Shown: positions 1 through 25,625 of the stretch, piece by piece
How the letters are laid out: each line of letters starts with the position of its first letter
How positions within the stretch are numbered: position 1 is the stretch's first letter
Virus record (IMG/VR): IMGVR_UViG_2531839476_000020
From: a virus
Taxonomy: Duplodnaviria > Heunggongvirae > Uroviricota > Caudoviricetes
Strand: one strand, 5' to 3'
Length of the DNA: 25,625 nt
Position numbers and translations under genes: made by a program
Notes under the pieces: generated by a model
Told to the model about the DNA's origin: nothing
Database searches by the model: none
Seen by the model: the letters and a program-made list of their open reading frames with translations, nothing else

Positions 1-9646: not shown

Positions 9647-9743
9647 ATAAAAACGTACTACTTCCCTAGTACACATGAGGAGTTGGGTCAGTTGGTTGCC
9701 AACCTGAACAGGCACCTTTAAGCCTGCTTCTGTTCGGGTACCT

Positions 9744-10052
9744 TTAAACCCGAAACAGTGAGGAGCGCGATTGCGATCCAGCCAGGGGAGGTTCGGCTGT
9801 ATACCCCTGTAAAGCTCTGCCCTGATTTCTTACAAACAGGCGGAGCCTTGTGTTTGCTTCGTGCCTTGCTCTGTTCTCCTTGCGGAATGAAACAGGCTCA
9901 GCGTCAAAAGTGATTTCGTATACCTCCGCATATTTCAGGGCAACCTTCCGTCTCAGTGACGGAGGCAGCCCCTGTAACTGCTGCTGAATCCACTCTTCGT
10001 CTGCCTGGCAGTACCTAGATGGCATCTCTGTCTGAACGTAATTCTGGGACAT
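9744..10052 (-). CDS. hypothetical protein, 102 aa, downstream of cro-like gene (cII-position ORF)
   Basis: ORF overlapping the cro-like 3' end by 38 nt; no recognisable motif and a low-complexity C-terminal tail. Confidence 0.35.
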   Translation of the reverse strand: MSQNYVQTEMPSRYCQADEEWIQQQLQGLPPSLRRKVALKYAEVYEITFDAEPVSFRKENRARHEANTRLRLFVRNQGRALQGYTAEPPLAGSQSRSSLFRV

Positions 10053-10302
10053 ACAAGCCCTTCACCTCCCCCGTGCGCGCTAAGCTTGGATGTGGAAAAA
10101 GCTCTGGTAGGTCTGGCCGAAATTCATACGCTTGGATCTTTCCGTCGACAGCTGCAACCAATAACGGCACAAATTCTGGTGAAATCTTGTTCTTGCAGTT
10201 CAACCAATCGCAGACTGTTGACTGGGCCTTTCCGCATCGCTTGGCTAAGGCTTGCTGACTTCCAAGAATCTCAATAGCTTTCTCTATGGCTTTATGTTTC
10301 AT
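10015..10302 (-). CDS. Cro-like HTH regulator
   Basis: Start chosen at MKHKAIEKAIEILGSQQALAKRCGKAQSTVCDWLN (RBS AGGAG 7 nt upstream). HTH motif present; divergent from the cI-like gene. Confidence 0.65.
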   Translation of the reverse strand: MKHKAIEKAIEILGSQQALAKRCGKAQSTVCDWLNCKNKISPEFVPLLVAAVDGKIQAYEFRPDLPELFPHPSLARTGEVKGLYVPELRSDRDAI

Positions 10303-10324
10303 AATCGCATCTCCTATTGAACGC

Positions 10325-10353
10325 ATAATAACAACAGGAAAAGCGATATTCAA
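10325..10353 (-). promoter_or_regulatory. PR-like sigma70 promoter for the cro-like/early-right operon
   Basis: Minus strand TTGAAT (10353-10348), 17-nt spacer, TATTAT (10330-10325), about 25 nt upstream of the cro-like RBS. Confidence 0.5.
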
Positions 10354-10367
10354 CGTTAAACATAGAA

Positions 10368-10389
10368 TATTTATCGGAAAGCCGATAAA
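10368..10389. promoter_or_regulatory. operator-like palindrome between cro-like and cI-like genes
   Basis: TTTATCGG-AAAG-CCGATAAA perfect 8-bp inverted repeat in the divergent promoter region. Confidence 0.5.
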
Positions 10390-10421
10390 CTAGCCAAGAT
10401 AGAGAGGGGAGGAAAATCGCA

Positions 10422-11114
10422 ATGACATTTTCAGAACGACTTGATTTAGCTATGCGCAACGCAAAATTTACGCAAGGTAGGCTGGCCAAAGAAGTGGGTA
10501 TGGCTCAGTCCAGTGTTAATCAACTACTTAACAAAGCCAACGGTTCCAGAAAAACAGTCGAAATAGCAAAAGTTTTGGGCGTTAACCCGGAATGGCTCGC
10601 ATCGGGTGTTGGCCCAATGGAAATCGTGACCTCTGCAGACTCACACCAAATACGTAACATTTCTGAAGATTGGGTTACTGATTCGTATGTCGTGGATGTT
10701 TTAGACATCAGATATAGTTGCGGACCTGGTAGTTATAACTCTGATTTTCCTGATATTGTCAGATCTATAGCGATAGAACCAGGATACGCATCAAGAGTTT
10801 TTGGCGGCAGACCAGCATCAGCAATCAAAGCAATAAACGCCCACGGCGACAGTATGAAAGGCACAATAGACCCTGAAGACTTGGTATTTGTAGATGTATC
10901 AGTTCGCACATTTAATGGTGATGGTATATACGCCTTTACATACTCTGGAACATCGCACATCAAAAGACTTCAAAAAATCAAAGATACTCTAACGGTGATA
11001 TCTGACAACCCAGCTTACAAGGATTGGGCTATCGAACCGGAAGACTTCGAACAACTTCACATTGACGGAAAAGTAATTGTCAGTTGGCCTATGACACTAC
11101 ACCGTTTTGCATAA
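10422..11114 (+). CDS. CI-type prophage repressor (N-terminal HTH + C-terminal S24/LexA-like peptidase)
   Basis: 230 aa; HTH LAKEVGMAQSSVNQLL; C-terminal GDSM serine motif and downstream Lys typical of autocleaving repressors; RBS GGAGG. Confidence 0.9.
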   Translation: MTFSERLDLAMRNAKFTQGRLAKEVGMAQSSVNQLLNKANGSRKTVEIAKVLGVNPEWLASGVGPMEIVTSADSHQIRNISEDWVTDSYVVDVLDIRYSCGPGSYNSDFPDIVRSIAIEPGYASRVFGGRPASAIKAINAHGDSMKGTIDPEDLVFVDVSVRTFNGDGIYAFTYSGTSHIKRLQKIKDTLTVISDNPAYKDWAIEPEDFEQLHIDGKVIVSWPMTLHRFA

Positions 11115-11132
11115 GCAAAAATCATTTAACCC

Positions 11133-11158
11133 GCCCACTCTTAAGTGGGCTTTTTTTT
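11133..11158 (+). terminator. intrinsic terminator after the cI-like gene
   Basis: GCCCACT-CTTA-AGTGGGC hairpin followed by TTTTTTTT. Confidence 0.6.
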
Positions 11159-11179
11159 GGGAAAAAATCGATAAACCGA

Positions 11180-11208
11180 TTGACAGGTGAAATCGGTAAA
11201 CCTATTAT
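11180..11208 (+). promoter_or_regulatory. PL-like sigma70 promoter with flanking operator-type inverted repeat
   Basis: TTGACA (11180-11185), 17-nt spacer, TATTAT (11203-11208). ACCGAT ... ATCGGT arms bracket the -35 and share the CCGAT/ATCGG motif with the operator at 10368-10389. Confidence 0.55.
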
Positions 11209-11257
11209 CTTGACATAGGTATCGAACTCACCAAAGCAATTATAGAGGATGAGAAAA

Positions 11258-11668
11258 ATGTCATCGTATATGGGATTACCAACAAATCAGCACGATGCTC
11301 TTGAGAATATTCAGCTCTTAGTAGGGACTGGTGCACTACTGTATAGCAGCAATAACCCTGAGTTAATTGAACTTGCCAGCTCCATCCTGGCTGTAACTCA
11401 AAAATATAGCCTCACCGCGTCACGTTTATGCAAACAAAATTTAGCTATTAATTCCCAGAATCGGATTCGCACCCAACGCGAAACCTGCGGCTTAACAACC
11501 GCCGAACTCGCTAGGCTGCTCGATCTCGATGAAGAAATTATCATCCAGTGGGAGAGCGGAGAGTACGAACCAACCATCAGCATGCTTATCCCTCTGGCTA
11601 ATGTTCTTGGCTGTGATCCAATGTTGTTATTGACTGATGCTTATAAACAAAATCAGGAGGAAGCATAA
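11258..11668 (+). CDS. HTH (XRE-family) domain protein, first gene of the PL-like operon
   Basis: C-terminal TQRETCGLTTAELARLLDLDEEIIIQWESGEYEPTISMLIPLANVLG is an XRE-type HTH; RBS AGAGGA upstream of the second ATG. Confidence 0.65.
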   Translation: MSSYMGLPTNQHDALENIQLLVGTGALLYSSNNPELIELASSILAVTQKYSLTASRLCKQNLAINSQNRIRTQRETCGLTTAELARLLDLDEEIIIQWESGEYEPTISMLIPLANVLGCDPMLLLTDAYKQNQEEA

Positions 11669-11669
11669 G

Positions 11670-11861
11670 ATGAAAATGTTCAAAGGCCTTACCAACGAAC
11701 CGGAGACAACTTTTCATCACATTGCCGTACTGCTTGAAGCGGGGTTAATCATTTCGGCTTCCGGTGATGAAGAATGTGATGAACTTTCGGATGATATCTT
11801 TTTACTGGCACAACAATACGCCAGAAGCGCATGCGATGCATTTAAGGAGCAAAGAACATGA
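11670..11861 (+). CDS. hypothetical acidic small protein (64 aa)
   Basis: RBS AGGAGG before ATG at 11670; tightly packed with neighbours. Confidence 0.5.
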   Translation: MKMFKGLTNEPETTFHHIAVLLEAGLIISASGDEECDELSDDIFLLAQQYARSACDAFKEQRT

Positions 11862-12049
11862 AAACTCCATTAAATATTCTTGAGGAAGTGGCAGCACAAA
11901 TAAAAGAGAATACATCAATGCTTGAATTTATATTTAAGAATTCGCCCGACTCAGGAGAGACAGACGATTATTTATGTTGCCTCATTCGCTCCATGAATAA
12001 AACCTGTGAAATGGCTTACGCGTATATCGACACACTGCGCAACGAATAA
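11858..12049 (+). CDS. hypothetical small protein (63 aa)
   Basis: ATGA start/stop overlap with the previous gene; RBS AAGGAG. Confidence 0.5.
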   Translation: MKTPLNILEEVAAQIKENTSMLEFIFKNSPDSGETDDYLCCLIRSMNKTCEMAYAYIDTLRNE

Positions 12050-12233
12050 AGAAAACTCAATAAACAATCACCCATAAAAACATAACGGTCTCTGGTCGGG
12101 AATTTCCACAACCTGAAAATGGTGGTGATGCATGAAAAACAGAAGTGCTTATAAAACCGCATTATTAATGGCTAATGCAGGATACTGGTCAGTTGCAATA
12201 CTGTTTCTCAGGAAAGCATACGGGAAATAACAA

Positions 12234-12593
12234 ATGACACATGAACCCATTAATACATATCGTCGCCGTATAGCTGTTGCGGCACTCCATCGAATAAAAC
12301 GTAAAACAGGTGGTAATCTGCTTATTGTTGACCTTCCTGATGGGAACATTACGACCATAGAAATAACTGAACAGTTTATAAACCAGTTGCTGTTACGCTT
12401 CGAAGGTATTACCCGTGGTGAATTGGGCCGGGTGGAGGGTGAAACCGAAATCCACACTGCATACCAGAATGCTATCGGGATTAATCAACATACTGAATAC
12501 CTGACTGAAACCGGAAAGTTAATTATAGACAACCTTTTTCAAGAGATTATTGATTACGCGAAAGAAAAATATATCAGCGGAGGAATTAACTGA
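12234..12593 (+). CDS. hypothetical protein (119 aa)
   Basis: ORF coupled (ATGA overlap) to the downstream gene. Confidence 0.5.
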   Translation: MTHEPINTYRRRIAVAALHRIKRKTGGNLLIVDLPDGNITTIEITEQFINQLLLRFEGITRGELGRVEGETEIHTAYQNAIGINQHTEYLTETGKLIIDNLFQEIIDYAKEKYISGGIN

Positions 12594-12808
12594 TGGCTAA
12601 TTTATCCCCTGTATCTGTTGTGCACGAAAAAGTGCAGATCGTTATGACAATTGAAAATGGCCAAGTCACAGGTGTCTGCAAAGTCCGCGATGGCGAGCTG
12701 ATTGCCAGCATGGATACATTCATACGGCTGGCAGAAAGAGCGGGGTATCAGATAACAGCACCTGCTCAGGAGGAAACCGGTGGCATTAACAGCAACACGC
12801 ATTCCTGA
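12593..12808 (+). CDS. hypothetical protein (71 aa)
   Basis: RBS GGAGG; start overlaps the upstream stop. Confidence 0.5.
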   Translation: MANLSPVSVVHEKVQIVMTIENGQVTGVCKVRDGELIASMDTFIRLAERAGYQITAPAQEETGGINSNTHS

Positions 12809-12994
12809 GCGGATCCACCGGCAGGCATTGCAGGTCCTGTTGTTGTACCGATGCCGACGGATATTTCCGCATCGGATACAGCGCACCGGATATCTCAGTC
12901 TGAAGGTTAACCGTCGCTGGCGGCTGTTATCGAAAGACGACGGCCGGAACTGGGAAGTAATGAGTCATGAACGTTATTCGGGAGAAATAAAGAA

Positions 12995-13387
12995 ATGATC
13001 GACAACCGCACCGCCAGCACCATTGACCAGGCATTACAGAAACATGATACACCCGTCGGCCCGTTATTTTTTGTAACACGCCACGGAAGAACAAAAAAAT
13101 GCCTCACCCGAAAAACGGCAATTCGTTACCTGGCATTCTTTATGACCACCCGCGCTTTTGAACGTTCAGGATTCCGACAACGCTATCCTGACAAGCGTTT
13201 TATCTTCAACAGGAATGAGATATGGAAACGTGGAGAATCAACCACAGAGTATACCCGCGCACACCAGCGAACAATCAGACGACTGCGCAGACTCATCGCC
13301 AGGAAACAGTATACAGAAAAATGGTTCAGAAAATATGACACATGGAGCGCCGGATATTACGAACTGATGGCAACAAAACCATTCTGA
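12995..13387 (+). CDS. hypothetical highly basic protein (130 aa)
   Basis: RBS GGGAGA; Arg/Lys-rich, suggesting nucleic-acid binding. Confidence 0.5.
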   Translation: MIDNRTASTIDQALQKHDTPVGPLFFVTRHGRTKKCLTRKTAIRYLAFFMTTRAFERSGFRQRYPDKRFIFNRNEIWKRGESTTEYTRAHQRTIRRLRRLIARKQYTEKWFRKYDTWSAGYYELMATKPF

Positions 13388-13447
13388 CGTAAACGAAATT
13401 AACCATGACGCAATTAAATAAGGCAAGCCGAATACATCAGGAGGACC

Positions 13448-13636
13448 ATGAACATTTATTTCAGAATAGTTATATCACTGGCAATTATCACATGTATTTA
13501 CGGATTAATCGTTCCGGCCCTCATATCAATGAAGGATACGGTAGCAGTGATTTCTGGCTTTGCTCTGGCGTGTCTGACCCCGCCCTGCATTTATGCCATT
13601 TATAAGGGTCTTTCTTTTTCTAAGGATAAAAGATGA
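13448..13636 (+). CDS. small two-helix membrane protein (62 aa), coupled to the SPFH lipoprotein gene
   Basis: RBS AGGAGG; two hydrophobic segments (IVISLAIITCIYGLIVPALI and VISGFALACLTPPCIYAIY); stop overlaps the next start (ATGA). Confidence 0.55.
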   Translation: MNIYFRIVISLAIITCIYGLIVPALISMKDTVAVISGFALACLTPPCIYAIYKGLSFSKDKR

Positions 13637-14460
13637 AAAAATTACTTTTTGCTTTAGCCCTTGTTCTGCCGACCATTGGCCTTGTCGGTTGCGATCGCGT
13701 TGAGCCTGGTAATGTGGGCATCAAAGTAAACAAACTGGGCGACGATAAAGGCGTCGGTGAAGTGGTCGGTGTTGGGCGCTACTGGACGGGATGGAACACT
13801 GAGGTTTACATCTTCCCGACCTTTAAGCAGATGAAGACCTACGATGATCCATTCAGTTTCCAGATGAGTGACGGTACAACCATCGGCTATCACATCGGCG
13901 TGGCCTACAAAGTTGATCCATCCAAAGTTACCACAGTCTTTCAGACCTACCGCAAAGGCGTGGACGACATTACCGACACCGACCTGCGCCAGAAGATAGC
14001 CGACGCACTCAACCGACTGGCCAGCAAAATGACCACCGACAAATTTATCGACGGCGGCAAGTCTGAGCTGCTGGATGCAGCTCTTAAAGACATTCAGGAA
14101 GAAATGACGCCCATCGGTATTCAGGTAATGAGCCTCTCATATGTGGGTAAGCCGGAGTACCCACCTACTGTTATCGACAGCATTAATGCCAAAGTCACGG
14201 CGAACCAGAAAACCCTGCAACGCGAGCAGGAAGTAAAACAGCGCGAAGCGGAAGCCAACATGTTGCGCGCGGAAGCTGCCGGACAGGCAGATGCGATTCG
14301 CACAAAAGCCCAGGCCGAAGCCGATGCTATTCGTTTACGCGGTGAAGCTCTGCGCCAGAACCCCGGTGTTATGGAGCTGGAAGCCATCAACAAGTGGAAC
14401 GGTACACTGCCGCAATACATGACCAGCGGTGCCAACACACCATTTATTCAGGTTAAGTAA
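13633..14460 (+). CDS. SPFH/band-7 (prohibitin-like) domain lipoprotein
   Basis: Lipoprotein signal MKKLLFALALVLPTIGLVGC (lipobox LVGC); SPFH-like core and an Ala/Glu/Arg-rich coiled-coil tail QREQEVKQREAEANMLRAEAAGQADAIRTKAQAEADAIRLRGEALRQ. Confidence 0.75.
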   Translation: MKKLLFALALVLPTIGLVGCDRVEPGNVGIKVNKLGDDKGVGEVVGVGRYWTGWNTEVYIFPTFKQMKTYDDPFSFQMSDGTTIGYHIGVAYKVDPSKVTTVFQTYRKGVDDITDTDLRQKIADALNRLASKMTTDKFIDGGKSELLDAALKDIQEEMTPIGIQVMSLSYVGKPEYPPTVIDSINAKVTANQKTLQREQEVKQREAEANMLRAEAAGQADAIRTKAQAEADAIRLRGEALRQNPGVMELEAINKWNGTLPQYMTSGANTPFIQVK

Positions 14461-14503
14461 TACATATGCCCGGTATTACACGCCGGGCTGTCTGGAGATA
14501 AAA

Positions 14504-15253
14504 ATGAATATTGTAACCATCAACAACAAACAGTTTCCGGTAATCGAATATCGCGGTCAGCGTGTTGTGACATTTGCAATAATTGATGACGTCCACCAGC
14601 GCCCGGAAGGTACCGCCCGTGCTGCGTTTAACCGCAACCGTTCTCACTTTATCGAAGGGGTGGATTTTCTTGAAATGACTGCGGACGTAATACGTACGGA
14701 GTCACTTTCTGATGCCTTTGCCGCGCGAACTGCCAAAGGGATCATTCTTTTCGAGTCTGGTTACCTGATGTTGACGAAGCCTTTTAACGATGCTCTTGCA
14801 TGGCAGGTTCAGCGCGAACTGGTTAACAGCTATTTCCGAACTCACGCGCCGCTGACGGAAATGGAGATGATCGCTGCAATGGCCGCCGATGCCGTTCGCC
14901 AGCAGAAGCGCCTGAGTCATGTTGAAGAGAAGATCGAAACGGTCACCAAAGCTGTGGAGAACATCAAACGCGGCACAATGCGCACCGGATATGTCGGTTA
15001 CCGCCAGGTGGTAGCCAAAAGCGGAATGAGTGACGCCAAGTGTCGGAATCTGGTCAACGCCTACCACATCCCTACCGACACGCACGAATTTATGACTCCG
15101 GACGGTCTGTTGTCTCGCAGGGCTGTCGTCGAGCTTGAGACATTTATGGCGGCGTTCCACCAAATGATGTCAGAGGCTGAACCACGCGGCACACGCTGGT
15201 ATCACCCGAAGATGGGGCTTTTTCAGGTAATCGGATGGGAGGATAAAGCATGA
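14504..15253 (+). CDS. ORF6N/KilA-N domain protein (antirepressor-like)
   Basis: Start at MNIVTINNKQFPVIEYRGQRVVTFAIIDDVH (RBS GGAG); N-terminal domain typical of phage ORF6N/KilA-N DNA-binding modules. Confidence 0.65.
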   Translation: MNIVTINNKQFPVIEYRGQRVVTFAIIDDVHQRPEGTARAAFNRNRSHFIEGVDFLEMTADVIRTESLSDAFAARTAKGIILFESGYLMLTKPFNDALAWQVQRELVNSYFRTHAPLTEMEMIAAMAADAVRQQKRLSHVEEKIETVTKAVENIKRGTMRTGYVGYRQVVAKSGMSDAKCRNLVNAYHIPTDTHEFMTPDGLLSRRAVVELETFMAAFHQMMSEAEPRGTRWYHPKMGLFQVIGWEDKA

Positions 15254-15818
15254 TCATCCAGTCAAAACTTATTCGCGCCGCTCTGGTGTGCGCTGCTAAA
15301 AACGACGTTCGTTATTACCTGAACGGTCTTCACATCACGCCAAAACATATTGAGGCAACCAATGGTTTCGTAGCACTGCGCATGACTCACGGCATCCGGA
15401 CGAAGAAAAACATCATTGTCCAGTTCGAAGGTGGCGTCCCGGCCAAAGCCGAAACGACAGAGCTGATTTTTAGTAAAGAGCCGATCCTGTTCATCGCGAC
15501 CAGTTTCAGCGCCGGCTGTCCATTACCGGCATTAAATTGGTGGACGGTTGTTTTCCGGATTTGGAACGCATCATTCCGAAAAAATTTGACCTCTGTACAC
15601 ACCCGGTGATCCAGGCGGGTTACCTGAGTTATCCAGAGAAGATGTTTGGTCGTGAGCGTAAATTTATTCCCGTCCAGTTACGTTCCTCCGGTGACGGGCA
15701 AGCGGTCAGAATTCAGTTTGATTCCATCATCAACTCAATGTATGGCAATCCTGAATTTGTTGTGATGCCTTGTCGTGATCATGGCGATTTCAATGTGGCT
15801 CAGGAGCATCCGGAATGA
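15250..15818 (+). CDS. DnaN (beta sliding clamp) domain II-III-like protein, apparently split by a 1-nt frameshift near 15505-15512
   Basis: NDVRYYLNGLHI...ATNGFVALRM parallels DnaN QDVRYYLNGMLFE...TDGHRLA. The second frame ITGIKLVDGCFPDLERIIPKK parallels FTSKLVDGRFPDYRRVLPK, and the C-terminal EFVVMPCR parallels AYVVMPMR. Junction is at GCCGGCTGTCC. Confidence 0.5.
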
Positions 15819-15941
15819 AAATCGAATACCAGGACGCCGCAGGAGGTGAATCAATGAGCTGGCCTGATGCAATCGTAACTCTGGGGGTGGTATTCGCAGT
15901 AGCGTTTGTTGTGTTCTCAATTTGTCGATGGGGATAACCAC

Positions 15942-16184
15942 ATGTTCGCTTTGATTCAACGCGGTCAGATATACACGGACAGAGCCGGATACCCCGTGGT
16001 GATTACTCGCATCACTGAGCACTCAGTGTTCTTTCGACGGATGGACGGACGATCCGGGCGGGTACGCATTGGTGAGTTAAACTGCCTGTTCGAACATATT
16101 GACCACCAGGAGTACCGCAAAATTCTCGCGGACACTGAGCAGGAAAAGCACCTGAAAAAATTACGAGCCATAAAAAGGAAGTAA
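15942..16184 (+). CDS. hypothetical protein (about 80 aa)
   Basis: Start moved to MFALIQRGQIYTD; sits in the xis-proximal region. Confidence 0.45.
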   Translation: MFALIQRGQIYTDRAGYPVVITRITEHSVFFRRMDGRSGRVRIGELNCLFEHIDHQEYRKILADTEQEKHLKKLRAIKRK

Positions 16185-16186
16185 AG

Positions 16187-16336
16187 AATGAATAAAGCAT
16201 TTGAACAATGGGTCCACCAGCGTTACGGCAATCGCTATGACCTGACGCGAGATGTTGACGGCTTCTACTGTCGTGAAGTTGTGAAGCGAATGTTTGACGT
16301 GTGGTGCCACTGCCGTGGGCTGAGTGTTATGTGAGG
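16187..16336 (+). CDS. hypothetical small Cys-rich protein (49 aa), below the ORF-track length cutoff
   Basis: ATG at 16187 with RBS AAGGAAG; MNKAFEQWVHQRYGNRYDLTRDVDGFYCREVVKRMFDVWCHCRGLSVM. Confidence 0.3.
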
Positions 16337-16342
16337 TGATGT

Positions 16343-16552
16343 ATGGGGCTGGATTGCGTGCCTATATCAACCTACTGCCGCGACGCGGGAGAAACGGTTG
16401 ATGCCGTTAACAAACGGATACAAAGAGGAATATGGAAAGAAGGGGTTCATGTATTAAAAGTCGACGGAGTTAAAGAACGCTGGGTCGACTTAATAGAGGT
16501 TTCAAAATGGGCAAGAAAGAACAAGGATTATTATCTCTGCCAAGAGGAGTAA
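16343..16552 (+). CDS. excisionase-like protein
   Basis: 69-aa ORF immediately upstream of, and overlapping, the integrase gene, as in xis-int pairs. Confidence 0.55.
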   Translation: MGLDCVPISTYCRDAGETVDAVNKRIQRGIWKEGVHVLKVDGVKERWVDLIEVSKWARKNKDYYLCQEE

Positions 16553-17685
16553 CTATTCGTAAGCATAAAACTGCTTCAACACTAGTTATCACTTTCACAT
16601 ATAAAGGGGTTCTTTGCAGGGAGCCCCTGTCTCGGCTTGAGGCAAATACACGTGGTATTAAATATGCTGAGCGCCTGCTAGGGGAGATACAAAATCAGAT
16701 CGCCAGCGGAACGTTTGAATATGCGAAATATTTCCCCAGTTCCAAAAAACTGGAGTTATTCGGTGTAGTAAAGAAAACCAAAAATATTAAGTCCTATCTT
16801 GATGAATACCTGAAAATTTGCATGAACCGCAATCTGTCGCCGTCAACCATTGGCGGTTACGAAAAATGTCTATCAGCACTATCAGAACTACATAAACTAC
16901 ATGTAACAGAATTGACGCCTGCGGTACTAAAAAATTGGATAGCCAGCCGAAAAACTAAGCTGAAAACAATCAGGAATAACCTGTCATTTCTGCGCAGCGC
17001 CATTGATGAGGCTGTAACTGATGGCCTGTTGACTATTAACCCGGTAACTCTTGTCAGCGCCAGCCGGTATCACGTGGTCGACAGTAAACCGAACGCCGAC
17101 GATTACGAAGTTGATCCGTTTGCGCCTGCGGAAACCAGTGCCATATATCAGCACTGCAAGTATCAGGAATGGCAGAATCTGTTCCGCTTCGCCTTCAATA
17201 CAGGGCTACGCAGCTCTGAGCTATGCGCATTACGTTGGACCGATATCGACTTTATAGGTAATACAGCGCACATACAGGCGGCCAGTGTCGTAGGGGTACT
17301 TAAAGGCACCAAGACAAAAGCCGGTACCCGTAAGGTGGAGCTGAACAGTGAGGCGCTGGCGGCCCTGCAGGCGCAGAAGCAATACACCTTTATGAAAAGT
17401 GAGTTCATATTCAGCGATCCGAAAACGGGAGATCCCTGGACGAACGCCGACGCTATCCGTAAAAAAGCATGGGTGCCGACCCTGAAAAAAGCTGGTGTGC
17501 GCTACCGTAACCCGTACCAGACGCGCCACACATTCGCCACCAGACACATTAGCCAGGGTGTAAACCTTTTCTGGCTTGCCGGGCAGATGGGGCATAAGGG
17601 GCCGGAAATGCTGTTCCGCAATTACGGTAAATACCTGGCTGAATACGACGGGAAAACCGCAATGGAATCTGGAATGAAGAAGTGA
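16507..17685 (+). CDS. tyrosine site-specific recombinase (lambdoid prophage integrase)
   Basis: 392 aa; the C-terminal region carries the conserved residues of the tyrosine recombinase catalytic set (Arg in FNTGLRSSEL, His-x-x-Arg in TRHTFATRH, His in MGHKG, Tyr in LFRNYGKYL); N-terminal arm-type DNA-binding region. Confidence 0.9.
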   Translation: MGKKEQGLLSLPRGVTIRKHKTASTLVITFTYKGVLCREPLSRLEANTRGIKYAERLLGEIQNQIASGTFEYAKYFPSSKKLELFGVVKKTKNIKSYLDEYLKICMNRNLSPSTIGGYEKCLSALSELHKLHVTELTPAVLKNWIASRKTKLKTIRNNLSFLRSAIDEAVTDGLLTINPVTLVSASRYHVVDSKPNADDYEVDPFAPAETSAIYQHCKYQEWQNLFRFAFNTGLRSSELCALRWTDIDFIGNTAHIQAASVVGVLKGTKTKAGTRKVELNSEALAALQAQKQYTFMKSEFIFSDPKTGDPWTNADAIRKKAWVPTLKKAGVRYRNPYQTRHTFATRHISQGVNLFWLAGQMGHKGPEMLFRNYGKYLAEYDGKTAMESGMKK

Positions 17686-17697
17686 TTTGAAGAAAAA

Positions 17698-17721
17698 ACC
17701 CGGCAAATGCCGGGTCTTTTT
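17698..17721. terminator. bidirectional intrinsic terminator between convergent int and cargo genes
   Basis: CCCGGC-AAAT-GCCGGG hairpin flanked by AAAAAA upstream and TCTTTTT downstream. Confidence 0.65.
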
Positions 17722-17726
17722 GATGG

Positions 17727-18494
17727 TTATTCTGTCGCGCCACCTATCGAAACATAATCATGAAATTGATCGTCAATGAGTCGGTCCTTACAGATAACAT
17801 GTACAATGTGACGACAACAGTTTTCATCATCATACGCACGACCCCAGCGAACAATCTCATCTACAGACAGATCATTCGCACTCCATGGCAAAGTACCTGA
17901 AACGCCACGCGCACCTGGACCAAGTATGTCCATAAATTTCTTCGTGCGTGAATTGTAGATCCGTACCTCGGCAATTCGAATGATGCTACTAGCCCAAAGA
18001 GCACCACCGGCAATACTTTGAATGTTATCGCAGATGAGAAACTCATGCTTTCGCGCAAGCATTTTATAGATCTCACGCGCCAAACCTGCTGATTGGAAAT
18101 CCTGTGCGATAACAGCGCTTTTCACTTGCTTTCCGGTCATCATCTGACCGTTCTCTTCGATAAAATTAAAGTCGTTGAACTGTATACGACCTATTCTTAT
18201 CGTTTTGTTATCGTCTACCATATCAAGACCCAAGAGGGTATTGACCAGATCCTGCATTGGAACCTTCGAATCAAGAAGGTCACTGCCATAGTCTAAAAAA
18301 AAGTCGTCGGTGGAACATCCCAGTTGATACACATCCAAGTAGTACTGAAACTCACCAGAACTGACAATGTACTCATCAGCCCTCAGTAAGCCAGCCTCGG
18401 CAGTGAAAAAATAGAATGACTCAATAAGACGTTTTTCGCCAAATGGCGTAATGTTCAAGTCCTTGTTATATGAAGGTATTAACGCAGGAGCCAT
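17727..18494 (-). CDS. hypothetical protein (255 aa), second gene of an int-to-att cargo operon
   Basis: Long ORF convergent with int, 11 nt downstream of the 113-aa gene; no recognisable catalytic motif. Confidence 0.6.
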   Translation of the reverse strand: MAPALIPSYNKDLNITPFGEKRLIESFYFFTAEAGLLRADEYIVSSGEFQYYLDVYQLGCSTDDFFLDYGSDLLDSKVPMQDLVNTLLGLDMVDDNKTIRIGRIQFNDFNFIEENGQMMTGKQVKSAVIAQDFQSAGLAREIYKMLARKHEFLICDNIQSIAGGALWASSIIRIAEVRIYNSRTKKFMDILGPGARGVSGTLPWSANDLSVDEIVRWGRAYDDENCCRHIVHVICKDRLIDDQFHDYVSIGGATE

Positions 18495-18505
18495 TCAGCA
18501 ACCTT

Positions 18506-18847
18506 TTAATGGTAGTTAATTTCCCTGTAGTTCTTCTGCATGTATAGAGCAATTGCCGCTTCAATTTTCTTCAGCAGATTACTGCTTACATACTGAGGAT
18601 ACTGATCTGCTGGCTTCACAACATAGCGCAATTTTTCTTTGTTCATGGCGATCTCAGCGAACGGGATCACGTCACCGTCACGAACCTCATTGTTCAATGT
18701 CACAATAAACAGCTGACGTGCCGGGGAGACACGATCACTCAGTCTTCTCACGAAGAACTCGTTTGCTGTGTTTGAGTCAACAAAAGAACTGACGAGTTGA
18801 GTCCGACGCTCAATCGTCTGTATCGATCTTCTCGCTACTGTTCTCAT
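18506..18847 (-). CDS. hypothetical protein (113 aa), first gene of an int-to-att cargo operon
   Basis: RBS GAGGAG 6 nt upstream of the ATG; preceded by a structured leader. Confidence 0.55.
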   Translation of the reverse strand: MRTVARRSIQTIERRTQLVSSFVDSNTANEFFVRRLSDRVSPARQLFIVTLNNEVRDGDVIPFAEIAMNKEKLRYVVKPADQYPQYVSSNLLKKIEAAIALYMQKNYREINYH

Positions 18848-18886
18848 GCTAGTCTCCTCAACACTTCACTGGCTGTGCAGTGAAGG

Positions 18887-18924
18887 TACAAAAAGCCACT
18901 GATGATAACAGCGTCATCAGTGGC
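18887..18924 (-). terminator. terminator-like hairpin inside the leader of the 113/255-aa operon (possible attenuator)
   Basis: 11-bp stem GCCACTGATGA/TCATCAGTGGC followed on the minus strand by TTTTTG; a second 8-bp hairpin CTTCACTG/CAGTGAAG (18864-18885) lies between it and the RBS. Confidence 0.45.
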
Positions 18925-19176
18925 CCTTGATGGTGATAACCGCAGTTACCTAAATAGTATGATATTACCTTACGGGTAATTCTTCAACGATTGCTCTGAA
19001 TTGAATAGTCTTGAAGTGCTATGAACAGCACAAAACAGCGCTAATCACCGCCCCAGTGGCGCCTAAACACTTCAAAATGTTGGACAGAATCAGGACGTTA
19101 GAGGTACTACAATATGCACGTAAAATGCACGTGAGGTATTTTAAATTAGAAAAATCATTAATATTCAATTGGTTAA

Positions 19177-19217
19177 GAATTTTTCGGATACGGGTTCAAC
19201 TCCCGCCAGCTCCACCA
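19177..19217 (+). other. ssrA: 3' fragment of ssrA (tmRNA) ending in CCA; att core shared by the prophage right end and the P4-type island left end
   Basis: GAATTTTTCGGATACGGGTTCAACTCCCGCCAGCTCCACCA matches my recollection of the E. coli tmRNA 3' end (T-arm, acceptor stem, CCA). No matching 5' acceptor strand or tmRNA body lies upstream. Confidence 0.7.
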
Positions 19218-19382
19218 CTTTTTAGTTGTTTGAAGTTCAATGAAGTCTACTAAGCCCACACAGCACAAGCTCTGCGGGCTTTTTTACGTCTATTGTCGTC
19301 CAGTGAGAATTGCTGAGAACTACGAGTTATGGCACCCTGAATGGGACCCACTAAGAAGGGTCCAAAAACCGAGGGTCCCAAA

Positions 19383-20612
19383 ATGGCAAAAATCGCTAAG
19401 AAGCTCACTGACACTGAAATCAAAAGCACCAAGCCAGCCGATAAAGAAATCAACTTGTTTGACGGTGATGGTCTGATTCTACGAATCGCTCCTTTGGCGA
19501 AAGGAGGCAAGAAAAATTGGTATTTCAGGTATGCAGTACCAGTGAGCAAGAAAAGAACCAAAATGAGCCTTGGGACATATCCTCACCTTACCCTTGCAAG
19601 AGCCAGAGCCTTACGTGATGAATATCTCTCCTTTCTGGCAAATGGTGTTGATCCCCAAATCCATAACAACGATAAGGCGAAGGCATTAAAGAGTGCTACT
19701 GAGCACACTCTCCAAGCCGTAGCGCGGAAATGGTTAGATGAGAAGGTAAAGACATCAGGTATCTCACAAGACCATGCAGCAGACATCTGGCGCAGCTTAG
19801 AGAGAAATGTCTTTCCCGGTCTGGGTAATGTCCCTATCAATGAGATCCGACCTAAGCTCTTAAAACAACACCTTGATCCTATTGAGCAACGAGGCGTATT
19901 GGAAACTCTACGCCGTATCATTTCACGTCTGAATGAAATCTTCCGGTGGGCAGCTACTGAAGAACTTATTGAGTTCAACCCGGCTGACAACCTTGGTCAA
20001 AGATTCAGTAAACCAAAAAAGCAAAATATGCCTGCCCTTCCCCCAAGCGAATTGCCAAGGTTTATGGAATCTTTGACGAATGCGTCAATCCGGTTGGAAA
20101 CACGTATGCTAATTGAATGGCAATTGTTGACATGGGTTCGTCCGGGTGAAGCCGTTCGCGCAAGGTGGTCTGATATTGATACAACCAACAGCATTTGGAA
20201 CATTCCTGCTGATTTCATGAAAATGAAAAAGCTTCACAAAGTTCCTTTGAGTAAAGAAGCTTTGCGCATCCTTGAATTAATGAAATCAATAAGTGGGCAT
20301 AGAGAATGGGTTTTCCCCAGCATAAAAGCGCCTCTTAATCATATGCATGAACAAACAGCCAACGCAGCTATCATCCGAATGGGGTTCGGAGGCGAGCTTG
20401 TAGCTCACGGTATGCGTTCTATTGCACGAACAGCGGCAGAGGAGTCTGGTAAATTCAGAGCTGAAGTTCTTGAGGCAGCGCTTGCCCACTCGAAAAAAGA
20501 TGAAATTATCGCAGCATACAATCGTGCAGAATATCTGATAGAGCGACAGAGTTTGATGCAATGGTGGAGTGATTACGTTCAAGCTCAAAGATCAAATGCT
20601 CTGGTAGCCTAA
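19383..20612 (+). CDS. P4-type tyrosine integrase (IntA-like)
   Basis: Start at MAKIAKKLTDTEIKSTKPADKEINLFDGDGLILRI, the typical P4-family integrase N-terminus; C-terminal AHGMRSIARTAAEESG and catalytic Tyr region; lies directly 3' of the ssrA fragment. Confidence 0.9.
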   Translation: MAKIAKKLTDTEIKSTKPADKEINLFDGDGLILRIAPLAKGGKKNWYFRYAVPVSKKRTKMSLGTYPHLTLARARALRDEYLSFLANGVDPQIHNNDKAKALKSATEHTLQAVARKWLDEKVKTSGISQDHAADIWRSLERNVFPGLGNVPINEIRPKLLKQHLDPIEQRGVLETLRRIISRLNEIFRWAATEELIEFNPADNLGQRFSKPKKQNMPALPPSELPRFMESLTNASIRLETRMLIEWQLLTWVRPGEAVRARWSDIDTTNSIWNIPADFMKMKKLHKVPLSKEALRILELMKSISGHREWVFPSIKAPLNHMHEQTANAAIIRMGFGGELVAHGMRSIARTAAEESGKFRAEVLEAALAHSKKDEIIAAYNRAEYLIERQSLMQWWSDYVQAQRSNALVA

Positions 20613-21138
20613 GTATCAGAATAGCTAATATAATCCTGAAGGTAAAGAAAATGGAAACCCTATTCAAAGTTTTTGAAAAATTTAGTTCCAGACCACTTTT
20701 TTTTATTTTTTTCGGACTCTCACTTTGTGAATTTTTTCAGAAACAATCTGTTCTGATGAATCCATCAGCAGATAACATCGCGAAATTATTCGCAGCCATG
20801 ATATTAGTTGTTTTTTTACTTGGGGATTTGAATGGCTAATCTTCAAGTTCAATGTAAACCTTGAACCTCATGATCAAGGCGATATTGGACCAACAATTGG
20901 AACGGCTACTTTAGCTGTATACTTAGTTTATGCCTTTCACTTTCTCAGTGAAAATCCTGAAGCATTAAATTTAAAGTTATTAACTAACTCTGGCTTTATA
21001 TACAGCACAACTCTATTATTATTCTCATTAGAATGCATGAAGCTTAGAAGACTTAAACAAAAATAAACAACATCATTGTGATGATAAATATAAAATAGGC
21101 ATGGCGAAAAAAAAATCACCACGCCTAAAATATAATAA

Positions 21139-22887
21139 TTATGGTAGCATCATTGATACATAATCCACACCAATCCTTGAGCTATACTGAGACGCTATAG
21201 CCTGATATCTTTCTGCATAACCAGTTCTCAGTTGAGATTTAAGTTTGAGTCGGACAGGAACATTTTGCACGTTGCCATCCATATTACTTAAAAACACGGC
21301 AGAAATAATATTTTTTTCTTCGCCATCAACTGTTGTTCCATGATTCAACACCACCATATAATCAACAACAGGAAGCGTTTTATCCCCTTCGAAAATAGAG
21401 AGATATTTTCTTTGATTTTTATGCATTACATATATATATTTCGAATGTTCAGCAAATGGCAATGCTTTACTCTGACTGGCGTTAAAAAGCTCCAGAACTT
21501 TAATGAGCCTGTGCGGACTTAATCTTACATGGTGAGGGTCGTTACCCTGAGTAGGAACCAAATCACATGCCGCAGATACACATAAATACCATTTGTTCGA
21601 CTCTGTATCAAAGAAAATAGTGCCAGTAGAAATATGACCATCTTCAAAATTCTTTGAAGACAAATTCATATTTAAAGCATGATACATTTCGTGATAAGTA
21701 TCATTATTTGATGGCAGATCCATTTTTGAAGAGCAATATTGGAGCAATGCAGCAACTCCGCTGTTAGCGTATTCATTTGAATAGCTATCAAAAACACTTT
21801 TGATAAATTCATCCAGCGTATTATTATTTTTAAGTCTTTGATAAAGCTCTTCTGATAAATTACCAAATACAAAGTCAATATTTCTACATCTAATATCAGG
21901 CGAGTCTGATTTTAATATCTCATTTAACCACGCAGCTTGACCGTAATGATCGTTAGCCAAATGATTTACAAAAGATAAAGCCTCAGCTTCGATTGCATTC
22001 TGAATTTCAGATTTTATTAACTGATAATAAGATGGTTTCCATTCAATGAGAGAATCATTGAGAGTTTGCCAAATCCTATCTCCATCGTTTTCATGATCAT
22101 CTTGAACCTTATGAAATAGGGAGACAAAGATATTACCACATTGAATCCATTTTACTCCGCTTTCATCACCCCGAATGACATTGCCAGATGTGTTGCTAGA
22201 AATAATTGCATTTCTAGACACAGCATATTCTGCAATCATTTTTGCAATGAAGTTTTTATCCTTTTGTTCCTCCAACACAGCATCATCATGTATTAATCTT
22301 TTAATTCTTCTACAAGGCTTACTGTCTTTAATATAGGCTATTGTTTCATCTCTTGTGAGAGCTTTATTACCATTATCATTTAAGTTCGGTAATACAACGT
22401 CTTCCCAATAACTTTGGACATCTTCATTATCGTAGTCAATGATCAAGCTGTTGATATCCAGAGCACCTTTGAGAGTCGATGATATCTGCATCCAAACCGT
22501 TTCTAAATTCTCTCTAGTATATATTACAATCATATTTAAATGATCGGAGTCTTTCAAATCTTGTAATAGTTTAAGTGTTTTATCAGGTGCATTATTATCA
22601 AGATGATAATCTACAATAATAAGATCTGATTTTCTAATCCGATCCACATCGAAATTAACAGAACCATTGTCAACATCACAAATCATATTTTTAGATTGAA
22701 AAAAGCTCTCAAGAGTAGCGGCTCGTTTAGATGAGTCAATTTTGTTGTAGTCTAAATCAACTTCGTTATTCAACGCCCTGATTGATTCAGAATACGTCAG
22801 AAAATCGTCATCAATCATGACAACGGAACGAATTGCATTTTCGCAGAAAGTTTTCTGGACAAGAGAATTATAATTTGCCACTGTCAT
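21139..22887 (-). CDS. receiver (REC) domain protein with an uncharacterised ~450-aa C-terminal domain; candidate effector of a two-component-like module
   Basis: N-terminus has REC hallmarks: acidic pair VVMIDDD, putative phospho-acceptor Asp in DLIIVDYHLD, conserved Thr in NMIVIYT. The rest has no motif I can name. Start assigned to the second ATG (22887), preceded by TGGAG and abutting the kinase stop (TAATATG). Confidence 0.75.
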   Translation of the reverse strand: MTVANYNSLVQKTFCENAIRSVVMIDDDFLTYSESIRALNNEVDLDYNKIDSSKRAATLESFFQSKNMICDVDNGSVNFDVDRIRKSDLIIVDYHLDNNAPDKTLKLLQDLKDSDHLNMIVIYTRENLETVWMQISSTLKGALDINSLIIDYDNEDVQSYWEDVVLPNLNDNGNKALTRDETIAYIKDSKPCRRIKRLIHDDAVLEEQKDKNFIAKMIAEYAVSRNAIISSNTSGNVIRGDESGVKWIQCGNIFVSLFHKVQDDHENDGDRIWQTLNDSLIEWKPSYYQLIKSEIQNAIEAEALSFVNHLANDHYGQAAWLNEILKSDSPDIRCRNIDFVFGNLSEELYQRLKNNNTLDEFIKSVFDSYSNEYANSGVAALLQYCSSKMDLPSNNDTYHEMYHALNMNLSSKNFEDGHISTGTIFFDTESNKWYLCVSAACDLVPTQGNDPHHVRLSPHRLIKVLELFNASQSKALPFAEHSKYIYVMHKNQRKYLSIFEGDKTLPVVDYMVVLNHGTTVDGEEKNIISAVFLSNMDGNVQNVPVRLKLKSQLRTGYAERYQAIASQYSSRIGVDYVSMMLP

Positions 22888-22888
22888 A

Positions 22889-24607
22889 TTAGAACTCCAC
22901 TCCATTGAACTGGATCACAAAATTAGCGCCATCTTTTATTAAATAGTTATCGCCTTCATCAGGTTCTGAATACCATATTTTATGATGTGCAACAGCAAGG
23001 TTTTCTCGACATAGATACAGACCTACCCCATGTCCATTTGCTCTTTTGCTATAAAATAGTTCAAATAGTCGCGGGATATCATCGGTATCAATTGCCGGAC
23101 CAGAATTTGCTATGATAACCAAAGAATTCACAAAACCAATCTTTATGAGCCTATTATTTGACAGACTGACCCAATACATTGCATTGTTGATAATATTAGT
23201 AAAAACAGGATAGATCCTTGATGGTATATCTGTTATTGCGATTTGCTTAAACTCTTCACTAAATTCAATAGTTATTCGTTGCCGTTCGAAACGCTCCCCA
23301 AAGAACTTCAGGACATAATCCATGATATTTTTTCCAGTTATTCTCTGCCTGGATTGATAACCTGATATTTTCAAAGGTGATAAGAAACGTATTTGTTGAG
23401 TAAGCGATCTGTGAGCATTTAACGCCAATGAAAAACCAGGGTGTTCTTTTACAGAAGTAGGAAGAGAGTTTAGTCCTCTGGTTACCATAGAATCCATTTC
23501 TTCAAGTTCATGAGATATTATCTCAACACTAATACCTAACTGTGCAAGCGCGTTTAAACTTTTAGCTTTTTCTTCAAAATATGAGCGTTCTTCTTCAGAT
23601 AATGAGAATGCTGAATCTAAGTTTATACCTTCAAATAATCTATCGAGACCTTTTATTATTGATTGATATTTGAAAGTTAGGGTATCAACTGACTCAACAT
23701 ATAAACTATCGAGCAAATTAAACACATTTTCAATTTGTGAATCATTATCTATTGAATCAACAACTGATATAGTTTTAGCATAATAATCACTTCGATCAAC
23801 CTTTATTTCATCGGCCCATTTTTTTAAAAGAGAATGTATCTTCTCCTCTATCGTGTTATTAAACTTAGTTAGTTTAGAATTAATAATACCTTGATTTTTT
23901 TCAAGGTGATTTTTCGCTGACAATGAAGGCTCAAGTTTATTTAATTCAGAATCAAGTTTATTAATTGCTAACTTCATTTGTAGAATATACGCAGAGAACT
24001 CATTAAATTTATCTCTGTAGTCTCTATATTTCTCTTCATACATTCCAAGTTTTGGAGGTTTGATAGGCGTTTTAATTTCACTGCGCAACGCATCTAAGTT
24101 TGTAAGATCACTGTCTATAATTTTAAGATAGTTTAAATCTAACGAACCATCAGTTTTATCAAGCTTAGTTTTCAGCCTTTTAACAGCCTCCAAGGAAGCA
24201 TCAAGAACTGGTGTCTGATTCTTCAAAGCTTCTGAAAAACTTTTTTGTGTTGATTTTCGAGCTTGTTGTTGAGCAGATTTTCTTAACTCTTTTTCACGCT
24301 TAACTTGTTCTAAAAGCTCTTTACGGTCATCAGAACGTGAACCAAAAAATCTATCAGCAAGTTCAGTTAACAAATTAGATATAATAGTTTTCAGTTCTCT
24401 TGCAGCCTGGTTTCTTATGAATCCCTCTCTCCCCGACTTATCTTTCAGCTCTTTATTACTGGATTGAGTAATTCCAATATAACCAAAAATCCTTCTATTA
24501 GACCAATAATATCGCCCTGCATTCCATGAACGTCTTTCTTCTATCTGGAAGAAATCATTATCTACTCGACCATAAGGTAATACTCTCAAGCTATCCCTAA
24601 AAATCAT
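22889..24607 (-). CDS. cytoplasmic histidine-kinase-like protein (HisKA H-box + HATPase_c), probably 5'-truncated by IS3
   Basis: H-box ISVEIISHELEEMDS; N-box IYPVFTNIINNAMYW; G1 IIANSGPAIDTDDIPRLFELFYSK; G2 GHGVGLYLCRENL. No transmembrane segment and a long coiled-coil middle. The frame stays open for 41 codons upstream of the ATG at 24607, up to the IS3 terminus at 24729. Confidence 0.75.
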   Translation of the reverse strand: MIFRDSLRVLPYGRVDNDFFQIEERRSWNAGRYYWSNRRIFGYIGITQSSNKELKDKSGREGFIRNQAARELKTIISNLLTELADRFFGSRSDDRKELLEQVKREKELRKSAQQQARKSTQKSFSEALKNQTPVLDASLEAVKRLKTKLDKTDGSLDLNYLKIIDSDLTNLDALRSEIKTPIKPPKLGMYEEKYRDYRDKFNEFSAYILQMKLAINKLDSELNKLEPSLSAKNHLEKNQGIINSKLTKFNNTIEEKIHSLLKKWADEIKVDRSDYYAKTISVVDSIDNDSQIENVFNLLDSLYVESVDTLTFKYQSIIKGLDRLFEGINLDSAFSLSEEERSYFEEKAKSLNALAQLGISVEIISHELEEMDSMVTRGLNSLPTSVKEHPGFSLALNAHRSLTQQIRFLSPLKISGYQSRQRITGKNIMDYVLKFFGERFERQRITIEFSEEFKQIAITDIPSRIYPVFTNIINNAMYWVSLSNNRLIKIGFVNSLVIIANSGPAIDTDDIPRLFELFYSKRANGHGVGLYLCRENLAVAHHKIWYSEPDEGDNYLIKDGANFVIQFNGVEF

Positions 24608-24728
24608 TAGTCCTGCATACTTTTTGGCCTTAAGATCAAAGTGGGAATGTTCACGTTCAGTATGTGATGTATTTTGTGAAAGGAATTCAAACGTTCCTAT
24701 CTGAAGCTCAAATGGGCCGACCCCTGCG

Positions 24729-25625
24729 TGATCCTACCCACGTAATATGGACACAGGCCTAAGCGAGGTTCTTGTTTTCAAATTGTTCCGGACTGAGGCC
24801 GCCACACCAACTGTGCCGCCGCCACCGATTGTAATCACATTCGATATAATTAAACACCGTTGCCCGCATTATTTCCCGGCTGATAAAGTGTTCTCCATGG
24901 ATACATTCCACTTTCAGCGAATGAAAGAAGCTTTCCACGCAGGCATTATCGTAGCAGCAACCTTTTGCGCTCATACTTCCACGCAGATTATGCCGCTTCA
25001 GTTGCGCCTGATAATCTGCTGAACAGTACTGGCCTCCACGGTCCGTGTGAACGATAACGTTCCGGGGCCTCTTACGCCGCCACAGCGCCATCTGCAGGGC
25101 ATCGCAGGCCAGTTGCGCCGTCATGCGTGGCGACATTGACCAGCCAATAACGGCACGTGACCACAGGTCAATGACCACTGCCAGATACAGCCAGCCTTCA
25201 TCTGTACGTAAGTACGTGATGTCTCCTGCCCACTTCTGGTTCGGGCCACTGGCGTAAAAATCCTGCTCCAACAGATTTTCTGACACAGGCAGGCCGTGTG
25301 CGCGGTAGCTGACCGGGCTGAACTTCCGGGAGGCCTTTGCCCTCAGTCCCTGACGGCGCAGGCTTGCCGCCACGGTTTTTACGTTAAAGGGGTAACCCTG
25401 AGCACGCAGTTCATCCGTCAGGCGTGGGGCACCGTAACGCTGTTTTGACCGGGTAAAAGCCGCGAGGACAACGCTGTCGCAGTGTTGGCGGAACTGCTGA
25501 CGCGTGCTTATCCTTGTCCGCCGCTGACACCACGTATACCAGCCGCTGCGGGCCACCCGGAGCACGCGGCACATTGCTTTGATGCTGAACTCAGCCTGAT
25601 GTTTTTCAATAAAGACATACTTCAT
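24729..25625 (-). mobile_element. IS3 insertion sequence, orfB-side portion (element continues beyond the window end)
   Basis: Terminal inverted repeat TGATCCTACCCACGTAATATGGACACAGGCCTAAGCGAGG begins at 24729 and is followed by the complete orfB. Confidence 0.9.
24759..25625 (-). CDS. insF: IS3 transposase OrfB (DDE integrase domain)
   Basis: 288 aa matching my recollection of IS3 OrfB; start codon is at the last three bases of the window, so orfA and the frameshift site lie outside. Confidence 0.9.

What the first reader, a model, noticed from the sequence alone, without database searches (positions are those of the whole stretch)
13448..14460. SPFH/band-7 lipoprotein with a coupled small membrane protein in the early-left operon
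A lipobox-bearing SPFH protein with a long coiled-coil tail is translationally coupled (ATGA overlap) to an upstream 62-aa two-helix membrane protein, echoing SPFH/NfeD-type pairs. In a prophage early operon this could act in membrane remodelling, superinfection exclusion or as a membrane-acting abortive-infection module.
Basis: partly seen in the sequence, partly recalled or inferred. Interest (0 to 1): 0.5.

Follow-up and report, generated by a model that had tools for sequence, protein, structure and literature searches.

The report
Phage membrane hairpin plus SPFH lipoprotein
The prophage carries a tightly coupled gene pair, a tiny two-helix inner-membrane protein and a lipid-anchored SPFH scaffold protein facing the periplasm; the same pair is conserved in hundreds of temperate and strictly lytic phages, and nobody has yet shown what it does.

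Summary
A 62-aa two-helix membrane protein (13448-13636) overlaps by ATGA a 275-aa SPFH/Band_7 lipoprotein (13633-14460). The lipoprotein has lipobox LVGC, Asp at +2 and a 65-residue helix. The pair lies in an operator-flanked early-left operon of an E. coli lambdoid prophage.

The pair is more than a local curiosity. It is a discrete mosaic cassette and a deeply conserved module. The hairpin belongs to an unnamed family (no Pfam model, 942 clusters at 50% identity). Its outward loop carries the motif P-x-[LM]-[IV]-S-x-K-D-T. It sits directly upstream of SPFH lipoprotein genes in lambdoid, P2-like, P1-like, N4-like, rV5-like, jumbo, Aeromonas, Burkholderia, Ochrobactrum and crAss-like phages. 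In-frame fusions of the two genes occur naturally. The hairpin is not an NfeD protein, and the SPFH protein is not an HflK or HflC orthologue.

The best reading is a phage-made, roughly 1:1 hairpin/SPFH cage on the periplasmic face of the inner membrane, built early in lytic growth. Its client and physiological effect are unknown. Presence in virulent phages and a predicted repressor-controlled promoter argue against a lysogen-protecting abortive-infection or conversion role. Interest is moderate: a new variant of SPFH-partner systems.

The parts
11133..11150 (+). Terminator-like hairpin plus T-run just after the repressor gene. It separates repressor transcription from the early-left operon.
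   Evidence: 7-bp stem, 5 G-C pairs, TTTTTTTT tail; gene order.
11166..11208 (+). pL-like promoter (TTGACA-17-TATTAT, 11180-11208). It is overlapped by operator-like half-sites (AATCGATAAACCGATT / AATCGGTAAACCTATT) that resemble the palindrome TTTATCGGAAAGCCGATAAA at 10370-10389 in the divergent PR/PRM region. This is the presumed start of the operon that contains the pair.
   Evidence: repeat D3, inverted repeat I1. Repressor control is inferred, not shown.
13439..13444 (+). Shine-Dalgarno AGGAGG of the hairpin gene.
   Evidence: Read directly from the sequence.
13448..13636 (+). Hairpin gene. It encodes a 62-aa inner-membrane protein: TM1 at about aa 4-26, conserved outward loop S27-M-K-D-T31 preceded by P23-x-L-I, TM2 at about aa 32-53 with conserved G37, and a basic cytoplasmic tail at aa 54-62.
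   Evidence: topology. (PHROG 1130, E 1.5e-23). (conserved motif). (intact in 80/80 loci, dN/dS 0.13-0.45). (942 family clusters). (no Pfam or PDB relative).
13622..13636 (+). Coupling junction: AAGGA (13622-13626), then ATGA (13633-13636), where the hairpin stop TGA overlaps the SPFH start ATG.
   Evidence: The same 4-nt overlap is present in 80/80 close loci and in KpCHEMY26, Fraca, P88, ORM_20 and phiE125.
13633..13692 (+). Lipoprotein signal peptide of the SPFH protein: MKK n-region, hydrophobic core, lipobox L17-V18-G19-C20. The next residue is Asp21 (+2), the E. coli inner-membrane retention signal, followed by Arg.
   Evidence: C20 invariant in A3. (Asp at +2 in 196 of 325 distinct homologues, a biased sample). 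Lipidation and sorting were not tested.
13696..14256 (+). SPFH/Band_7 domain (aa 22-208).
   Evidence: PF01145, E 8e-31. (AF2 model, pLDDT 81-95 over the domain). (Foldseek hits to HflK/C, erlin, prohibitin, stomatin, flotillin and QmcA).
14164..14358 (+). Long Ala/Glu/Gln-rich helix (aa 178-242). It is equivalent to the wall-forming coiled-coil helix of SPFH cages.
   Evidence: H178-242. (full-length alignments of 239-306 columns to the top 17 cage-subunit chains).
14392..14460 (+). C-terminal segment. It carries the family signature K254-W255-x-G257-x-L-P260 and a low-confidence tail, which is the candidate cap-forming region.
   Evidence: W255 and P260 at least 90% conserved, G257 invariant across 16 diverse phages. 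(pLDDT below 60, as expected for a segment that folds only in an oligomer; this reading is inference).

Best explanation
The two genes encode the two subunits of a phage-built membrane scaffold.

Proposed assembly:
- The SPFH protein is exported and lipid-modified at Cys20. It is retained on the periplasmic face of the inner membrane by Asp at +2, or, in clades that lost the Cys, by an uncleaved signal anchor. It then oligomerises through its long helix and C-terminal KWxGxLP segment into a dome, like HflK/C, stomatin or erlin.
- The 62-aa hairpin is made in roughly equal amounts through translational coupling. It inserts N-in/C-in and presents its conserved loop (P-x-L-I-S-x-K-D-T) to the membrane-proximal side of the SPFH ring. 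It thereby supplies the transmembrane part of the assembly, playing the part that NfeD helices play for QmcA without being an NfeD protein.

Timing: the module is transcribed with the early lytic programme (early-left operon here, early or middle regions in virulent phages), not from the lysogen.

Likely effect: it fences off a patch of inner membrane during infection. It either keeps the membrane intact and energised or captures a conserved host inner-membrane client until lysis.

What is shown: gene structure, family membership, fold, conservation of the pair, fusions, and mosaic behaviour.
What is inferred: lipidation, inner-membrane location, hetero-oligomeric cage, 1:1 stoichiometry, timing, and the physiological effect. 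The last is the weakest step.
For: 1. SPFH identity and cage-subunit architecture.
- Pfam Band_7 E 8e-31.
- AF2 model with mean pLDDT 81.
- Foldseek full-length matches to erlin1/2, HflK, HflC, prohibitin, stomatin, flotillin and QmcA, E 5e-13 to 5.5e-8.
- These proteins all form domes that abut membranes (PMC12624060, PMC12048511).

2. Periplasmic, membrane-anchored orientation.
- Lipobox with a conserved Cys.
- Relatives with an uncleavable anchor instead of the Cys: the IIGY clade, and the Staphylococcus and halovirus versions.
- Asp at +2.

3. The partner relationship.
- ATGA coupling is kept in 80/80 close loci.
- A hairpin-family HMM finds a same-strand upstream partner in 271 of 292 viral loci and in 11 of 19 SPFH clusters at 70% identity. 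An iterated model and inspection add phiEaP8, PaCe, ST-3, the L120 group and L277.
- 4 of 4 distant hairpin homologues looked up from the hairpin side are followed by a Band_7 gene.
- A natural in-frame hairpin-SPFH fusion occurs in two independent assemblies. Its order (TM1, loop, TM2, basic linker, signal peptide, SPFH) fits the proposed topology.
- The best-conserved hairpin positions (P23, S27, D30, T31, G37) lie in or beside the outward loop, the side where the SPFH domain sits.

4. Exchange as a unit. Homology to the window begins at 13414-13457 in 57 of 85 loci and ends at 14473 in 60 of 85.

5. Lytic-cycle role.
- The pair occurs in virulent Schitoviridae, Vequintavirinae, jumbo and crAss-like phages.
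- The protein was detected in a lytic Vi01-like preparation.
- Operator-like sites overlap the operon promoter.

6. A conserved target. The SPFH gene is under very strong purifying selection (dN/dS 0.02-0.06).
Against: - No experiment addresses the pair. The open literature I could search offers only speculation: 'remains unclear' in PMC13239085, plus PMC7150955 and PMC10269572.
- Oligomerisation, the hairpin-SPFH contact and stoichiometry could not be modelled with the tools available, which predict monomers only.
- Asp at +2 is followed by Arg, which from my own knowledge may weaken Lol avoidance.
- Asp at +2 is not conserved family-wide (Glu, Asn, Ser, Gly or Arg in other clades). Some members might therefore go to the outer membrane, out of reach of a 5-residue loop.
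- P88-type hairpins share only about 17% identity with the window's hairpin yet pair with a 93%-identical mature SPFH. Any contact must rest on a few loop residues or be loose.
- In Pseudomonas PaCe and Salmonella ST-3 the hairpin-like gene lies about 420 nt upstream, not adjacent.
- phiCbK, Kayvirus and haloviruses have different neighbours or none.
- The promoter and operator assignment is pattern-based only.
Confidence: 0.45

Rival explanations
1. HflK/C mimic. The phage SPFH cage captures host FtsH or displaces HflK/C. This changes FtsH proteolysis of phage regulators (CII/CIII-type, Xis) or of membrane proteins, biasing the lysis-lysogeny decision or stabilising phage proteins.
For: - Among characterised proteins, the nearest sequence relatives are HflC and HflK (NCBIfam E 5.6e-6 and 3.4e-5; PDB phmmer best hit HflK, E 2e-4).
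- The orientation matches HflK/C, which surrounds FtsH in the periplasm (PMC12048511).
- The gene sits among pL-operon accessory genes, the operon in which lambda carries its FtsH inhibitor cIII (my own knowledge).
- Very strong purifying selection fits a conserved host target.
- Several authors have speculated along these lines (PMC4936722, PMC10269572; the Gekk3-15 annotation).
Against: - Scores are far below the HflK/HflC equivalog cut-offs (25 bits against 134, 23 against 159).
- Foldseek ranks erlin and prohibitin level with HflK.
- There is one SPFH gene, not a K/C pair.
- The module is common in virulent phages, which make no lysogeny decision.
- Related genes occur in haloarchaeal viruses, whose hosts lack FtsH as far as I know.
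- No FtsH-contact residues could be tested.
Confidence: 0.17
2. Superinfection exclusion during lytic growth. The periplasm-facing cage blocks DNA entry or the membrane-penetration machinery of secondary phages, in the manner of T4 Imm/Sp or the Ltp lipoprotein.
For: - Early expression, an inner-membrane hairpin plus a periplasmic partner, and a position among accessory genes next to the lysogeny module.
- Known exclusion proteins are small membrane proteins or lipoproteins acting on the periplasmic face (my own knowledge).
- One paper guesses at a role in adsorption or DNA entry (PMC13239085).
Against: - No similarity to any PADLOC model, and no PHROG exclusion family among the hits.
- Exclusion genes are usually lineage-specific and fast-evolving. 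This SPFH protein is conserved from enterobacterial to Bacteroidota phages, with dN/dS around 0.03.
- The operon is predicted to be off in the lysogen.
Confidence: 0.15
3. Lysis-timing control. The hairpin is holin-like or antiholin-like and the SPFH cage restrains or organises holin rafts or secreted lysis enzymes.
For: - The hairpin has class II holin-like features: about 60-70 aa, two TM helices, N-in/C-in, basic tail.
- In Kayvirus the SPFH gene mbpS and its membrane partner mbpV lie between lysK and tgl. The authors noted that MbpV resembles holins and suggested MbpS aids Tgl export (PMC7150955).
- In crAss-like cr126_1 the module sits directly upstream of a 2-TM protein and a signal-anchored peptidoglycan hydrolase.
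Against: - In this prophage and in the enterobacterial, Aeromonas, Burkholderia and N4-like phages, the pair is far from the lysis cassette and among early or middle genes.
- The prophage has its own class II holin, lysozyme and spanin-type lysis genes.
- No holin Pfam family matches consistently: 1 of 38 members, at E 0.058.
Confidence: 0.1
4. Lysogen-benefit module: abortive infection, defence, or lysogenic conversion and virulence. The last would resemble the prophage SPFH protein PM0222 of Pasteurella multocida, which is released in outer-membrane vesicles and stimulates TLR1/2.
For: - The pair is a compact mosaic cassette, like a moron.
- PHROG files the hairpin under 'moron, auxiliary metabolic gene and host takeover'.
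- A prophage-encoded HflK/C-like protein is a reported virulence factor (PMC9872710).
- About 10% of complete E. coli genomes carry a match.
Against: - The same module is present in many obligately lytic phages.
- There is no own promoter-like or terminator-like site, and it lies inside an operator-flanked early operon.
- No PADLOC hit.
- Homology to PM0222 was not tested, because I had no sequence for it.
Confidence: 0.06
5. Virion or assembly component.
For: Three spectra of the SPFH lipoprotein homologue were found in CsCl-purified Vi01-like virions.
Against: - The authors of that study say low counts may be contaminants.
- The protein has an export signal and lipobox, whereas tailed-phage virions assemble in the cytoplasm.
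- The gene lies in early or accessory regions, never in structural modules, in the loci inspected.
Confidence: 0.02

Closest known systems
HflK/HflC of E. coli (SPFH cage around FtsH)
   Same: - SPFH domain, long helix and C-terminal cap segment.
- N-terminal membrane anchor followed immediately by the SPFH domain.
- The domain faces the periplasm from the inner membrane.
- HflK and HflC are the best sequence hits among characterised proteins.
   Different: - 16-20% identity, and scores far below the equivalog cut-offs.
- A single gene, so a presumed homo-oligomer rather than a K/C heteromer.
- Lipid anchor instead of a transmembrane helix.
- The partner is a 62-aa hairpin, and no FtsH link has been shown.
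- Phage-encoded.
SPFH-NfeD operons (for example QmcA/YbbK-YbbJ, PDB 8z5g; archaeal stomatin-STOPP)
   Same: - A small membrane protein is co-transcribed with an SPFH scaffold.
- QmcA-YbbJ forms a cage of 26 heterodimers, so the partner is a stoichiometric structural subunit (PMC13086221).
- QmcA is a Foldseek hit, E 5.5e-8.
- Here, coupling and natural fusions also point to roughly 1:1 production.
   Different: - The hairpin has no NfeD OB-fold domain and no NfeD Pfam match in any of 38 members.
- The hairpin gene lies upstream of the SPFH gene in all pairs seen here.
- The cage would face the periplasm, not the cytoplasm.
- The SPFH subunit is a lipoprotein.
Kayvirus MbpV-MbpS pair (Staphylococcus phages K, A5W, MSA6)
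   Same: - Phage-encoded SPFH protein (25% identical over 93% of the query).
- A small membrane-protein gene lies immediately upstream and overlaps it by 1 nt.
- Function is likewise unknown (PMC7150955).
   Different: - MbpS has an N-terminal transmembrane anchor and no lipobox.
- MbpV is a 102-aa single-pass protein with a long charged tail and is not matched by the hairpin HMM.
- The pair is located in the lysis region.
Phage exclusion pairs such as T4 Imm/Sp and the lipoprotein Ltp of TP-J34
   Same: Early-expressed small inner-membrane proteins, or periplasmic and lipid-anchored proteins, acting at the outer face of the cytoplasmic membrane (my own knowledge).
   Different: - No sequence or fold relationship.
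- Those proteins are not SPFH scaffolds and are narrowly distributed.
- No exclusion phenotype is known for this pair.

Membership tests
SPFH / Band_7 superfamily (PF01145) | Sequence match to the Band_7 model above Pfam's gathering score | tested here: met
   E 8e-31, 107.9 bits against a cut-off of 23.6; residues 22-208 cover profile positions 2-176 of 176.
SPFH / Band_7 superfamily (PF01145) | Alpha/beta SPFH fold followed by a long helix, as in cage-forming members | tested here: met
   AF2 model with pLDDT 81, strands at 17-94 and 163-175, helix 178-242. Foldseek probability 1.00 to erlin, HflK/C, prohibitin, stomatin, flotillin and QmcA over 239-306 columns.
SPFH / Band_7 superfamily (PF01145) | Assembly into a large ring or dome on a membrane | not testable with these tools
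   Only monomer prediction was available. Needs cryo-EM, BN-PAGE or multimer modelling.
HflK / HflC (FtsH modulators) | Score above the NCBIfam equivalog cut-off for HflK or HflC | tested here: not met
   hflC TIGR01932 scores 25.4 bits against 134.4. hflK TIGR01933 scores 23.4 against 159.4.
HflK / HflC (FtsH modulators) | Two paralogous SPFH subunits encoded together | tested here: not met
   There is one SPFH gene. Its upstream partner is a 62-aa hairpin.
HflK / HflC (FtsH modulators) | Binding and regulation of FtsH | not testable with these tools
   Requires co-purification or substrate-stability assays.
SPFH-NfeD operon partner (NfeD, PF01957) | Partner carries the NfeD C-terminal OB-fold domain | tested here: not met
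   No Pfam hit at E up to 0.1 for the window protein. None of 38 family members matches NfeD at E up to 1. A 62-aa protein with two TM helices leaves no room for the domain.
SPFH-NfeD operon partner (NfeD, PF01957) | Membrane-embedded partner gene adjacent to and co-transcribed with the SPFH gene | tested here: met
   ATGA overlap. Adjacency is conserved across phage lineages.
Bacterial lipoprotein (signal peptidase II substrate) | n-region, hydrophobic core and lipobox [LVI][ASTVI][GAS]C | tested here: met
   MKK-LLFALALVLPTIG-LVGC. The Cys is invariant in alignment A3 and at least 90% conserved in A1.
Bacterial lipoprotein (signal peptidase II substrate) | Actual lipidation, and inner-membrane retention through Asp at +2 | not testable with these tools
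   Asp21 is present. Sorting needs fractionation. Arg at +3 may weaken retention (my own knowledge).
Class II holins | Small two-TM, N-in/C-in protein with a charged C-terminus | tested here: met
   This is topology only, a feature shared by many unrelated small proteins.
Class II holins | Encoded in the lysis cassette next to the endolysin; match to a holin family | tested here: not met
   The prophage's lysis cassette is more than 11 kb away and has its own holin. There is no consistent holin Pfam match.
Known anti-phage defence or exclusion systems (PADLOC-DB 2.0) | Match of either protein to a defence-system model | tested here: not met
   0 families for both proteins at E up to 0.1.
PHROG 200 (SPFH 'lipoprotein') and PHROG 1130 ('membrane protein') | Profile match to the phage orthologous groups | tested here: met
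   PHROG 200 at E 9.7e-115 and PHROG 1130 at E 1.5e-23. Neither group has a tested function.

The most novel reading that the evidence does not exclude
The hairpin/SPFH-lipoprotein pair may be a previously unrecognised, near-universal host-takeover device of phages of Gram-negative bacteria. It would be a phage-assembled periplasmic cage, with a new minimal class of SPFH partner (a 60-75-aa hairpin). The cage would sequester a conserved inner-membrane machine such as FtsH, or insulate the infected cell's membrane against depolarising defences and premature lysis. This would give a first physiological role for viral SPFH proteins and a compact two-protein model for how SPFH cages are anchored and loaded.
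Probability: 0.25. Interest if true: 0.75.

Novelty: new variant of a known kind. Interest (0 to 1): 0.5.

Why it matters
SPFH scaffolds (HflK/C, stomatin, prohibitin, flotillin, erlin) are found in all domains of life. Recent cryo-EM work shows them as membrane cages, yet what most bacterial members do remains unclear.

- Phage genomes carry SPFH genes very often: 780 of 50,697 phage records match this one. A 2026 paper still states that the reason is unclear.
- This work shows that the phage lipoprotein version comes with a dedicated, conserved hairpin partner. The family is unnamed, has 942 clusters at 50% identity, and has no Pfam model.
- The pair travels as a unit between lambdoid, P1-like, P2-like, N4-like, rV5-like, jumbo and crAss-like phages.
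- That makes it a small, genetically tractable system: two genes of about 1 kb, present in E. coli prophages and in easily manipulated lytic phages.
- It can be used to ask how an SPFH cage is anchored, what it encloses, and why viruses need one.
- If the client proves to be FtsH, or if the role is membrane protection, the finding would bear on the lysis-lysogeny decision, on phage counter-defence, and on the engineering of therapeutic phages.

Tried and rejected
- The 16-sequence SPFH alignment A1 was too divergent for the search for related loci. I replaced it with A3 and with single distant queries.
- My first upstream-ORF script picked the longest ORF, which was the alternative-frame ORF 13405-13605. 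I corrected it by fixing the frame to the ATGA stop. That alternative ORF varies non-conservatively between loci and has no family support, so I treat it as spurious.
- Profile searches with A1 in the 5.8-billion-protein set returned almost only close relatives. The AF2 alignment therefore stayed shallow (66-95% identity), although the model was still usable.
- Single-sequence AF2 of the natural fusion P0002 was poor (pLDDT 49) and says nothing about a hairpin-SPFH contact.
- Profile searches of the hairpin family against PDB and Pfam found nothing meaningful.
- Eight literature searches found no functional study of a phage SPFH protein or of the pair (SPFH with prophage, anti-phage, bacteriophage/lipoprotein, phage-encoded, or holin; band 7 with exclusion; two searches on HflK and QmcA structures). 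They found only annotation-level speculation.
- I recalled that phage P1 has genes named upl and plp that might be this pair. I could not verify it: reference P1 was not among the hits, only P1-like phages such as RCS47. I make no claim.
- Considered and rejected as membership: NfeD partner, holin, HflK/HflC orthologue, PADLOC defence system, virion protein. Reasons are in the membership table.
Full report
CONTEXT

The window is a lambdoid prophage of E. coli. The 1.3 kb around the finding is 99.9% identical to the E110019 chromosome.

- The annotation of that region and the window's ORF map agree.
- One arm reads leftwards: lysis genes, a Q-type antiterminator, and replication genes (helicase, toprim).
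- The other arm starts with a LexA-family repressor at 10422-11114 (+). A run of small + strand genes follows and ends at the integrase (16507-17685).
- Just after the repressor gene there is a terminator-like hairpin (11133-11150).
- Next comes the best promoter-like site of the region (TTGACA-17-TATTAT, 11180-11208, 11 of 12 positions).
- That promoter is overlapped by two half-sites (CGATAAAC and CGGTAAAC). They resemble the palindrome TTTATCGGAAAGCCGATAAA between the divergent repressor and cro-like genes.
- I therefore read the + strand genes from about 11250 onwards as a repressor-controlled early-left operon. This is inference from sequence patterns.
- No promoter-like or terminator-like site on the + strand flanks the pair itself.

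The hairpin gene:
- ORF 13448-13636 encodes 62 aa (MNIYFRIVISLAIITCIYGLIVPALISMKDTVAVISGFALACLTPPCIYAIYKGLSFSKDKR), preceded by AGGAGG.
- It has two hydrophobic segments, a short loop (SMKDT) and a basic tail.
- In a 38-member family alignment the mean K+R count is 0.97 in the N-tail, 0.58 in the loop and 3.58 in the C-tail. By the positive-inside rule this gives N-in/C-in with the loop outside.

The SPFH gene:
- ORF 13633-14460 encodes 275 aa. Its ATG overlaps the upstream TGA (ATGA), and an AAGGA lies 6 nt upstream.
- It matches Pfam Band_7 at E 8e-31.
- It starts MKKLLFALALVLPTIGLVGC|DR, a canonical lipoprotein signal with lipobox LVGC. The SPFH domain begins about two residues after the Cys.
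- An AlphaFold2 model (26-sequence alignment, mean pLDDT 81) shows the SPFH domain, one continuous helix at 178-242, a short helix at 244-254, and a low-confidence C-terminus.

BOTH GENES ARE REAL AND UNDER SELECTION

- All 80 close loci retrieved from IMG/VR keep a 189-nt ORF in this frame with the ATGA overlap.
- Nei-Gojobori dN/dS against the window is 0.13-0.45 for the hairpin gene and 0.02-0.06 for the SPFH gene.
- The hairpin matches PHROG 1130 ('membrane protein', E 1.5e-23). The SPFH protein matches PHROG 200 ('lipoprotein', E 1e-114).

THE PAIR MOVES AS A UNIT

- Megablast to phage phiP27 covers window 13444-14489. Megablast to Stx2-converting phages covers 13445-14460, that is, exactly the two genes.
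- In a blastn comparison with 85 loci, homology to the window starts at 13414-13457 in 57 loci and ends at 14473 in 60.
- Three loci (P88 type) break at 13681-13687, inside the signal peptide. They combine a different hairpin (about 17% identical) with a mature SPFH protein that is 93% identical.
- About 10% of complete E. coli genomes carry a match (543 of 5426).
- The plasmid hits are non-mobilizable replicons of 86-102 kb, which are P1-like phage-plasmids.

THE PAIR IS CONSERVED FAR BEYOND LAMBDOID PROPHAGES

This was the main new result.

The SPFH protein:
- tblastn finds it in 780 of 50,697 phage records.
- These include obligately lytic groups: Schitoviridae, Vequintavirinae, Ounavirinae, jumbo phages, Bruynoghevirus, Kayvirus, phiCbK-like and crAss-like phages, and Lak megaphages. 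Haloarchaeal viruses are also included.

Individual records with a small two-TM gene immediately upstream, usually overlapping by 1-4 nt:
- Klebsiella N4-like KpCHEMY26 (gp28/gp29).
- Temperate Fraca and P2-like P88.
- Aeromonas Gekk3-15, Ochrobactrum ORM_20 and Burkholderia phiE125 (gp44/gp43).
- Jumbo phage SE_PL and crAss-like cr126_1.
- Cronobacter GAP31, with one extra small gene in between.

These small proteins are homologous. They share TM1, the motif P-x-[LM]-[IV]-S-x-[K]-[D/N/S]-[T/S], and TM2 with a conserved Gly.

Systematic counts:
- An HMM built from ten of them finds a same-strand upstream partner in 271 of 292 viral loci, and in 11 of 19 SPFH clusters at 70% identity.
- One round of iteration adds an unannotated ORF in Erwinia phiEaP8 (E 2e-15).
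- It also adds more distant copies about 420 nt upstream in Pseudomonas PaCe (E 7e-5) and Salmonella ST-3 (E 0.003).
- Two further groups (L120, L277) have an unmatched but similar two-TM ORF directly upstream.
- The exceptions are phiCbK (a 3-TM neighbour), Kayvirus (single-pass MbpV) and haloviruses (none).

From the hairpin side:
- A profile search of 1.84 billion representatives finds 942 clusters at E up to 0.001, all 45-91 aa.
- None carries a Pfam domain or a name other than 'hypothetical' or 'membrane protein'.
- 4 of 4 distant members that I looked up are followed by a Band_7 gene.

Natural fusion:
- P0002 (347 aa) is an in-frame fusion seen in two independent assemblies.
- It reads hairpin TM1, loop, TM2, basic linker, signal peptide with lipobox, then SPFH.
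- That order is exactly what the predicted topologies require.

WHAT THE SPFH PROTEIN RESEMBLES

- Foldseek against the PDB gives full-length matches to subunits of every solved SPFH cage. These are erlin1/2, HflK, HflC, prohibitin, stomatin, flotillin and QmcA from the QmcA-YbbJ complex. The related vault shoulder also matches.
- The E-values run from 5e-13 to about 1e-7, at 13-20% identity.
- By sequence, the nearest characterised proteins are HflC and HflK, but far below the equivalog cut-offs.
- The family has its own C-terminal signature, K-W-x-G-x-L-P.
- Published structures show that such proteins form domes abutting a membrane. HflK/C does so on the periplasmic side of the E. coli inner membrane around FtsH (PMC12048511, PMC12624060).
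- QmcA(YbbK)-YbbJ is a cage of 26 SPFH-NfeD heterodimers on the cytoplasmic side (PMC13086221).

LOCALISATION ARGUMENT (inference)

- Asp at +2 is the E. coli Lol-avoidance signal (established knowledge). It is present here and in most close relatives.
- One enterobacterial phage-plasmid clade has replaced the lipobox Cys by Tyr (IIGY). The Staphylococcus and halovirus versions have plain transmembrane anchors. Such variants would stay in the cytoplasmic membrane.
- Together with a partner whose outward loop is only about five residues long, this favours the inner membrane.
- Against this, other clades have Glu, Asn, Ser, Gly or Arg at +2, and the Arg at +3 here may weaken retention.

MECHANISM I CONSIDER MOST LIKELY (confidence about 0.45 for the assembly model, much less for the physiological output)

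- The lipid-anchored SPFH protein forms an HflK/C-like dome on the periplasmic face of the inner membrane.
- The hairpin is made in matching amounts by translational coupling. It is a stoichiometric transmembrane subunit whose conserved loop meets the base of the SPFH ring. In this it is functionally analogous to the NfeD partner of QmcA, but unrelated to it.
- The module is made early in lytic development.
- The SPFH gene is under extreme purifying selection. The module spans hosts from Enterobacteria to Bacteroidota and occurs in lytic phages.
- I therefore think it acts on something conserved: the membrane itself, or a conserved inner-membrane machine. A particular competing phage is a less likely target.

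RIVALS THAT SPECIFY THE OUTPUT

- FtsH/HflKC mimicry (0.17).
- Exclusion of superinfecting phages during lytic growth (0.15).
- Control of lysis timing (0.10), hinted at by the position next to lysis genes in Kayvirus and a crAss-like phage (PMC7150955).
- A lysogen-benefit, Abi or virulence role (0.06). The lytic-phage distribution, the absence of PADLOC hits and the operon context all count against it.
- A virion role is essentially excluded. Only three spectra were found in one proteome, which its authors flag as possible contamination, and the protein is exported.

COMPARISON WITH WHAT IS KNOWN

- The SPFH protein is a bona fide member of the Band_7 superfamily and of PHROG 200.
- It is not an HflK or HflC orthologue.
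- The hairpin is not an NfeD protein, not a recognisable holin, and has no solved or curated relative.
- In the literature I could search, phage SPFH genes are mentioned only in genome descriptions with guesses. The guesses are lysogeny control through HflC (PMC4936722, PMC10269572) and Sec-dependent export (PMC7150955). A third is adsorption or DNA entry, with the comment that the reason 'remains unclear' (PMC13239085).
- One prophage SPFH protein of Pasteurella is reported as a virulence factor in outer-membrane vesicles (PMC9872710). Its relation to this family was not tested.
- I found no description of the conserved hairpin partner or of the pair as a module. The library does not cover subscription journals, so this is absence of evidence only.

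VERDICT

- Observation: confirmed.
- Interpretation: partly supported.
- The feature is a new variant of SPFH-plus-partner systems. It is periplasmic and lipid-anchored, has a novel minimal hairpin partner, is phage-borne and widespread, and has no known function.
- Interest: 0.5.

Noticed in passing
P0002 (347 aa); locus L295 4001-5044 and L296 64-1107: A natural in-frame fusion of a P88-type hairpin with the SPFH lipoprotein, in a 94-kb P1-like contig and in an independent Logan assembly. The signal peptide and lipobox become an internal third hydrophobic segment.
   Followed up: partly
window 13681-13687 (inside the SPFH signal peptide): A recurrent recombination breakpoint. P88-type and P1-like loci share the mature SPFH sequence with the window but carry a different hairpin gene and signal peptide. 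The hairpin and signal peptide therefore behave as one exchangeable sub-module.
   Followed up: partly
P0107-P0120 (276-aa SPFH proteins on contigs of about 110 kb): This clade has Tyr in place of the lipobox Cys (…TMGIIGY|DRVEPG…). Single clusters with Trp or Phe at that position also exist. These versions cannot be lipidated at that site and would keep an uncleaved anchor.
   Followed up: no
window 13405-13605 (+), alternative frame: A 66-aa ORF overlaps the hairpin gene in another frame. It changes non-conservatively between close loci and has no family match, so it is probably not a gene.
   Followed up: partly
window 12780-12998 (+): RefSeq annotates this small ORF, which matches PHROG 1525, as a 'ParE family toxin-like protein'. 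It overlaps the end of the preceding 71-aa ORF (12593-12808). No antitoxin partner was examined.
   Followed up: no
window about 14504-15253 (+): The gene immediately downstream of the pair is an ORF6N-domain protein with strong PHROG anti-repressor matches. The same neighbour follows the pair in phage Fraca, so the cassette sometimes travels with it.
   Followed up: no
window about 15250-15818 (+): Two overlapping ORFs (119 aa and 93 aa) correspond to a CDS that RefSeq marks as frameshifted in strain E110019. This is a likely pseudogene in the early-left operon.
   Followed up: no
L001 16734-17947 compared with window about 16030-16500: Strain E110019 has an IS3-family element inserted between the early-left genes and the integrase. 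The window lacks it, and its integrase lies about 1.3 kb closer. The window therefore comes from a different strain with the same prophage.
   Followed up: no
L295 5729-6304 and L301 4517-5101: Tad2-like (PF11195, anti-Thoeris sponge family) genes lie 0.7-1.8 kb downstream of the hairpin-SPFH pair in two unrelated contigs. This hints that the pair sits in accessory or counter-defence regions. The evidence is anecdotal.
   Followed up: no
L016 2316-3148 (crAss-like phage cr126_1): Directly downstream of the pair lie a 121-aa two-TM protein and a peptidoglycan hydrolase with an N-terminal hydrophobic anchor. This is a probable lysis cassette adjacent to the module.
   Followed up: partly
L007 1277-1516 (Erwinia phage phiEaP8): An unannotated hairpin-family ORF (HMM E 1.8e-15) lies upstream of and overlaps the annotated SPFH lipoprotein gene. 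The start of that gene is probably called too far upstream. Small partners are likely under-annotated in many phage records, as in phiP27 and the Stx2 phages.
   Followed up: partly
window 10370-10389 and 11166-11206: Candidate repressor operators: the palindrome TTTATCGGAAAGCCGATAAA between the repressor and cro-like genes, and related half-sites over the −35 element and spacer of the pL-like promoter.
   Followed up: partly

What the first reader, a model, noticed from the sequence alone, without database searches (positions are those of the whole stretch)
15250..15818. Phage-encoded fragment resembling beta sliding clamp (DnaN) domains II-III
A ~190-aa product (after correcting one frameshift) aligns by eye with three separate DnaN segments: DVRYYLNG, KLVDG-FPD and VVMP-R. 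A clamp-like protein only two domains long could mimic or poison the host clamp or recruit host polymerase. I do not recall this as a standard lambdoid gene.
Basis: partly seen in the sequence, partly recalled or inferred. Interest (0 to 1): 0.55.

Follow-up and report, generated by a model that had tools for sequence, protein, structure and literature searches.

The report
Broken phage half-clamp (DnaN-like) gene
This is a frameshift-inactivated prophage copy of a widespread but untested phage protein family: a cut-down bacterial DNA sliding clamp that keeps the pocket where polymerases dock and has lost the parts that make the ring.

The parts
15238..15242 (+). Shine-Dalgarno GGAGG, 7 nt before the ATG at 15250
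   Evidence: Read directly from the sequence.
15250..15486 (+). 5' part of the clamp-like pseudogene in the native frame (codons 1-79). It is equivalent to the first part of DnaN domain II and includes DVRYYLNG (15304-15327) and ATNGF (15355-15369).
   Evidence: ORF list, alignment to the intact allele, phmmer/hhalign to DnaN 136 onward.
15486..15487 (+). Site of the 1-nt deletion: a G is missing between these two bases (ATC[G]CT). This is the inactivating frameshift.
   Evidence: Alignment with L002:12051-12620. The same 569-nt length occurs only in E110019 among 60 E. coli genomes.
15489..15818 (+). 3' part of the pseudogene in the shifted frame (codons 81-189 plus stop). It covers the end of domain II, the linker with KLVDGCFPD (15534-15560), Tyr125 (15621-15623) and the half-domain-III unit ending in VVMPCR (15759-15776).
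   Evidence: The C-terminal unit aligns to DnaN 317-365.
15607..15609 (+). Premature stop of the frame actually translated from ATG 15250. The product is 119 aa, of which only the first 79 are native.
15579..15584 (+). A6 run inside the gene, where a different frameshift variant (P0041) arose.
   Evidence: The P0041 sequence diverges exactly here.
14504..15253 (+). Upstream gene for an ORF6N-domain, anti-repressor-like protein. Its stop codon overlaps the clamp-like start (ATGA).
   Evidence: Pfam ORF6N 1.6e-12, PHROG anti-repressor 6.8e-70, RefSeq annotation.
11180..11208 (+). Strong sigma-70-like promoter (TTGACA-17-TATTAT, 11/12) that probably drives the + strand early operon containing the gene.
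   Evidence: This is a consensus match only.
17698..17715 (+). Terminator-like hairpin after the integrase gene, the probable end of the same operon.
   Evidence: This is a consensus match only.

Best explanation
Window 15250-15818 is a pseudogenised copy of a phage 'short beta clamp'. The intact 189-aa protein consists of DnaN domain II plus the half of domain III that lies against domain II, and it keeps the hydrophobic pocket where clamp-binding motifs (QLxLF-type peptides of Pol III alpha, delta, Hda, Pol II/IV/V, MutS/L and others) dock. It has lost domain I and the distal half of domain III, so it cannot close a ring through the canonical interfaces. The most likely mechanism is a small, basic, non-ring protein made early in the lytic cycle that binds a clamp-binding motif. 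It would either compete with the host clamp for its clients (decoy) or couple such a client to phage DNA or a phage protein (adaptor). Shown here: homology, fold, domain content, conservation of the pocket residues, purifying selection, gene context and the frameshift. Inferred: that the pocket binds peptides, which partner it binds, and what the effect on the cell is. In this window a 1-nt deletion leaves only 79 native residues, so no functional protein is expected.
Against: No binding was tested, and I could not run a multimer prediction. The pocket residues are also the most conserved residues in DnaN and they anchor the alignment, so part of the enrichment is expected for any true homologue. 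Some pocket positions differ or vary (R176->V, L177->A/L, V344 not conserved, M364->C/M). No partner with a convincing clamp-binding motif was found in this window or in a Dhillonvirus genome. The basic pI points to DNA binding, which a pure decoy would not need. Lambdoid phages depend on host Pol III, so indiscriminate titration would hurt the phage itself.
Confidence: 0.55

Rival explanations
1. It is a loader-independent DNA tether, working like herpesvirus UL42. The basic half-clamp binds duplex DNA directly and uses the pocket to hold a polymerase (the phage Pol A in lytic phages, a host polymerase in lambdoid phages), raising processivity without a ring. This overlaps with the best explanation, because it also needs the pocket, but it differs in purpose.
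Against: This prophage and the temperate phages show no polymerase gene in the DNA examined. The Dhillonvirus polymerase and all its ORFs lack a QLxLF-type motif. The second inner helix of domain II is shortened in the enterobacterial proteins. In lytic phages the gene sits alone inside the head module, not with the replication genes.
Confidence: 0.2
2. It is a ring poison. The fragment would pair with a host DnaN monomer in place of the second subunit and give an open, non-functional clamp.
For: It is a true DnaN homologue from a phage of the same host.
Against: The dimer interface of DnaN is made by domain I (I78, F106, R103) and the distal half of domain III (I272, L273, E298, E304) (PMC11139829). 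All of these fall in the parts that the family lacks.
Confidence: 0.05
3. The frameshift is an assembly or sequencing error, and the gene is intact and functional in the real genome.
For: Compared with the finished E110019 chromosome, the window has three other single-base deletions (5809, 7591, 11150), which suggests some indel noise in one of the two records.
Against: The deletion is not in a homopolymer (GATC|CTG). It is present in both the window and the finished chromosome, which differ elsewhere and in IS content, so they are separate records. Other genes of the prophage are also broken.
Confidence: 0.1
4. It is a RusA-like Holliday junction resolvase, as many GenBank phage records and the PHROG 3007 label say.
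For: PHROG 3007 matches at E 5.8e-65 and carries that label. Many phage records copy the label.
Against: No RusA family appears in a Pfam scan even at E<=10. The only Pfam hit is the DnaN central domain. The fold and profile searches find only clamps. The label looks like an annotation error.
Confidence: 0.01

Closest known systems
Bacterial beta sliding clamp DnaN (TIGR00663; Pfam PF00712/PF02767/PF02768; e.g. PDB 1MMI)
   Same: Same fold and clear common ancestry. Domain II, the II-III linker and the C-terminal strand and tail are retained. The residues of the clamp-binding-motif pocket are conserved.
   Different: Half the size (189 aa against 366). It lacks domain I and the distal half of domain III, and with them all dimer-interface residues. 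It is basic rather than acidic. Its scores are far below the family cut-offs (19.1 against 137.65 bits for TIGR00663, 17.4 against 27 bits for PF02767). It cannot be a ring-forming processivity clamp of the usual kind.
Short phage polIII-beta homologues (Kazlauskas & Venclovas 2011, PMC3201878; Bcep43 gp15 'DNA Pol III b subunit fragment'; PHROG 3007; PGAP 'beta clamp domain-containing protein')
   Same: This is the family the gene belongs to. PHROG 3007 matches at E 5.8e-65 over residues 1-179. Bcep43 gp15, Dhillonvirus, IME207 and Vibrio X29 homologues were found by tblastn. The RefSeq name for the intact E. coli orthologue is given.
   Different: The 2011 survey described these proteins as covering 'the second and third domains'. 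Here the third domain is only half present. The window copy is frameshifted. No function has been reported for any member in the literature I could search.
Monomeric E. coli beta (I272A/L273A)
   Same: It is a non-ring clamp derivative that still binds partners through the pocket. Delta binds it about 50 times more tightly than it binds the dimer, and it still binds DNA (PMC11139829). This shows that a pocket without a ring can be a strong ligand trap.
   Different: It is an engineered full-length three-domain protein, not a natural 1.5-domain one.
Herpesvirus UL42/UL44-type non-ring processivity factors
   Different: They have two full domains, are eukaryotic viral proteins and have a known polymerase partner. 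No partner is known here, and this prophage has no polymerase gene in the window.
Phage proteins that act on the host clamp or its clients (Twort Gp168 bound to the clamp, PDB 7EVP; phage Mu MuC with a clamp-binding motif, PMC12867686)
   Same: These phages target the same hub of the host replisome.
   Different: Those proteins bind the clamp. This one would imitate the clamp's binding site instead, so the logic is the reverse.

Membership tests
Beta sliding clamp DnaN (TIGR00663 equivalog) | Whole-protein score above the curated cut-off (137.65 bits) | tested here: not met
   19.1 bits, E 5e-4, residues 6-113 only.
Beta sliding clamp DnaN | Three clamp-fold domains (N-terminal, central, C-terminal), about 366 aa | tested here: not met
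   189 aa. The family aligns to DnaN 137-366 with DnaN ~259-311 missing, and there is no counterpart of residues 1-136.
Beta sliding clamp DnaN | Head-to-tail dimer interface (I78, F106, R103 with I272, L273, E298, E304) that closes the ring | tested here: not met
   All of these residues fall in the absent regions. The residue list is from PMC11139829.
Beta sliding clamp DnaN | Clamp fold (beta-alpha-beta-beta-beta units) | tested here: met
Beta sliding clamp DnaN | Conserved peptide-binding pocket (subsites I and II) | tested here: met
   Met at sequence level only. All 18 positions align, 8 of the 10 most conserved family columns are pocket residues, p = 2e-6. Actual binding is not testable with these tools.
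Pfam PF02767 DNA_pol3_beta_2 (central domain) | Score above the gathering threshold (27 bits) | tested here: not met
   17.4 bits, E 0.0054, for the single sequence. One distant member (P0064) carries a precomputed PF02767 hit.
Short phage beta-clamp homologues (PHROG 3007; PGAP 'beta clamp domain-containing protein') | Full-length match to the family profile, length about 170-215 aa | tested here: met
   PHROG 3007 at E 5.8e-65, residues 1-179 matching profile positions 3-188 of 190. The intact orthologue WP_000586690.1 carries that name in RefSeq. The top 150 relatives are almost all 170-215 aa, apart from a few shorter fragments and one 265-aa protein.
Short phage beta-clamp homologues | Uninterrupted reading frame | tested here: not met
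   A 1-nt deletion after 15486 gives a 119-aa product with 79 native residues. The window copy is a pseudogene of the family.
RusA Holliday junction resolvase | RusA fold or Pfam RusA domain | tested here: not met
   No such hit at E<=10. All fold hits are clamps.
Known anti-phage defence systems (PADLOC) | Match to a defence-system protein model | tested here: not met
   No hit for the protein or its four upstream neighbours (ORF6N, SPFH and the two hypothetical proteins). The fifth, an HTH protein, has only generic HTH hits.
UL42-like non-ring processivity factor (functional class) | Basic DNA-binding surface plus a dedicated polymerase partner | tested here: inconclusive
   The basic pI is met. 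No polymerase gene is present in this window, and no motif-bearing partner was found. DNA binding is not testable here.

The most novel reading that the evidence does not exclude
Phages of many kinds carry a natural 'pocket-only' derivative of the host sliding clamp. It would be a monomeric, non-ring module that mimics the clamp's docking site to capture proteins bearing clamp-binding motifs (for example delta, Hda, translesion polymerases, mismatch-repair proteins or clamp-dependent nucleases). This would rewire or disarm host DNA transactions during infection. It would be molecular mimicry of a hub's binding site rather than inhibition of the hub.
Probability: 0.35. Interest if true: 0.7.

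Novelty: new member of a known kind. Interest (0 to 1): 0.35.

Why it matters
For this window it matters little. The copy is a dead gene in a decaying prophage, and RefSeq already flags it as frameshifted. The family behind it deserves attention. It is large, conserved under purifying selection and spread across temperate and lytic phages of Proteobacteria, it is often mislabelled as a resolvase, and it has no experimental study that I could find. What it retains is precisely the part of the clamp that antibiotics such as griselimycin and many host proteins target. If it binds clamp-binding motifs, it would be a new way for phages to interfere with the host replisome hub. It would also be a ready-made minimal scaffold for studying or screening pocket ligands. 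The hypothesis can be tested directly with a peptide-binding assay on the intact E. coli orthologue.

Tried and rejected
1. Megablast of the region against 50,697 phage records found nothing. The relatives there are only about 30% identical and needed tblastn.
I used the 82%-identical orthologue P0001 instead.
3. The genome-contig scan mostly returned genuine dnaN genes, because the chosen pattern (FPDxxRVIP) is shared with them. I reused those genes to build a DnaN profile.
4. Programmed frameshifting was considered. A -1 slip at A-AAA-AAT (15579-15585) would rejoin the native frame, but residues 80-110, including KLVDGxFPD, would still be out of frame. Intact alleles need no slip. Rejected.
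5. Partner search. The upstream anti-repressor-like protein ends in ...HPKMGLFQ, which resembles the delta motif AMSLF. The tail motif HPx[MFV]GxF recurs upstream in most of the 80 prophage loci. However, the BRO-N version reads EFGGF, and the motif lies at the end of a homologous C-terminal region of about 80 aa, so it is probably structural. I kept it only as a weak lead.
6. Motif scans for QLxLF/QLxLxF in the window and in a Dhillonvirus genome gave only chance-level hits.
7. A homo-oligomeric ring (four copies of three units each) was considered and rejected on topology. The two halves of a clamp domain are related by a radial two-fold axis, so a lone second half cannot stand in for a first half. 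This is inference, not a test.
8. PADLOC and Rfam gave no hits.
9. The RusA label was rejected.

Full report
**What is in the sequence**

Window 15250-15818 (+) holds a single gene split into two reading frames. ATG 15250 is preceded by GGAGG at 15238-15242 and overlaps the stop codon of the upstream gene (ATGA). Frame 1 runs for 119 codons to a stop at 15607-15609. A second frame carries on to TGA 15816-15818.

Megablast against 5,426 complete E. coli genomes found the gene in 60 of them. The finished chromosome of E. coli E110019 is 100% identical over the region, and PGAP annotates the gene there as a frameshifted pseudogene. In strain JNEC-KY202 the same gene is an intact 570-nt ORF, WP_000586690.1, named 'beta clamp domain-containing protein'. 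Aligning the two shows one missing G between window 15486 and 15487 (GATC-CTG against GATCGCTG) and five substitutions.

Among the 60 genomes, 58 have the 570-nt length. Only E110019 has 569, and one strain has 571. The deletion is not in a homopolymer. It is shared by the window and the finished chromosome, which differ from each other by 9 substitutions, 3 single-base indels and an IS3 insertion. I therefore take it as a real mutation, with about 10% left for sequencing error. The product of the window copy keeps only 79 native residues.

**Is it related to DnaN?**

Yes. They are 8/8, 8/9 and 5/6 identical to E. coli DnaN 150-157, 235-243 and 360-365.

- Single-sequence searches are marginal: Pfam PF02767 E 0.005 (below threshold), TIGR00663 E 5e-4, PDB beta clamps E 0.002-0.003.
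- Profiles are decisive. An HMM of 46 family members against all PDB sequences returns 40 hits, all beta clamps, best E 3.6e-15.
- hhalign of the family against E. coli DnaN alone gives 98.3% probability and E 2e-14.
- hhalign of 249 family members against a profile of 76 true DnaN proteins gives 99.75% probability and E 3.3e-27.
- An AlphaFold2 model of an 82%-identical orthologue has mean pLDDT 91.9 and pTM 0.87.
- Foldseek agrees, with the E. coli clamp as best hit (E 2e-7, TM 0.60).

**Architecture**

The family aligns to DnaN 137-366 with one large gap, DnaN ~259-311. There is no counterpart of domain I.

The C-terminal 60-residue unit, taken alone, matches DnaN 317-365 (E 1.5e-5). It matches 245-312 much less well (E 0.11). 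HMMER's local alignment instead runs on into 250-295, which is expected because the two halves of a clamp domain are internal repeats. The family consensus GFNxxY near the start of the unit (present in distant members, degenerate in this enterobacterial gene, which keeps only the Tyr) and the VVMPxR ending both match the second half.

The protein is therefore domain II plus the second beta-alpha-beta-beta-beta unit of domain III. From the known clamp topology, this is the half that packs against domain II. This last point is my inference from established structures. In the enterobacterial proteins the second inner helix of domain II is also shortened.

**What is kept and what is lost**

The beta-clamp review PMC11139829 lists the peptide-binding pocket as two subsites:

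- Subsite I: R152, L155, T172, G174, H175, R176, L177, P242, R246, V247, V360, M362.
- Subsite II: H175, N320, Y323, V344, M362, P363, M364, R365.

It lists I78, F106, I272 and L273, plus R103, E298 and E304, as dimer-interface residues.

In a 70%-non-redundant set of 155 family members, all 18 pocket positions have an aligned counterpart. The five most conserved columns of the whole family are pocket positions carrying the DnaN residue (R21=R152, G39=G174, P103=P242, L24=L155, M173=M362). Eight of the top ten are pocket positions. Pocket columns have much lower entropy than the rest (median 1.12 against 2.88 bits, Mann-Whitney p = 2e-6). Every interface residue falls in a deleted part.

One caveat applies. 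These are also DnaN's own best-conserved residues and they anchor the alignment, so some enrichment is expected for any true homologue. Even so, the family has kept surface residues whose known role in DnaN is ligand binding and has discarded everything needed to make a ring.

**Is the family real and functional?**

- An exhaustive profile search of 1.84 billion cluster representatives gives 7,642 hits at E<=1e-3 and 1,230 at E<=1e-10. Nearly all of the best 150 are 170-215 aa. The weaker tail presumably includes true DnaN.
- Among 65 distinct intact alleles from enterobacterial prophages, dN/dS is 0.089.
- BFVD holds many viral homologues of 160-250 aa with TM 0.64-0.78.
- tblastn finds the family in 221 of 50,697 phage records: Salmonella, Escherichia, Klebsiella, Vibrio, Burkholderia and others.
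- The family is basic. Median pI is 8.8 and the restored window protein is 9.08, against 5.25 for DnaN and 5.56 for the equivalent DnaN segments.

**Context**

In the window the gene lies in a long + strand operon. The operon runs from a strong promoter-like site (11180-11208), just after the LexA-like repressor gene, to a terminator after the integrase (17698-17715). The genes in order are:

- an HTH protein
- small hypothetical proteins
- a ParE-like protein
- an SPFH protein
- an ORF6N-domain anti-repressor-like protein
- the clamp-like gene
- a 40-aa peptide
- a DUF4222 protein
- integrase

. This is the early-left operon of a lambdoid prophage, so the protein would be made after induction, not in the lysogen.

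In more distant temperate phages the gene follows replication genes (a Phg_2220_C initiator plus a DnaC-like loader, or DnaB) and precedes nin genes. In Vibrio phage X29 it sits among exonuclease, Dam and SSB genes. In lytic phages (Dhillonvirus TheodorHerzl, Bcep43, IME207) it is a lone opposite-strand gene inside the head module. TheodorHerzl has its own Pol I gene. This prophage shows none in the window.

There is no PADLOC hit for the protein or its four upstream neighbours (the HTH protein further upstream has only generic HTH hits), and no Rfam hit.

**Mechanism**

The best-supported reading is a non-ring, pocket-bearing module that binds clamp-binding motifs. It could compete with the host clamp for its clients, or couple one of them to phage DNA or to a phage protein. 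There is precedent that a pocket without a ring can be a strong trap: the monomeric I272A/L273A clamp binds delta about 50 times more tightly than the dimer does (PMC11139829).

The basic charge suggests direct DNA binding. That fits the UL42-like 'tether' variant put forward for other viral clamps by Kazlauskas and Venclovas (PMC3201878). The two variants share the pocket and are not exclusive.

I found no partner. Motif scans gave chance-level hits. The KMGLF tail of the upstream protein is conserved but looks like part of a folded domain shared by ORF6N- and BRO-N-type anti-repressors.

**Comparison with what is known**

PGAP now names the E. coli protein.

PHROG 3007, which the protein matches at E 5.8e-65, is labelled 'RusA-like Holliday junction resolvase', and this label has spread into many GenBank records. 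Nothing supports it.

Five literature searches found no experimental work on the family. The library lacks most subscription journals, so this is not proof of absence.

**Verdict**

The object is an already-annotated, frameshifted member of a known but uncharacterised phage family, inside a prophage with several other broken genes.

What I add is:

- the more precise architecture (domain II plus the pocket half of domain III)
- the finding that the pocket is the conserved feature while the ring interfaces are gone
- the basic charge and the purifying selection
- the exposure of the resolvase mislabel

Interest is modest for this locus (0.35) and higher for the family if the pocket-mimic idea holds.

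Noticed in passing
window 14504-15253 (+): The upstream ORF6N-domain anti-repressor-like gene overlaps the clamp-like start (ATGA) and ends ...RWYHPKMGLFQVIGWEDKA. A tail motif HPx[MFV]GxF recurs in the upstream gene of most of 80 related prophage loci, whether the N-terminus is ORF6N or BRO-N. KMGLF resembles the delta-subunit clamp-binding motif AMSLF, but the BRO-N version (EFGGF) does not, and the motif closes a homologous C-terminal region of about 80 aa.
   Followed up: partly
window 5809, 7591, 11150: Relative to the finished E110019 chromosome, the window has three extra single-base deletions. One lies in the already frameshifted Q antiterminator. One lies in the toprim/primase gene (window ORF 6703-7485 is 260 aa against 322 aa). 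One lies in the T-run of the terminator after the repressor gene. This is either more decay or indel noise in one of the records.
   Followed up: partly
window ~15990 (L001:16834-18047): E110019 carries a 1.3-kb IS3-family element here that the window lacks. Sequence beyond window 19217 also differs from E110019. The window is therefore a closely related but not identical prophage record.
   Followed up: partly
window 15579-15584: An A6 run inside the gene is the site of a different frameshift variant, P0041 (119 aa, 64 member sequences on 25 contigs). Public assemblies hold at least six further variants frameshifted at other positions (P0047, P0050, P0051, P0056, P0058, P0060). The Fels-1 copy is split into STM0896 and STM0896.2n. 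This may be recurrent inactivation or assembly noise. It was not quantified against neighbouring genes.
   Followed up: partly
PHROG 3007; GenBank phage records such as NC_031924.1 gp47 and NC_005342.2 gp15: The family is widely labelled 'RusA-like Holliday junction resolvase' although it has a clamp fold and no RusA signal. This appears to be an annotation error that has spread through phage annotation pipelines.
   Followed up: yes
L167:7971-8489 (Dhillonvirus TheodorHerzl), L168:6998-7579 (Bcep43), L003:5989-6528 (IME207): In lytic phages the homologue sits on the opposite strand inside the head or structural gene block. It stands alone in Dhillonvirus and Bcep43, and with a few small genes and a ParB-like gene in IME207. 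It looks like an independently transcribed insert.
   Followed up: partly
window 12234-12593 (+): A 119-aa protein of unknown function (PHROG 1737) in the same operon contains QLLLRF, a literal match to the hexameric clamp-binding consensus QLxLxF. By a rough estimate, about two such matches are expected by chance in a window of this size, so it is not significant as it stands.
   Followed up: no
window 11133-11208 (+): A terminator-like hairpin (11133-11150) directly after the LexA-like repressor gene is followed by a near-consensus promoter (TTGACA-17-TATTAT, 11180-11208). Together they look like the pL-equivalent control point of the early operon.
   Followed up: no
window 13633-14460 (+) and the ParE-like gene upstream (L001:13581-13799): The early operon also carries an SPFH/Band-7 membrane protein with a lipoprotein-like signal sequence and a ParE-family toxin-like gene with no obvious antitoxin annotated next to it.
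   Followed up: no

What the first reader, a model, noticed from the sequence alone, without database searches (positions are those of the whole stretch)
17727..18847. Uncharacterised two-gene cargo cassette between the prophage integrase and its att site
A 113-aa and a 255-aa protein form a tight operon (11-nt gap) convergent with int, in the int-to-att position where prophages commonly carry morons not needed for the phage cycle. Neither protein has a domain I recognise. Small-then-large gene pairs here are often toxin-antitoxin, abortive-infection or superinfection-exclusion modules.
Basis: inference. Interest (0 to 1): 0.7.

Follow-up and report, generated by a model that had tools for sequence, protein, structure and literature searches.

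The report
Mobile prophage cassette encoding acetyltransferase-like pair
The two genes are a real, self-contained 1.5-kb accessory cassette (own promoter, structured leader, terminator) that hops between temperate phages and phage-plasmids and encodes a very divergent GNAT-type acyltransferase plus an obligate small partner; what it does is still unknown.

Summary
Observation confirmed: two co-oriented ORFs (113 aa, 18506-18847; 255 aa, 17727-18494; minus strand, 11-nt gap) fill the interval between a prophage integrase and the ssrA-type att core. Both are under strong purifying selection.

The "cargo" reading is well supported. The same integrase occurs in 106 of 5426 complete E. coli genomes, but only 10 carry this pair; elsewhere the slot holds a DUF4760 gene or is empty. 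The pair moves as a ~1.55-kb unit. It sits in more than 10 unrelated places: tail and baseplate modules, next to Q or Ant, stand-alone in a chromosome, and beside parA in SSU5-like phage-plasmids. The small gene directly precedes the large one in every locus with enough upstream DNA.

The enterobacterial cassettes carry a conserved promoter and a three-hairpin leader holding an intrinsic terminator. The leader shows covariation and has no Rfam match.

Function is inferred only. Best guess: an effector (GNAT) plus regulator pair serving addiction, exclusion or defence. It is not a TacAT/AtaRT-type system: there is no RHH antitoxin and the GNAT is acidic.

The parts
17692..17715 (-). Intrinsic terminator ending the cassette. 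It is shared, as a bidirectional hairpin, with the convergent int gene: ACCCGGC-AAAT-GCCGGGT, followed on the minus strand by TTTTTTC.
   Evidence: Sequence. Plus-strand version listed. Minus-strand hairpin plus T-run found. An equivalent hairpin plus T-run lies 15-55 nt after the large gene in 19 of 22 cassettes from other contexts.
17727..18494 (-). Large gene, 255 aa: a divergent GNAT-fold (acyl-CoA N-acyltransferase-like) protein. It is acidic (pI 4.8). The Q/R-x-x-G-x-A motif is at residues 133-138 (QSAGLA). Residues invariant across the extended family are P3, K11, Q123, Y143, D156, Q159, W167 and W204.
18295..18302 (-). A8/T8 homopolymer inside the large gene (codons F65-F66-L67). It is a frameshift hot spot: the A7 allele splits the gene in the PhiR12 phages and in one IMG/VR contig.
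   Evidence: Pairwise alignment with PhiR12_1. Split CDSs (L001, L041).
18506..18847 (-). Small gene, 113 aa: the obligate partner. It is basic (pI 9.8) and alpha+beta (one helix, five strands, long C-terminal helix). No DNA-binding or other sequence domain was found.
18854..18859 (-). Shine-Dalgarno sequence GAGGAG, 6 nt upstream of the ATG of the small gene.
   Evidence: Sequence. A GGAGG-type motif sits at the same place in all cassettes.
18864..18950 (-). Structured 5' leader. P1 hairpin is at 18935-18950. P2 is at 18895-18924, an 11-bp stem followed by a U5 run at 18890-18894, which is an intrinsic-terminator shape. P3 hairpin is at 18864-18885.
   Evidence: Inverted repeats I4 and I7. 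RNAfold -40 kcal/mol, z = -3.4. A terminator-type hairpin plus T5-8 ends 41-49 nt before the ATG in 27 of 32 distinct enterobacterial leaders. Covariance model R1 and pair counts: 95.8% of cells paired, 8 pairs with compensatory change, 0 of 500 shuffles as good. No Rfam family.
18959..18987 (-). Sigma-70-type promoter-like site, TTGAAG-17 nt-TATCAT, belonging to the cassette.
   Evidence: Hexamers with the same spacing and position are visible by eye in cassettes from unrelated insertion contexts. Function not tested.
18988..19184 (-). Upstream non-coding part of the cassette, between the promoter and the att core. It is poorly conserved between clades. The mobile unit in other phages includes about 230-290 nt upstream of the promoter.
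   Evidence: Unit boundaries from L005 vs L008 and L013 vs L044/L045. Alignment.
19185..19217 (+). att core: a duplicated 3' end of ssrA (tmRNA), the right junction of the prophage. It is context for the cassette, not part of it.
   Evidence: Match to ssrA of CP-1639 (H9). Rfam tmRNA 3' end. The PhiR12_1 genome ends here.
16507..17685 (+). Prophage integrase (context), convergent with the cassette.
   Evidence: Pfam Arm-DNA-bind_2 plus Phage_integrase; phrog_1.

Best explanation
The interval is one autonomous, horizontally mobile accessory transcription unit, a phage 'moron' of about 1.5 kb. It consists of a promoter, a structured leader, a small gene translationally coupled to a large gene, and an intrinsic terminator.

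The large product is a highly divergent GNAT-fold, probably acyl-CoA-dependent, acyltransferase. The small basic product is its obligate partner.

The most likely working model, which is inferred and not shown, is an effector-regulator pair. The GNAT modifies a cellular or phage target, probably a protein or small molecule rather than tRNA. The small protein binds and restrains or directs it. The module would benefit the carrying element through addiction or stabilisation, superinfection exclusion, or abortive-type defence.

In the enterobacterial clade, transcripts from the cassette's own promoter mostly stop at the leader terminator P2, giving a short leader RNA of roughly 65-70 nt. The genes would then be expressed only by read-through, or by terminator-resistant late transcription. 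In the excised phage that late transcription would be expected to enter the cassette across attP in the same orientation.
For: Shown:
- The pair is a discrete unit. Phages with otherwise unrelated flanks share only 1539-1593 bp around it.
- It occurs in many insertion contexts; grouping by the two nearest flanking genes on each side gave 46 flank combinations among 57 loci. These include integrase-att, between major tail protein and chaperones, baseplate hub/wedge, next to tape measure, and next to Q, Ant or an endonuclease. It also sits alone in the Pseudescherichia chromosome and between the lysis genes and parA in SSU5-type phage-plasmids, with matches in 375 PLSDB plasmids.
- The slot is variable: 10 of 106 E. 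coli genomes with this integrase carry the pair.
- Order and coupling are strict (9-23-nt gap or overlap) in every locus with enough upstream DNA, down to about 20-30% identity.
- Purifying selection acts on both genes.
- The large protein has a GNAT fold with motif A and weak profile links to Pfam GNATs.
- The promoter-like site and leader are conserved with compensatory changes. A downstream terminator is present in 19 of 22 cassettes.

Consistent with the GNAT being the dispensable or dangerous component:
- The large gene is frameshifted in two independent lineages (the E. coli A7 allele and Xenorhabdus indica). The small gene is intact everywhere.
- Neighbours are typical of addiction or defence loci: parA in SSU5, MqsRA and an integrase in L061, DUF4238 in L065.
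Against: - No experiment or homology links either protein to toxicity, immunity or any target.
- There are no hits in PADLOC, Pfam or NCBIfam.
- The GNAT is uniformly acidic (pI 4.2-5.9). To my knowledge, known tRNA-acetylating GNAT toxins are basic.
- The small partner has no RHH or HTH domain.
- Motif A lacks its glycine in some distant members, so CoA binding may not be universal.
- The structural neighbours include the C-terminal domain of M. tuberculosis ICL2 (Rv1916). From my own knowledge it acts as a non-catalytic acyl-CoA-sensing GNAT domain.
- The pair's wide presence in SSU5-like phage-plasmids at one position could mean a life-cycle function there.
- The leader terminator is absent from the Photorhabdus/Xenorhabdus, Buttiauxella and SSU5 branches, so it is not essential to the module.
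- The promoter is only a consensus match, and the scan found fewer such sites than in shuffles.
Confidence: 0.4

Rival explanations
1. It is a non-toxic two-subunit acyltransferase used for lysogenic conversion or counter-defence. The small protein would be a substrate-binding or specificity subunit, a degenerate half-GNAT like the inactive domain of tandem-GNAT enzymes. The complex would acylate a host or phage protein or metabolite to the element's advantage, with no addiction or suicide component.
For: - Co-inheritance and translational coupling are strict.
- The acidic GNAT suits basic protein or amine substrates.
- Lysogens carrying the frameshifted allele are viable, as expected for a non-essential, non-toxic gene.
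Against: - Foldseek finds no significant match for the small model, and hhalign finds no relation between small and large, so the half-GNAT idea rests on one method.
- No target is indicated.
- The patchy, selfish-looking distribution and parA-adjacent position fit addiction or defence modules at least as well.
Confidence: 0.28
2. The polarity is reversed: the small basic protein is the harmful or active component, and the downstream GNAT neutralises it by binding or acetylation. This would resemble the E. coli TopAI(YjhX)-YjhQ pair or enzyme-type (type VII) antitoxins.
For: - The gene order, with the small gene first and the GNAT second, matches yjhX-yjhQ (my recollection of the literature, not checked here).
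- The small protein is basic (median pI 9.3) and the GNAT acidic, the opposite of the usual pattern of basic toxin and acidic antitoxin.
- K11 and the N-terminus of the large protein, and the N-terminal helix of the small one, are strongly conserved.
Against: - Natural alleles have a frameshifted GNAT gene and an intact small gene. They occur in viable phages and lysogens (PhiR12_1-5, L041) and in Xenorhabdus indica.
- No case was seen of a lost small gene with an intact large gene. That asymmetry is the opposite of what this model predicts.
- No homology to TopAI/YjhQ was tested or found.
Confidence: 0.12
3. It has a virion-assembly or lytic-cycle role, for example acetylation of tail proteins or help with assembly, because many copies lie inside tail or baseplate operons in the same orientation as the structural genes.
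For: - Copies sit between the major tail protein and chaperones, within baseplate genes, and after the tape measure.
- They are co-oriented with the flanking structural genes.
- In SSU5 the pair directly follows the lysis cassette.
Against: - The same cassette (98% identical) sits in two unrelated structural modules (L005 vs L008), at int-att, next to Q or Ant, and alone in a bacterial chromosome.
- It is absent from most phages with the same integrase.
- It brings its own promoter and terminator.
- There is no similarity to structural proteins.
- The free PhiR12 phages carry a frameshifted large gene yet were deposited as complete phage genomes with E. coli K-12 or C named as host.
Confidence: 0.06

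Closest known systems
Phage morons (autonomous promoter-gene-terminator insertions in lambdoid phages, as defined for HK97/HK022 by Hendrix and colleagues)
   Same: - It is an extra transcription unit that is present or absent between the same flanking genes in related phages.
- It sits at classical moron sites: the tail operon, next to Q, and int-att.
- It has its own promoter-like site and intrinsic terminator.
- Its G+C is lower than that of the neighbouring prophage (0.44-0.45 vs 0.50-0.52).
   Different: - It has two obligately linked genes rather than one.
- It carries a conserved structured leader with a terminator between promoter and genes.
- It is also found outside phages, in a chromosome and in phage-plasmids.
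GNAT/RHH type II toxin-antitoxin systems (TacAT, AtaRT, ItaRT, KacAT)
   Same: - A small upstream gene is followed by a GNAT-fold gene, and the module is carried on mobile elements.
   Different: - No Pfam GNAT hit and no DUF1778/RHH antitoxin.
- The protein is 255 aa, with an N-terminal beta extension and a beta6-beta7 insertion.
- It is acidic.
- These toxins are not its closest neighbours.
- Toxicity is unknown.
N-terminal and protein acetyltransferases of the GNAT superfamily (Naa40/NatD, RimJ/RimL/RimI, Hat1) and Rv0802c
   Different: - Sequence identity is 5-13%.
- There are no sequence-level matches to any PDB chain.
- The family-specific invariant residues (P3, K11, D156, Q159, W167, W204) are not the catalytic residues of those enzymes.
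Type III toxin-antitoxin loci (ToxIN, AbiQ) and leader-RNA immunity systems (P4 CI RNA, P1 c4)
   Same: A promoter is followed by a short structured RNA, an intrinsic terminator and then the protein genes. Most transcripts would therefore end as a small RNA, and read-through would set protein levels.
   Different: - There are no tandem RNA repeats and no endoribonuclease.
- There is no evidence that the leader RNA acts in trans.
- The leader is missing in other branches of the family.

Membership tests
Phage moron | Present in some phages and absent between the same flanking genes in close relatives | tested here: met
   The cassette is in 10 of 106 E. coli genomes with this integrase. The same slot holds a DUF4760 gene (O26:H11 11368, phi467) or nothing (DX6). 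L005 and L008 share only the 1539-bp unit.
Phage moron | Own promoter and own terminator flanking the inserted gene(s) | tested here: inconclusive
   A consensus promoter TTGAAG-17-TATCAT lies at 18987-18959 and is conserved in position across contexts. A downstream hairpin plus T-run is present in 19 of 22 cassettes. These are sequence-level only; there are no transcript data.
Phage moron | Not required for the lytic cycle | not testable with these tools
   Indirect only: the pair is absent from most relatives, and the PhiR12 phage genomes carry a frameshifted large gene.
GNAT (GCN5-related N-acetyltransferase) superfamily | GNAT alpha/beta fold (beta1-alpha1-alpha2-beta2-4-alpha3-beta5-alpha4-beta6-7) | tested here: met
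GNAT (GCN5-related N-acetyltransferase) superfamily | Motif A pyrophosphate-binding loop Q/R-x-x-G-x-G/A at beta4-alpha3 | tested here: met
   QSAGLA at residues 133-138, with consensus RGAGLA. G137 and L138 are invariant in the close family. The glycine is lost in some distant members. The small protein has no such loop.
GNAT (GCN5-related N-acetyltransferase) superfamily | Match to a curated GNAT sequence model (Pfam Acetyltransf_*) | tested here: not met
   No Pfam or NCBIfam hit at E <= 1. The only link is indirect: the family profile weakly hits proteins (E 4e-5 to 2e-4) whose Pfam Acetyltransf_1 region coincides with motif A.
GNAT (GCN5-related N-acetyltransferase) superfamily | Acyl-CoA binding and acyl transfer | not testable with these tools
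   Needs biochemistry.
GNAT/RHH type II toxin-antitoxin (TacAT/AtaRT/KacAT) | Antitoxin with ribbon-helix-helix DUF1778 domain | tested here: not met
GNAT/RHH type II toxin-antitoxin (TacAT/AtaRT/KacAT) | Toxin of about 160-175 aa recognisable as Acetyltransf_1/_7, basic, tRNA-binding | tested here: not met
   The protein is 255 aa with no Pfam hit. Its pI is 4.8, and the family range is 4.2-5.9. That these toxins are basic is from my own knowledge.
GNAT/RHH type II toxin-antitoxin (TacAT/AtaRT/KacAT) | Toxicity neutralised by the upstream partner | not testable with these tools
   Indirect only: the large gene is frameshifted in two lineages and the small gene never is.
Known anti-phage defence systems (PADLOC-DB v2) | Match to a model of a known or candidate defence protein | tested here: not met
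   No family matched at E <= 1 for either protein.
Type III toxin-antitoxin (ToxIN-like) | Tandem repeats of antitoxin RNA upstream of a terminator and an endoribonuclease toxin gene | tested here: not met
   A terminator lies between promoter and genes, but the leader has no tandem repeats and the downstream proteins are not ToxN/AbiQ-like.
Rfam RNA families (for the leader) | Covariance-model match | tested here: not met
   Only the tmRNA 3' end and an IsrM fragment were found, both outside the leader.

The most novel reading that the evidence does not exclude
The pair may be a previously unrecognised class of two-protein addiction or defence module, spread through temperate phages and SSU5-type phage-plasmids of Gammaproteobacteria. 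An acidic, atypical GNAT acyltransferase would be the effector. A basic partner with a truncated GNAT-like fold would be its inhibitor or adaptor. In the enterobacterial branch, output would be gated by a new terminator-containing leader RNA that may itself be a regulatory small RNA.
Probability: 0.3. Interest if true: 0.7.

Novelty: new variant of a known kind. Interest (0 to 1): 0.52.

Why it matters
- If the pair is an addiction or defence module, it adds a GNAT-based system whose partner is unlike the known RHH antitoxins and whose target is probably not tRNA.
- It would also assign a function to a gene pair found next to parA in SSU5 and matched in hundreds of plasmid records from Klebsiella, Enterobacter, E. 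coli and Salmonella, mostly about 100-120 kb.
- Its sharply delimited 1.5-kb unit, found in many phage backgrounds, is a clean natural example for studying how morons move.
- The conserved promoter-terminator leader is an untested regulatory RNA element with no Rfam family.
- If the pair proves to be only a non-toxic modifying enzyme, it is an ordinary accessory gene of modest interest.

Tried and rejected
- Sequence libraries gave nothing for either protein: Pfam, NCBIfam and PADLOC. PDB sequence searches with single-family and extended profiles also gave nothing.
- hhalign of the small against the large family found no relation. The idea that the small gene is a duplicated fragment of the large one has no sequence-level support.
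- A zinc site or catalytic cysteine (C60, C155, C227, H229, invariant in the close family) was rejected. These residues are not conserved in the extended family.
- Foldseek of the small model against PDB found no significant hit. The afdb50 library was unavailable.
- IMG/VR scans with three distant relatives found nothing.
- Literature searches returned nothing relevant. The terms were PhiR12, the phrog ids, WP_000035091, SSU5_031/032, and GNAT combined with prophage defence.
- RNAalifold on a plain MAFFT alignment of the leaders recovered only part of P2, because the hairpins were misaligned. It was replaced by a covariance-model alignment. That alignment is fitted to the model, so it leans towards the structure.
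- My first terminator-finding script was too strict and was replaced.
- A second promoter between P2 and the ATG was considered and rejected by eye: only poor -10 candidates, and almost no leader would remain.
- The Rfam scan of the region found no known riboswitch or leader.

Full report
**1.

The window has two minus-strand ORFs at the stated coordinates: 18506-18847 (113 aa) and 17727-18494 (255 aa), separated by 11 nt. They are convergent with a tyrosine integrase at 16507-17685 (Arm-DNA-bind_2 plus Phage_integrase).

The left 16 kb of the window is a prophage early region. It contains a helicase, a primase, a CI-like repressor, a CII-like regulator and an anti-repressor.

The att site is the duplicated 3' end of ssrA at about 19185-19217. 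The free-phage genomes PhiR12_1..4, which are 99.4% identical here, end inside it. Immediately beyond lies a second, CP4-57-type integrase at 19341-20612. The prophage therefore sits in tandem with another ssrA island.

Both ORFs are real genes:
- They have full-length homologues and PHROG families of unknown function.
- The small gene has dN/dS of 0.08-0.17. The large gene has dN of 0.05-0.35 with saturated synonymous sites.

**2. It is cargo, and more precisely a mobile cassette**

The integrase family is in 106 of 5426 complete E. coli genomes, but the pair is in only 10. In O26:H11 11368, phi467 and about 85 other genomes the same slot holds a DUF4760 gene on the other strand. In strain DX6 the slot is empty.

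Relatives of the pair occur elsewhere in quite different places:
- between the major tail protein and the chaperone/tape-measure genes of siphovirus prophages (Yersinia, Leclercia, Xenorhabdus);
- between baseplate hub and wedge genes of myovirus prophages (Pantoea);
- beside tape-measure genes, and next to Q-like antiterminators, Ant or an endonuclease;
- near integrases of other islands;
- alone between a lactonase gene and a pectinesterase gene in the Pseudescherichia vulneris chromosome.

Two Yersinia prophages with unrelated flanks share only a 1539-bp segment at 97.9% identity. It runs from 366 nt upstream of the small gene to about 99 nt past the large gene. Three other pairs give 1563-1593 bp.

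A more distant branch (29-33% identity) lies between the lysis genes and parA of phage-plasmid SSU5 and matches 375 PLSDB plasmids. These are mostly elements of about 100-120 kb in Klebsiella, Enterobacter, E. coli and Salmonella, plus Acinetobacter plasmids.

In every locus with enough upstream DNA, the small gene lies 9-23 nt upstream of the large one or overlaps it. This covers 56 of the 57 loci analysed (the other is cut at its start), the distant relatives from Shewanella, Aliagarivorans and a metagenomic island, and SSU5.

**3. What the proteins are**

No sequence library recognises either protein.

- The sequence has the GNAT beta4-alpha3 loop Q/R-x-x-G-x-A (QSAGLA, residues 133-138).
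- The family profile weakly hits bona fide Pfam GNATs exactly over that region.
- The protein has an N-terminal beta extension and an insertion before the last strand.
- In an extended alignment down to about 20% identity, the invariant residues are P3, K11, Q123, Y143, D156, Q159, W167 and W204. The cysteines are not conserved, and the motif A glycine is lost in some members.
- The family is small: 56 representatives at E <= 1e-3 among 1.84 billion proteins.
- It is uniformly acidic (pI 4.2-5.9).

*Small protein.* It is basic (median pI 9.3). Its predicted structure is one helix, five strands and a long C-terminal helix.
- Foldseek finds nothing significant, and hhalign sees no relation to the large protein.
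- I therefore treat 'truncated GNAT-like fold' as a lead, not a result.

**4. Regulatory anatomy**

The features below are read in the direction of transcription, on the minus strand.

| Feature | Coordinates | Evidence |
|---|---|---|
| Sigma-70-like site TTGAAG-17-TATCAT | 18987-18959 | |
| Hairpin P1 | 18950-18935 | |
| Hairpin P2, 11 bp | 18924-18895 | |
| U5 run after P2 | 18894-18890 | |
| Hairpin P3 | 18885-18864 | |
| Shine-Dalgarno GAGGAG | 18859-18854 | |
| Bidirectional terminator hairpin | 17698-17715 | |

P2 with its U run has the shape of an intrinsic terminator. The bidirectional hairpin ends both the cassette and int.

Conservation:
- Promoter hexamers appear at the same position and spacing in cassettes from unrelated contexts.
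- A terminator-type hairpin plus T5-8 ends 41-49 nt before the ATG in 27 of 32 distinct enterobacterial leaders. At least nine different stem sequences are used.
- A covariance model built from ten leaders finds the element only upstream of the small gene at E < 5e-4.
- On that model-fitted alignment, 95.8% of cells pair and 8 pairs carry compensatory changes. No shuffle of 500 does as well, and slid controls give 19-56%.
- Rfam has no matching family.
- The Photorhabdus/Xenorhabdus, Buttiauxella and SSU5 branches lack the terminator and have other promoter-proximal palindromes.
- A downstream terminator follows the large gene in 19 of 22 cassettes.

The unit therefore has the full promoter-genes-terminator layout of a moron, plus an unusual attenuator-like leader.

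**5. How it probably works**

Shown: the pair is an autonomous, mobile, selected two-gene unit, and its large product has a GNAT fold.

Inferred: the GNAT is an acyl-CoA-dependent effector, and the small protein is its binding partner. The basis is strict co-inheritance, coupling and complementary charge.

I favour an effector-regulator pair that serves the carrying element through addiction, exclusion or defence (confidence about 0.4). The reasons are:
- its selfish, patchy distribution;
- its neighbours (parA, MqsRA, integrases, DUF4238);
- the asymmetry of decay. The large gene is frameshifted in the E. coli A7 allele, at an A8 tract at 18295-18302, and in Xenorhabdus indica. The small gene is never disrupted.

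The acidic GNAT argues against a tRNA target of the TacT/AtaT kind.

With the leader terminator, transcripts from the cassette promoter should mostly end as an RNA of about 65-70 nt. The genes would be expressed by read-through.

In the excised circular phage, by analogy with lambda's gene order, the cassette should lie downstream of the late operon across attP, in the same orientation. In tail modules it is co-oriented with the structural genes. Terminator-resistant late transcription could therefore switch it on. This step is entirely inferential.

**6. Rivals**

- **Reversed polarity, with a small toxin and a GNAT antitoxin as in TopAI-YjhQ (0.12).** This fits the gene order and the charges, but the frameshifted-GNAT alleles count against it.
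- **A structural or lytic role (0.06).** The many non-structural contexts, the cassette's absence from relatives and its own signals count against this.

**7. Comparison with known systems**

It is a member of the moron class by the presence/absence and layout criteria. Transcription and dispensability were not tested.

The large protein belongs to the GNAT fold class by structure and motif, but it fails every curated GNAT sequence model.

It is not a member of:
- the GNAT/RHH toxin-antitoxin family (no DUF1778 partner, different size and charge);
- any PADLOC system;
- type III toxin-antitoxin loci (no RNA repeats, no endoribonuclease).

No paper in the searchable library mentions these proteins.

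**8. Verdict**

It is sharpened here to a defined 1.5-kb mobile unit encoding a divergent GNAT plus an obligate partner, with a new structured leader.

Function remains open. I rate it a new variant of a known kind, with moderate interest (0.52). The upside case is a new GNAT-based addiction or defence module common in SSU5-type phage-plasmids, at about 0.3 probability.

Noticed in passing
window 19341-20612 (+), with 19185-19217: A second, CP4-57/P4-type integrase (Arm-DNA-bind_3, Phage_int_M, Phage_integrase) starts 124 nt after the ssrA 3' repeat. The prophage is therefore inserted in tandem, upstream of another ssrA-targeting island. The record PhiR12_5 matches the whole 16400-19400 query, including the first 60 nt of this second integrase gene (two integrase features under the match), which hints at imprecise excision.
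   Followed up: partly
window 21139-24607 (-): A low-G+C (0.32-0.35) two-gene module lies in the neighbouring island. It encodes a 588-aa protein with the PF19192 Response_reg_2 receiver domain and an overlapping 572-aa protein with a histidine-kinase-like ATPase C-terminus. Only faint PADLOC hits were found. The same pair follows intA in phi467 and O26:H11 11368. It looks like an uncharacterised candidate defence or signalling pair.
   Followed up: partly
window 18295-18302: An A8/T8 tract in the large gene is shortened to A7 in all five PhiR12 phage genomes and in an independent IMG/VR contig (L041), splitting the gene. This could be a real slippage-prone on/off site, or a recurrent homopolymer sequencing error.
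   Followed up: partly
L068 (Salmonella phage SSU5) 4594-5750; PLSDB hits H76-H125: A distant version of the same pair (SSU5_031 and SSU5_032) lies between the lysis cassette and parA of SSU5, and tblastn finds relatives of the large protein in 375 plasmid records. SSU5_032 is probably annotated 16 codons too short. The conserved MAPSLI start overlaps the end of SSU5_031 by 16 nt.
   Followed up: partly
L021 (Photorhabdus akhurstii) 3940-6723: Two tandem copies of the small-large pair occur, each with its own upstream region.
   Followed up: no
L066 (E. coli O26:H11 11368) 5159-6067; L002 (phi467) 5765-6673: The alternative cargo in the same int-att slot is a 302-aa DUF4760 protein on the opposite strand. 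It is present in most E. coli genomes that carry this integrase family.
   Followed up: no
window 19208-19285 (+): There is a partial Rfam IsrM match (53 bits, far below the gathering score of 376). It covers the terminator-like hairpin just after the ssrA repeat and is probably only the conserved ssrA-downstream terminator.
   Followed up: no
window 752-1729 (+); window 1-4500: A transposase gene (phrog_688) and a high-G+C stretch (0.53-0.61) lie at the left end of the window, next to a 617-aa protein of unknown function (phrog_143). In E110019 an IS3 element also interrupts the early region of the same prophage.
   Followed up: no
window 18935-18950 and equivalents in other loci: Hairpin P1 starts only a few nucleotides after the -10 hexamer and is also a DNA palindrome (GATAAC-N4-GTTATC). 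The Photorhabdus/Xenorhabdus clade has different palindromes at the same place. It could be an operator for an unknown repressor rather than, or as well as, an RNA hairpin. The G.U pair in the window copy slightly favours RNA.
   Followed up: partly

Follow-up and report, generated by a model that had tools for sequence, protein, structure and literature searches.

The window (the whole stretch of DNA that was analysed, 25,625 nt) consists of E. coli DNA and represents the right-hand end of a lambdoid prophage that has integrated into ssrA. A gene for a tyrosine integrase (int) lies on the plus strand at 16507–17685, and a 3′ fragment of ssrA, encoding tmRNA, was identified with the tmRNA model at 19126–19217 on the same strand (E 1.7e-5). 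This fragment forms the attR core and marks the end of the element; the P4-type integrase gene of an adjoining island is found at 19341–20612. The segment 17600–19400 is 99.9% identical to E. coli O103:H2 PV16-126, in which the complete ssrA is located at the opposite prophage end, and was present in only 10 of 5426 complete E. coli genomes. Wedged between int and attR is a two-gene cargo cassette, the genes of which are convergent with int, and a bidirectional terminator at 17693–17716 serves both transcription units, int on the plus strand and the cargo operon on the minus strand. The late operon of the prophage is on the same strand as the cargo leader described below, as are the Q gene (5454–5855) and a match to STnc100, a PR′-tR′ type late-leader RNA (4732–4904), which was the sole Rfam match at gathering score in the window. 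The leader itself is located 13 kb from Q, beside attR.

Both cargo genes are orphans on the minus strand. The first (18506–18847) encodes a polypeptide of 113 amino acids belonging to PHROG 2594 and the second (17727–18494) one of 255 amino acids belonging to PHROG 3307, both of which are families of unknown function. Neither protein matched a family in Pfam, NCBIfam, PADLOC or the PDB sequences, and the pair matched no defence or toxin model. AlphaFold models computed from family alignments (pLDDT 77 and 74) indicated GNAT-like folds. That of the 113-aa protein is partial, consisting of a helix, five strands and a helix, and resembles the N-terminal part of HAT1 and RimL; the 255-aa protein was modelled as GNAT-like with an extra N-terminal domain and contains a Q-x-x-G-x-A motif (QSAGLA). 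The N-terminus of the 113-aa protein, MRT(V/L)ARRS, was invariant in 21 homologues, and conservation within the protein is highest at MRTxARRSxQTI.

A preliminary description of this DNA had proposed that the region upstream of the 113-aa gene contains a promoter, an 11-bp hairpin with a U-run, a second hairpin of 8 bp and a ribosome-binding site, in that order on the minus strand, and all of these elements were recovered at the coordinates given there. A promoter scan identified a −35 hexamer TTGAAG (18987–18982) and a −10 hexamer TATCAT (18964–18959), which with a 17-nt spacer make up a predicted sigma70 promoter with 9 of 12 consensus matches; the ssrA fragment lies upstream of this −35, at a distance of about 140 nt (18988–19125). 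Assuming the usual 6–8 nt past the −10, transcription is predicted to start at about 18951–18953. Immediately downstream is the element P1, GGTAAC-TGCG-GTTATC (18950–18935), which may represent a 5′-terminal RNA hairpin, a palindrome in the DNA at the start site, or both. In the leader fold, P1 is followed by a single-stranded linker of 10 nt, ACCATCAAGG (18934–18925), and then by an intrinsic terminator (18924–18888) with an 11-bp stem, an 8-nt loop and the sequence TTTTTGT. The arms of the terminator, GCCACTGATGA (18924–18914) and TCATCAGTGGC (18905–18895), are 100% complementary and include six G-C pairs, the U-run (18894–18888) is directly 3′ of the stem, and the energy of the hairpin is −19.4 kcal/mol. 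Hairpin 2 (18885–18864) has an 8-bp stem, the arms of which, CTTCACTG (18885–18878) and CAGTGAAG (18871–18864), are likewise fully complementary, and a 6-nt loop; it ends 4 nt (18863–18860) ahead of the Shine-Dalgarno (SD) sequence GAGGAG (18859–18854), and the ATG of the 113-aa gene is at 18847–18845. A candidate upstream ORF (uORF) of 19 codons (18917–18858, minus strand) starts at an ATG in the 5′ arm of the terminator and ends with a TGA that overlaps the SD.

Folding of the leader, which the preliminary description had suggested as a check, showed that both hairpins form in the predicted transcript context. The 116-nt leader folds into the small 5′ hairpin (18950–18935) and the two downstream hairpins with a minimum free energy of −40 kcal/mol (z = −3.1), a value matched by 1 of 200 shuffled sequences. 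A function of the terminator hairpin on the plus strand was rejected, as downstream of it on that strand comes CCCTTGATGG, with no U-run; the hairpin thus acts on the minus strand only. Given the 11-bp stem, the G+C-rich base and the 5–8 U residues, established rules for terminators indicate that it should be efficient. The distance from the U-run to the ATG is only 40 nt, filled by hairpin 2 and the SD, and the scan of 17500–20800 revealed no other promoter-like site on either strand. Any transcript of the operon, from whichever promoter, therefore has to read through the terminator.

Homologous loci (designated by L numbers) were collected by scanning viral, metagenome and genome collections, supplemented by three contig look-ups. 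These searches yielded about 55 loci, among which about 30 different upstream sequences could be distinguished, the encoded proteins being 49–100% identical. The 113-aa protein has about 35 clusters of homologues in Enterobacterales, and the 255-aa protein about 30. The two genes always occurred together, 9–12 nt apart, and were followed by a 3′ terminator in 22 of 25 loci. In nearly all contexts the 150 nt upstream contained TTGnnn-17-TAnnnT, a start-site palindrome, a hairpin with a U-run, an SD and the ATG, so that at about 30 distinct loci the same order is kept: promoter, 5′ palindrome or hairpin, terminator, SD, gene pair and 3′ terminator. The carriers are prophages of Escherichia, Citrobacter, Yersinia, Pantoea, Serratia and Atlantibacter, with the module at several genome positions. 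At least four phage contexts could be distinguished: between int and att, after major tail or tail-chaperone genes, in a myovirus baseplate cluster and, in Serratia odorifera, downstream of a Q-type antiterminator gene. Several other terminators separate Q from the module in Serratia, where the leader terminator is still kept. In most of the contexts in which the upstream gene is on the same strand, the leader terminator is the first one past that gene, with none ahead of the module promoter.

The module, with a promoter and terminator of its own and with the same cassette at differing phage positions, has the characteristics of a phage moron. Morons are reportedly defined (by Hendrix and co-workers) as insertions between phage genes that bring along a promoter and a terminator. 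The module is like them in being a self-contained cassette, with promoter and 3′ terminator, found in differing places in different phages, but differs in the extra terminator between promoter and genes, which is outside the usual moron layout. The leader was found only in front of this operon, both by BLAST against E. coli genomes and by a degenerate motif scan of viral contigs, and a portable cassette serving other genes was rejected on this ground. A set of integrase arm sites or a sib-like retroregulator of int was also rejected, as the leader is equally conserved at loci without int or att.

Covariation statistics were computed on a covariance-model-based alignment with 18 distinct stem sequences and supported the terminator stem as a conserved structure. 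The proportion of stem cells that were paired was 81.8%, compared with 72.9% in shuffles, and 5 of the 11 pairs change on both sides. Double-changed cells numbered 20 against 6.6 expected, a count reached in none of 500 shuffles, and the covariation score was 0.376 compared with 0.156 or less when the partners were slid. In alignment A4 the first four positions past the 3′ end of the stem are invariably T, and most other lineages have 5–8 T. A covariance model of the terminator (R1) found exactly one strong match per locus, at 31–50 bits. The terminator was present in 22–23 of the 29 distinct leaders, with the end of the stem 42–52 nt before the ATG. It is missing in L017 and L018, the U-tract is degenerate in L024 and L052 has none, while the genes are intact in all four. 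The terminator is thus dispensable in some backgrounds, and since these loci keep intact genes without a proper terminator, a tight off state is not obligatory.

The promoter match is not significant when considered alone: the scan of 17500–20800 returned this 1 promoter-like site, compared with 5.6 expected, and the local P of the match was 0.035. Among 14 clade representatives, the best match in nine began with TTG and had a score of at least 7, for which chance predicts about 0.09 per clade, or about 1.3 in total; the recurrence is therefore about sevenfold over chance. The spacer of these recurring promoters is 17 nt except in L017 (18 nt), and the end of the −10 lies 92–122 nt upstream of the ATG. 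We accept the promoter as real because this comparison across clades rescues a single match that is insignificant in itself.

The promoter spacer is filled by an operator-like palindrome, ATTACC-N5-GGTAAT (18964–18980, minus strand). Palindromic spacers occur in most clades, with clade-specific sequences (for example, TATAGC..GCTATA and TTGCTCA..TGAGCAA). Sought across the window as candidate operators of a prophage regulator, the pattern of the spacer palindrome has seven matches at up to two mismatches, compared with 1.1 expected (none of 100 shuffles reached seven), and the promoter spacer is the sole perfect match; the P1 pattern has three matches in the window, compared with 0.8 expected. 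The P1 form GATAAC-N3-4-GTTATC is kept in most clades, a compensatory variant (ACAACC/GGTTGT) is present in L025, L027 and L048, and P1 persists in L017 and L018, which have no terminator. In L028, L045 and L047 the second palindrome begins 4–5 nt past the −10 and would hence be only partly transcribed, which favours its being a DNA operator in these loci. The spacer and start-site palindromes, as putative operators, suggest a separate layer of repression.

Comparison of the window with the clade of L026, L029 and L030 gave 70–76% identity for the segment comprising P1, linker and terminator. In the same comparison, the third positions of codons were 37–40% identical, the promoter 46–48% and the segment of hairpin 2 and SD 52–60%. 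Because the identity of the first segment exceeds that of the codon third positions, the transcribed leader is judged to be under selection, and partly so at the level of sequence. The linker is kept between these two clades, and its sequence is not conserved in the clades of L019, L023, L025 and L045. Within the clade of the window, hairpin 2 is conserved, with one compensatory pair change from C-G to U-A (L004, L016 and L031). Across clades there is usually some hairpin at this point, which is not significant (mean z −0.54). Hairpin 2 was rejected as a universal element, as its sequence and position vary and the fold covers the SD in some clades; it is a feature at clade level only.

The preliminary description had concluded from the terminator between promoter and start codon that read-through is conditional, in keeping with a product that has to be kept off until a trigger arrives. 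The arrangement bears out the need for read-through; for conditionality we found no support, as no switch was detected in the leader. An alternative antiterminator fold, proposed as a way in which a switch might operate, fared no better than chance: in 15 of 16 leaders the energy gained by upstream pairing with the 5′ arm of the terminator equalled that in dinucleotide shuffles, and blocking the terminator costs 6–17 kcal/mol. In the clade of the window, an alternative helix between P1 with its flank and the 5′ arm plus loop of the terminator is possible (−15.7 kcal/mol, compared with −26.2 kcal/mol for P1 plus terminator), helped by a 13-nt repeat in two copies at 31-nt spacing. With the pairing gain at shuffle level, a competing antiterminator was rejected as a conserved feature. 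A leader peptide was likewise rejected, as the uORF is clade-specific and neither the peptide nor its frame relative to the stem is conserved. On the minus strand of 18700–19300 there was no Rfam 15 match at E values up to 10, and matches on the other strand were only ssrA-related. The leader showed no tendency to pair with either of the two translation starts of the operon (z about 0), and there were no tandem repeats in 18800–19250 (TRF, score of at least 30). The leader RNA carries no recognisable switch of its own, and therefore any regulated read-through needs a trans factor.

The reading that we prefer, at about even confidence, is that the element is a default-off leader terminator of a prophage moron, giving low basal expression of the genes and a leader RNA of about 63 nt. 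The sigma70 promoter would start an RNA at about 18951, the first 16 nt of which would fold as P1, and some 45 nt further on the polymerase would reach the strong intrinsic terminator (11-bp stem and U5). Most transcripts would stop there by default, at 18888–18892, releasing the leader RNA of about 63 nt, in which the linker of 10 nt would join the 5′-terminal hairpin to the terminator hairpin with its U tail. A minority would continue past hairpin 2 and the SD and reach both cargo genes, setting a low basal level. The terminator would also block read-in from upstream phage or host transcription. Higher expression would need a trans factor, for example a protein recognising P1 and the linker, or a phage polymerase made terminator-resistant by Q or N. 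Such a polymerase is a plausible means of raising expression; once the prophage has excised, late transcripts would run towards the leader through attP. The efficiency of termination, the read-through, the start site and the default-off state are all predictions. The order of promoter and then terminator would be odd for a pure insulator, a point to be set against the default-off view. Conservation of the P1 and linker sequences beyond the needs of a passive terminator hints at a specific binding partner, and so at regulated control or a functional RNA.

Such a partner is central to a reading that we regard as improbable, albeit the least so of the alternatives, in which a protein (the 113-aa product or a host or phage factor) would bind nascent P1 or the linker and block the terminator or render the polymerase resistant to it, as in N/boxB, LoaP or BglG-type systems. 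Conservation of P1 and linker in sequence, beyond structure, fits this factor-dependent antitermination, as do the retention of P1 where the terminator has been lost (L017 and L018), the invariant basic N-terminal helix of the 113-aa protein, in its best conserved stretch, and the finding of no built-in competing fold, so that regulation would have to act in trans. The cargo proteins, however, are modelled as GNAT-like, unlike known RNA-binding antiterminators, the loops of P1 differ (UGCG, CGCA, CCAAGG and CGUG), and the partial transcription of the second palindrome in L028, L045 and L047 fits a DNA operator better. The leader might instead be the product, either as a stable RNA of about 63 nt acting in trans in the manner of Hfq- or ProQ-type small RNAs, or as an RNA antidote or cofactor of the GNAT-like proteins. 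The layout of the leader fits a small RNA, its promoter is upstream and never downstream of the terminator in every context, the RNA segment is under purifying selection and it is linked exclusively to this operon. The order of promoter, RNA, terminator and protein gene recalls type III loci (PMC3401426), and prematurely terminated RNAs from phage promoters can be functional, StxS being an example (PMC7547250). We consider an RNA product unlikely in view of the missing tandem repeat array, of proteins that are not ToxN/AbiQ-like and have no PADLOC match, of the lack of complementarity between the leader and either translation start in its operon, and of a linker that varies in the clades of L019, L023, L025 and L045. 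Within this reading, the narrower proposal that the leader RNA is a dedicated partner (antidote, cofactor or sensor) of both GNAT-like proteins seems to us very doubtful. If true, it would describe an RNA-plus-protein toxin–antitoxin or defence module combining type III-like wiring with an acetyltransferase-type effector; we know of no such combination having been described.

The hairpin could also be an insulator and nothing else, stopping read-in from the late operon or from host DNA across attR, with a promoter that is weak or non-functional and an operon expressed only by a terminator-resistant late polymerase. Its place as the first terminator after the upstream gene in most same-strand contexts would be as expected of an insulator. 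So would the presence of Q and the PR′-tR′ type RNA on the same strand, with late transcription reaching the leader across attP in the excised circle, and the position of the Serratia module downstream of a Q-type gene. Three observations argue against this and make it quite unlikely: the TTG-17-TAnnnT element, at a fixed distance, is about seven times as frequent as chance would give, the promoter accompanies the module in every context, and Serratia keeps the leader terminator despite the several others between Q and the module. Highly improbable, finally, is attenuation coupled to translation, in which a ribosome at the uORF ATG (18917) would prevent the hairpin from forming and end on the SD, coupling both read-through and translation to ribosome availability. 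The motif AAGGG is situated 6 nt ahead of this ATG, and the candidate uORF is seen in the clade of the window and in L026, L029 and L030, a 19-codon frame whose stop overlaps or abuts the SD being found in two clades with differing sequences (TGA in the window, TAA in L030 and TAG in L029). Yet the uORF has only three codons in L031, ends early in L026 and is absent from the clades of L019, L025, L023, L045 and L032; clades differ in the frame in which it overlaps the stem, no conserved peptide is encoded, and the chance probability of such a frame is about 0.1 per lineage.

Among known systems, the closest parallels to the default-off terminator are in the late promoters of lambdoid phages. 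In Stx phages PR′ is always active, and in lysogens its transcripts are terminated at tR′ to give the short RNA StxS until Q enables read-through; StxS, made by premature termination at a phage promoter, is itself functional and regulates host genes (PMC7547250). The present leader resembles PR′-tR′ (lambda 6S RNA and StxS) in having a prophage promoter with an intrinsic terminator within about 100 nt or less, a predicted short RNA and genes reached by read-through only. It differs in not being beside the Q gene of the prophage, where the real PR′-tR′ type RNA is represented by the STnc100 match at 4732–4904; the STnc100 model does not recognise the leader, neither a Q-binding element nor a cognate antiterminator was found for it, and it heads a portable two-gene moron rather than a late operon. 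Type III toxin–antitoxin loci (ToxIN, CptIN and TenpIN) likewise consist of a promoter, a short non-coding RNA, a Rho-independent terminator and a protein gene, and the terminator between RNA and toxin gene controls how much short RNA is made relative to mRNA (PMC3401426). Two of their three defining features, the repeat array and the endoribonuclease toxin, fail at the present locus, where the leader has no tandem repeats and two genes rather than one encode GNAT-like proteins, not endoribonucleases of the ToxN, CptN or TenpN type.

An intrinsic terminator in the 5′ leader before the first start codon is also shared with the trp and his leaders, T-box elements and riboswitches. In contrast to these, the leader has no competing helix above chance, no conserved leader peptide and no Rfam match, and the RNA upstream of the terminator, about 27 nt, is too short for known aptamers. 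The gene pair differs from type II toxin–antitoxin systems of the GNAT/RHH type (TacAT and AtaRT) in that the upstream 113-aa protein has no DUF1778/RHH or Pfam match and is modelled as a GNAT-like half domain, and in that the GNAT-like protein is 255 aa in length with an extra N-terminal domain. The element is an unannotated intrinsic leader terminator, or a premature-termination RNA of a prophage moron, on an uncharacterised GNAT-like gene pair, and is of a kind that is already known.

These results define a conserved RNA/DNA control element that is unannotated and has no Rfam entry; its boundaries are clear, a covariance model describes it and about 30 sequence variants of it were collected. 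The negative results narrow the options for its control, in that regulation, if any, would operate via a trans factor. The leader adds a likely example to the short RNAs produced by premature termination at prophage promoters, and it provides a handle on when and why prophages express acetyltransferase-like cargo.

The two cargo proteins of 113 and 255 amino acids (17727-18847, minus strand) were orphans, and the structural models of both had GNAT-like folds. Among prophages from several enterobacterial genera the gene pair was strictly kept with a gap of 9-12 nt; it may encode a split or two-subunit acetyltransferase. A single hairpin at 17693-17716, ACCCGGCAnnTGCCGGGT, with T-runs on each strand, forms a predicted bidirectional terminator that would serve both int on the plus strand and the cargo operon on the minus strand. 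In the deposited records of the PhiR12 phages, two shorter ORFs (approximately 164 and 66 amino acids) are annotated for the 255-aa gene (4128-4894 in phage PhiR12_5, PV340554.1) despite 99.3% identity of the DNA, suggesting a frameshift or stop in these phages.

Most clades carried palindromes at both the promoter spacer (18964-18980, minus strand) and the start-site region (18935-18950, minus strand), as noted for the window and the homologous loci L045, L047, L028, L020 and L026. The sequence of the spacer palindrome was clade-specific (ATTACC..GGTAAT, TATAGC..GCTATA or TTGCTCA..TGAGCAA), and that of a further homologous locus, L017, is similar to a SlyA/RovA-type box. The leader also contained a 13-nt direct repeat on the minus strand, GCNGTTATCAYCA, with copies at 18900-18912 and 18931-18943 (spacing of 31 nt), and this repeat makes the 3' half of the start-site palindrome similar to both the loop and the 3' arm of the leader terminator. 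The alternative helix created by this likeness was found in the window clade only.

The sole Rfam match in the window at gathering score was to STnc100 (4732-4904, minus strand; 108 bits). On the same strand, a gene encoding a lambda-type Q antiterminator (5454-5855) lies immediately upstream and a SASA/NanS-p-like esterase gene (2741-4594) downstream, and the match occupies the position of the short late-leader RNA between PR' and tR', the equivalent of the site of StxS in Stx phages. A partial match to IsrM at 19208-19285 (53 bits versus the 376 needed) probably reflects sequence flanking ssrA. The 3' fragment of tmRNA (attR) and the ssrA terminator (plus strand, within 19126-19300) are followed by a second integrase of the P4 type (19341-20612, plus strand), and therefore two elements lie in tandem at ssrA. 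Two overlapping genes of the neighbouring island (21139-24607, minus strand), which encode Response_reg_2 (PF19192) and HATPase_c domains, matched no PADLOC model.

In Serratia odorifera (L063, 1028-2842) approximately 690 bp separated the cassette from an upstream gene for a Q-type antiterminator (PF03589). Several terminator-like hairpins lay in this gap, together with what looks like the 3' half of a tRNA (GGTTCGAGACC...CCA). When positions 1-16500 of the window, including the Q type and replication genes, were compared with the homologous locus L001, this left part did not align to the prophage of E. coli O103:H2 strain PV16-126, which has the int-cargo-attR end in common with the window prophage; this end module is therefore one that mosaic phages share.

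Follow-up and report, generated by a model that had tools for sequence, protein, structure and literature searches.

What is the 3′ end of a tmRNA gene, and nothing else of that gene, doing between two distantly related integrases? The question is raised by a phage-derived sequence of 25,625 nucleotides (IMG/VR record IMGVR_UViG_2531839476_000020), hereafter called the window. A preliminary description, based on the letters of the sequence, had explained the fragment by two elements that entered the ssrA site one after the other. This explanation is borne out by the alleles found in other genomes, where empty and singly occupied sites exist and the breakpoints lie at the attachment core. More specifically, it is very probable that a lambda-like phage integrated into the 3′ end of an ssrA gene that was already followed by a decayed P4-type island.

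The ssrA Fragment

The fragment, window 19177-19217, reads GAATTTTTCGGATACGGGTTCAACTCCCGCCAGCTCCACCA and is a displaced ssrA 3′ end. When it was aligned to the intact E. coli ssrA of three genomes (alignment A1), the segment CGGGTTCAACTCCCGCCAGCTCCACCA at 19191-19217 was identical in 27/27 positions to ssrA 337-363, which comprises the T-arm, the 3′ acceptor strand and ACCA. Allowing for a 2-nt gap takes the similarity back to 19177 (37/41 columns), and none was found further to the left in the same alignment. In this leftward extension intact ssrA has GGAATTTCGGACGC and the fragment AGAATTTTTCGGATAC, a difference retained in all lysogens. A blastn search of the window with the full 363-nt E. 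coli ssrA paired positions 328-363 with 19182-19217 (34/36, E 5e-11); its remaining matches were chance-level 10-11-mers, and positions 1-327 had no real match in the window. The 27-mer occurs once in the window and was not recovered in any of 100 shuffles, even at up to 3 mismatches. The final ~19 bp of this core (19199-19217) also span the core of P4-type/CP4-57 integrases.

The Rfam tmRNA model, run in E-value mode, scored the fragment at 18.6 bits (gathering threshold 47; E 2e-5 for the 801 nt searched), and its alignment was limited to the 3′ T-arm and acceptor end. Neither ARAGORN nor Rfam at gathering thresholds found a tmRNA or tRNA gene in the whole window. The 5′ acceptor strand, the tag reading frame and the pseudoknots upstream of the T-arm, all expected of a functional tmRNA gene, are missing from the fragment. 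The preliminary description had spoken of about 41 nt matching the tmRNA 3′ end, with no tmRNA body or 5′ acceptor strand, situated between the integrase and cargo of a prophage and a P4-type integrase. The genes on both sides are as it had stated, the body is indeed missing, and the similarity to tmRNA held when put to an actual alignment.

Neighboring Elements

The features around the fragment are listed in Table 1.

Table 1. Features of the prophage-island junction, in window coordinates.
Feature	Coordinates	Strand	Evidence or remark
Excisionase (xis)	16343..16552	+	phrog_2917, E 2.5e-41
Prophage tyrosine integrase	16507..17685	+	Pfam Arm-DNA-bind_2 (E 4e-21) and Phage_integrase (E 2e-19)
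Two cargo ORFs, 255 aa and 113 aa	17727-18494 and 18506-18847	-	Between int and attachment site
Int-proximal attP arm, now left half of the junction	18848..19190 (left limit approximate)	+	Stays with the core whichever right flank follows
Tandem ATGCACGT repeats, 11 bp apart	19114..19133	+	Candidate arm-type integrase sites
Degenerate phage-borne ssrA-like extension	19177..19190	+	2 substitutions and a 2-nt insertion (A1)
27-bp core identical to ssrA 3′ end	19191..19217	+	Segment containing the crossover (prophage integrase)
Island-side flank, former attL arm	19218..19382	+	Identical to the sequence after intact ssrA in prophage-free strains
Hairpin and T-run, island-borne terminator-like element	19255..19285	+	Pattern call and fold
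P4-type integrase	19383..20612	+	Pfam Arm-DNA-bind_3, Phage_int_M and Phage_integrase
Island cargo	20651..24607	.	Small membrane ORF (frameshifted T7 allele) and low-GC gene pair
Low-GC (0.32-0.35) gene pair	21139-22905 and 22889-24607	- and -	One gene with Response_reg_2 (PF19192), the other with HEF_HK (PF19191) and HATPase_c
IS3-family element, truncated right end of the remnant	24759..25625	-	Runs off the window

On the left, the prophage integrase adjoins the fragment junction and not the intact ssrA. Its relationship to the island integrase is remote (25% over 179 aa), as is that to P4 Int, and we infer that the enzyme uses the 27-bp ssrA core. The two ORFs behind it correspond to phrog_3307 and phrog_2594, both labelled 'unknown function', and had no match in Pfam, NCBIfam or PADLOC; the interval from int to the attachment site has the look of a slot for variable cargo. 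In the adjoining phage arm the tandem ATGCACGT repeats, a motif with no other occurrence in the 25.6-kb window, are putative arm-type integrase sites. The 20-mer ATGCACGTAAAATGCACGTG of this arm is also present in the opposite arm, beside intact ssrA, in O103:H2 strain PV16-126 (L004 6372-6391) and in the prophage record PhiR12_1, and E110019 carries a variant of it.

The lambdoid character of the prophage was read from the annotation of the E110019 prophage (99.6% identical), not from the left-hand genes of the window itself. That annotation comprises a LexA-family repressor, helicase/toprim, antiterminator Q, holin/lysozyme, terminase, an HK97-type head and a gpJ tail. A full-length match to the sRNA family STnc100 (RF02076), the sole Rfam hit in the window at gathering thresholds, was additionally detected within the prophage at 4732-4904 on the minus strand (108 bits, gathering threshold 47).

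On the right, the P4-type integrase scored 440.6 bits with NCBIfam PRK09692 (cut-off 434) and is 34% identical to phage P4 Int over its full length (E 2e-82) and 48% identical to K-12 IntA. It reads away from the core and lies on the same strand, with the core ending at 19217 and the gene starting at 19383, and the spacing is equal in strain 503025. The terminator-like hairpin in the intervening flank, called like our other terminators by a simple pattern match, is homologous to the hairpin after K-12 ssrA (A1). In prophage-free strains it stands behind intact ssrA; in the window it is orphaned behind the fragment.

As regards the island cargo, the membrane ORF (20651-21067, plus strand) carries a T8-to-T7 change at the T run ending at ~20817, which leaves 62 aa as compared with the 138 aa of WP_000448925.1. 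The 62-aa allele was found in 557 blocks of the assembly collection, in prophage-free and prophage-bearing contexts alike, and since it is so widespread it is probably not a sequencing error. The low-GC gene pair had no PADLOC system match. The same P4-type integrase and short ORF were observed in contig 28 of Logan assembly SRR13981719 (L071), directly after a BapA-like giant adhesin and its type I secretion genes instead of smpB. In that contig the island cargo extends further, with a relaxase gene among it; the kinase-like gene is also longer (988 aa, HATPase_c_3) and is followed by a DNA methylase. This contig may represent another species or a fuller form of the island.

The IS3 element is annotated at the same position in PV16-126, and a truncated ygaQ comes next in both PV16-126 and 503025. 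A distal core repeat (attR) of the island was found neither in the rest of the window nor in 12 kb of downstream sequence in PV16-126. Given the lack of this repeat and the ending at IS3 and then truncated ygaQ, the island is a ~6-kb remnant and not a complete mobile element, its far end having been lost next to IS3.

Nearest Relatives and the Position of Intact ssrA

None of 5,426 complete E. coli genomes contains the whole window. The O103:H2 strain PV16-126 matches positions 15827-25624 at 98.3%, and essentially at 100% over 18400-20700, while E110019 matches 2332-19217 at 99.6%. The prophage of the window is thus a mosaic: its int-att end matches, together with the island, PV16-126 (window 15827-25625), and its early, replication and lysis regions match the E110019 prophage (window 1-16347). 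The early region of PV16-126 differs and contains an Arg/Arg/Ile tRNA trio that is missing from the window.

In both relatives an intact smpB-ssrA is situated at the far left end of the prophage, 53 kb upstream of the fragment in PV16-126 and 48 kb upstream in E110019. Type III effector genes, tail, head, terminase, lysis and early genes, xis and int lie in between, and a terminator-like hairpin is found in the arm beside ssrA, ~130-150 nt after the CCA. The intact gene had been predicted at exactly this end of the prophage. The prediction is correct for PV16-126 and E110019, and for the genome from which the window derives the same arrangement is suggested by these relatives, which are 98-100% identical around the junction.

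Window 15835-19206 is also 99.3% identical to the PhiR12 prophage records, whose hosts are listed in GenBank as K-12 MG1655 and E. coli C. The PhiR12_1 record, from an MG1655 lysogen, has at one end genuine 3′ sequence of ssrA, to which the dinI-side arm is attached. Judged by their sequence, these records agree with lysogeny at ssrA by a phage that carries this int-att module. A literature search on phage PhiR12 returned no relevant paper.

Occupied and Unoccupied Alleles of the Site

Comparison across genomes places the breakpoints at the core. The prophage matches of E110019 and Z1323HEC0393 stop exactly at window 19217, and identical phage arm and core sequences are followed by either of two right flanks, both starting immediately past the CCA. 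The first is the island flank CTTTTTAGTTG, present in the window, PV16-126 and four IMG/VR contigs. The second, in E110019 and two IMG/VR contigs, is the flank of the unoccupied site (ATCATGATTGGACGG / ATCATGATTGG), which directly follows intact ssrA in 1,386 genomes and also follows the CP4-57 distal repeat in K-12.

The island without the prophage was searched for with a synthetic junction made of the last 300 nt of ssrA and window 19218-19617. In prophage-free strains this ssrA-island join was matched at 100% identity over 700 nt, and it was covered to at least 80% in 959 complete E. coli genomes. Strain 503025 has smpB and ssrA followed by the same integrase (WP_001341819.1) and cargo, and then by IS3, truncated ygaQ and glaH. 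Alignment to an ssrA locus lacking the elements had been proposed as a check; at this locus, which lacks the prophage, smpB-ssrA is directly followed by the island integrase, and the breakpoints lie at the core. The tandem junction itself is present in 88/5,426 complete E. coli genomes, among them the O26:H11 reference strain 11368. A 58-nt scan with the phage arm plus the fragment recovered six IMG/VR contigs, none of them identical to the window, and had no match among GTDB species representatives. The junction of ssrA with the phage arm was found in 51 IMG/VR contigs, none of which also carries the fragment.

The fragment had also been interpreted as attR of the prophage and attL of the island. 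Its role as a junction of both elements stands, and attR and attL are to be taken as labels of map order only. The attL is a former one and no longer working, because the far end of the island has been removed.

Order of Integration and Alternative Readings

The island preceded the prophage at ssrA, because prophage-free strains hold the same IS3-truncated remnant. In prophage-free 503025, IS3 lies at the same 5,542 nt from the ssrA end and ygaQ is truncated alike. Moreover, the remnant would be unable to integrate in its present form, as a second island-type core is missing both from the window and from the 12 kb downstream in PV16-126. The reverse order, i.e., the prophage first and the island later into the core duplicated at the prophage's distal junction, is mechanically possible, given that the fragment keeps the whole 3′-terminal core of CP4-57-type integrases. 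However, the identical remnant stands directly at intact ssrA where there is no prophage, it was not movable in the form, devoid of a distal repeat, that it has in PV16-126, and island-only genomes number 959 as compared with 88 carrying the tandem junction. We therefore consider the reverse order very unlikely.

A decayed ssrA pseudogene, either a second copy or the original gene minus its 5′ body, would involve no phage integration and would account for ssrA being represented by its 3′ end only. Yet what precedes the fragment is not deleted chromosome but a phage arm, which accompanies the integrase module in different chromosomal settings and has a repeat motif in common with the arm beside intact ssrA, and the similarity stops cleanly at the CCA, where the alternative flanks start. 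This reading is in our opinion even less probable than the reverse order.

We give still less credence to an unintegrated attP or a misassembly in place of a chromosomal junction, although the same junction occurs in the public 'phage' records phi467 and PhiR12_5. These records are prophage excerpts with overshooting boundaries. In a true attP the core would be followed on the right by the dinI-side phage arm, whereas the window has there the island sequence that comes after ssrA in prophage-free chromosomes, and a misassembly is at odds with the recurrence of the junction in 88 independently assembled complete genomes. Finally, chance similarity to tmRNA has nothing but the shortness of the match in its favor and is practically negligible in view of the 27/27 identity, the 0/100 shuffles at ≤3 mismatches, the blastn E-value of 5e-11 and a position exactly at the recombination breakpoint. 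All of these readings were rejected.

A Model for the Junction

Integration of the phage behind an island already in place would proceed as follows. The attP would carry a copy of the final 27 bp of ssrA, and the phage tyrosine integrase, aided by arm-type sites in both arms, would recombine the phage and chromosomal cores. Intact ssrA, at the far left of the prophage, would then end in identical sequence supplied by the phage, and a terminator-like hairpin, likewise from the phage, would come next. The ssrA tail originally present would be shifted by ~50 kb and come to lie between the int-proximal phage arm (left) and the old island flank (right), so that the fragment would serve as a junction of both elements, distal for the prophage and formerly proximal for the island. 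Integration would thereby keep the tmRNA unchanged and swap its 3′ trailer.

On the sequences compared, the crossover must have fallen within the 27 bp. To the left of them the intact gene has the bacterial GGACGC and the fragment the phage GGATAC, and past the CCA one of the two copies continues into phage-specific and the other into chromosome-specific sequence. By analogy with other integrases whose targets are tRNA genes, strand exchange is likely to have taken place in or near the 7-nt T-loop between its T-stem arms.

Comparison With Known Systems

The closest known counterparts are O26:H11 strain 11368 (NC_013361.1) and O103:H2 PV16-126, which have at the same locus a lambda-like prophage with xis, an Arm-DNA-bind_2 integrase and the ssrA fragment, followed by a P4-type integrase identical to that of the window (WP_001341819.1), with 98-100% identity at the junction. 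In 11368 the effector genes espN/nleL lie at the left end of the genome stretch that was read, and smpB-ssrA is further left, outside that stretch. The prophage of the window differs from those of 11368 and PV16-126 in its early and replication region, which resembles the E110019 prophage, and its int-att cargo consists of two unknown ORFs in contrast to the DUF4760 gene of 11368. In the int-att slot of other related prophages we observed a DarT/NADAR pair (CP010119.1, locus L072) or no gene at all (L070 and L073). Sp17 of O157:H7 Sakai and CP-933Y of EDL933 are presumably prophages of this type, too.

The island has its classic intact counterpart in the cryptic P4-like prophage CP4-57 of K-12, the integrase gene of which, intA, lies immediately 3′ of ssrA in the same orientation as the island integrase (48% identity). 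The flank is homologous to the island flank of the window, including the hairpin after ssrA (A1). The att core of CP4-57 is contained in the final ~19 nt of ssrA, and the K-12 distal repeat reads ACTCC-GCCAGC-CCACCA. In contrast to the ~6-kb remnant of the window, which has other cargo and has lost its distal end at IS3, CP4-57 measures 22 kb and has kept its distal repeat (psaA). CP4-57 still excises, and its excision deletes T357 of ssrA and so damages the gene (PMC10107115).

In tandem arrays at tRNA and tmRNA genes, successive elements occupy the 3′ end of one RNA gene, each restoring the gene, and a displaced 3′ fragment is left between them. The junction of the window is the same in kind, with the cores of two integrase subfamilies overlapping within one 27-bp segment. 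In 'Traffic at the tmRNA gene' (J Bacteriol, 2003), Williams reportedly described the tmRNA gene as a heavily used target that integrative elements also occupy in tandem. In STEC and EPEC, tandem prophages sharing one att are common (PMC8112680).

A further resemblance concerns the Salmonella sRNA IsrM (RF02763), as window 19208-19285 aligns to both ends of the model, including the terminator hairpin. The 5′ end of the model overlaps the ssrA-derived core, and its 3′ end corresponds to the island-borne hairpin. The score, however, is 53 bits against a gathering threshold of 376, and the central 253 nt are missing. The segment is thus no IsrM gene and has with it only a common att-flank ancestry. 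The isrM gene of S. Typhimurium LT2 is flanked by STM2762 and STM2763 (PMC2330248). IsrM itself may begin in an ssrA-derived att site.

Implications

It is unlikely that the fragment is anything more than a scar, whether as a landing site, as a transcribed mini-locus or through an effect of the swapped ssrA trailer and terminator, even if these three are taken jointly. Since complete cores for both integrase types are kept, the fragment could serve as a secondary landing site, letting the ssrA locus gain more elements. The fragment and the island hairpin might form a transcribed mini-locus (19208-19285), because they match the Salmonella IsrM model at both ends. With its 3′ trailer and terminator replaced by phage sequence, ssrA could differ in the processing or abundance of the tmRNA precursor; if so, ribosome rescue would be modulated by gain or loss of the prophage, in analogy to the excision of CP4-57.

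The arrangement as such is already known and ordinary, is present in many published E. coli genomes and leaves the picture of integration at the tmRNA gene unchanged. Its practical consequence is that the fragment sets the true right boundary of the prophage at 19217, and that the P4-type integrase and the genes following it belong to another, older element. Several records cross the junction into the island integrase, namely LN997803.1 (phi467) at 33002-34228, PV340554.1 (PhiR12_5, L006 6549-6860) and the IMG/VR contigs L010, L011, L012 and L014. The prophage boundaries of these records have been drawn too far to the right, and the island integrase is wrongly included. The junction also tells which of the two elements arrived first at a locus known as a hot spot of integration.

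What the first reader, a model, noticed from the sequence alone, without database searches (positions are those of the whole stretch)
21139..24728. Cytoplasmic histidine kinase plus receiver-effector pair in an ssrA island: candidate undescribed (Detocs-like?) two-component defence module
Two co-oriented, translationally abutting genes (kinase stop and receiver start in TAATATG) sit in a P4-integrase island. The first has a bona fide kinase core but no membrane segments, so it would sense an intracellular cue. The second has a receiver domain fused to ~450 aa with no motif I recognise; it is not the purine nucleoside phosphorylase fold reported for most Detocs effectors, and no stand-alone receiver 'buffer' gene lies nearby. 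The architecture therefore resembles but does not match the described three-gene Detocs layout, and could be a new variant or an unrelated regulator.
Basis: partly seen in the sequence, partly recalled or inferred. Interest (0 to 1): 0.85.

Follow-up and report, generated by a model that had tools for sequence, protein, structure and literature searches.

The report
Truncated methylase-linked kinase–receiver defence remnant
The two genes are real, but they are the broken tail end of an already described three-gene module (DNA methylase, MORC-like histidine kinase, receiver-effector) that in this E. coli has lost its methylase and the kinase's sensor half, so this copy is most likely a dead relic.

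Summary

It is not undescribed. The two proteins match Pfam HEF_HK (PF19191) and Response_reg_2 (PF19192), defined as a linked, restriction-modification-associated pair in 2021.

It is also incomplete. Homologues 99% identical are 988 aa with an N-terminal MORC-like GHKL ATPase and are preceded by a C5 cytosine methylase. Here the kinase is cut at codon ~376, at the IS3 junction (24729/24730), and the methylase is gone. None of 5,426 complete E. coli genomes holds the missing part. A GenBank record already labels this locus "remnant integrative element".

Across 36 evaluable diverse genomes the receiver gene always follows the full kinase, and 32 of 35 have the methylase adjacent.

It is not Detocs: no TPR sensor, no buffer receiver, and no significant PADLOC hit. 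The closest tested relative is Ambrosia, which shares only the kinase.

The receiver's 300-aa C-terminal domain has no known homologue; the only lead is a weak CcdB/MazF-like fold match. The inferred intact mechanism is methylation-gated phosphorelay activating that effector.

The parts
19182..19217 (+). 36-nt copy of the 3' end of ssrA (attachment-site repeat). It marks the left border of the island remnant.
   Evidence: Window 19182-25625 aligns at 99.9% with L001 18583-25027, and the ssrA tmRNA is annotated at L001 18256-18618. ARAGORN finds no complete tmRNA gene in the window.
19383..20612 (+). P4-type tyrosine integrase of the island (409 aa as annotated; the ORF can start at 19341).
   Evidence: ORF 19341..20612. 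Annotated as an integrase domain-containing protein. The homologue in intact islands carries Arm-DNA-bind_3, Phage_int_M and Phage_integrase.
20651..21067 (+). Small hypothetical gene of the island (138 aa in other strains), frameshifted in this window.
   Evidence: Annotated CDS WP_000448925.1 in L001. The window translation breaks after 62 aa. No Pfam or PADLOC match.
21096..21127 (-). Terminator-like hairpin (12 pairs followed by a T run) 12 nt after the receiver gene's stop: the operon end.
21139..22887 (-). Receiver-effector gene, 582 aa, intact. Residues 1-283 form the Response_reg_2 receiver (phospho-acceptor Asp93 at 22609-22611). Residues 284-582 form a family-specific helical plus beta domain, the presumed effector.
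   Evidence: Pfam PF19192 at E 3.6e-31. AlphaFold models with pLDDT 84 and 82.7. Conserved residues listed. 99% identical to the protein of intact islands, with 2 non-synonymous and 12 synonymous codon differences.
22889..24729 (-). 5'-truncated kinase gene, corresponding to residues ~376-988 of a 988-aa protein. The annotated 572-aa ORF starts at an internal Met (24607). DHp/HEF_HK lies at 23366-23542 (His366 codon 23510-23512) and HATPase_c at 22949-23224. The N-terminal GHKL/MORC ATPase is missing.
   Evidence: The homology with the intact gene ends at window 24729.
24730..25625 (-). IS3 copy that abuts the truncation point; it runs off the end of the window.
   Evidence: The IS3 terminal repeat ...GGGTAGGATCA is directly followed by the kinase sequence CGCAGGGG. 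Annotated as an IS3 family transposase. ORF 24759..25625.

Best explanation
Shown:
- The two genes are the distal two-thirds of a three-gene operon carried by an ssrA-integrating mobilisable island. The operon order is C5 cytosine DNA methylase, then a 988-aa soluble kinase, then a 582-aa receiver protein.
- The kinase has an N-terminal MORC-like GHKL ATPase, a coiled coil, a HEF_HK DHp domain and HATPase_c.
- The receiver protein has a Response_reg_2 domain plus a 300-aa family-specific domain.
- In this E. coli lineage one deletion, whose end point now abuts IS3, removed the methylase, the first ~375 codons of the kinase and the rest of the island.
- What remains is a kinase core without its sensor and native promoter region, plus an intact receiver-effector gene.

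Inferred for the intact system:
- The methylase marks host DNA.
- The MORC-like ATPase half of the kinase loads on DNA and reports unmethylated (foreign) DNA by ATP-driven dimerisation.
- This switches on autophosphorylation at His782.
- The phosphoryl group passes to Asp93 of the receiver and frees the C-terminal domain. That domain acts as the effector: a toxin or nuclease of an unrecognised type, possibly with a CcdB/MazF-like barrel.
- The trio would thus be a restriction-modification-like or abortive-infection defence (or addiction) module, in which kinase plus receiver stand in for the restriction enzyme.

Inferred for this window: the remnant is inert. A deletion that took the methylase and the sensor together is the kind of loss a cell would survive.
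For: Truncation:
- The reading frame is open up to the IS3 junction and collinear with residues ~376-988 of P0147.
- Homologues 99% identical are 988 aa with HATPase_c_3.
- None of 5,426 complete E. coli genomes holds the methylase or kinase 5' DNA. 558 match only from the same junction onward.
- GenBank AJ304858.2 labels the locus 'remnant integrative element'.

Three-gene unit:
- The intact islands run ssrA/smpB, integrase, 138-aa gene, receiver, kinase, methylase, relaxase.
- The same trio occurs in Enterobacter, in Tn7-like cargo in Acinetobacter, and in a metagenome copy only 25% identical.
- In 43 loci from species-representative genomes, the full kinase lies directly upstream in 36 of 36 evaluable loci. 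A C5 methylase is adjacent in 32 of 35.
- The only other recurrent neighbour is Vsr (10 of 36). No dedicated nuclease gene recurs.

Active chemistry is conserved across ~37 diverse members:
- GHKL motifs E32/N36/D39, DxGxG and GxxGxG.
- H782-E783, the N box and the G2 box.
- Receiver residues D26, D27, D93, T124 and K260.

Effector candidate:
- The C-terminal domain is conserved in 648 clusters, almost always in this same architecture.
- Its conserved polar residues are N406, T421, C441, D442, Q552, R571 and D575.
- No DNA-binding domain is detected.

Precedents:
- Ambrosia (methylase + homologous GHKL kinase + receiver + HNH) protects against phage and needs the receiver Asp and the GHKL Asn.
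- Detocs shows phosphorelay-gated effectors in defence.
Against: - No experiment bears on this trio. I found none in the searchable literature.
- The Ambrosia authors favour transcriptional control rather than direct effector activation, and in their system methylation did not protect phage.
- Both remnant ORFs are still intact in more than 550 genomes, and the receiver gene shows few non-synonymous changes (2 against 12 synonymous). Some residual function therefore cannot be excluded.
- One strain has the same truncation point without IS3, so IS3 may not have caused the deletion.
- Sensing of unmethylated DNA by the MORC-like domain is pure inference.
Confidence: 0.7

Rival explanations
1. 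The truncated pair still works as a stand-alone two-component defence module. This is essentially the first reader's view. A sensor-less kinase core translated from the internal Met would phosphorylate the receiver-effector in response to an intracellular cue.
For: - Both ORFs are uninterrupted and translationally coupled.
- They are kept at >99% identity in hundreds of E. coli genomes.
- The receiver gene shows a purifying-selection-like pattern against the intact homologue, with 2 non-synonymous and 12 synonymous differences.
- Bellieny-Rabelo et al. list 34 of 222 kinases without the N-terminal HATPase_c_3.
Against: - The native start, upstream region, methylase and the whole GHKL sensor are gone.
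- The N-terminal ATPase is present in all 36 evaluable relatives and its catalytic motifs are at least 90% conserved.
- No promoter-like site above chance lies near the junction.
- The kinase fragment shows relatively more non-synonymous change (5 against 4 synonymous).
- High identity among E. coli copies can be explained by recent common descent from one truncation event.
Confidence: 0.08
2. In the intact system the kinase and receiver are regulators only. The phosphorylated receiver would switch on transcription of the methylase or of an unlinked restriction or defence gene. This is what was proposed for this family in 2021 and for Ambrosia in 2025. The C-terminal domain would be an unrecognised DNA-binding or protein-binding output.
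For: - The authors of PMC8011034 speculate on a signalling cascade controlling R-M systems.
- In Ambrosia, reporter genes replacing abrA or abrD are induced on infection.
- The first half of the receiver's C-terminal region is a helical bundle of unknown role.
Against: - Ambrosia's small receiver AbrC is unrelated to this protein (hhalign probability 0.3%).
- Most loci contain no nuclease gene that could be the regulated target.
- A 300-aa domain with invariant Asp, Arg, Asn and Cys residues looks more like an enzyme or toxin.
Confidence: 0.17
3. An ordinary housekeeping two-component regulator that merely happens to lie in an island.
For: NCBIfam gives weak partial similarity of the catalytic domain to AtoS, PhoR and similar kinases.
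Against: - Those hits are far below the family cut-offs (36 bits against 646).
- The family is sporadic, and at least some copies lie on mobile elements. Examples are ssrA islands with a relaxase and Tn7-like cargo.
- It is tied to a methylase and Vsr.
- The receiver has no DNA-binding output.
Confidence: 0.02

Closest known systems
HEF_HK / Response_reg_2 'two-component-system-like' pair associated with R-M systems and paraMORC ATPases (Bellieny-Rabelo, Pretorius & Moleleki 2021, PMC8011034; Pfam PF19191 and PF19192)
   Same: - Both Pfam domains match above the gathering cut-off.
- The kinase is soluble with a C-terminal HATPase_c.
- The kinase and receiver genes are adjacent.
- Intact relatives have an upstream C5 methylase and often Vsr.
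- E. coli members were in that study's data set.
   Different: The window copy lacks the N-terminal HATPase_c_3 and the methylase because of a deletion. That paper gave no experimental function and did not analyse the receiver's C-terminal 300 aa.
Ambrosia (AbrR-AbrA-AbrB-AbrC-AbrD), a validated P. aeruginosa anti-phage system (bioRxiv 10.1101/2025.09.30.679545)
   Same: - It combines a methylase with a GHKL/MORC-type histidine kinase and a receiver.
- The N-terminal half of AbrB is homologous to the intact kinase (32% over 120 aa, E 6e-11; 33% over 76 aa, E 4e-6).
- Defence needs the GHKL Asn and the receiver Asp.
   Different: - Ambrosia has an N6 rather than a C5 methylase, plus an XRE regulator and a separate HNH nuclease.
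- Its receiver AbrC is a 209-aa protein unrelated to the 582-aa receiver here.
- HNH_2 genes are among the nearest neighbours in only 3 of 36 loci.
- The part of the kinase homologous to AbrB is mostly deleted in this window.
Detocs (DtcA-DtcB-DtcC; Rousset et al., bioRxiv 10.1101/2023.01.24.525353)
   Same: The logic matches: a cytoplasmic kinase passes phosphate to a receiver fused to a non-DNA-binding effector, encoded on accessory DNA.
   Different: - There is no TPR sensor, no stand-alone buffer receiver and no PNP or other recognised effector.
- The receiver belongs to a different Pfam family.
- No Detocs model matched in PADLOC v2; I did not check that this version contains Detocs models.
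- Detocs has no methylase.
Type II restriction-modification systems with a C5 methylase and Vsr
   Same: In intact loci a Type II C5 methylase (PADLOC MTase_II, E 7e-80) is the first gene, and Vsr is frequent.
   Different: No recognisable restriction endonuclease is present; a kinase and a receiver protein occupy its place. In this window the methylase itself is absent.
CcdB / MazF / Kid toxin fold
   Different: Identity is 7-10%. Foldseek and profile searches find no link. No antitoxin gene is present. This is a structural lead only.

Membership tests
HEF_HK / Response_reg_2 pair (PMC8011034) | Receiver protein with a Response_reg_2 (PF19192) domain and the conserved Asp, Thr and Lys residues | tested here: met
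   E 3.6e-31, 109 bits against a cut-off of 27. D26, D27, D93, T124 and K260 are conserved.
HEF_HK / Response_reg_2 pair (PMC8011034) | Kinase with a HEF_HK (PF19191) DHp domain, a His-Glu H-box and a C-terminal HATPase_c; soluble | tested here: met
   HEF_HK 26.1 bits against a cut-off of 24.1; HATPase_c E 1.8e-11. SHELEE motif and no hydrophobic segment.
HEF_HK / Response_reg_2 pair (PMC8011034) | N-terminal HATPase_c_3 (paraMORC) domain, the predominant 'group 1' architecture | tested here: not met
   Absent from the window copy because the gene is cut at codon ~376. Present in 99%-identical 988-aa homologues.
HEF_HK / Response_reg_2 pair (PMC8011034) | Kinase and receiver genes adjacent, with a DNA methylase nearby | tested here: inconclusive
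   Adjacency is met. The methylase is absent from the window and from all E. coli copies of this lineage. It is adjacent in 32 of 35 relatives.
Detocs | DtcA: sensor kinase with N-terminal TPR repeats | tested here: not met
   No TPR in the fragment or in the intact protein; the N-terminus is a GHKL ATPase. Definition taken.
Detocs | DtcB: stand-alone receiver 'buffer' gene in the operon | tested here: not met
   None in the window or in intact loci.
Detocs | DtcC: receiver fused to a PNP or other recognised killing effector; match to the Detocs profiles | tested here: not met
   The receiver is fused to an unknown domain, with no PNP domain and no significant PADLOC match.
Ambrosia | AbrB-type GHKL/HATPase kinase | tested here: inconclusive
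   The intact homologue P0147 is distantly homologous to the N-terminal half of AbrB (E 6e-11 and 4e-6). Only the last of these segments survives in the window. The C-terminal half of AbrB was not available.
Ambrosia | AbrC small receiver, AbrD HNH nuclease, AbrA N6 methylase and AbrR XRE regulator | tested here: not met
   - AbrC is unrelated (hhalign probability 0.3%).
- No HNH or XRE gene lies in the window or in the source island.
- The methylase in relatives is C5, not N6.
Type II restriction-modification | Cognate methylase plus a recognisable restriction endonuclease | tested here: not met
   No methylase in the window. In intact loci there is a methylase but no endonuclease domain.
CcdB/MazF toxin superfamily | Fold-level and sequence-level match of the effector domain | tested here: inconclusive

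The most novel reading that the evidence does not exclude
The intact three-gene parent of this remnant would be a self-contained, methylation-gated immune or addiction module. It consists of a C5 methylase, a MORC-like histidine kinase and a Response_reg_2 protein. A MORC-type DNA clamp would be wired directly to a histidine kinase, so that the DNA-methylation state is read out as a phosphorylation signal. That signal would unleash an effector domain of a so far unrecognised type (about 650 clusters at 50% identity, no solved relative, possibly a CcdB/MazF-like barrel). This would be a new way of coupling epigenetic self/non-self discrimination to an output, with no classical restriction enzyme. 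The window itself would contribute only a natural 'sensor plus methylase deleted' allele.
Probability: 0.4. Interest if true: 0.65.

Novelty: already known. Interest (0 to 1): 0.3.

Why it matters
For this window it matters little. The locus is a fixed relic, useful mainly as a marker of a past ssrA island and as a warning. Annotation pipelines call the 572-aa fragment an intact 'ATP-binding protein', and counts of kinases 'without the N-terminal domain' may include such truncations.

The parent system is worth an experiment. It is found in genomes assigned to Proteobacteria, Acidobacteriota, Gemmatimonadetes and Myxococcales. It pairs a bacterial MORC-like ATPase with a histidine kinase, and it carries an effector domain that no structure or family explains. 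Showing how it works would bear on how MORC-type ATPases read DNA state, and on how two-component signalling has been recruited for defence.

Tried and rejected
- MADS (methylation-associated defence system) was considered from memory and dropped. The search of that paper found no kinase, receiver or GHKL component in the system.
- The V. cholerae GHKL-Shedu (paraMORC3) has a different architecture, a GHKL ATPase with a DUF4263 nuclease.
- The BREX-related survey and DefensePredictor mention kinases and receivers only in passing, with nothing matching this trio.
- PADLOC v2 gave only non-significant hits for the two window proteins (PD-T4-6 at E 0.026, C3a59 at E 0.0026) and none for the intact kinase.
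- Foldseek against PDB returned only receiver and flavodoxin folds for the full receiver model, and nothing for the C-terminal model.
- A profile of the C-terminal domain against PDB sequences found only spurious coiled-coil hits.
- The AlphaFold database library was not available.
- A promoter scan around the IS3 junction found nothing above chance.
- Searches of the plasmid collection found only two distant relatives. The two 'phage' hits are chromosomal flanks included in prophage records.
- The Creuzburg et al. paper on CP-1639 is not in the library, so only the GenBank annotation is cited.


Full report
**1. What is in the window**

On the minus strand there are two abutting ORFs, 22889..24607 (572 aa) and 21139..22905. 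A 12-pair hairpin with a T run follows the second stop at 21127..21096.

The first protein carries Pfam HEF_HK (PF19191, residues 356-414) and HATPase_c (462-553). The second carries Response_reg_2 (PF19192, E 3.6e-31) and nothing else. NCBIfam gives only far-sub-threshold kinase similarities, and PADLOC v2 nothing significant. Neither protein has a membrane-like segment, and the H-box is SHELEE.

**2. Where it sits**

The window is E. coli chromosome. The region 20600-24760 occurs in 719 of 5,426 complete genomes, mostly at >=99% identity. In strain FDAARGOS_1059 the order is smpB, ssrA, integrase, hypothetical, receiver, 'ATP-binding protein', IS3, a 5'-truncated amylase-like pseudogene, then glaH.

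The window matches that locus only from 19182 onward, which corresponds to the last 36 nt of ssrA. ARAGORN finds no tmRNA gene in the window. Window 1-19181 is a different, prophage-like element lying in tandem.

**3. The kinase gene is a fragment**

The closest full-length homologues, 99% identical, come from Klebsiella, Serratia and Salmonella. They are 988 aa and have an N-terminal HATPase_c_3 GHKL domain.

In the window the frame upstream of the annotated Met stays open to the IS3 end. It reads ...AGVGPFELQIGTFEFLSQ..., collinear with residue ~376 onward of the 988-aa protein. DNA homology with an intact island stops at window 24729, and the IS3 terminal repeat starts at 24730.

When the methylase-plus-kinase-5' DNA of an intact island is used as query, no complete E. 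coli genome holds it. 558 genomes match only the last 124 nt, that is, from this same junction. This points to a single ancestral truncation.

GenBank AJ304858.2 (cryptic prophage CP-1639 and its integration site) annotates the same stretch as a 'remnant integrative element' containing a 'histidin kinase-like protein'. That strain has the identical truncation point but no IS3, only a 15-nt filler. IS3 is therefore at the break in this window, but it need not have caused it.

**4. The real unit has three genes**

In the intact islands the order is ssrA/smpB, integrase, 138-aa gene, receiver (582 aa), kinase (988 aa), C5 DNA methylase (402 aa, overlapping the kinase start by 20 nt). Mobilisation genes (relaxase) and further recombinases follow.

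The same trio is found in three other settings:
- in Enterobacter;
- as cargo of a Tn7-like element in Acinetobacter junii, where the methylase is convergent and next to an HTH gene;
- in a metagenomic copy only 25% identical.

A scan of one genome per species returned 43 loci assigned to Gamma- and Alphaproteobacteria, Comamonadaceae, Desulfotalea, Myxococcales, Acidobacteriota and Gemmatimonadetes. I made profile HMMs from four trios and searched the ORFs of these loci:
- The full kinase lies directly upstream of the receiver gene in 36 of 36 loci with enough sequence. One of these kinases is shortened and one is split.
- A C5 methylase is adjacent in 32 of 35.

Clustering of the flanking ORFs, followed by Pfam and PADLOC scans of the two nearest neighbours on each side, found only one other recurrent partner, Vsr (10 loci). 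HNH_2 occurs in 3 loci, with scattered defence and transposon genes. No dedicated nuclease gene recurs.

**5. Is the chemistry preserved?**

- Across 38 kinases the GHKL motifs (E32, N36, D39; D61xGxG; G104-R110) are at least 90% conserved. So are the kinase core residues (H782-E783; N887/N890/N891; G941xGxG).
- Across 37 receivers D26, D27, D88, D93, T124 and K260 are conserved.
- The window's receiver has all of these. The window's kinase fragment keeps the core but none of the N-terminal ATPase motifs.
- A 2026 preprint notes that PF19191 lacks the Thr/Asn associated with phosphatase activity. This would fit a one-way switch, but that is inference.

**6. The receiver's C-terminal domain**

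AlphaFold models (pLDDT 84 for the whole protein, 82.7 for residues 284-582) show three parts:
- a receiver fold with a large helical insertion (to ~283);
- a helical bundle (~287-410);
- a beta-rich domain ending in a helix (~411-567).

A profile of residues 284-582 finds 648 clusters among 1.84 billion representative proteins. Nearly all are 560-680 aa with the domain in the same position, so it is dedicated to this family. Its conserved polar residues are N406, T421, C441, D442, Q552, R571 and D575.

**7. What is already known**

Bellieny-Rabelo et al. 2021 (PMC8011034) defined both Pfam families from this gene pair. They reported:
- 91.6% linkage in 644 regions;
- soluble kinases;
- a predominant HATPase_c_3 + HEF_HK + HATPase_c architecture;
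- frequent upstream C5 methylases and Vsr.

They proposed a two-component-like system tied to R-M systems and descended from paraMORCs. E. coli members were in their set. They offered no experiment and no analysis of the receiver's C-terminal domain.

Ambrosia (bioRxiv 2025) is a validated five-gene P. aeruginosa system: an XRE regulator, an N6 methylase, a GHKL kinase, a receiver and an HNH nuclease. From its Table S1 sequences:
- the N-terminal half of AbrB is distantly homologous to the intact kinase here;
- AbrC is a 209-aa receiver unrelated to this one.

Detocs requires a TPR-kinase, a buffer receiver and a receiver-effector. None of those defining parts is met here.

**8. Most likely mechanism**

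The composition of the unit, the truncation in this window, the conservation of both ATPase modules and the receiver, and the absence of any other effector candidate are all shown. The following is inferred:
- The methylase marks self DNA.
- The MORC-like half of the kinase senses unmethylated DNA and dimerises.
- His782 is phosphorylated, and the phosphate moves to Asp93.
- The C-terminal domain is released as the effector.

The remnant in this window most likely does nothing. It lacks the sensor, the methylase and its upstream region. The simultaneous loss of methylase and sensor is the kind of deletion that an addiction-type module would allow a cell to survive.

Codon differences from the intact homologue give weak support. 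The kinase fragment has 5 non-synonymous and 4 synonymous changes, against 2 and 12 in the receiver gene. This hints at relaxed constraint on the kinase fragment, but the numbers are too small to carry weight.

**9. Verdict**

It is wrong on novelty and on the unit, and this copy is a relic.

Interest for this window is low. The intact parent system remains an attractive, untested candidate with an unexplained effector domain.

Noticed in passing
window 1-19181: A second, prophage-like element lies in tandem with the island remnant, ending at the 36-nt ssrA repeat. The ssrA gene itself is not in the window. Its genes:
- an IS66-family transposase fragment (752-1729);
- a DUF1737/SASA esterase/DUF6645 protein (2741-4594);
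- a toprim primase-like gene (6703-7485);
- a DEAD/ResIII helicase (7672-9330);
- a CI-like S24 repressor (10422-11114);
- an SPFH protein (13633-14460);
- an ORF6N protein (14429-15253);
- an integrase (16507-17685).

Only one E. coli genome covers at least 80% of it.
   Followed up: partly
window 17727-18847 (minus strand): Two ORFs (255 aa and 113 aa) lie between the prophage integrase and the ssrA repeat. The 255-aa ORF has no Pfam match; the 113-aa ORF was not scanned. This position, next to an attachment site, is typical of accessory or 'moron' cargo.
   Followed up: no
window 20651-21067: The island's 138-aa hypothetical gene (hydrophobic N-terminus, no family match) is frameshifted in this window relative to strain FDAARGOS_1059. 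Translation stops after 62 aa.
   Followed up: partly
window 24729/24730; L057 2728-2742: E. coli 1639/77 (GenBank AJ304858.2) has the same kinase truncation point joined to the chromosomal amylase-like gene. It has a 15-nt filler (ATCCTTAGAGATGCG) in place of the 1,258-bp IS3. The order of events (deletion first then IS3, or IS3-mediated deletion then loss) is unresolved.
   Followed up: partly
L014 (DYWT01000267.1, labelled MAG Sporosarcina psychrophila): A 7.5-kb contig of a Firmicutes metagenome-assembled genome encodes a receiver protein 100% identical to the E. coli one, with the kinase gene running off the contig end. This is almost certainly an E. coli contig mis-binned into the MAG.
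   Followed up: no
L043 (Methylobacter tundripaludum), L055 (Magnetospirillum sulfuroxidans), L034: Other copies of the trio also show decay. The kinase is split into 156-aa and 859-aa ORFs about 1.1 kb apart in L043. The methylase is split into two ORFs in L055. In L034 the kinase lacks its first ~134 profile positions and no methylase is present.
   Followed up: no
window 23620-23800 (kinase fragment residues 270-329): All five amino-acid differences between the E. coli kinase fragment and the intact 988-aa homologue cluster in a 60-residue stretch of the coiled-coil region.
   Followed up: no
L011 / L012 (Acinetobacter junii): Here the trio is carried directly after tnsC/tniQ(tnsD)/tnsE genes, as cargo of a Tn7-like transposon. 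A small HTH (XRE-type) gene lies next to the convergent methylase, reminiscent of Ambrosia's AbrR or of R-M control proteins.
   Followed up: no

What the first reader, a model, noticed from the sequence alone, without database searches (positions are those of the whole stretch)
24608..24760. IS3 appears to have decapitated the kinase gene
The kinase frame is open for 41 codons upstream of its first ATG and runs straight into the IS3 terminal repeat at 24729; no in-frame start codon lies in that stretch and the RBS for the 24607 ATG is weak. In this AT-rich DNA a 41-codon stop-free run by chance is unlikely, so the sensor N-terminus was probably removed, leaving the module disabled or deregulated. 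Insertion of IS elements into toxic or defence genes is a common inactivation route.
Basis: partly seen in the sequence, partly recalled or inferred. Interest (0 to 1): 0.55.

Follow-up and report, generated by a model that had tools for sequence, protein, structure and literature searches.

The report
IS3-truncated kinase gene remnant
An IS3 insertion sequence, together with a deletion, removed the first 376 codons of a 988-codon kinase-like gene and its partner DNA methylase gene from a mobile island, leaving a decaying remnant that about one in ten complete E. coli genomes carry and that databases annotate as an intact gene.

Summary
The minus-strand ORF 22889..24607 (572 aa) stays open upstream with no start codon until it meets the IS3 end at 24729.

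- **Truncation:** homologues 99% identical (Salmonella, Klebsiella, Serratia) are 988 aa. The first gene-derived codon here is their codon 377. DNA homology to an intact Salmonella island stops exactly at the IS3 terminus.
- **What was lost:** the N-terminal GHKL ATPase domain (HATPase_c_3, paraMORC-type), the overlapping upstream C5 DNA methylase gene, and the rest of the ssrA island.
- **Not a simple insertion:** in sibling E. coli genomes the far side of IS3 is a truncated ygaQ pseudogene. The flanks are GCG and AGA, so there is no target duplication. IS3 was therefore involved in a deletion.
- **Spread:** none of 5426 complete E. coli genomes holds the missing 5' part. About 560 hold the remnant.
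- **Decay:** carriers show further frameshifts, IS insertions and an 8:1 nonsynonymous-to-synonymous ratio, which favours "disabled" over "deregulated".

The module belongs to the HEF_HK/Response_reg_2 system described computationally in 2021. This is an ordinary IS-mediated pseudogene of low novelty, but it seeds annotation errors.

The parts
24729..25625 (-). Right-hand part of IS3: terminal inverted repeat 24729..24767 and orfB 24759..25625 (288 aa). The window ends inside the element.
   Evidence: ORF list. The sequence is identical to the complete 1258-bp IS3 with 39-nt inverted repeats in L001 6830..8087. RefSeq annotates it as 'IS3-like element IS3 family transposase'.
24608..24728 (-). 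Orphan in-frame 5' stretch with no start codon. It corresponds to codons 377-416 of the ancestral 988-codon gene (plus the last base of codon 376).
   Evidence: Translation. BLASTP to P0003 residues 377-416 is 100%. The DNA alignment shows homology ending at the IS3 terminus.
22889..24607 (-). Annotated 572-aa remnant ORF (ancestral residues 417-988): tail of a beta-rich domain, long helical region, HEF_HK DHp domain (23366..23542) and HATPase_c catalytic domain (22949..23224).
21139..22887 (-). Cognate response-regulator-like gene (582 aa), start 1 nt after the kinase stop. Receiver domain at about 22363..22833, followed by a helical region and a C-terminal beta-rich domain of unknown function.
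20651..21067 (+). 138-codon hypothetical island gene, frameshifted in this window by a T7-versus-T8 run at about 20810 (the ORF now ends at 20839).
   Evidence: Comparison with L001 and L003.
19383..20612 (+). Island tyrosine integrase (409 aa as annotated in RefSeq).
   Evidence: Pfam Arm-DNA-bind_3, Phage_int_M and Phage_integrase. Same gene as in the intact island.
19182..19217 (+). Copy of the last 36 nt of ssrA (tmRNA), the attachment-site border of the island remnant.
   Evidence: Homology to the intact Salmonella island runs window 24729..19182 against L003 11127..16672 at 98.9%. tmRNA lies at L003 16637..16999. No complete tmRNA in the window.

Best explanation
Window 19182..24728 is the surviving 5.5 kb of an ssrA-integrated mobilisable island.

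**Intact form (Salmonella, Klebsiella, Serratia).** The island carries a three-gene operon:
- a C5 DNA methylase;
- a 988-aa protein made of a paraMORC-type GHKL ATPase, a coiled coil, a HEF_HK DHp domain and a HATPase_c domain;
- a response-regulator-like protein (Response_reg_2) with an uncharacterised C-terminal output domain.

**The event in the E. coli lineage.** An IS3-linked deletion joined codon 377 of the kinase gene to nucleotide 1146 of the ygaQ pseudogene. The deletion arose either by recombination between two IS3 copies or by intramolecular transposition. It removed:
- the operon's upstream region, and with it presumably its promoter;
- the methylase gene;
- the kinase's start codon and its translational coupling to the methylase gene;
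- the GHKL ATPase domain;
- the island's mobilisation genes.

**What remains.** The remnant has no in-frame start before Met417, which has a poorly spaced AGGA. Any transcription would have to come from IS3 read-through or from promoters not detected here.

**Most likely state.** The kinase remnant is a non-functional pseudogene and the two-gene module is drifting.

**Shown:** the truncation, its exact breakpoint, the absence of a target duplication, the loss of the methylase, and secondary lesions in carriers.

**Inferred:** lack of expression and function; that the N-terminal ATPase is the input or activating module; and that simultaneous loss of methylase and kinase head made the loss tolerable.

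The confidence of 0.8 refers to the whole statement, including non-function. The truncation itself is close to certain.
For: **Truncation and breakpoint**
- Full-length 988-aa homologues are 99% identical over all 612 residues, starting at their residue 377.
- The DNA homology break falls exactly at the IS3 end.
- The window matches the intact island at 98.9% over 5549 bp.

**What the intact locus holds**
- Its order is methylase, then kinase (overlapping the methylase by 20 nt), then RR 1 nt downstream.
- Pfam finds PF13589 at residues 28-137 of P0003 and PF00145 in the methylase.
- NCBIfam finds the BbrUII/HgiDII restriction-enzyme N-terminus at 1.5e-13.

**Deletion rather than insertion**
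- The far flank of IS3 is K-12 ygaQ from nucleotide 1146. The flanks are GCG and AGA.

**Population**
- 0 of 5426 complete E. coli genomes hold the methylase plus the kinase 5' part.
- 554-561 genomes hold the remnant. At least 484 share the identical junction.

**Decay**
- Of 39 carriers sampled at even steps, 10 differ in length or coverage.
- Individual loci show a frameshifted kinase remnant, frameshifted RR genes, an IS3-family element inside RR and a further IS1-linked deletion.
- An RR fragment cluster of 453 aa has 1605 members, against 1966 for the 582-aa form.
- Within E. coli there are 8 nonsynonymous and 1 synonymous point changes. Divergence from the intact allele is 8:11. Fisher P = 0.039.

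**Domain context and expression signals**
- The break lies inside a conserved beta-rich region.
- No promoter signal above chance appears at the junction.
Against: - Both ORFs are still uninterrupted in this window and in most carriers.
- The remnant keeps the H-box histidine, the N and G boxes and a genuine DHp-CA fold.
- The RR keeps the acidic pair, the phospho-acceptor Asp and the Thr.
- IS3 orfB reads toward the remnant with no terminator-like site between them, so read-through transcription is possible.
- The divergence-based N:S ratio for the remnant (5:4) does not differ significantly from RR plus integrase (P = 0.11).
- The polymorphism sample is small (7 sequences) and was partly chosen for length variants.
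- No expression data were available.
Confidence: 0.8

Rival explanations
1. The remnant is expressed and active, that is, deregulated rather than dead. IS3 read-through transcribes the pair. Translation starts at Met417. A headless DHp-CA kinase constitutively phosphorylates, or acts as a phosphatase on, the RR, which has been co-opted for a methylase-independent role.
For: - Intact ORFs in most carriers.
- A bona fide DHp-CA core and conserved receiver residues.
- IS3 orfB is co-oriented with no terminator in between.
- The kinase stop and RR start are still coupled.
Against: - About a quarter of an evenly spaced sample of carriers show length or coverage changes. The loci inspected have frameshifts, IS insertions or further deletion in one or other gene.
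- The within-E. coli N:S ratio is 8:1.
- The AGGA is poorly spaced.
- The break lies inside a conserved domain.
- In another GHKL-headed defence protein, VcSduA, the ATPase is essential (PMC12137116).
Confidence: 0.1
2. The 572-aa form is a natural short architecture (HEF_HK plus HATPase_c without HATPase_c_3, 'group 2' of Bellieny-Rabelo et al. 2021). IS3 merely landed upstream of it.
For: - 572-aa proteins are annotated in Salmonella, Klebsiella, Yersinia, Pectobacterium and Morganella.
- The 2021 paper reports 34 of 222 sequences with this architecture.
Against: - The 40 codons upstream of Met417 are in frame and 100% identical to residues 377-416 of full-length proteins.
- Homology ends at the IS3 tip.
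- The Salmonella '572-aa' gene is an uninterrupted 999-codon ORF with a mis-called start.
- The Klebsiella one is a split gene.
Confidence: 0.02
3. IS3 made a simple insertion that split the gene. The 5' portion and the methylase survive on the other side of IS3, so the system could be restored or expressed in two pieces.
For: This is the default expectation for an IS hit, and the window ends inside IS3.
Against: - In nine sibling genomes the far side is the ygaQ pseudogene.
- There is no 3-bp duplication.
- No complete E. coli genome contains the 5' part anywhere.
- No simple-insertion junction was found in species-representative genomes.
Confidence: 0.02

Closest known systems
HEF_HK / Response_reg_2 two-component-like system linked to C5 methylases and paraMORC ATPases (Bellieny-Rabelo, Pretorius & Moleleki, Genome Biol Evol 2021; PMC8011034)
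   Same: Both Pfam signatures are present in adjacent, coupled genes. The intact 99%-identical allele has the predominant 'group 1' architecture, HATPase_c_3 + HEF_HK + HATPase_c, with an upstream C5 methylase, as the paper describes.
   Different: The copy here lacks the HATPase_c_3 head and the methylase because of an IS3-linked deletion. The paper does not consider pseudogenes or truncations. Function is experimentally unknown for the whole family.
MORC/paraMORC GHKL ATPases of restriction-modification systems (Iyer, Abhiman & Aravind 2008, PMC2292703), including the BbrUII/HgiDII restriction-enzyme N-terminus (NF050001)
   Same: The lost N-terminus carries the GHKL motifs (PF13589). It matches the BbrUII/HgiDII N-terminal region at 1.5e-13 and sits next to a C5 methylase.
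   Different: Here the ATPase is fused to a histidine-kinase core instead of a nuclease. An S5 domain could not be confirmed because the model confidence is low.
IS-mediated adjacent deletions and IS-IS recombination that create pseudogenes in E. coli
   Same: A complete IS3 is flanked by two unrelated truncated genes without a target-site duplication. A later IS1-linked deletion at the same spot occurs in strain ET479.
   Different: Nothing unusual. Which of the two deletion routes operated cannot be told from the sequence.
VcSduA, a Shedu-type nuclease with an N-terminal GHKL ATPase (Nat Microbiol 2025, PMC12137116)
   Same: A defence protein headed by a GHKL ATPase whose ATPase mutant (E27A) loses activity. 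This is a precedent that removing such a head disables the protein.
   Different: The output is different (a PD-(D/E)xK nuclease in the same chain). There is no kinase or receiver relay, and no homology beyond the GHKL fold was tested.

Membership tests
HEF_HK/Response_reg_2 TCS-like system | HEF_HK (PF19191) DHp-like domain with the core His | tested here: met
   26.3 bits against a cutoff of 24.1, residues 396-454 of the 612-aa translation. The SHELEE motif is invariant in the family alignment.
HEF_HK/Response_reg_2 TCS-like system | C-terminal HATPase_c catalytic domain | tested here: met
   [not shown]
HEF_HK/Response_reg_2 TCS-like system | N-terminal HATPase_c_3 (present in 83% of members; the 'group 1' architecture) | tested here: not met
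   Absent from the window copy. Present at residues 28-137 of the 99%-identical full-length P0003. It was lost by truncation.
HEF_HK/Response_reg_2 TCS-like system | Adjacent Response_reg_2 (PF19192) gene | tested here: met
   [not shown]
HEF_HK/Response_reg_2 TCS-like system | Upstream C5 cytosine DNA methylase | tested here: not met
   None in the window. Present and overlapping the kinase start in intact loci L003-L006. Absent from all complete E. coli genomes for this allele.
IS3 (IS3 family insertion sequence) | Imperfect terminal inverted repeats of about 39 bp starting TGATC, and a length of 1258 bp | tested here: met
   Window 24729 onward is identical to L001 6830..., where the full element is 1258 bp with 39-nt inverted repeats. 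Only the right part lies in the window.
IS3 (IS3 family insertion sequence) | orfA/orfB transposase made by programmed frameshift | tested here: met
   A 288-aa orfB in the window. RefSeq annotates the sibling copies as 'IS3-like element IS3 family transposase, programmed frameshift'.
IS3 (IS3 family insertion sequence) | 3-bp target-site duplication flanking a simple insertion | tested here: not met
   The flanks are GCG and AGA. This argues for a deletion or recombination event, not against the element being IS3.
MORC/paraMORC ATPase (ancestral N-terminus) | GHKL domain followed by an S5 domain | tested here: inconclusive
   GHKL is met in P0003. A beta-rich domain at about 309-462 is predicted, but the model has pLDDT 62.9. 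Its fold was not identified.
Known anti-phage defence systems in PADLOC-DB v2 (including Detocs-type two-component defence) | Match to any PADLOC protein model | tested here: not met
   The kinase remnant has no hit. The RR has only a chance-level hit at E = 0.0026 to an unrelated transmembrane model.

The most novel reading that the evidence does not exclude
The headless kinase and its response regulator, fixed next to IS3 in about 10% of complete E. coli genomes, might not be junk. They could be a domesticated, methylase-independent signalling or defence pair, transcribed by IS3 read-through, in which loss of the GHKL input domain rewired or unlocked the RR's uncharacterised C-terminal effector, which has no sequence or fold match.
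Probability: 0.07. Interest if true: 0.5.

Novelty: already known. Interest (0 to 1): 0.2.

Why it matters
There are three modest reasons.

1. **Annotation.** RefSeq lists the 572-aa remnant as an ordinary 'ATP-binding protein'. The same start is called on at least one uninterrupted 999-codon Salmonella gene. Published counts of a 'short architecture' lacking the GHKL head may therefore partly be artefacts.

2. **A natural experiment on an uncharacterised restriction-modification-like family.** Hundreds of E. coli strains tolerate the RR-effector gene with no methylase. This suggests the effector is harmless without the full-length kinase.

3. **Genome history.** The locus documents a single IS3-linked deletion at the ssrA–ygaQ region, followed by continuing erosion. 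That may be useful as a lineage marker.

None of this would surprise a specialist.

Tried and rejected
- **PADLOC scan** of both proteins: nothing usable.
- **Promoter/terminator scan at the junction:** two promoter-like sites against 1.6 expected, so uninformative.
- **Search for a simple-insertion intermediate:** exact junction pattern in one genome per species, no hit.
- **Context look-ups** for the 572-aa proteins P0079 and P0085: not on record.
- **Literature search** for experimental work on GHKL plus response regulator plus cytosine methyltransferase plus phage: none.
- **Divergence-based N:S ratio** of the remnant against RR plus integrase: not significant (P = 0.11).
- **Rejected readings:** a natural short isoform, and a simple insertion with the 5' half beyond IS3.

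Full report
**1. The observation**

On the minus strand, ORF 22889..24607 encodes 572 aa beginning MIFRDSLRV. Translating further upstream in the same frame gives 42 more sense codons (DHAGVGPFELQIGTFEFLSQNTSHTEREHSHFDLKAKKYAGL) before a TAG.

- That TAG and the two codons after it lie in the terminal inverted repeat of IS3, which starts TGATCCTACCC at 24729.
- Forty complete codons (24608..24727) are outside IS3.
- None of them is ATG, GTG or TTG.
- The only Shine-Dalgarno-like element before the ATG is AGGA with a 3-nt spacer.
- At 34% G+C, a stop-free run of this length has P of about 0.035-0.04. A longer wrong-frame run exists in the same gene. The statistical argument alone is therefore weak.

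The observation itself is accurate.

**2. What the gene is**

- Pfam finds a HEF_HK domain (PF19191) and a HATPase_c domain (PF02518) in the remnant, and Response_reg_2 (PF19192, 3.6e-31) in the next gene, 21139..22887.
- These two Pfam families were defined by Bellieny-Rabelo et al. 2021 (PMC8011034). They describe a cytoplasmic two-component-like pair that is 91.6% linked, usually preceded by a C5 DNA methylase. In 174 of 222 sequences the kinase-like protein has an N-terminal HATPase_c_3 domain of the paraMORC kind.

**3. The truncation test**

A search with the 612-aa extended translation returned proteins of 988 aa from Salmonella enterica, Klebsiella aerogenes, K. oxytoca and Serratia liquefaciens. 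They are 99% identical over 100% of the query.

- BLASTP aligns window residue 1 with residue 377 of P0003, and the annotated Met with residue 417. There are 607 of 612 identities and no gaps.
- P0003 carries HATPase_c_3 at residues 28-137.
- Its N-terminus also matches the N-terminal region of the BbrUII/HgiDII restriction-enzyme family (1.5e-13).
- At the DNA level, the window, a sibling E. coli genome and an intact Salmonella locus are identical downstream of the junction. They are unrelated upstream of it, and the break coincides with the IS3 tip to within one base of microhomology.
- In all, window 24729..19182 matches the intact island at 98.9% over 5549 bp. The match ends in the last 36 nt of ssrA.

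So 376 codons are missing. The break falls inside a conserved region: invariant residues lie on both sides, including the block 415-442. A low-confidence model predicts a beta-rich domain spanning about 309-462.

**4. What else was lost, and how**

In intact loci (L003-L006) the order is as follows:

1. tmRNA;
2. integrase;
3. a 138-aa gene;
4. the RR;
5. the 988-aa kinase;
6. a C5 methylase whose end overlaps the kinase start by 20 nt;
7. a relaxase and further recombinases.

In E. coli genomes carrying the remnant, the complete 1258-bp IS3 is instead followed by an 'alpha amylase C-terminal domain' pseudogene, then glaH-lhgO-gabD.

- That flank aligns to K-12 ygaQ from its nucleotide 1146.
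- The 3 bp flanking IS3 are GCG on one side and AGA on the other. IS3 normally leaves a 3-bp duplication (established knowledge), so this is not a simple insertion.
- One event, or two IS3 copies recombining, removed the kinase head, the methylase, the rest of the island and the first 1145 bp of ygaQ. Which route operated cannot be told.
- No complete E. coli genome (0 of 5426) contains the methylase plus kinase 5' DNA of this allele.
- No simple-insertion junction was found in one genome per species.
- Distantly related intact systems do exist in E. coli. Strain SE15 has a methylase, a 989-aa protein, an RR and a phosphorothioate-dependent endonuclease.

**5. Disabled or deregulated?**

The remnant is widespread. 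Between 554 and 561 complete genomes carry it, all at 99% identity or higher and all chromosomal. At least 484 have the identical junction. Nine of ten loci I inspected have the order remnant–IS3–ygaQ'. A single ancestral event is the simplest reading.

Signs of decay are frequent.

- Of 39 carriers taken at even steps down the ranking, 10 differ in length or coverage.
- Inspected cases:
  - a 1-nt deletion in the kinase remnant;
  - frameshifts in the RR;
  - an IS3-family element inside the RR;
  - a 3-nt insertion in the RR;
  - an IS1 that has replaced IS3 and deleted the remnant's first codons together with ygaQ' through part of gabT.
- The RR fragment produced by the IS insertion (453 aa) forms a cluster of 1605 member sequences, against 1966 for the 582-aa form.
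- Among seven E. coli sequences, point changes in the two genes are 8 nonsynonymous to 1 synonymous. Differences from the intact Salmonella allele are 8 to 11. Fisher P = 0.039, but the sample is small and partly chosen for length variants.

On the other side:

- Both ORFs are intact in this window.
- The catalytic motifs are preserved.
- IS3 orfB reads toward the remnant with no terminator-like site.

No expression data exist. I put 'non-functional remnant' at roughly 0.8 and 'still active or deregulated' at about 0.1.

**6. Mechanistic reading of the intact system (inference)**

The architecture is a methylase plus a GHKL ATPase fused to a kinase core, plus a receiver fused to an unknown output domain. 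The N-terminus resembles that of restriction enzymes that pair with C5 methylases. Together these suggest a restriction-modification-like device.

- The ATPase head would be the input or activation module.
- The RR would be the phospho-activated output.

A GHKL head is essential in the unrelated defence protein VcSduA. If this reading is right, losing the methylase and the kinase head in one step would be a safe way to lose the system. Persistence of an intact RR gene without a methylase in hundreds of strains would then imply that the RR is harmless when not activated.

The RR's C-terminal domain (about 395-582) has these invariant residues: Cys436, Cys441, Pro445, Gln552, Arg554, Tyr557, Arg571, Gly573 and Asp575; Asp442 is conserved in at least 90% of sequences. 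It has no sequence or fold match in Pfam or PDB, so its activity is unknown.

**7. Side result on annotation**

The 572-aa proteins annotated in other genera are not natural short forms.

- In Salmonella Bareilly the ORF is uninterrupted for 999 codons (L007 3984..6983), yet only the last 572 are annotated.
- In a K. pneumoniae genome the gene is split into 317- and 572-codon pieces.
- RefSeq does not flag the E. coli remnant as a pseudogene.
- The 2021 paper does not discuss truncation. Its 'group 2' architecture may therefore include such cases. This is my inference.

**8. Verdict**

It should be restated as an IS3-linked deletion, not an insertion, that also took the methylase and most of the island.

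It is an ordinary IS-generated pseudogene of a computationally described but experimentally uncharacterised system. Interest is low (0.2). The residual value lies in annotation clean-up and in the natural-experiment inference about the family.

Noticed in passing
L007 3984..6983 (Salmonella Bareilly); L014 1725..4719 (K. pneumoniae): Genes annotated as 572-aa 'ATP-binding protein' in other genera are a mis-called start on an intact 999-codon ORF (L007) and a split gene (L014). The abundant truncated E. coli protein probably serves as the annotation template.
   Followed up: partly
window 20651..21067, indel at about 20810: The 138-codon hypothetical island gene is frameshifted in this window by a T7-versus-T8 homopolymer difference relative to sibling E. 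coli and Salmonella. It could be a real mutation or a sequencing error.
   Followed up: partly
[not shown]
   Followed up: partly
L016 (E. coli ET479), locus 6464..7546: In this strain an IS1 replaces IS3. The deletion extends into the remnant's first codons on one side, and through ygaQ', glaH, lhgO and gabD into gabT on the other. The RR is also frameshifted.
   Followed up: yes
L012 1945..3158 (E. coli 2015C-3163); also H80 (O103:H2 CEC12044): A second IS3-family element (with an AL1L pseudoknot feature) interrupts the RR gene at codon ~454. The resulting 453-aa fragment is a protein cluster with 1605 member sequences.
   Followed up: partly
E. coli genome searches: A junction-spanning 261-nt query is covered at 80% or more in 484 genomes, while 554 genomes hold the remnant's 5' end. 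About 70 genomes are unaccounted for.
   Followed up: partly
window 1..19181: This is a prophage-like segment between ssrA and the island remnant. It holds an IS66-family transposase fragment (752..1729), a SASA esterase/DUF1737 protein (2741..4594), toprim and DEAD-box helicase genes (6703..9330), a CI-like S24 repressor (10422..11114), an SPFH protein and an integrase (16507..17685). No complete genome in the collection matches more than 65% of the window in one place.
   Followed up: partly
L015 (E. coli SE15) 4693..11885: This is an intact, distantly related system in E. coli: a C5 methylase, a 989-aa GHKL-kinase protein, a 607-aa RR and a phosphorothioated-DNA-binding restriction endonuclease. 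About 205 complete genomes have a similar N-terminal match.
   Followed up: partly
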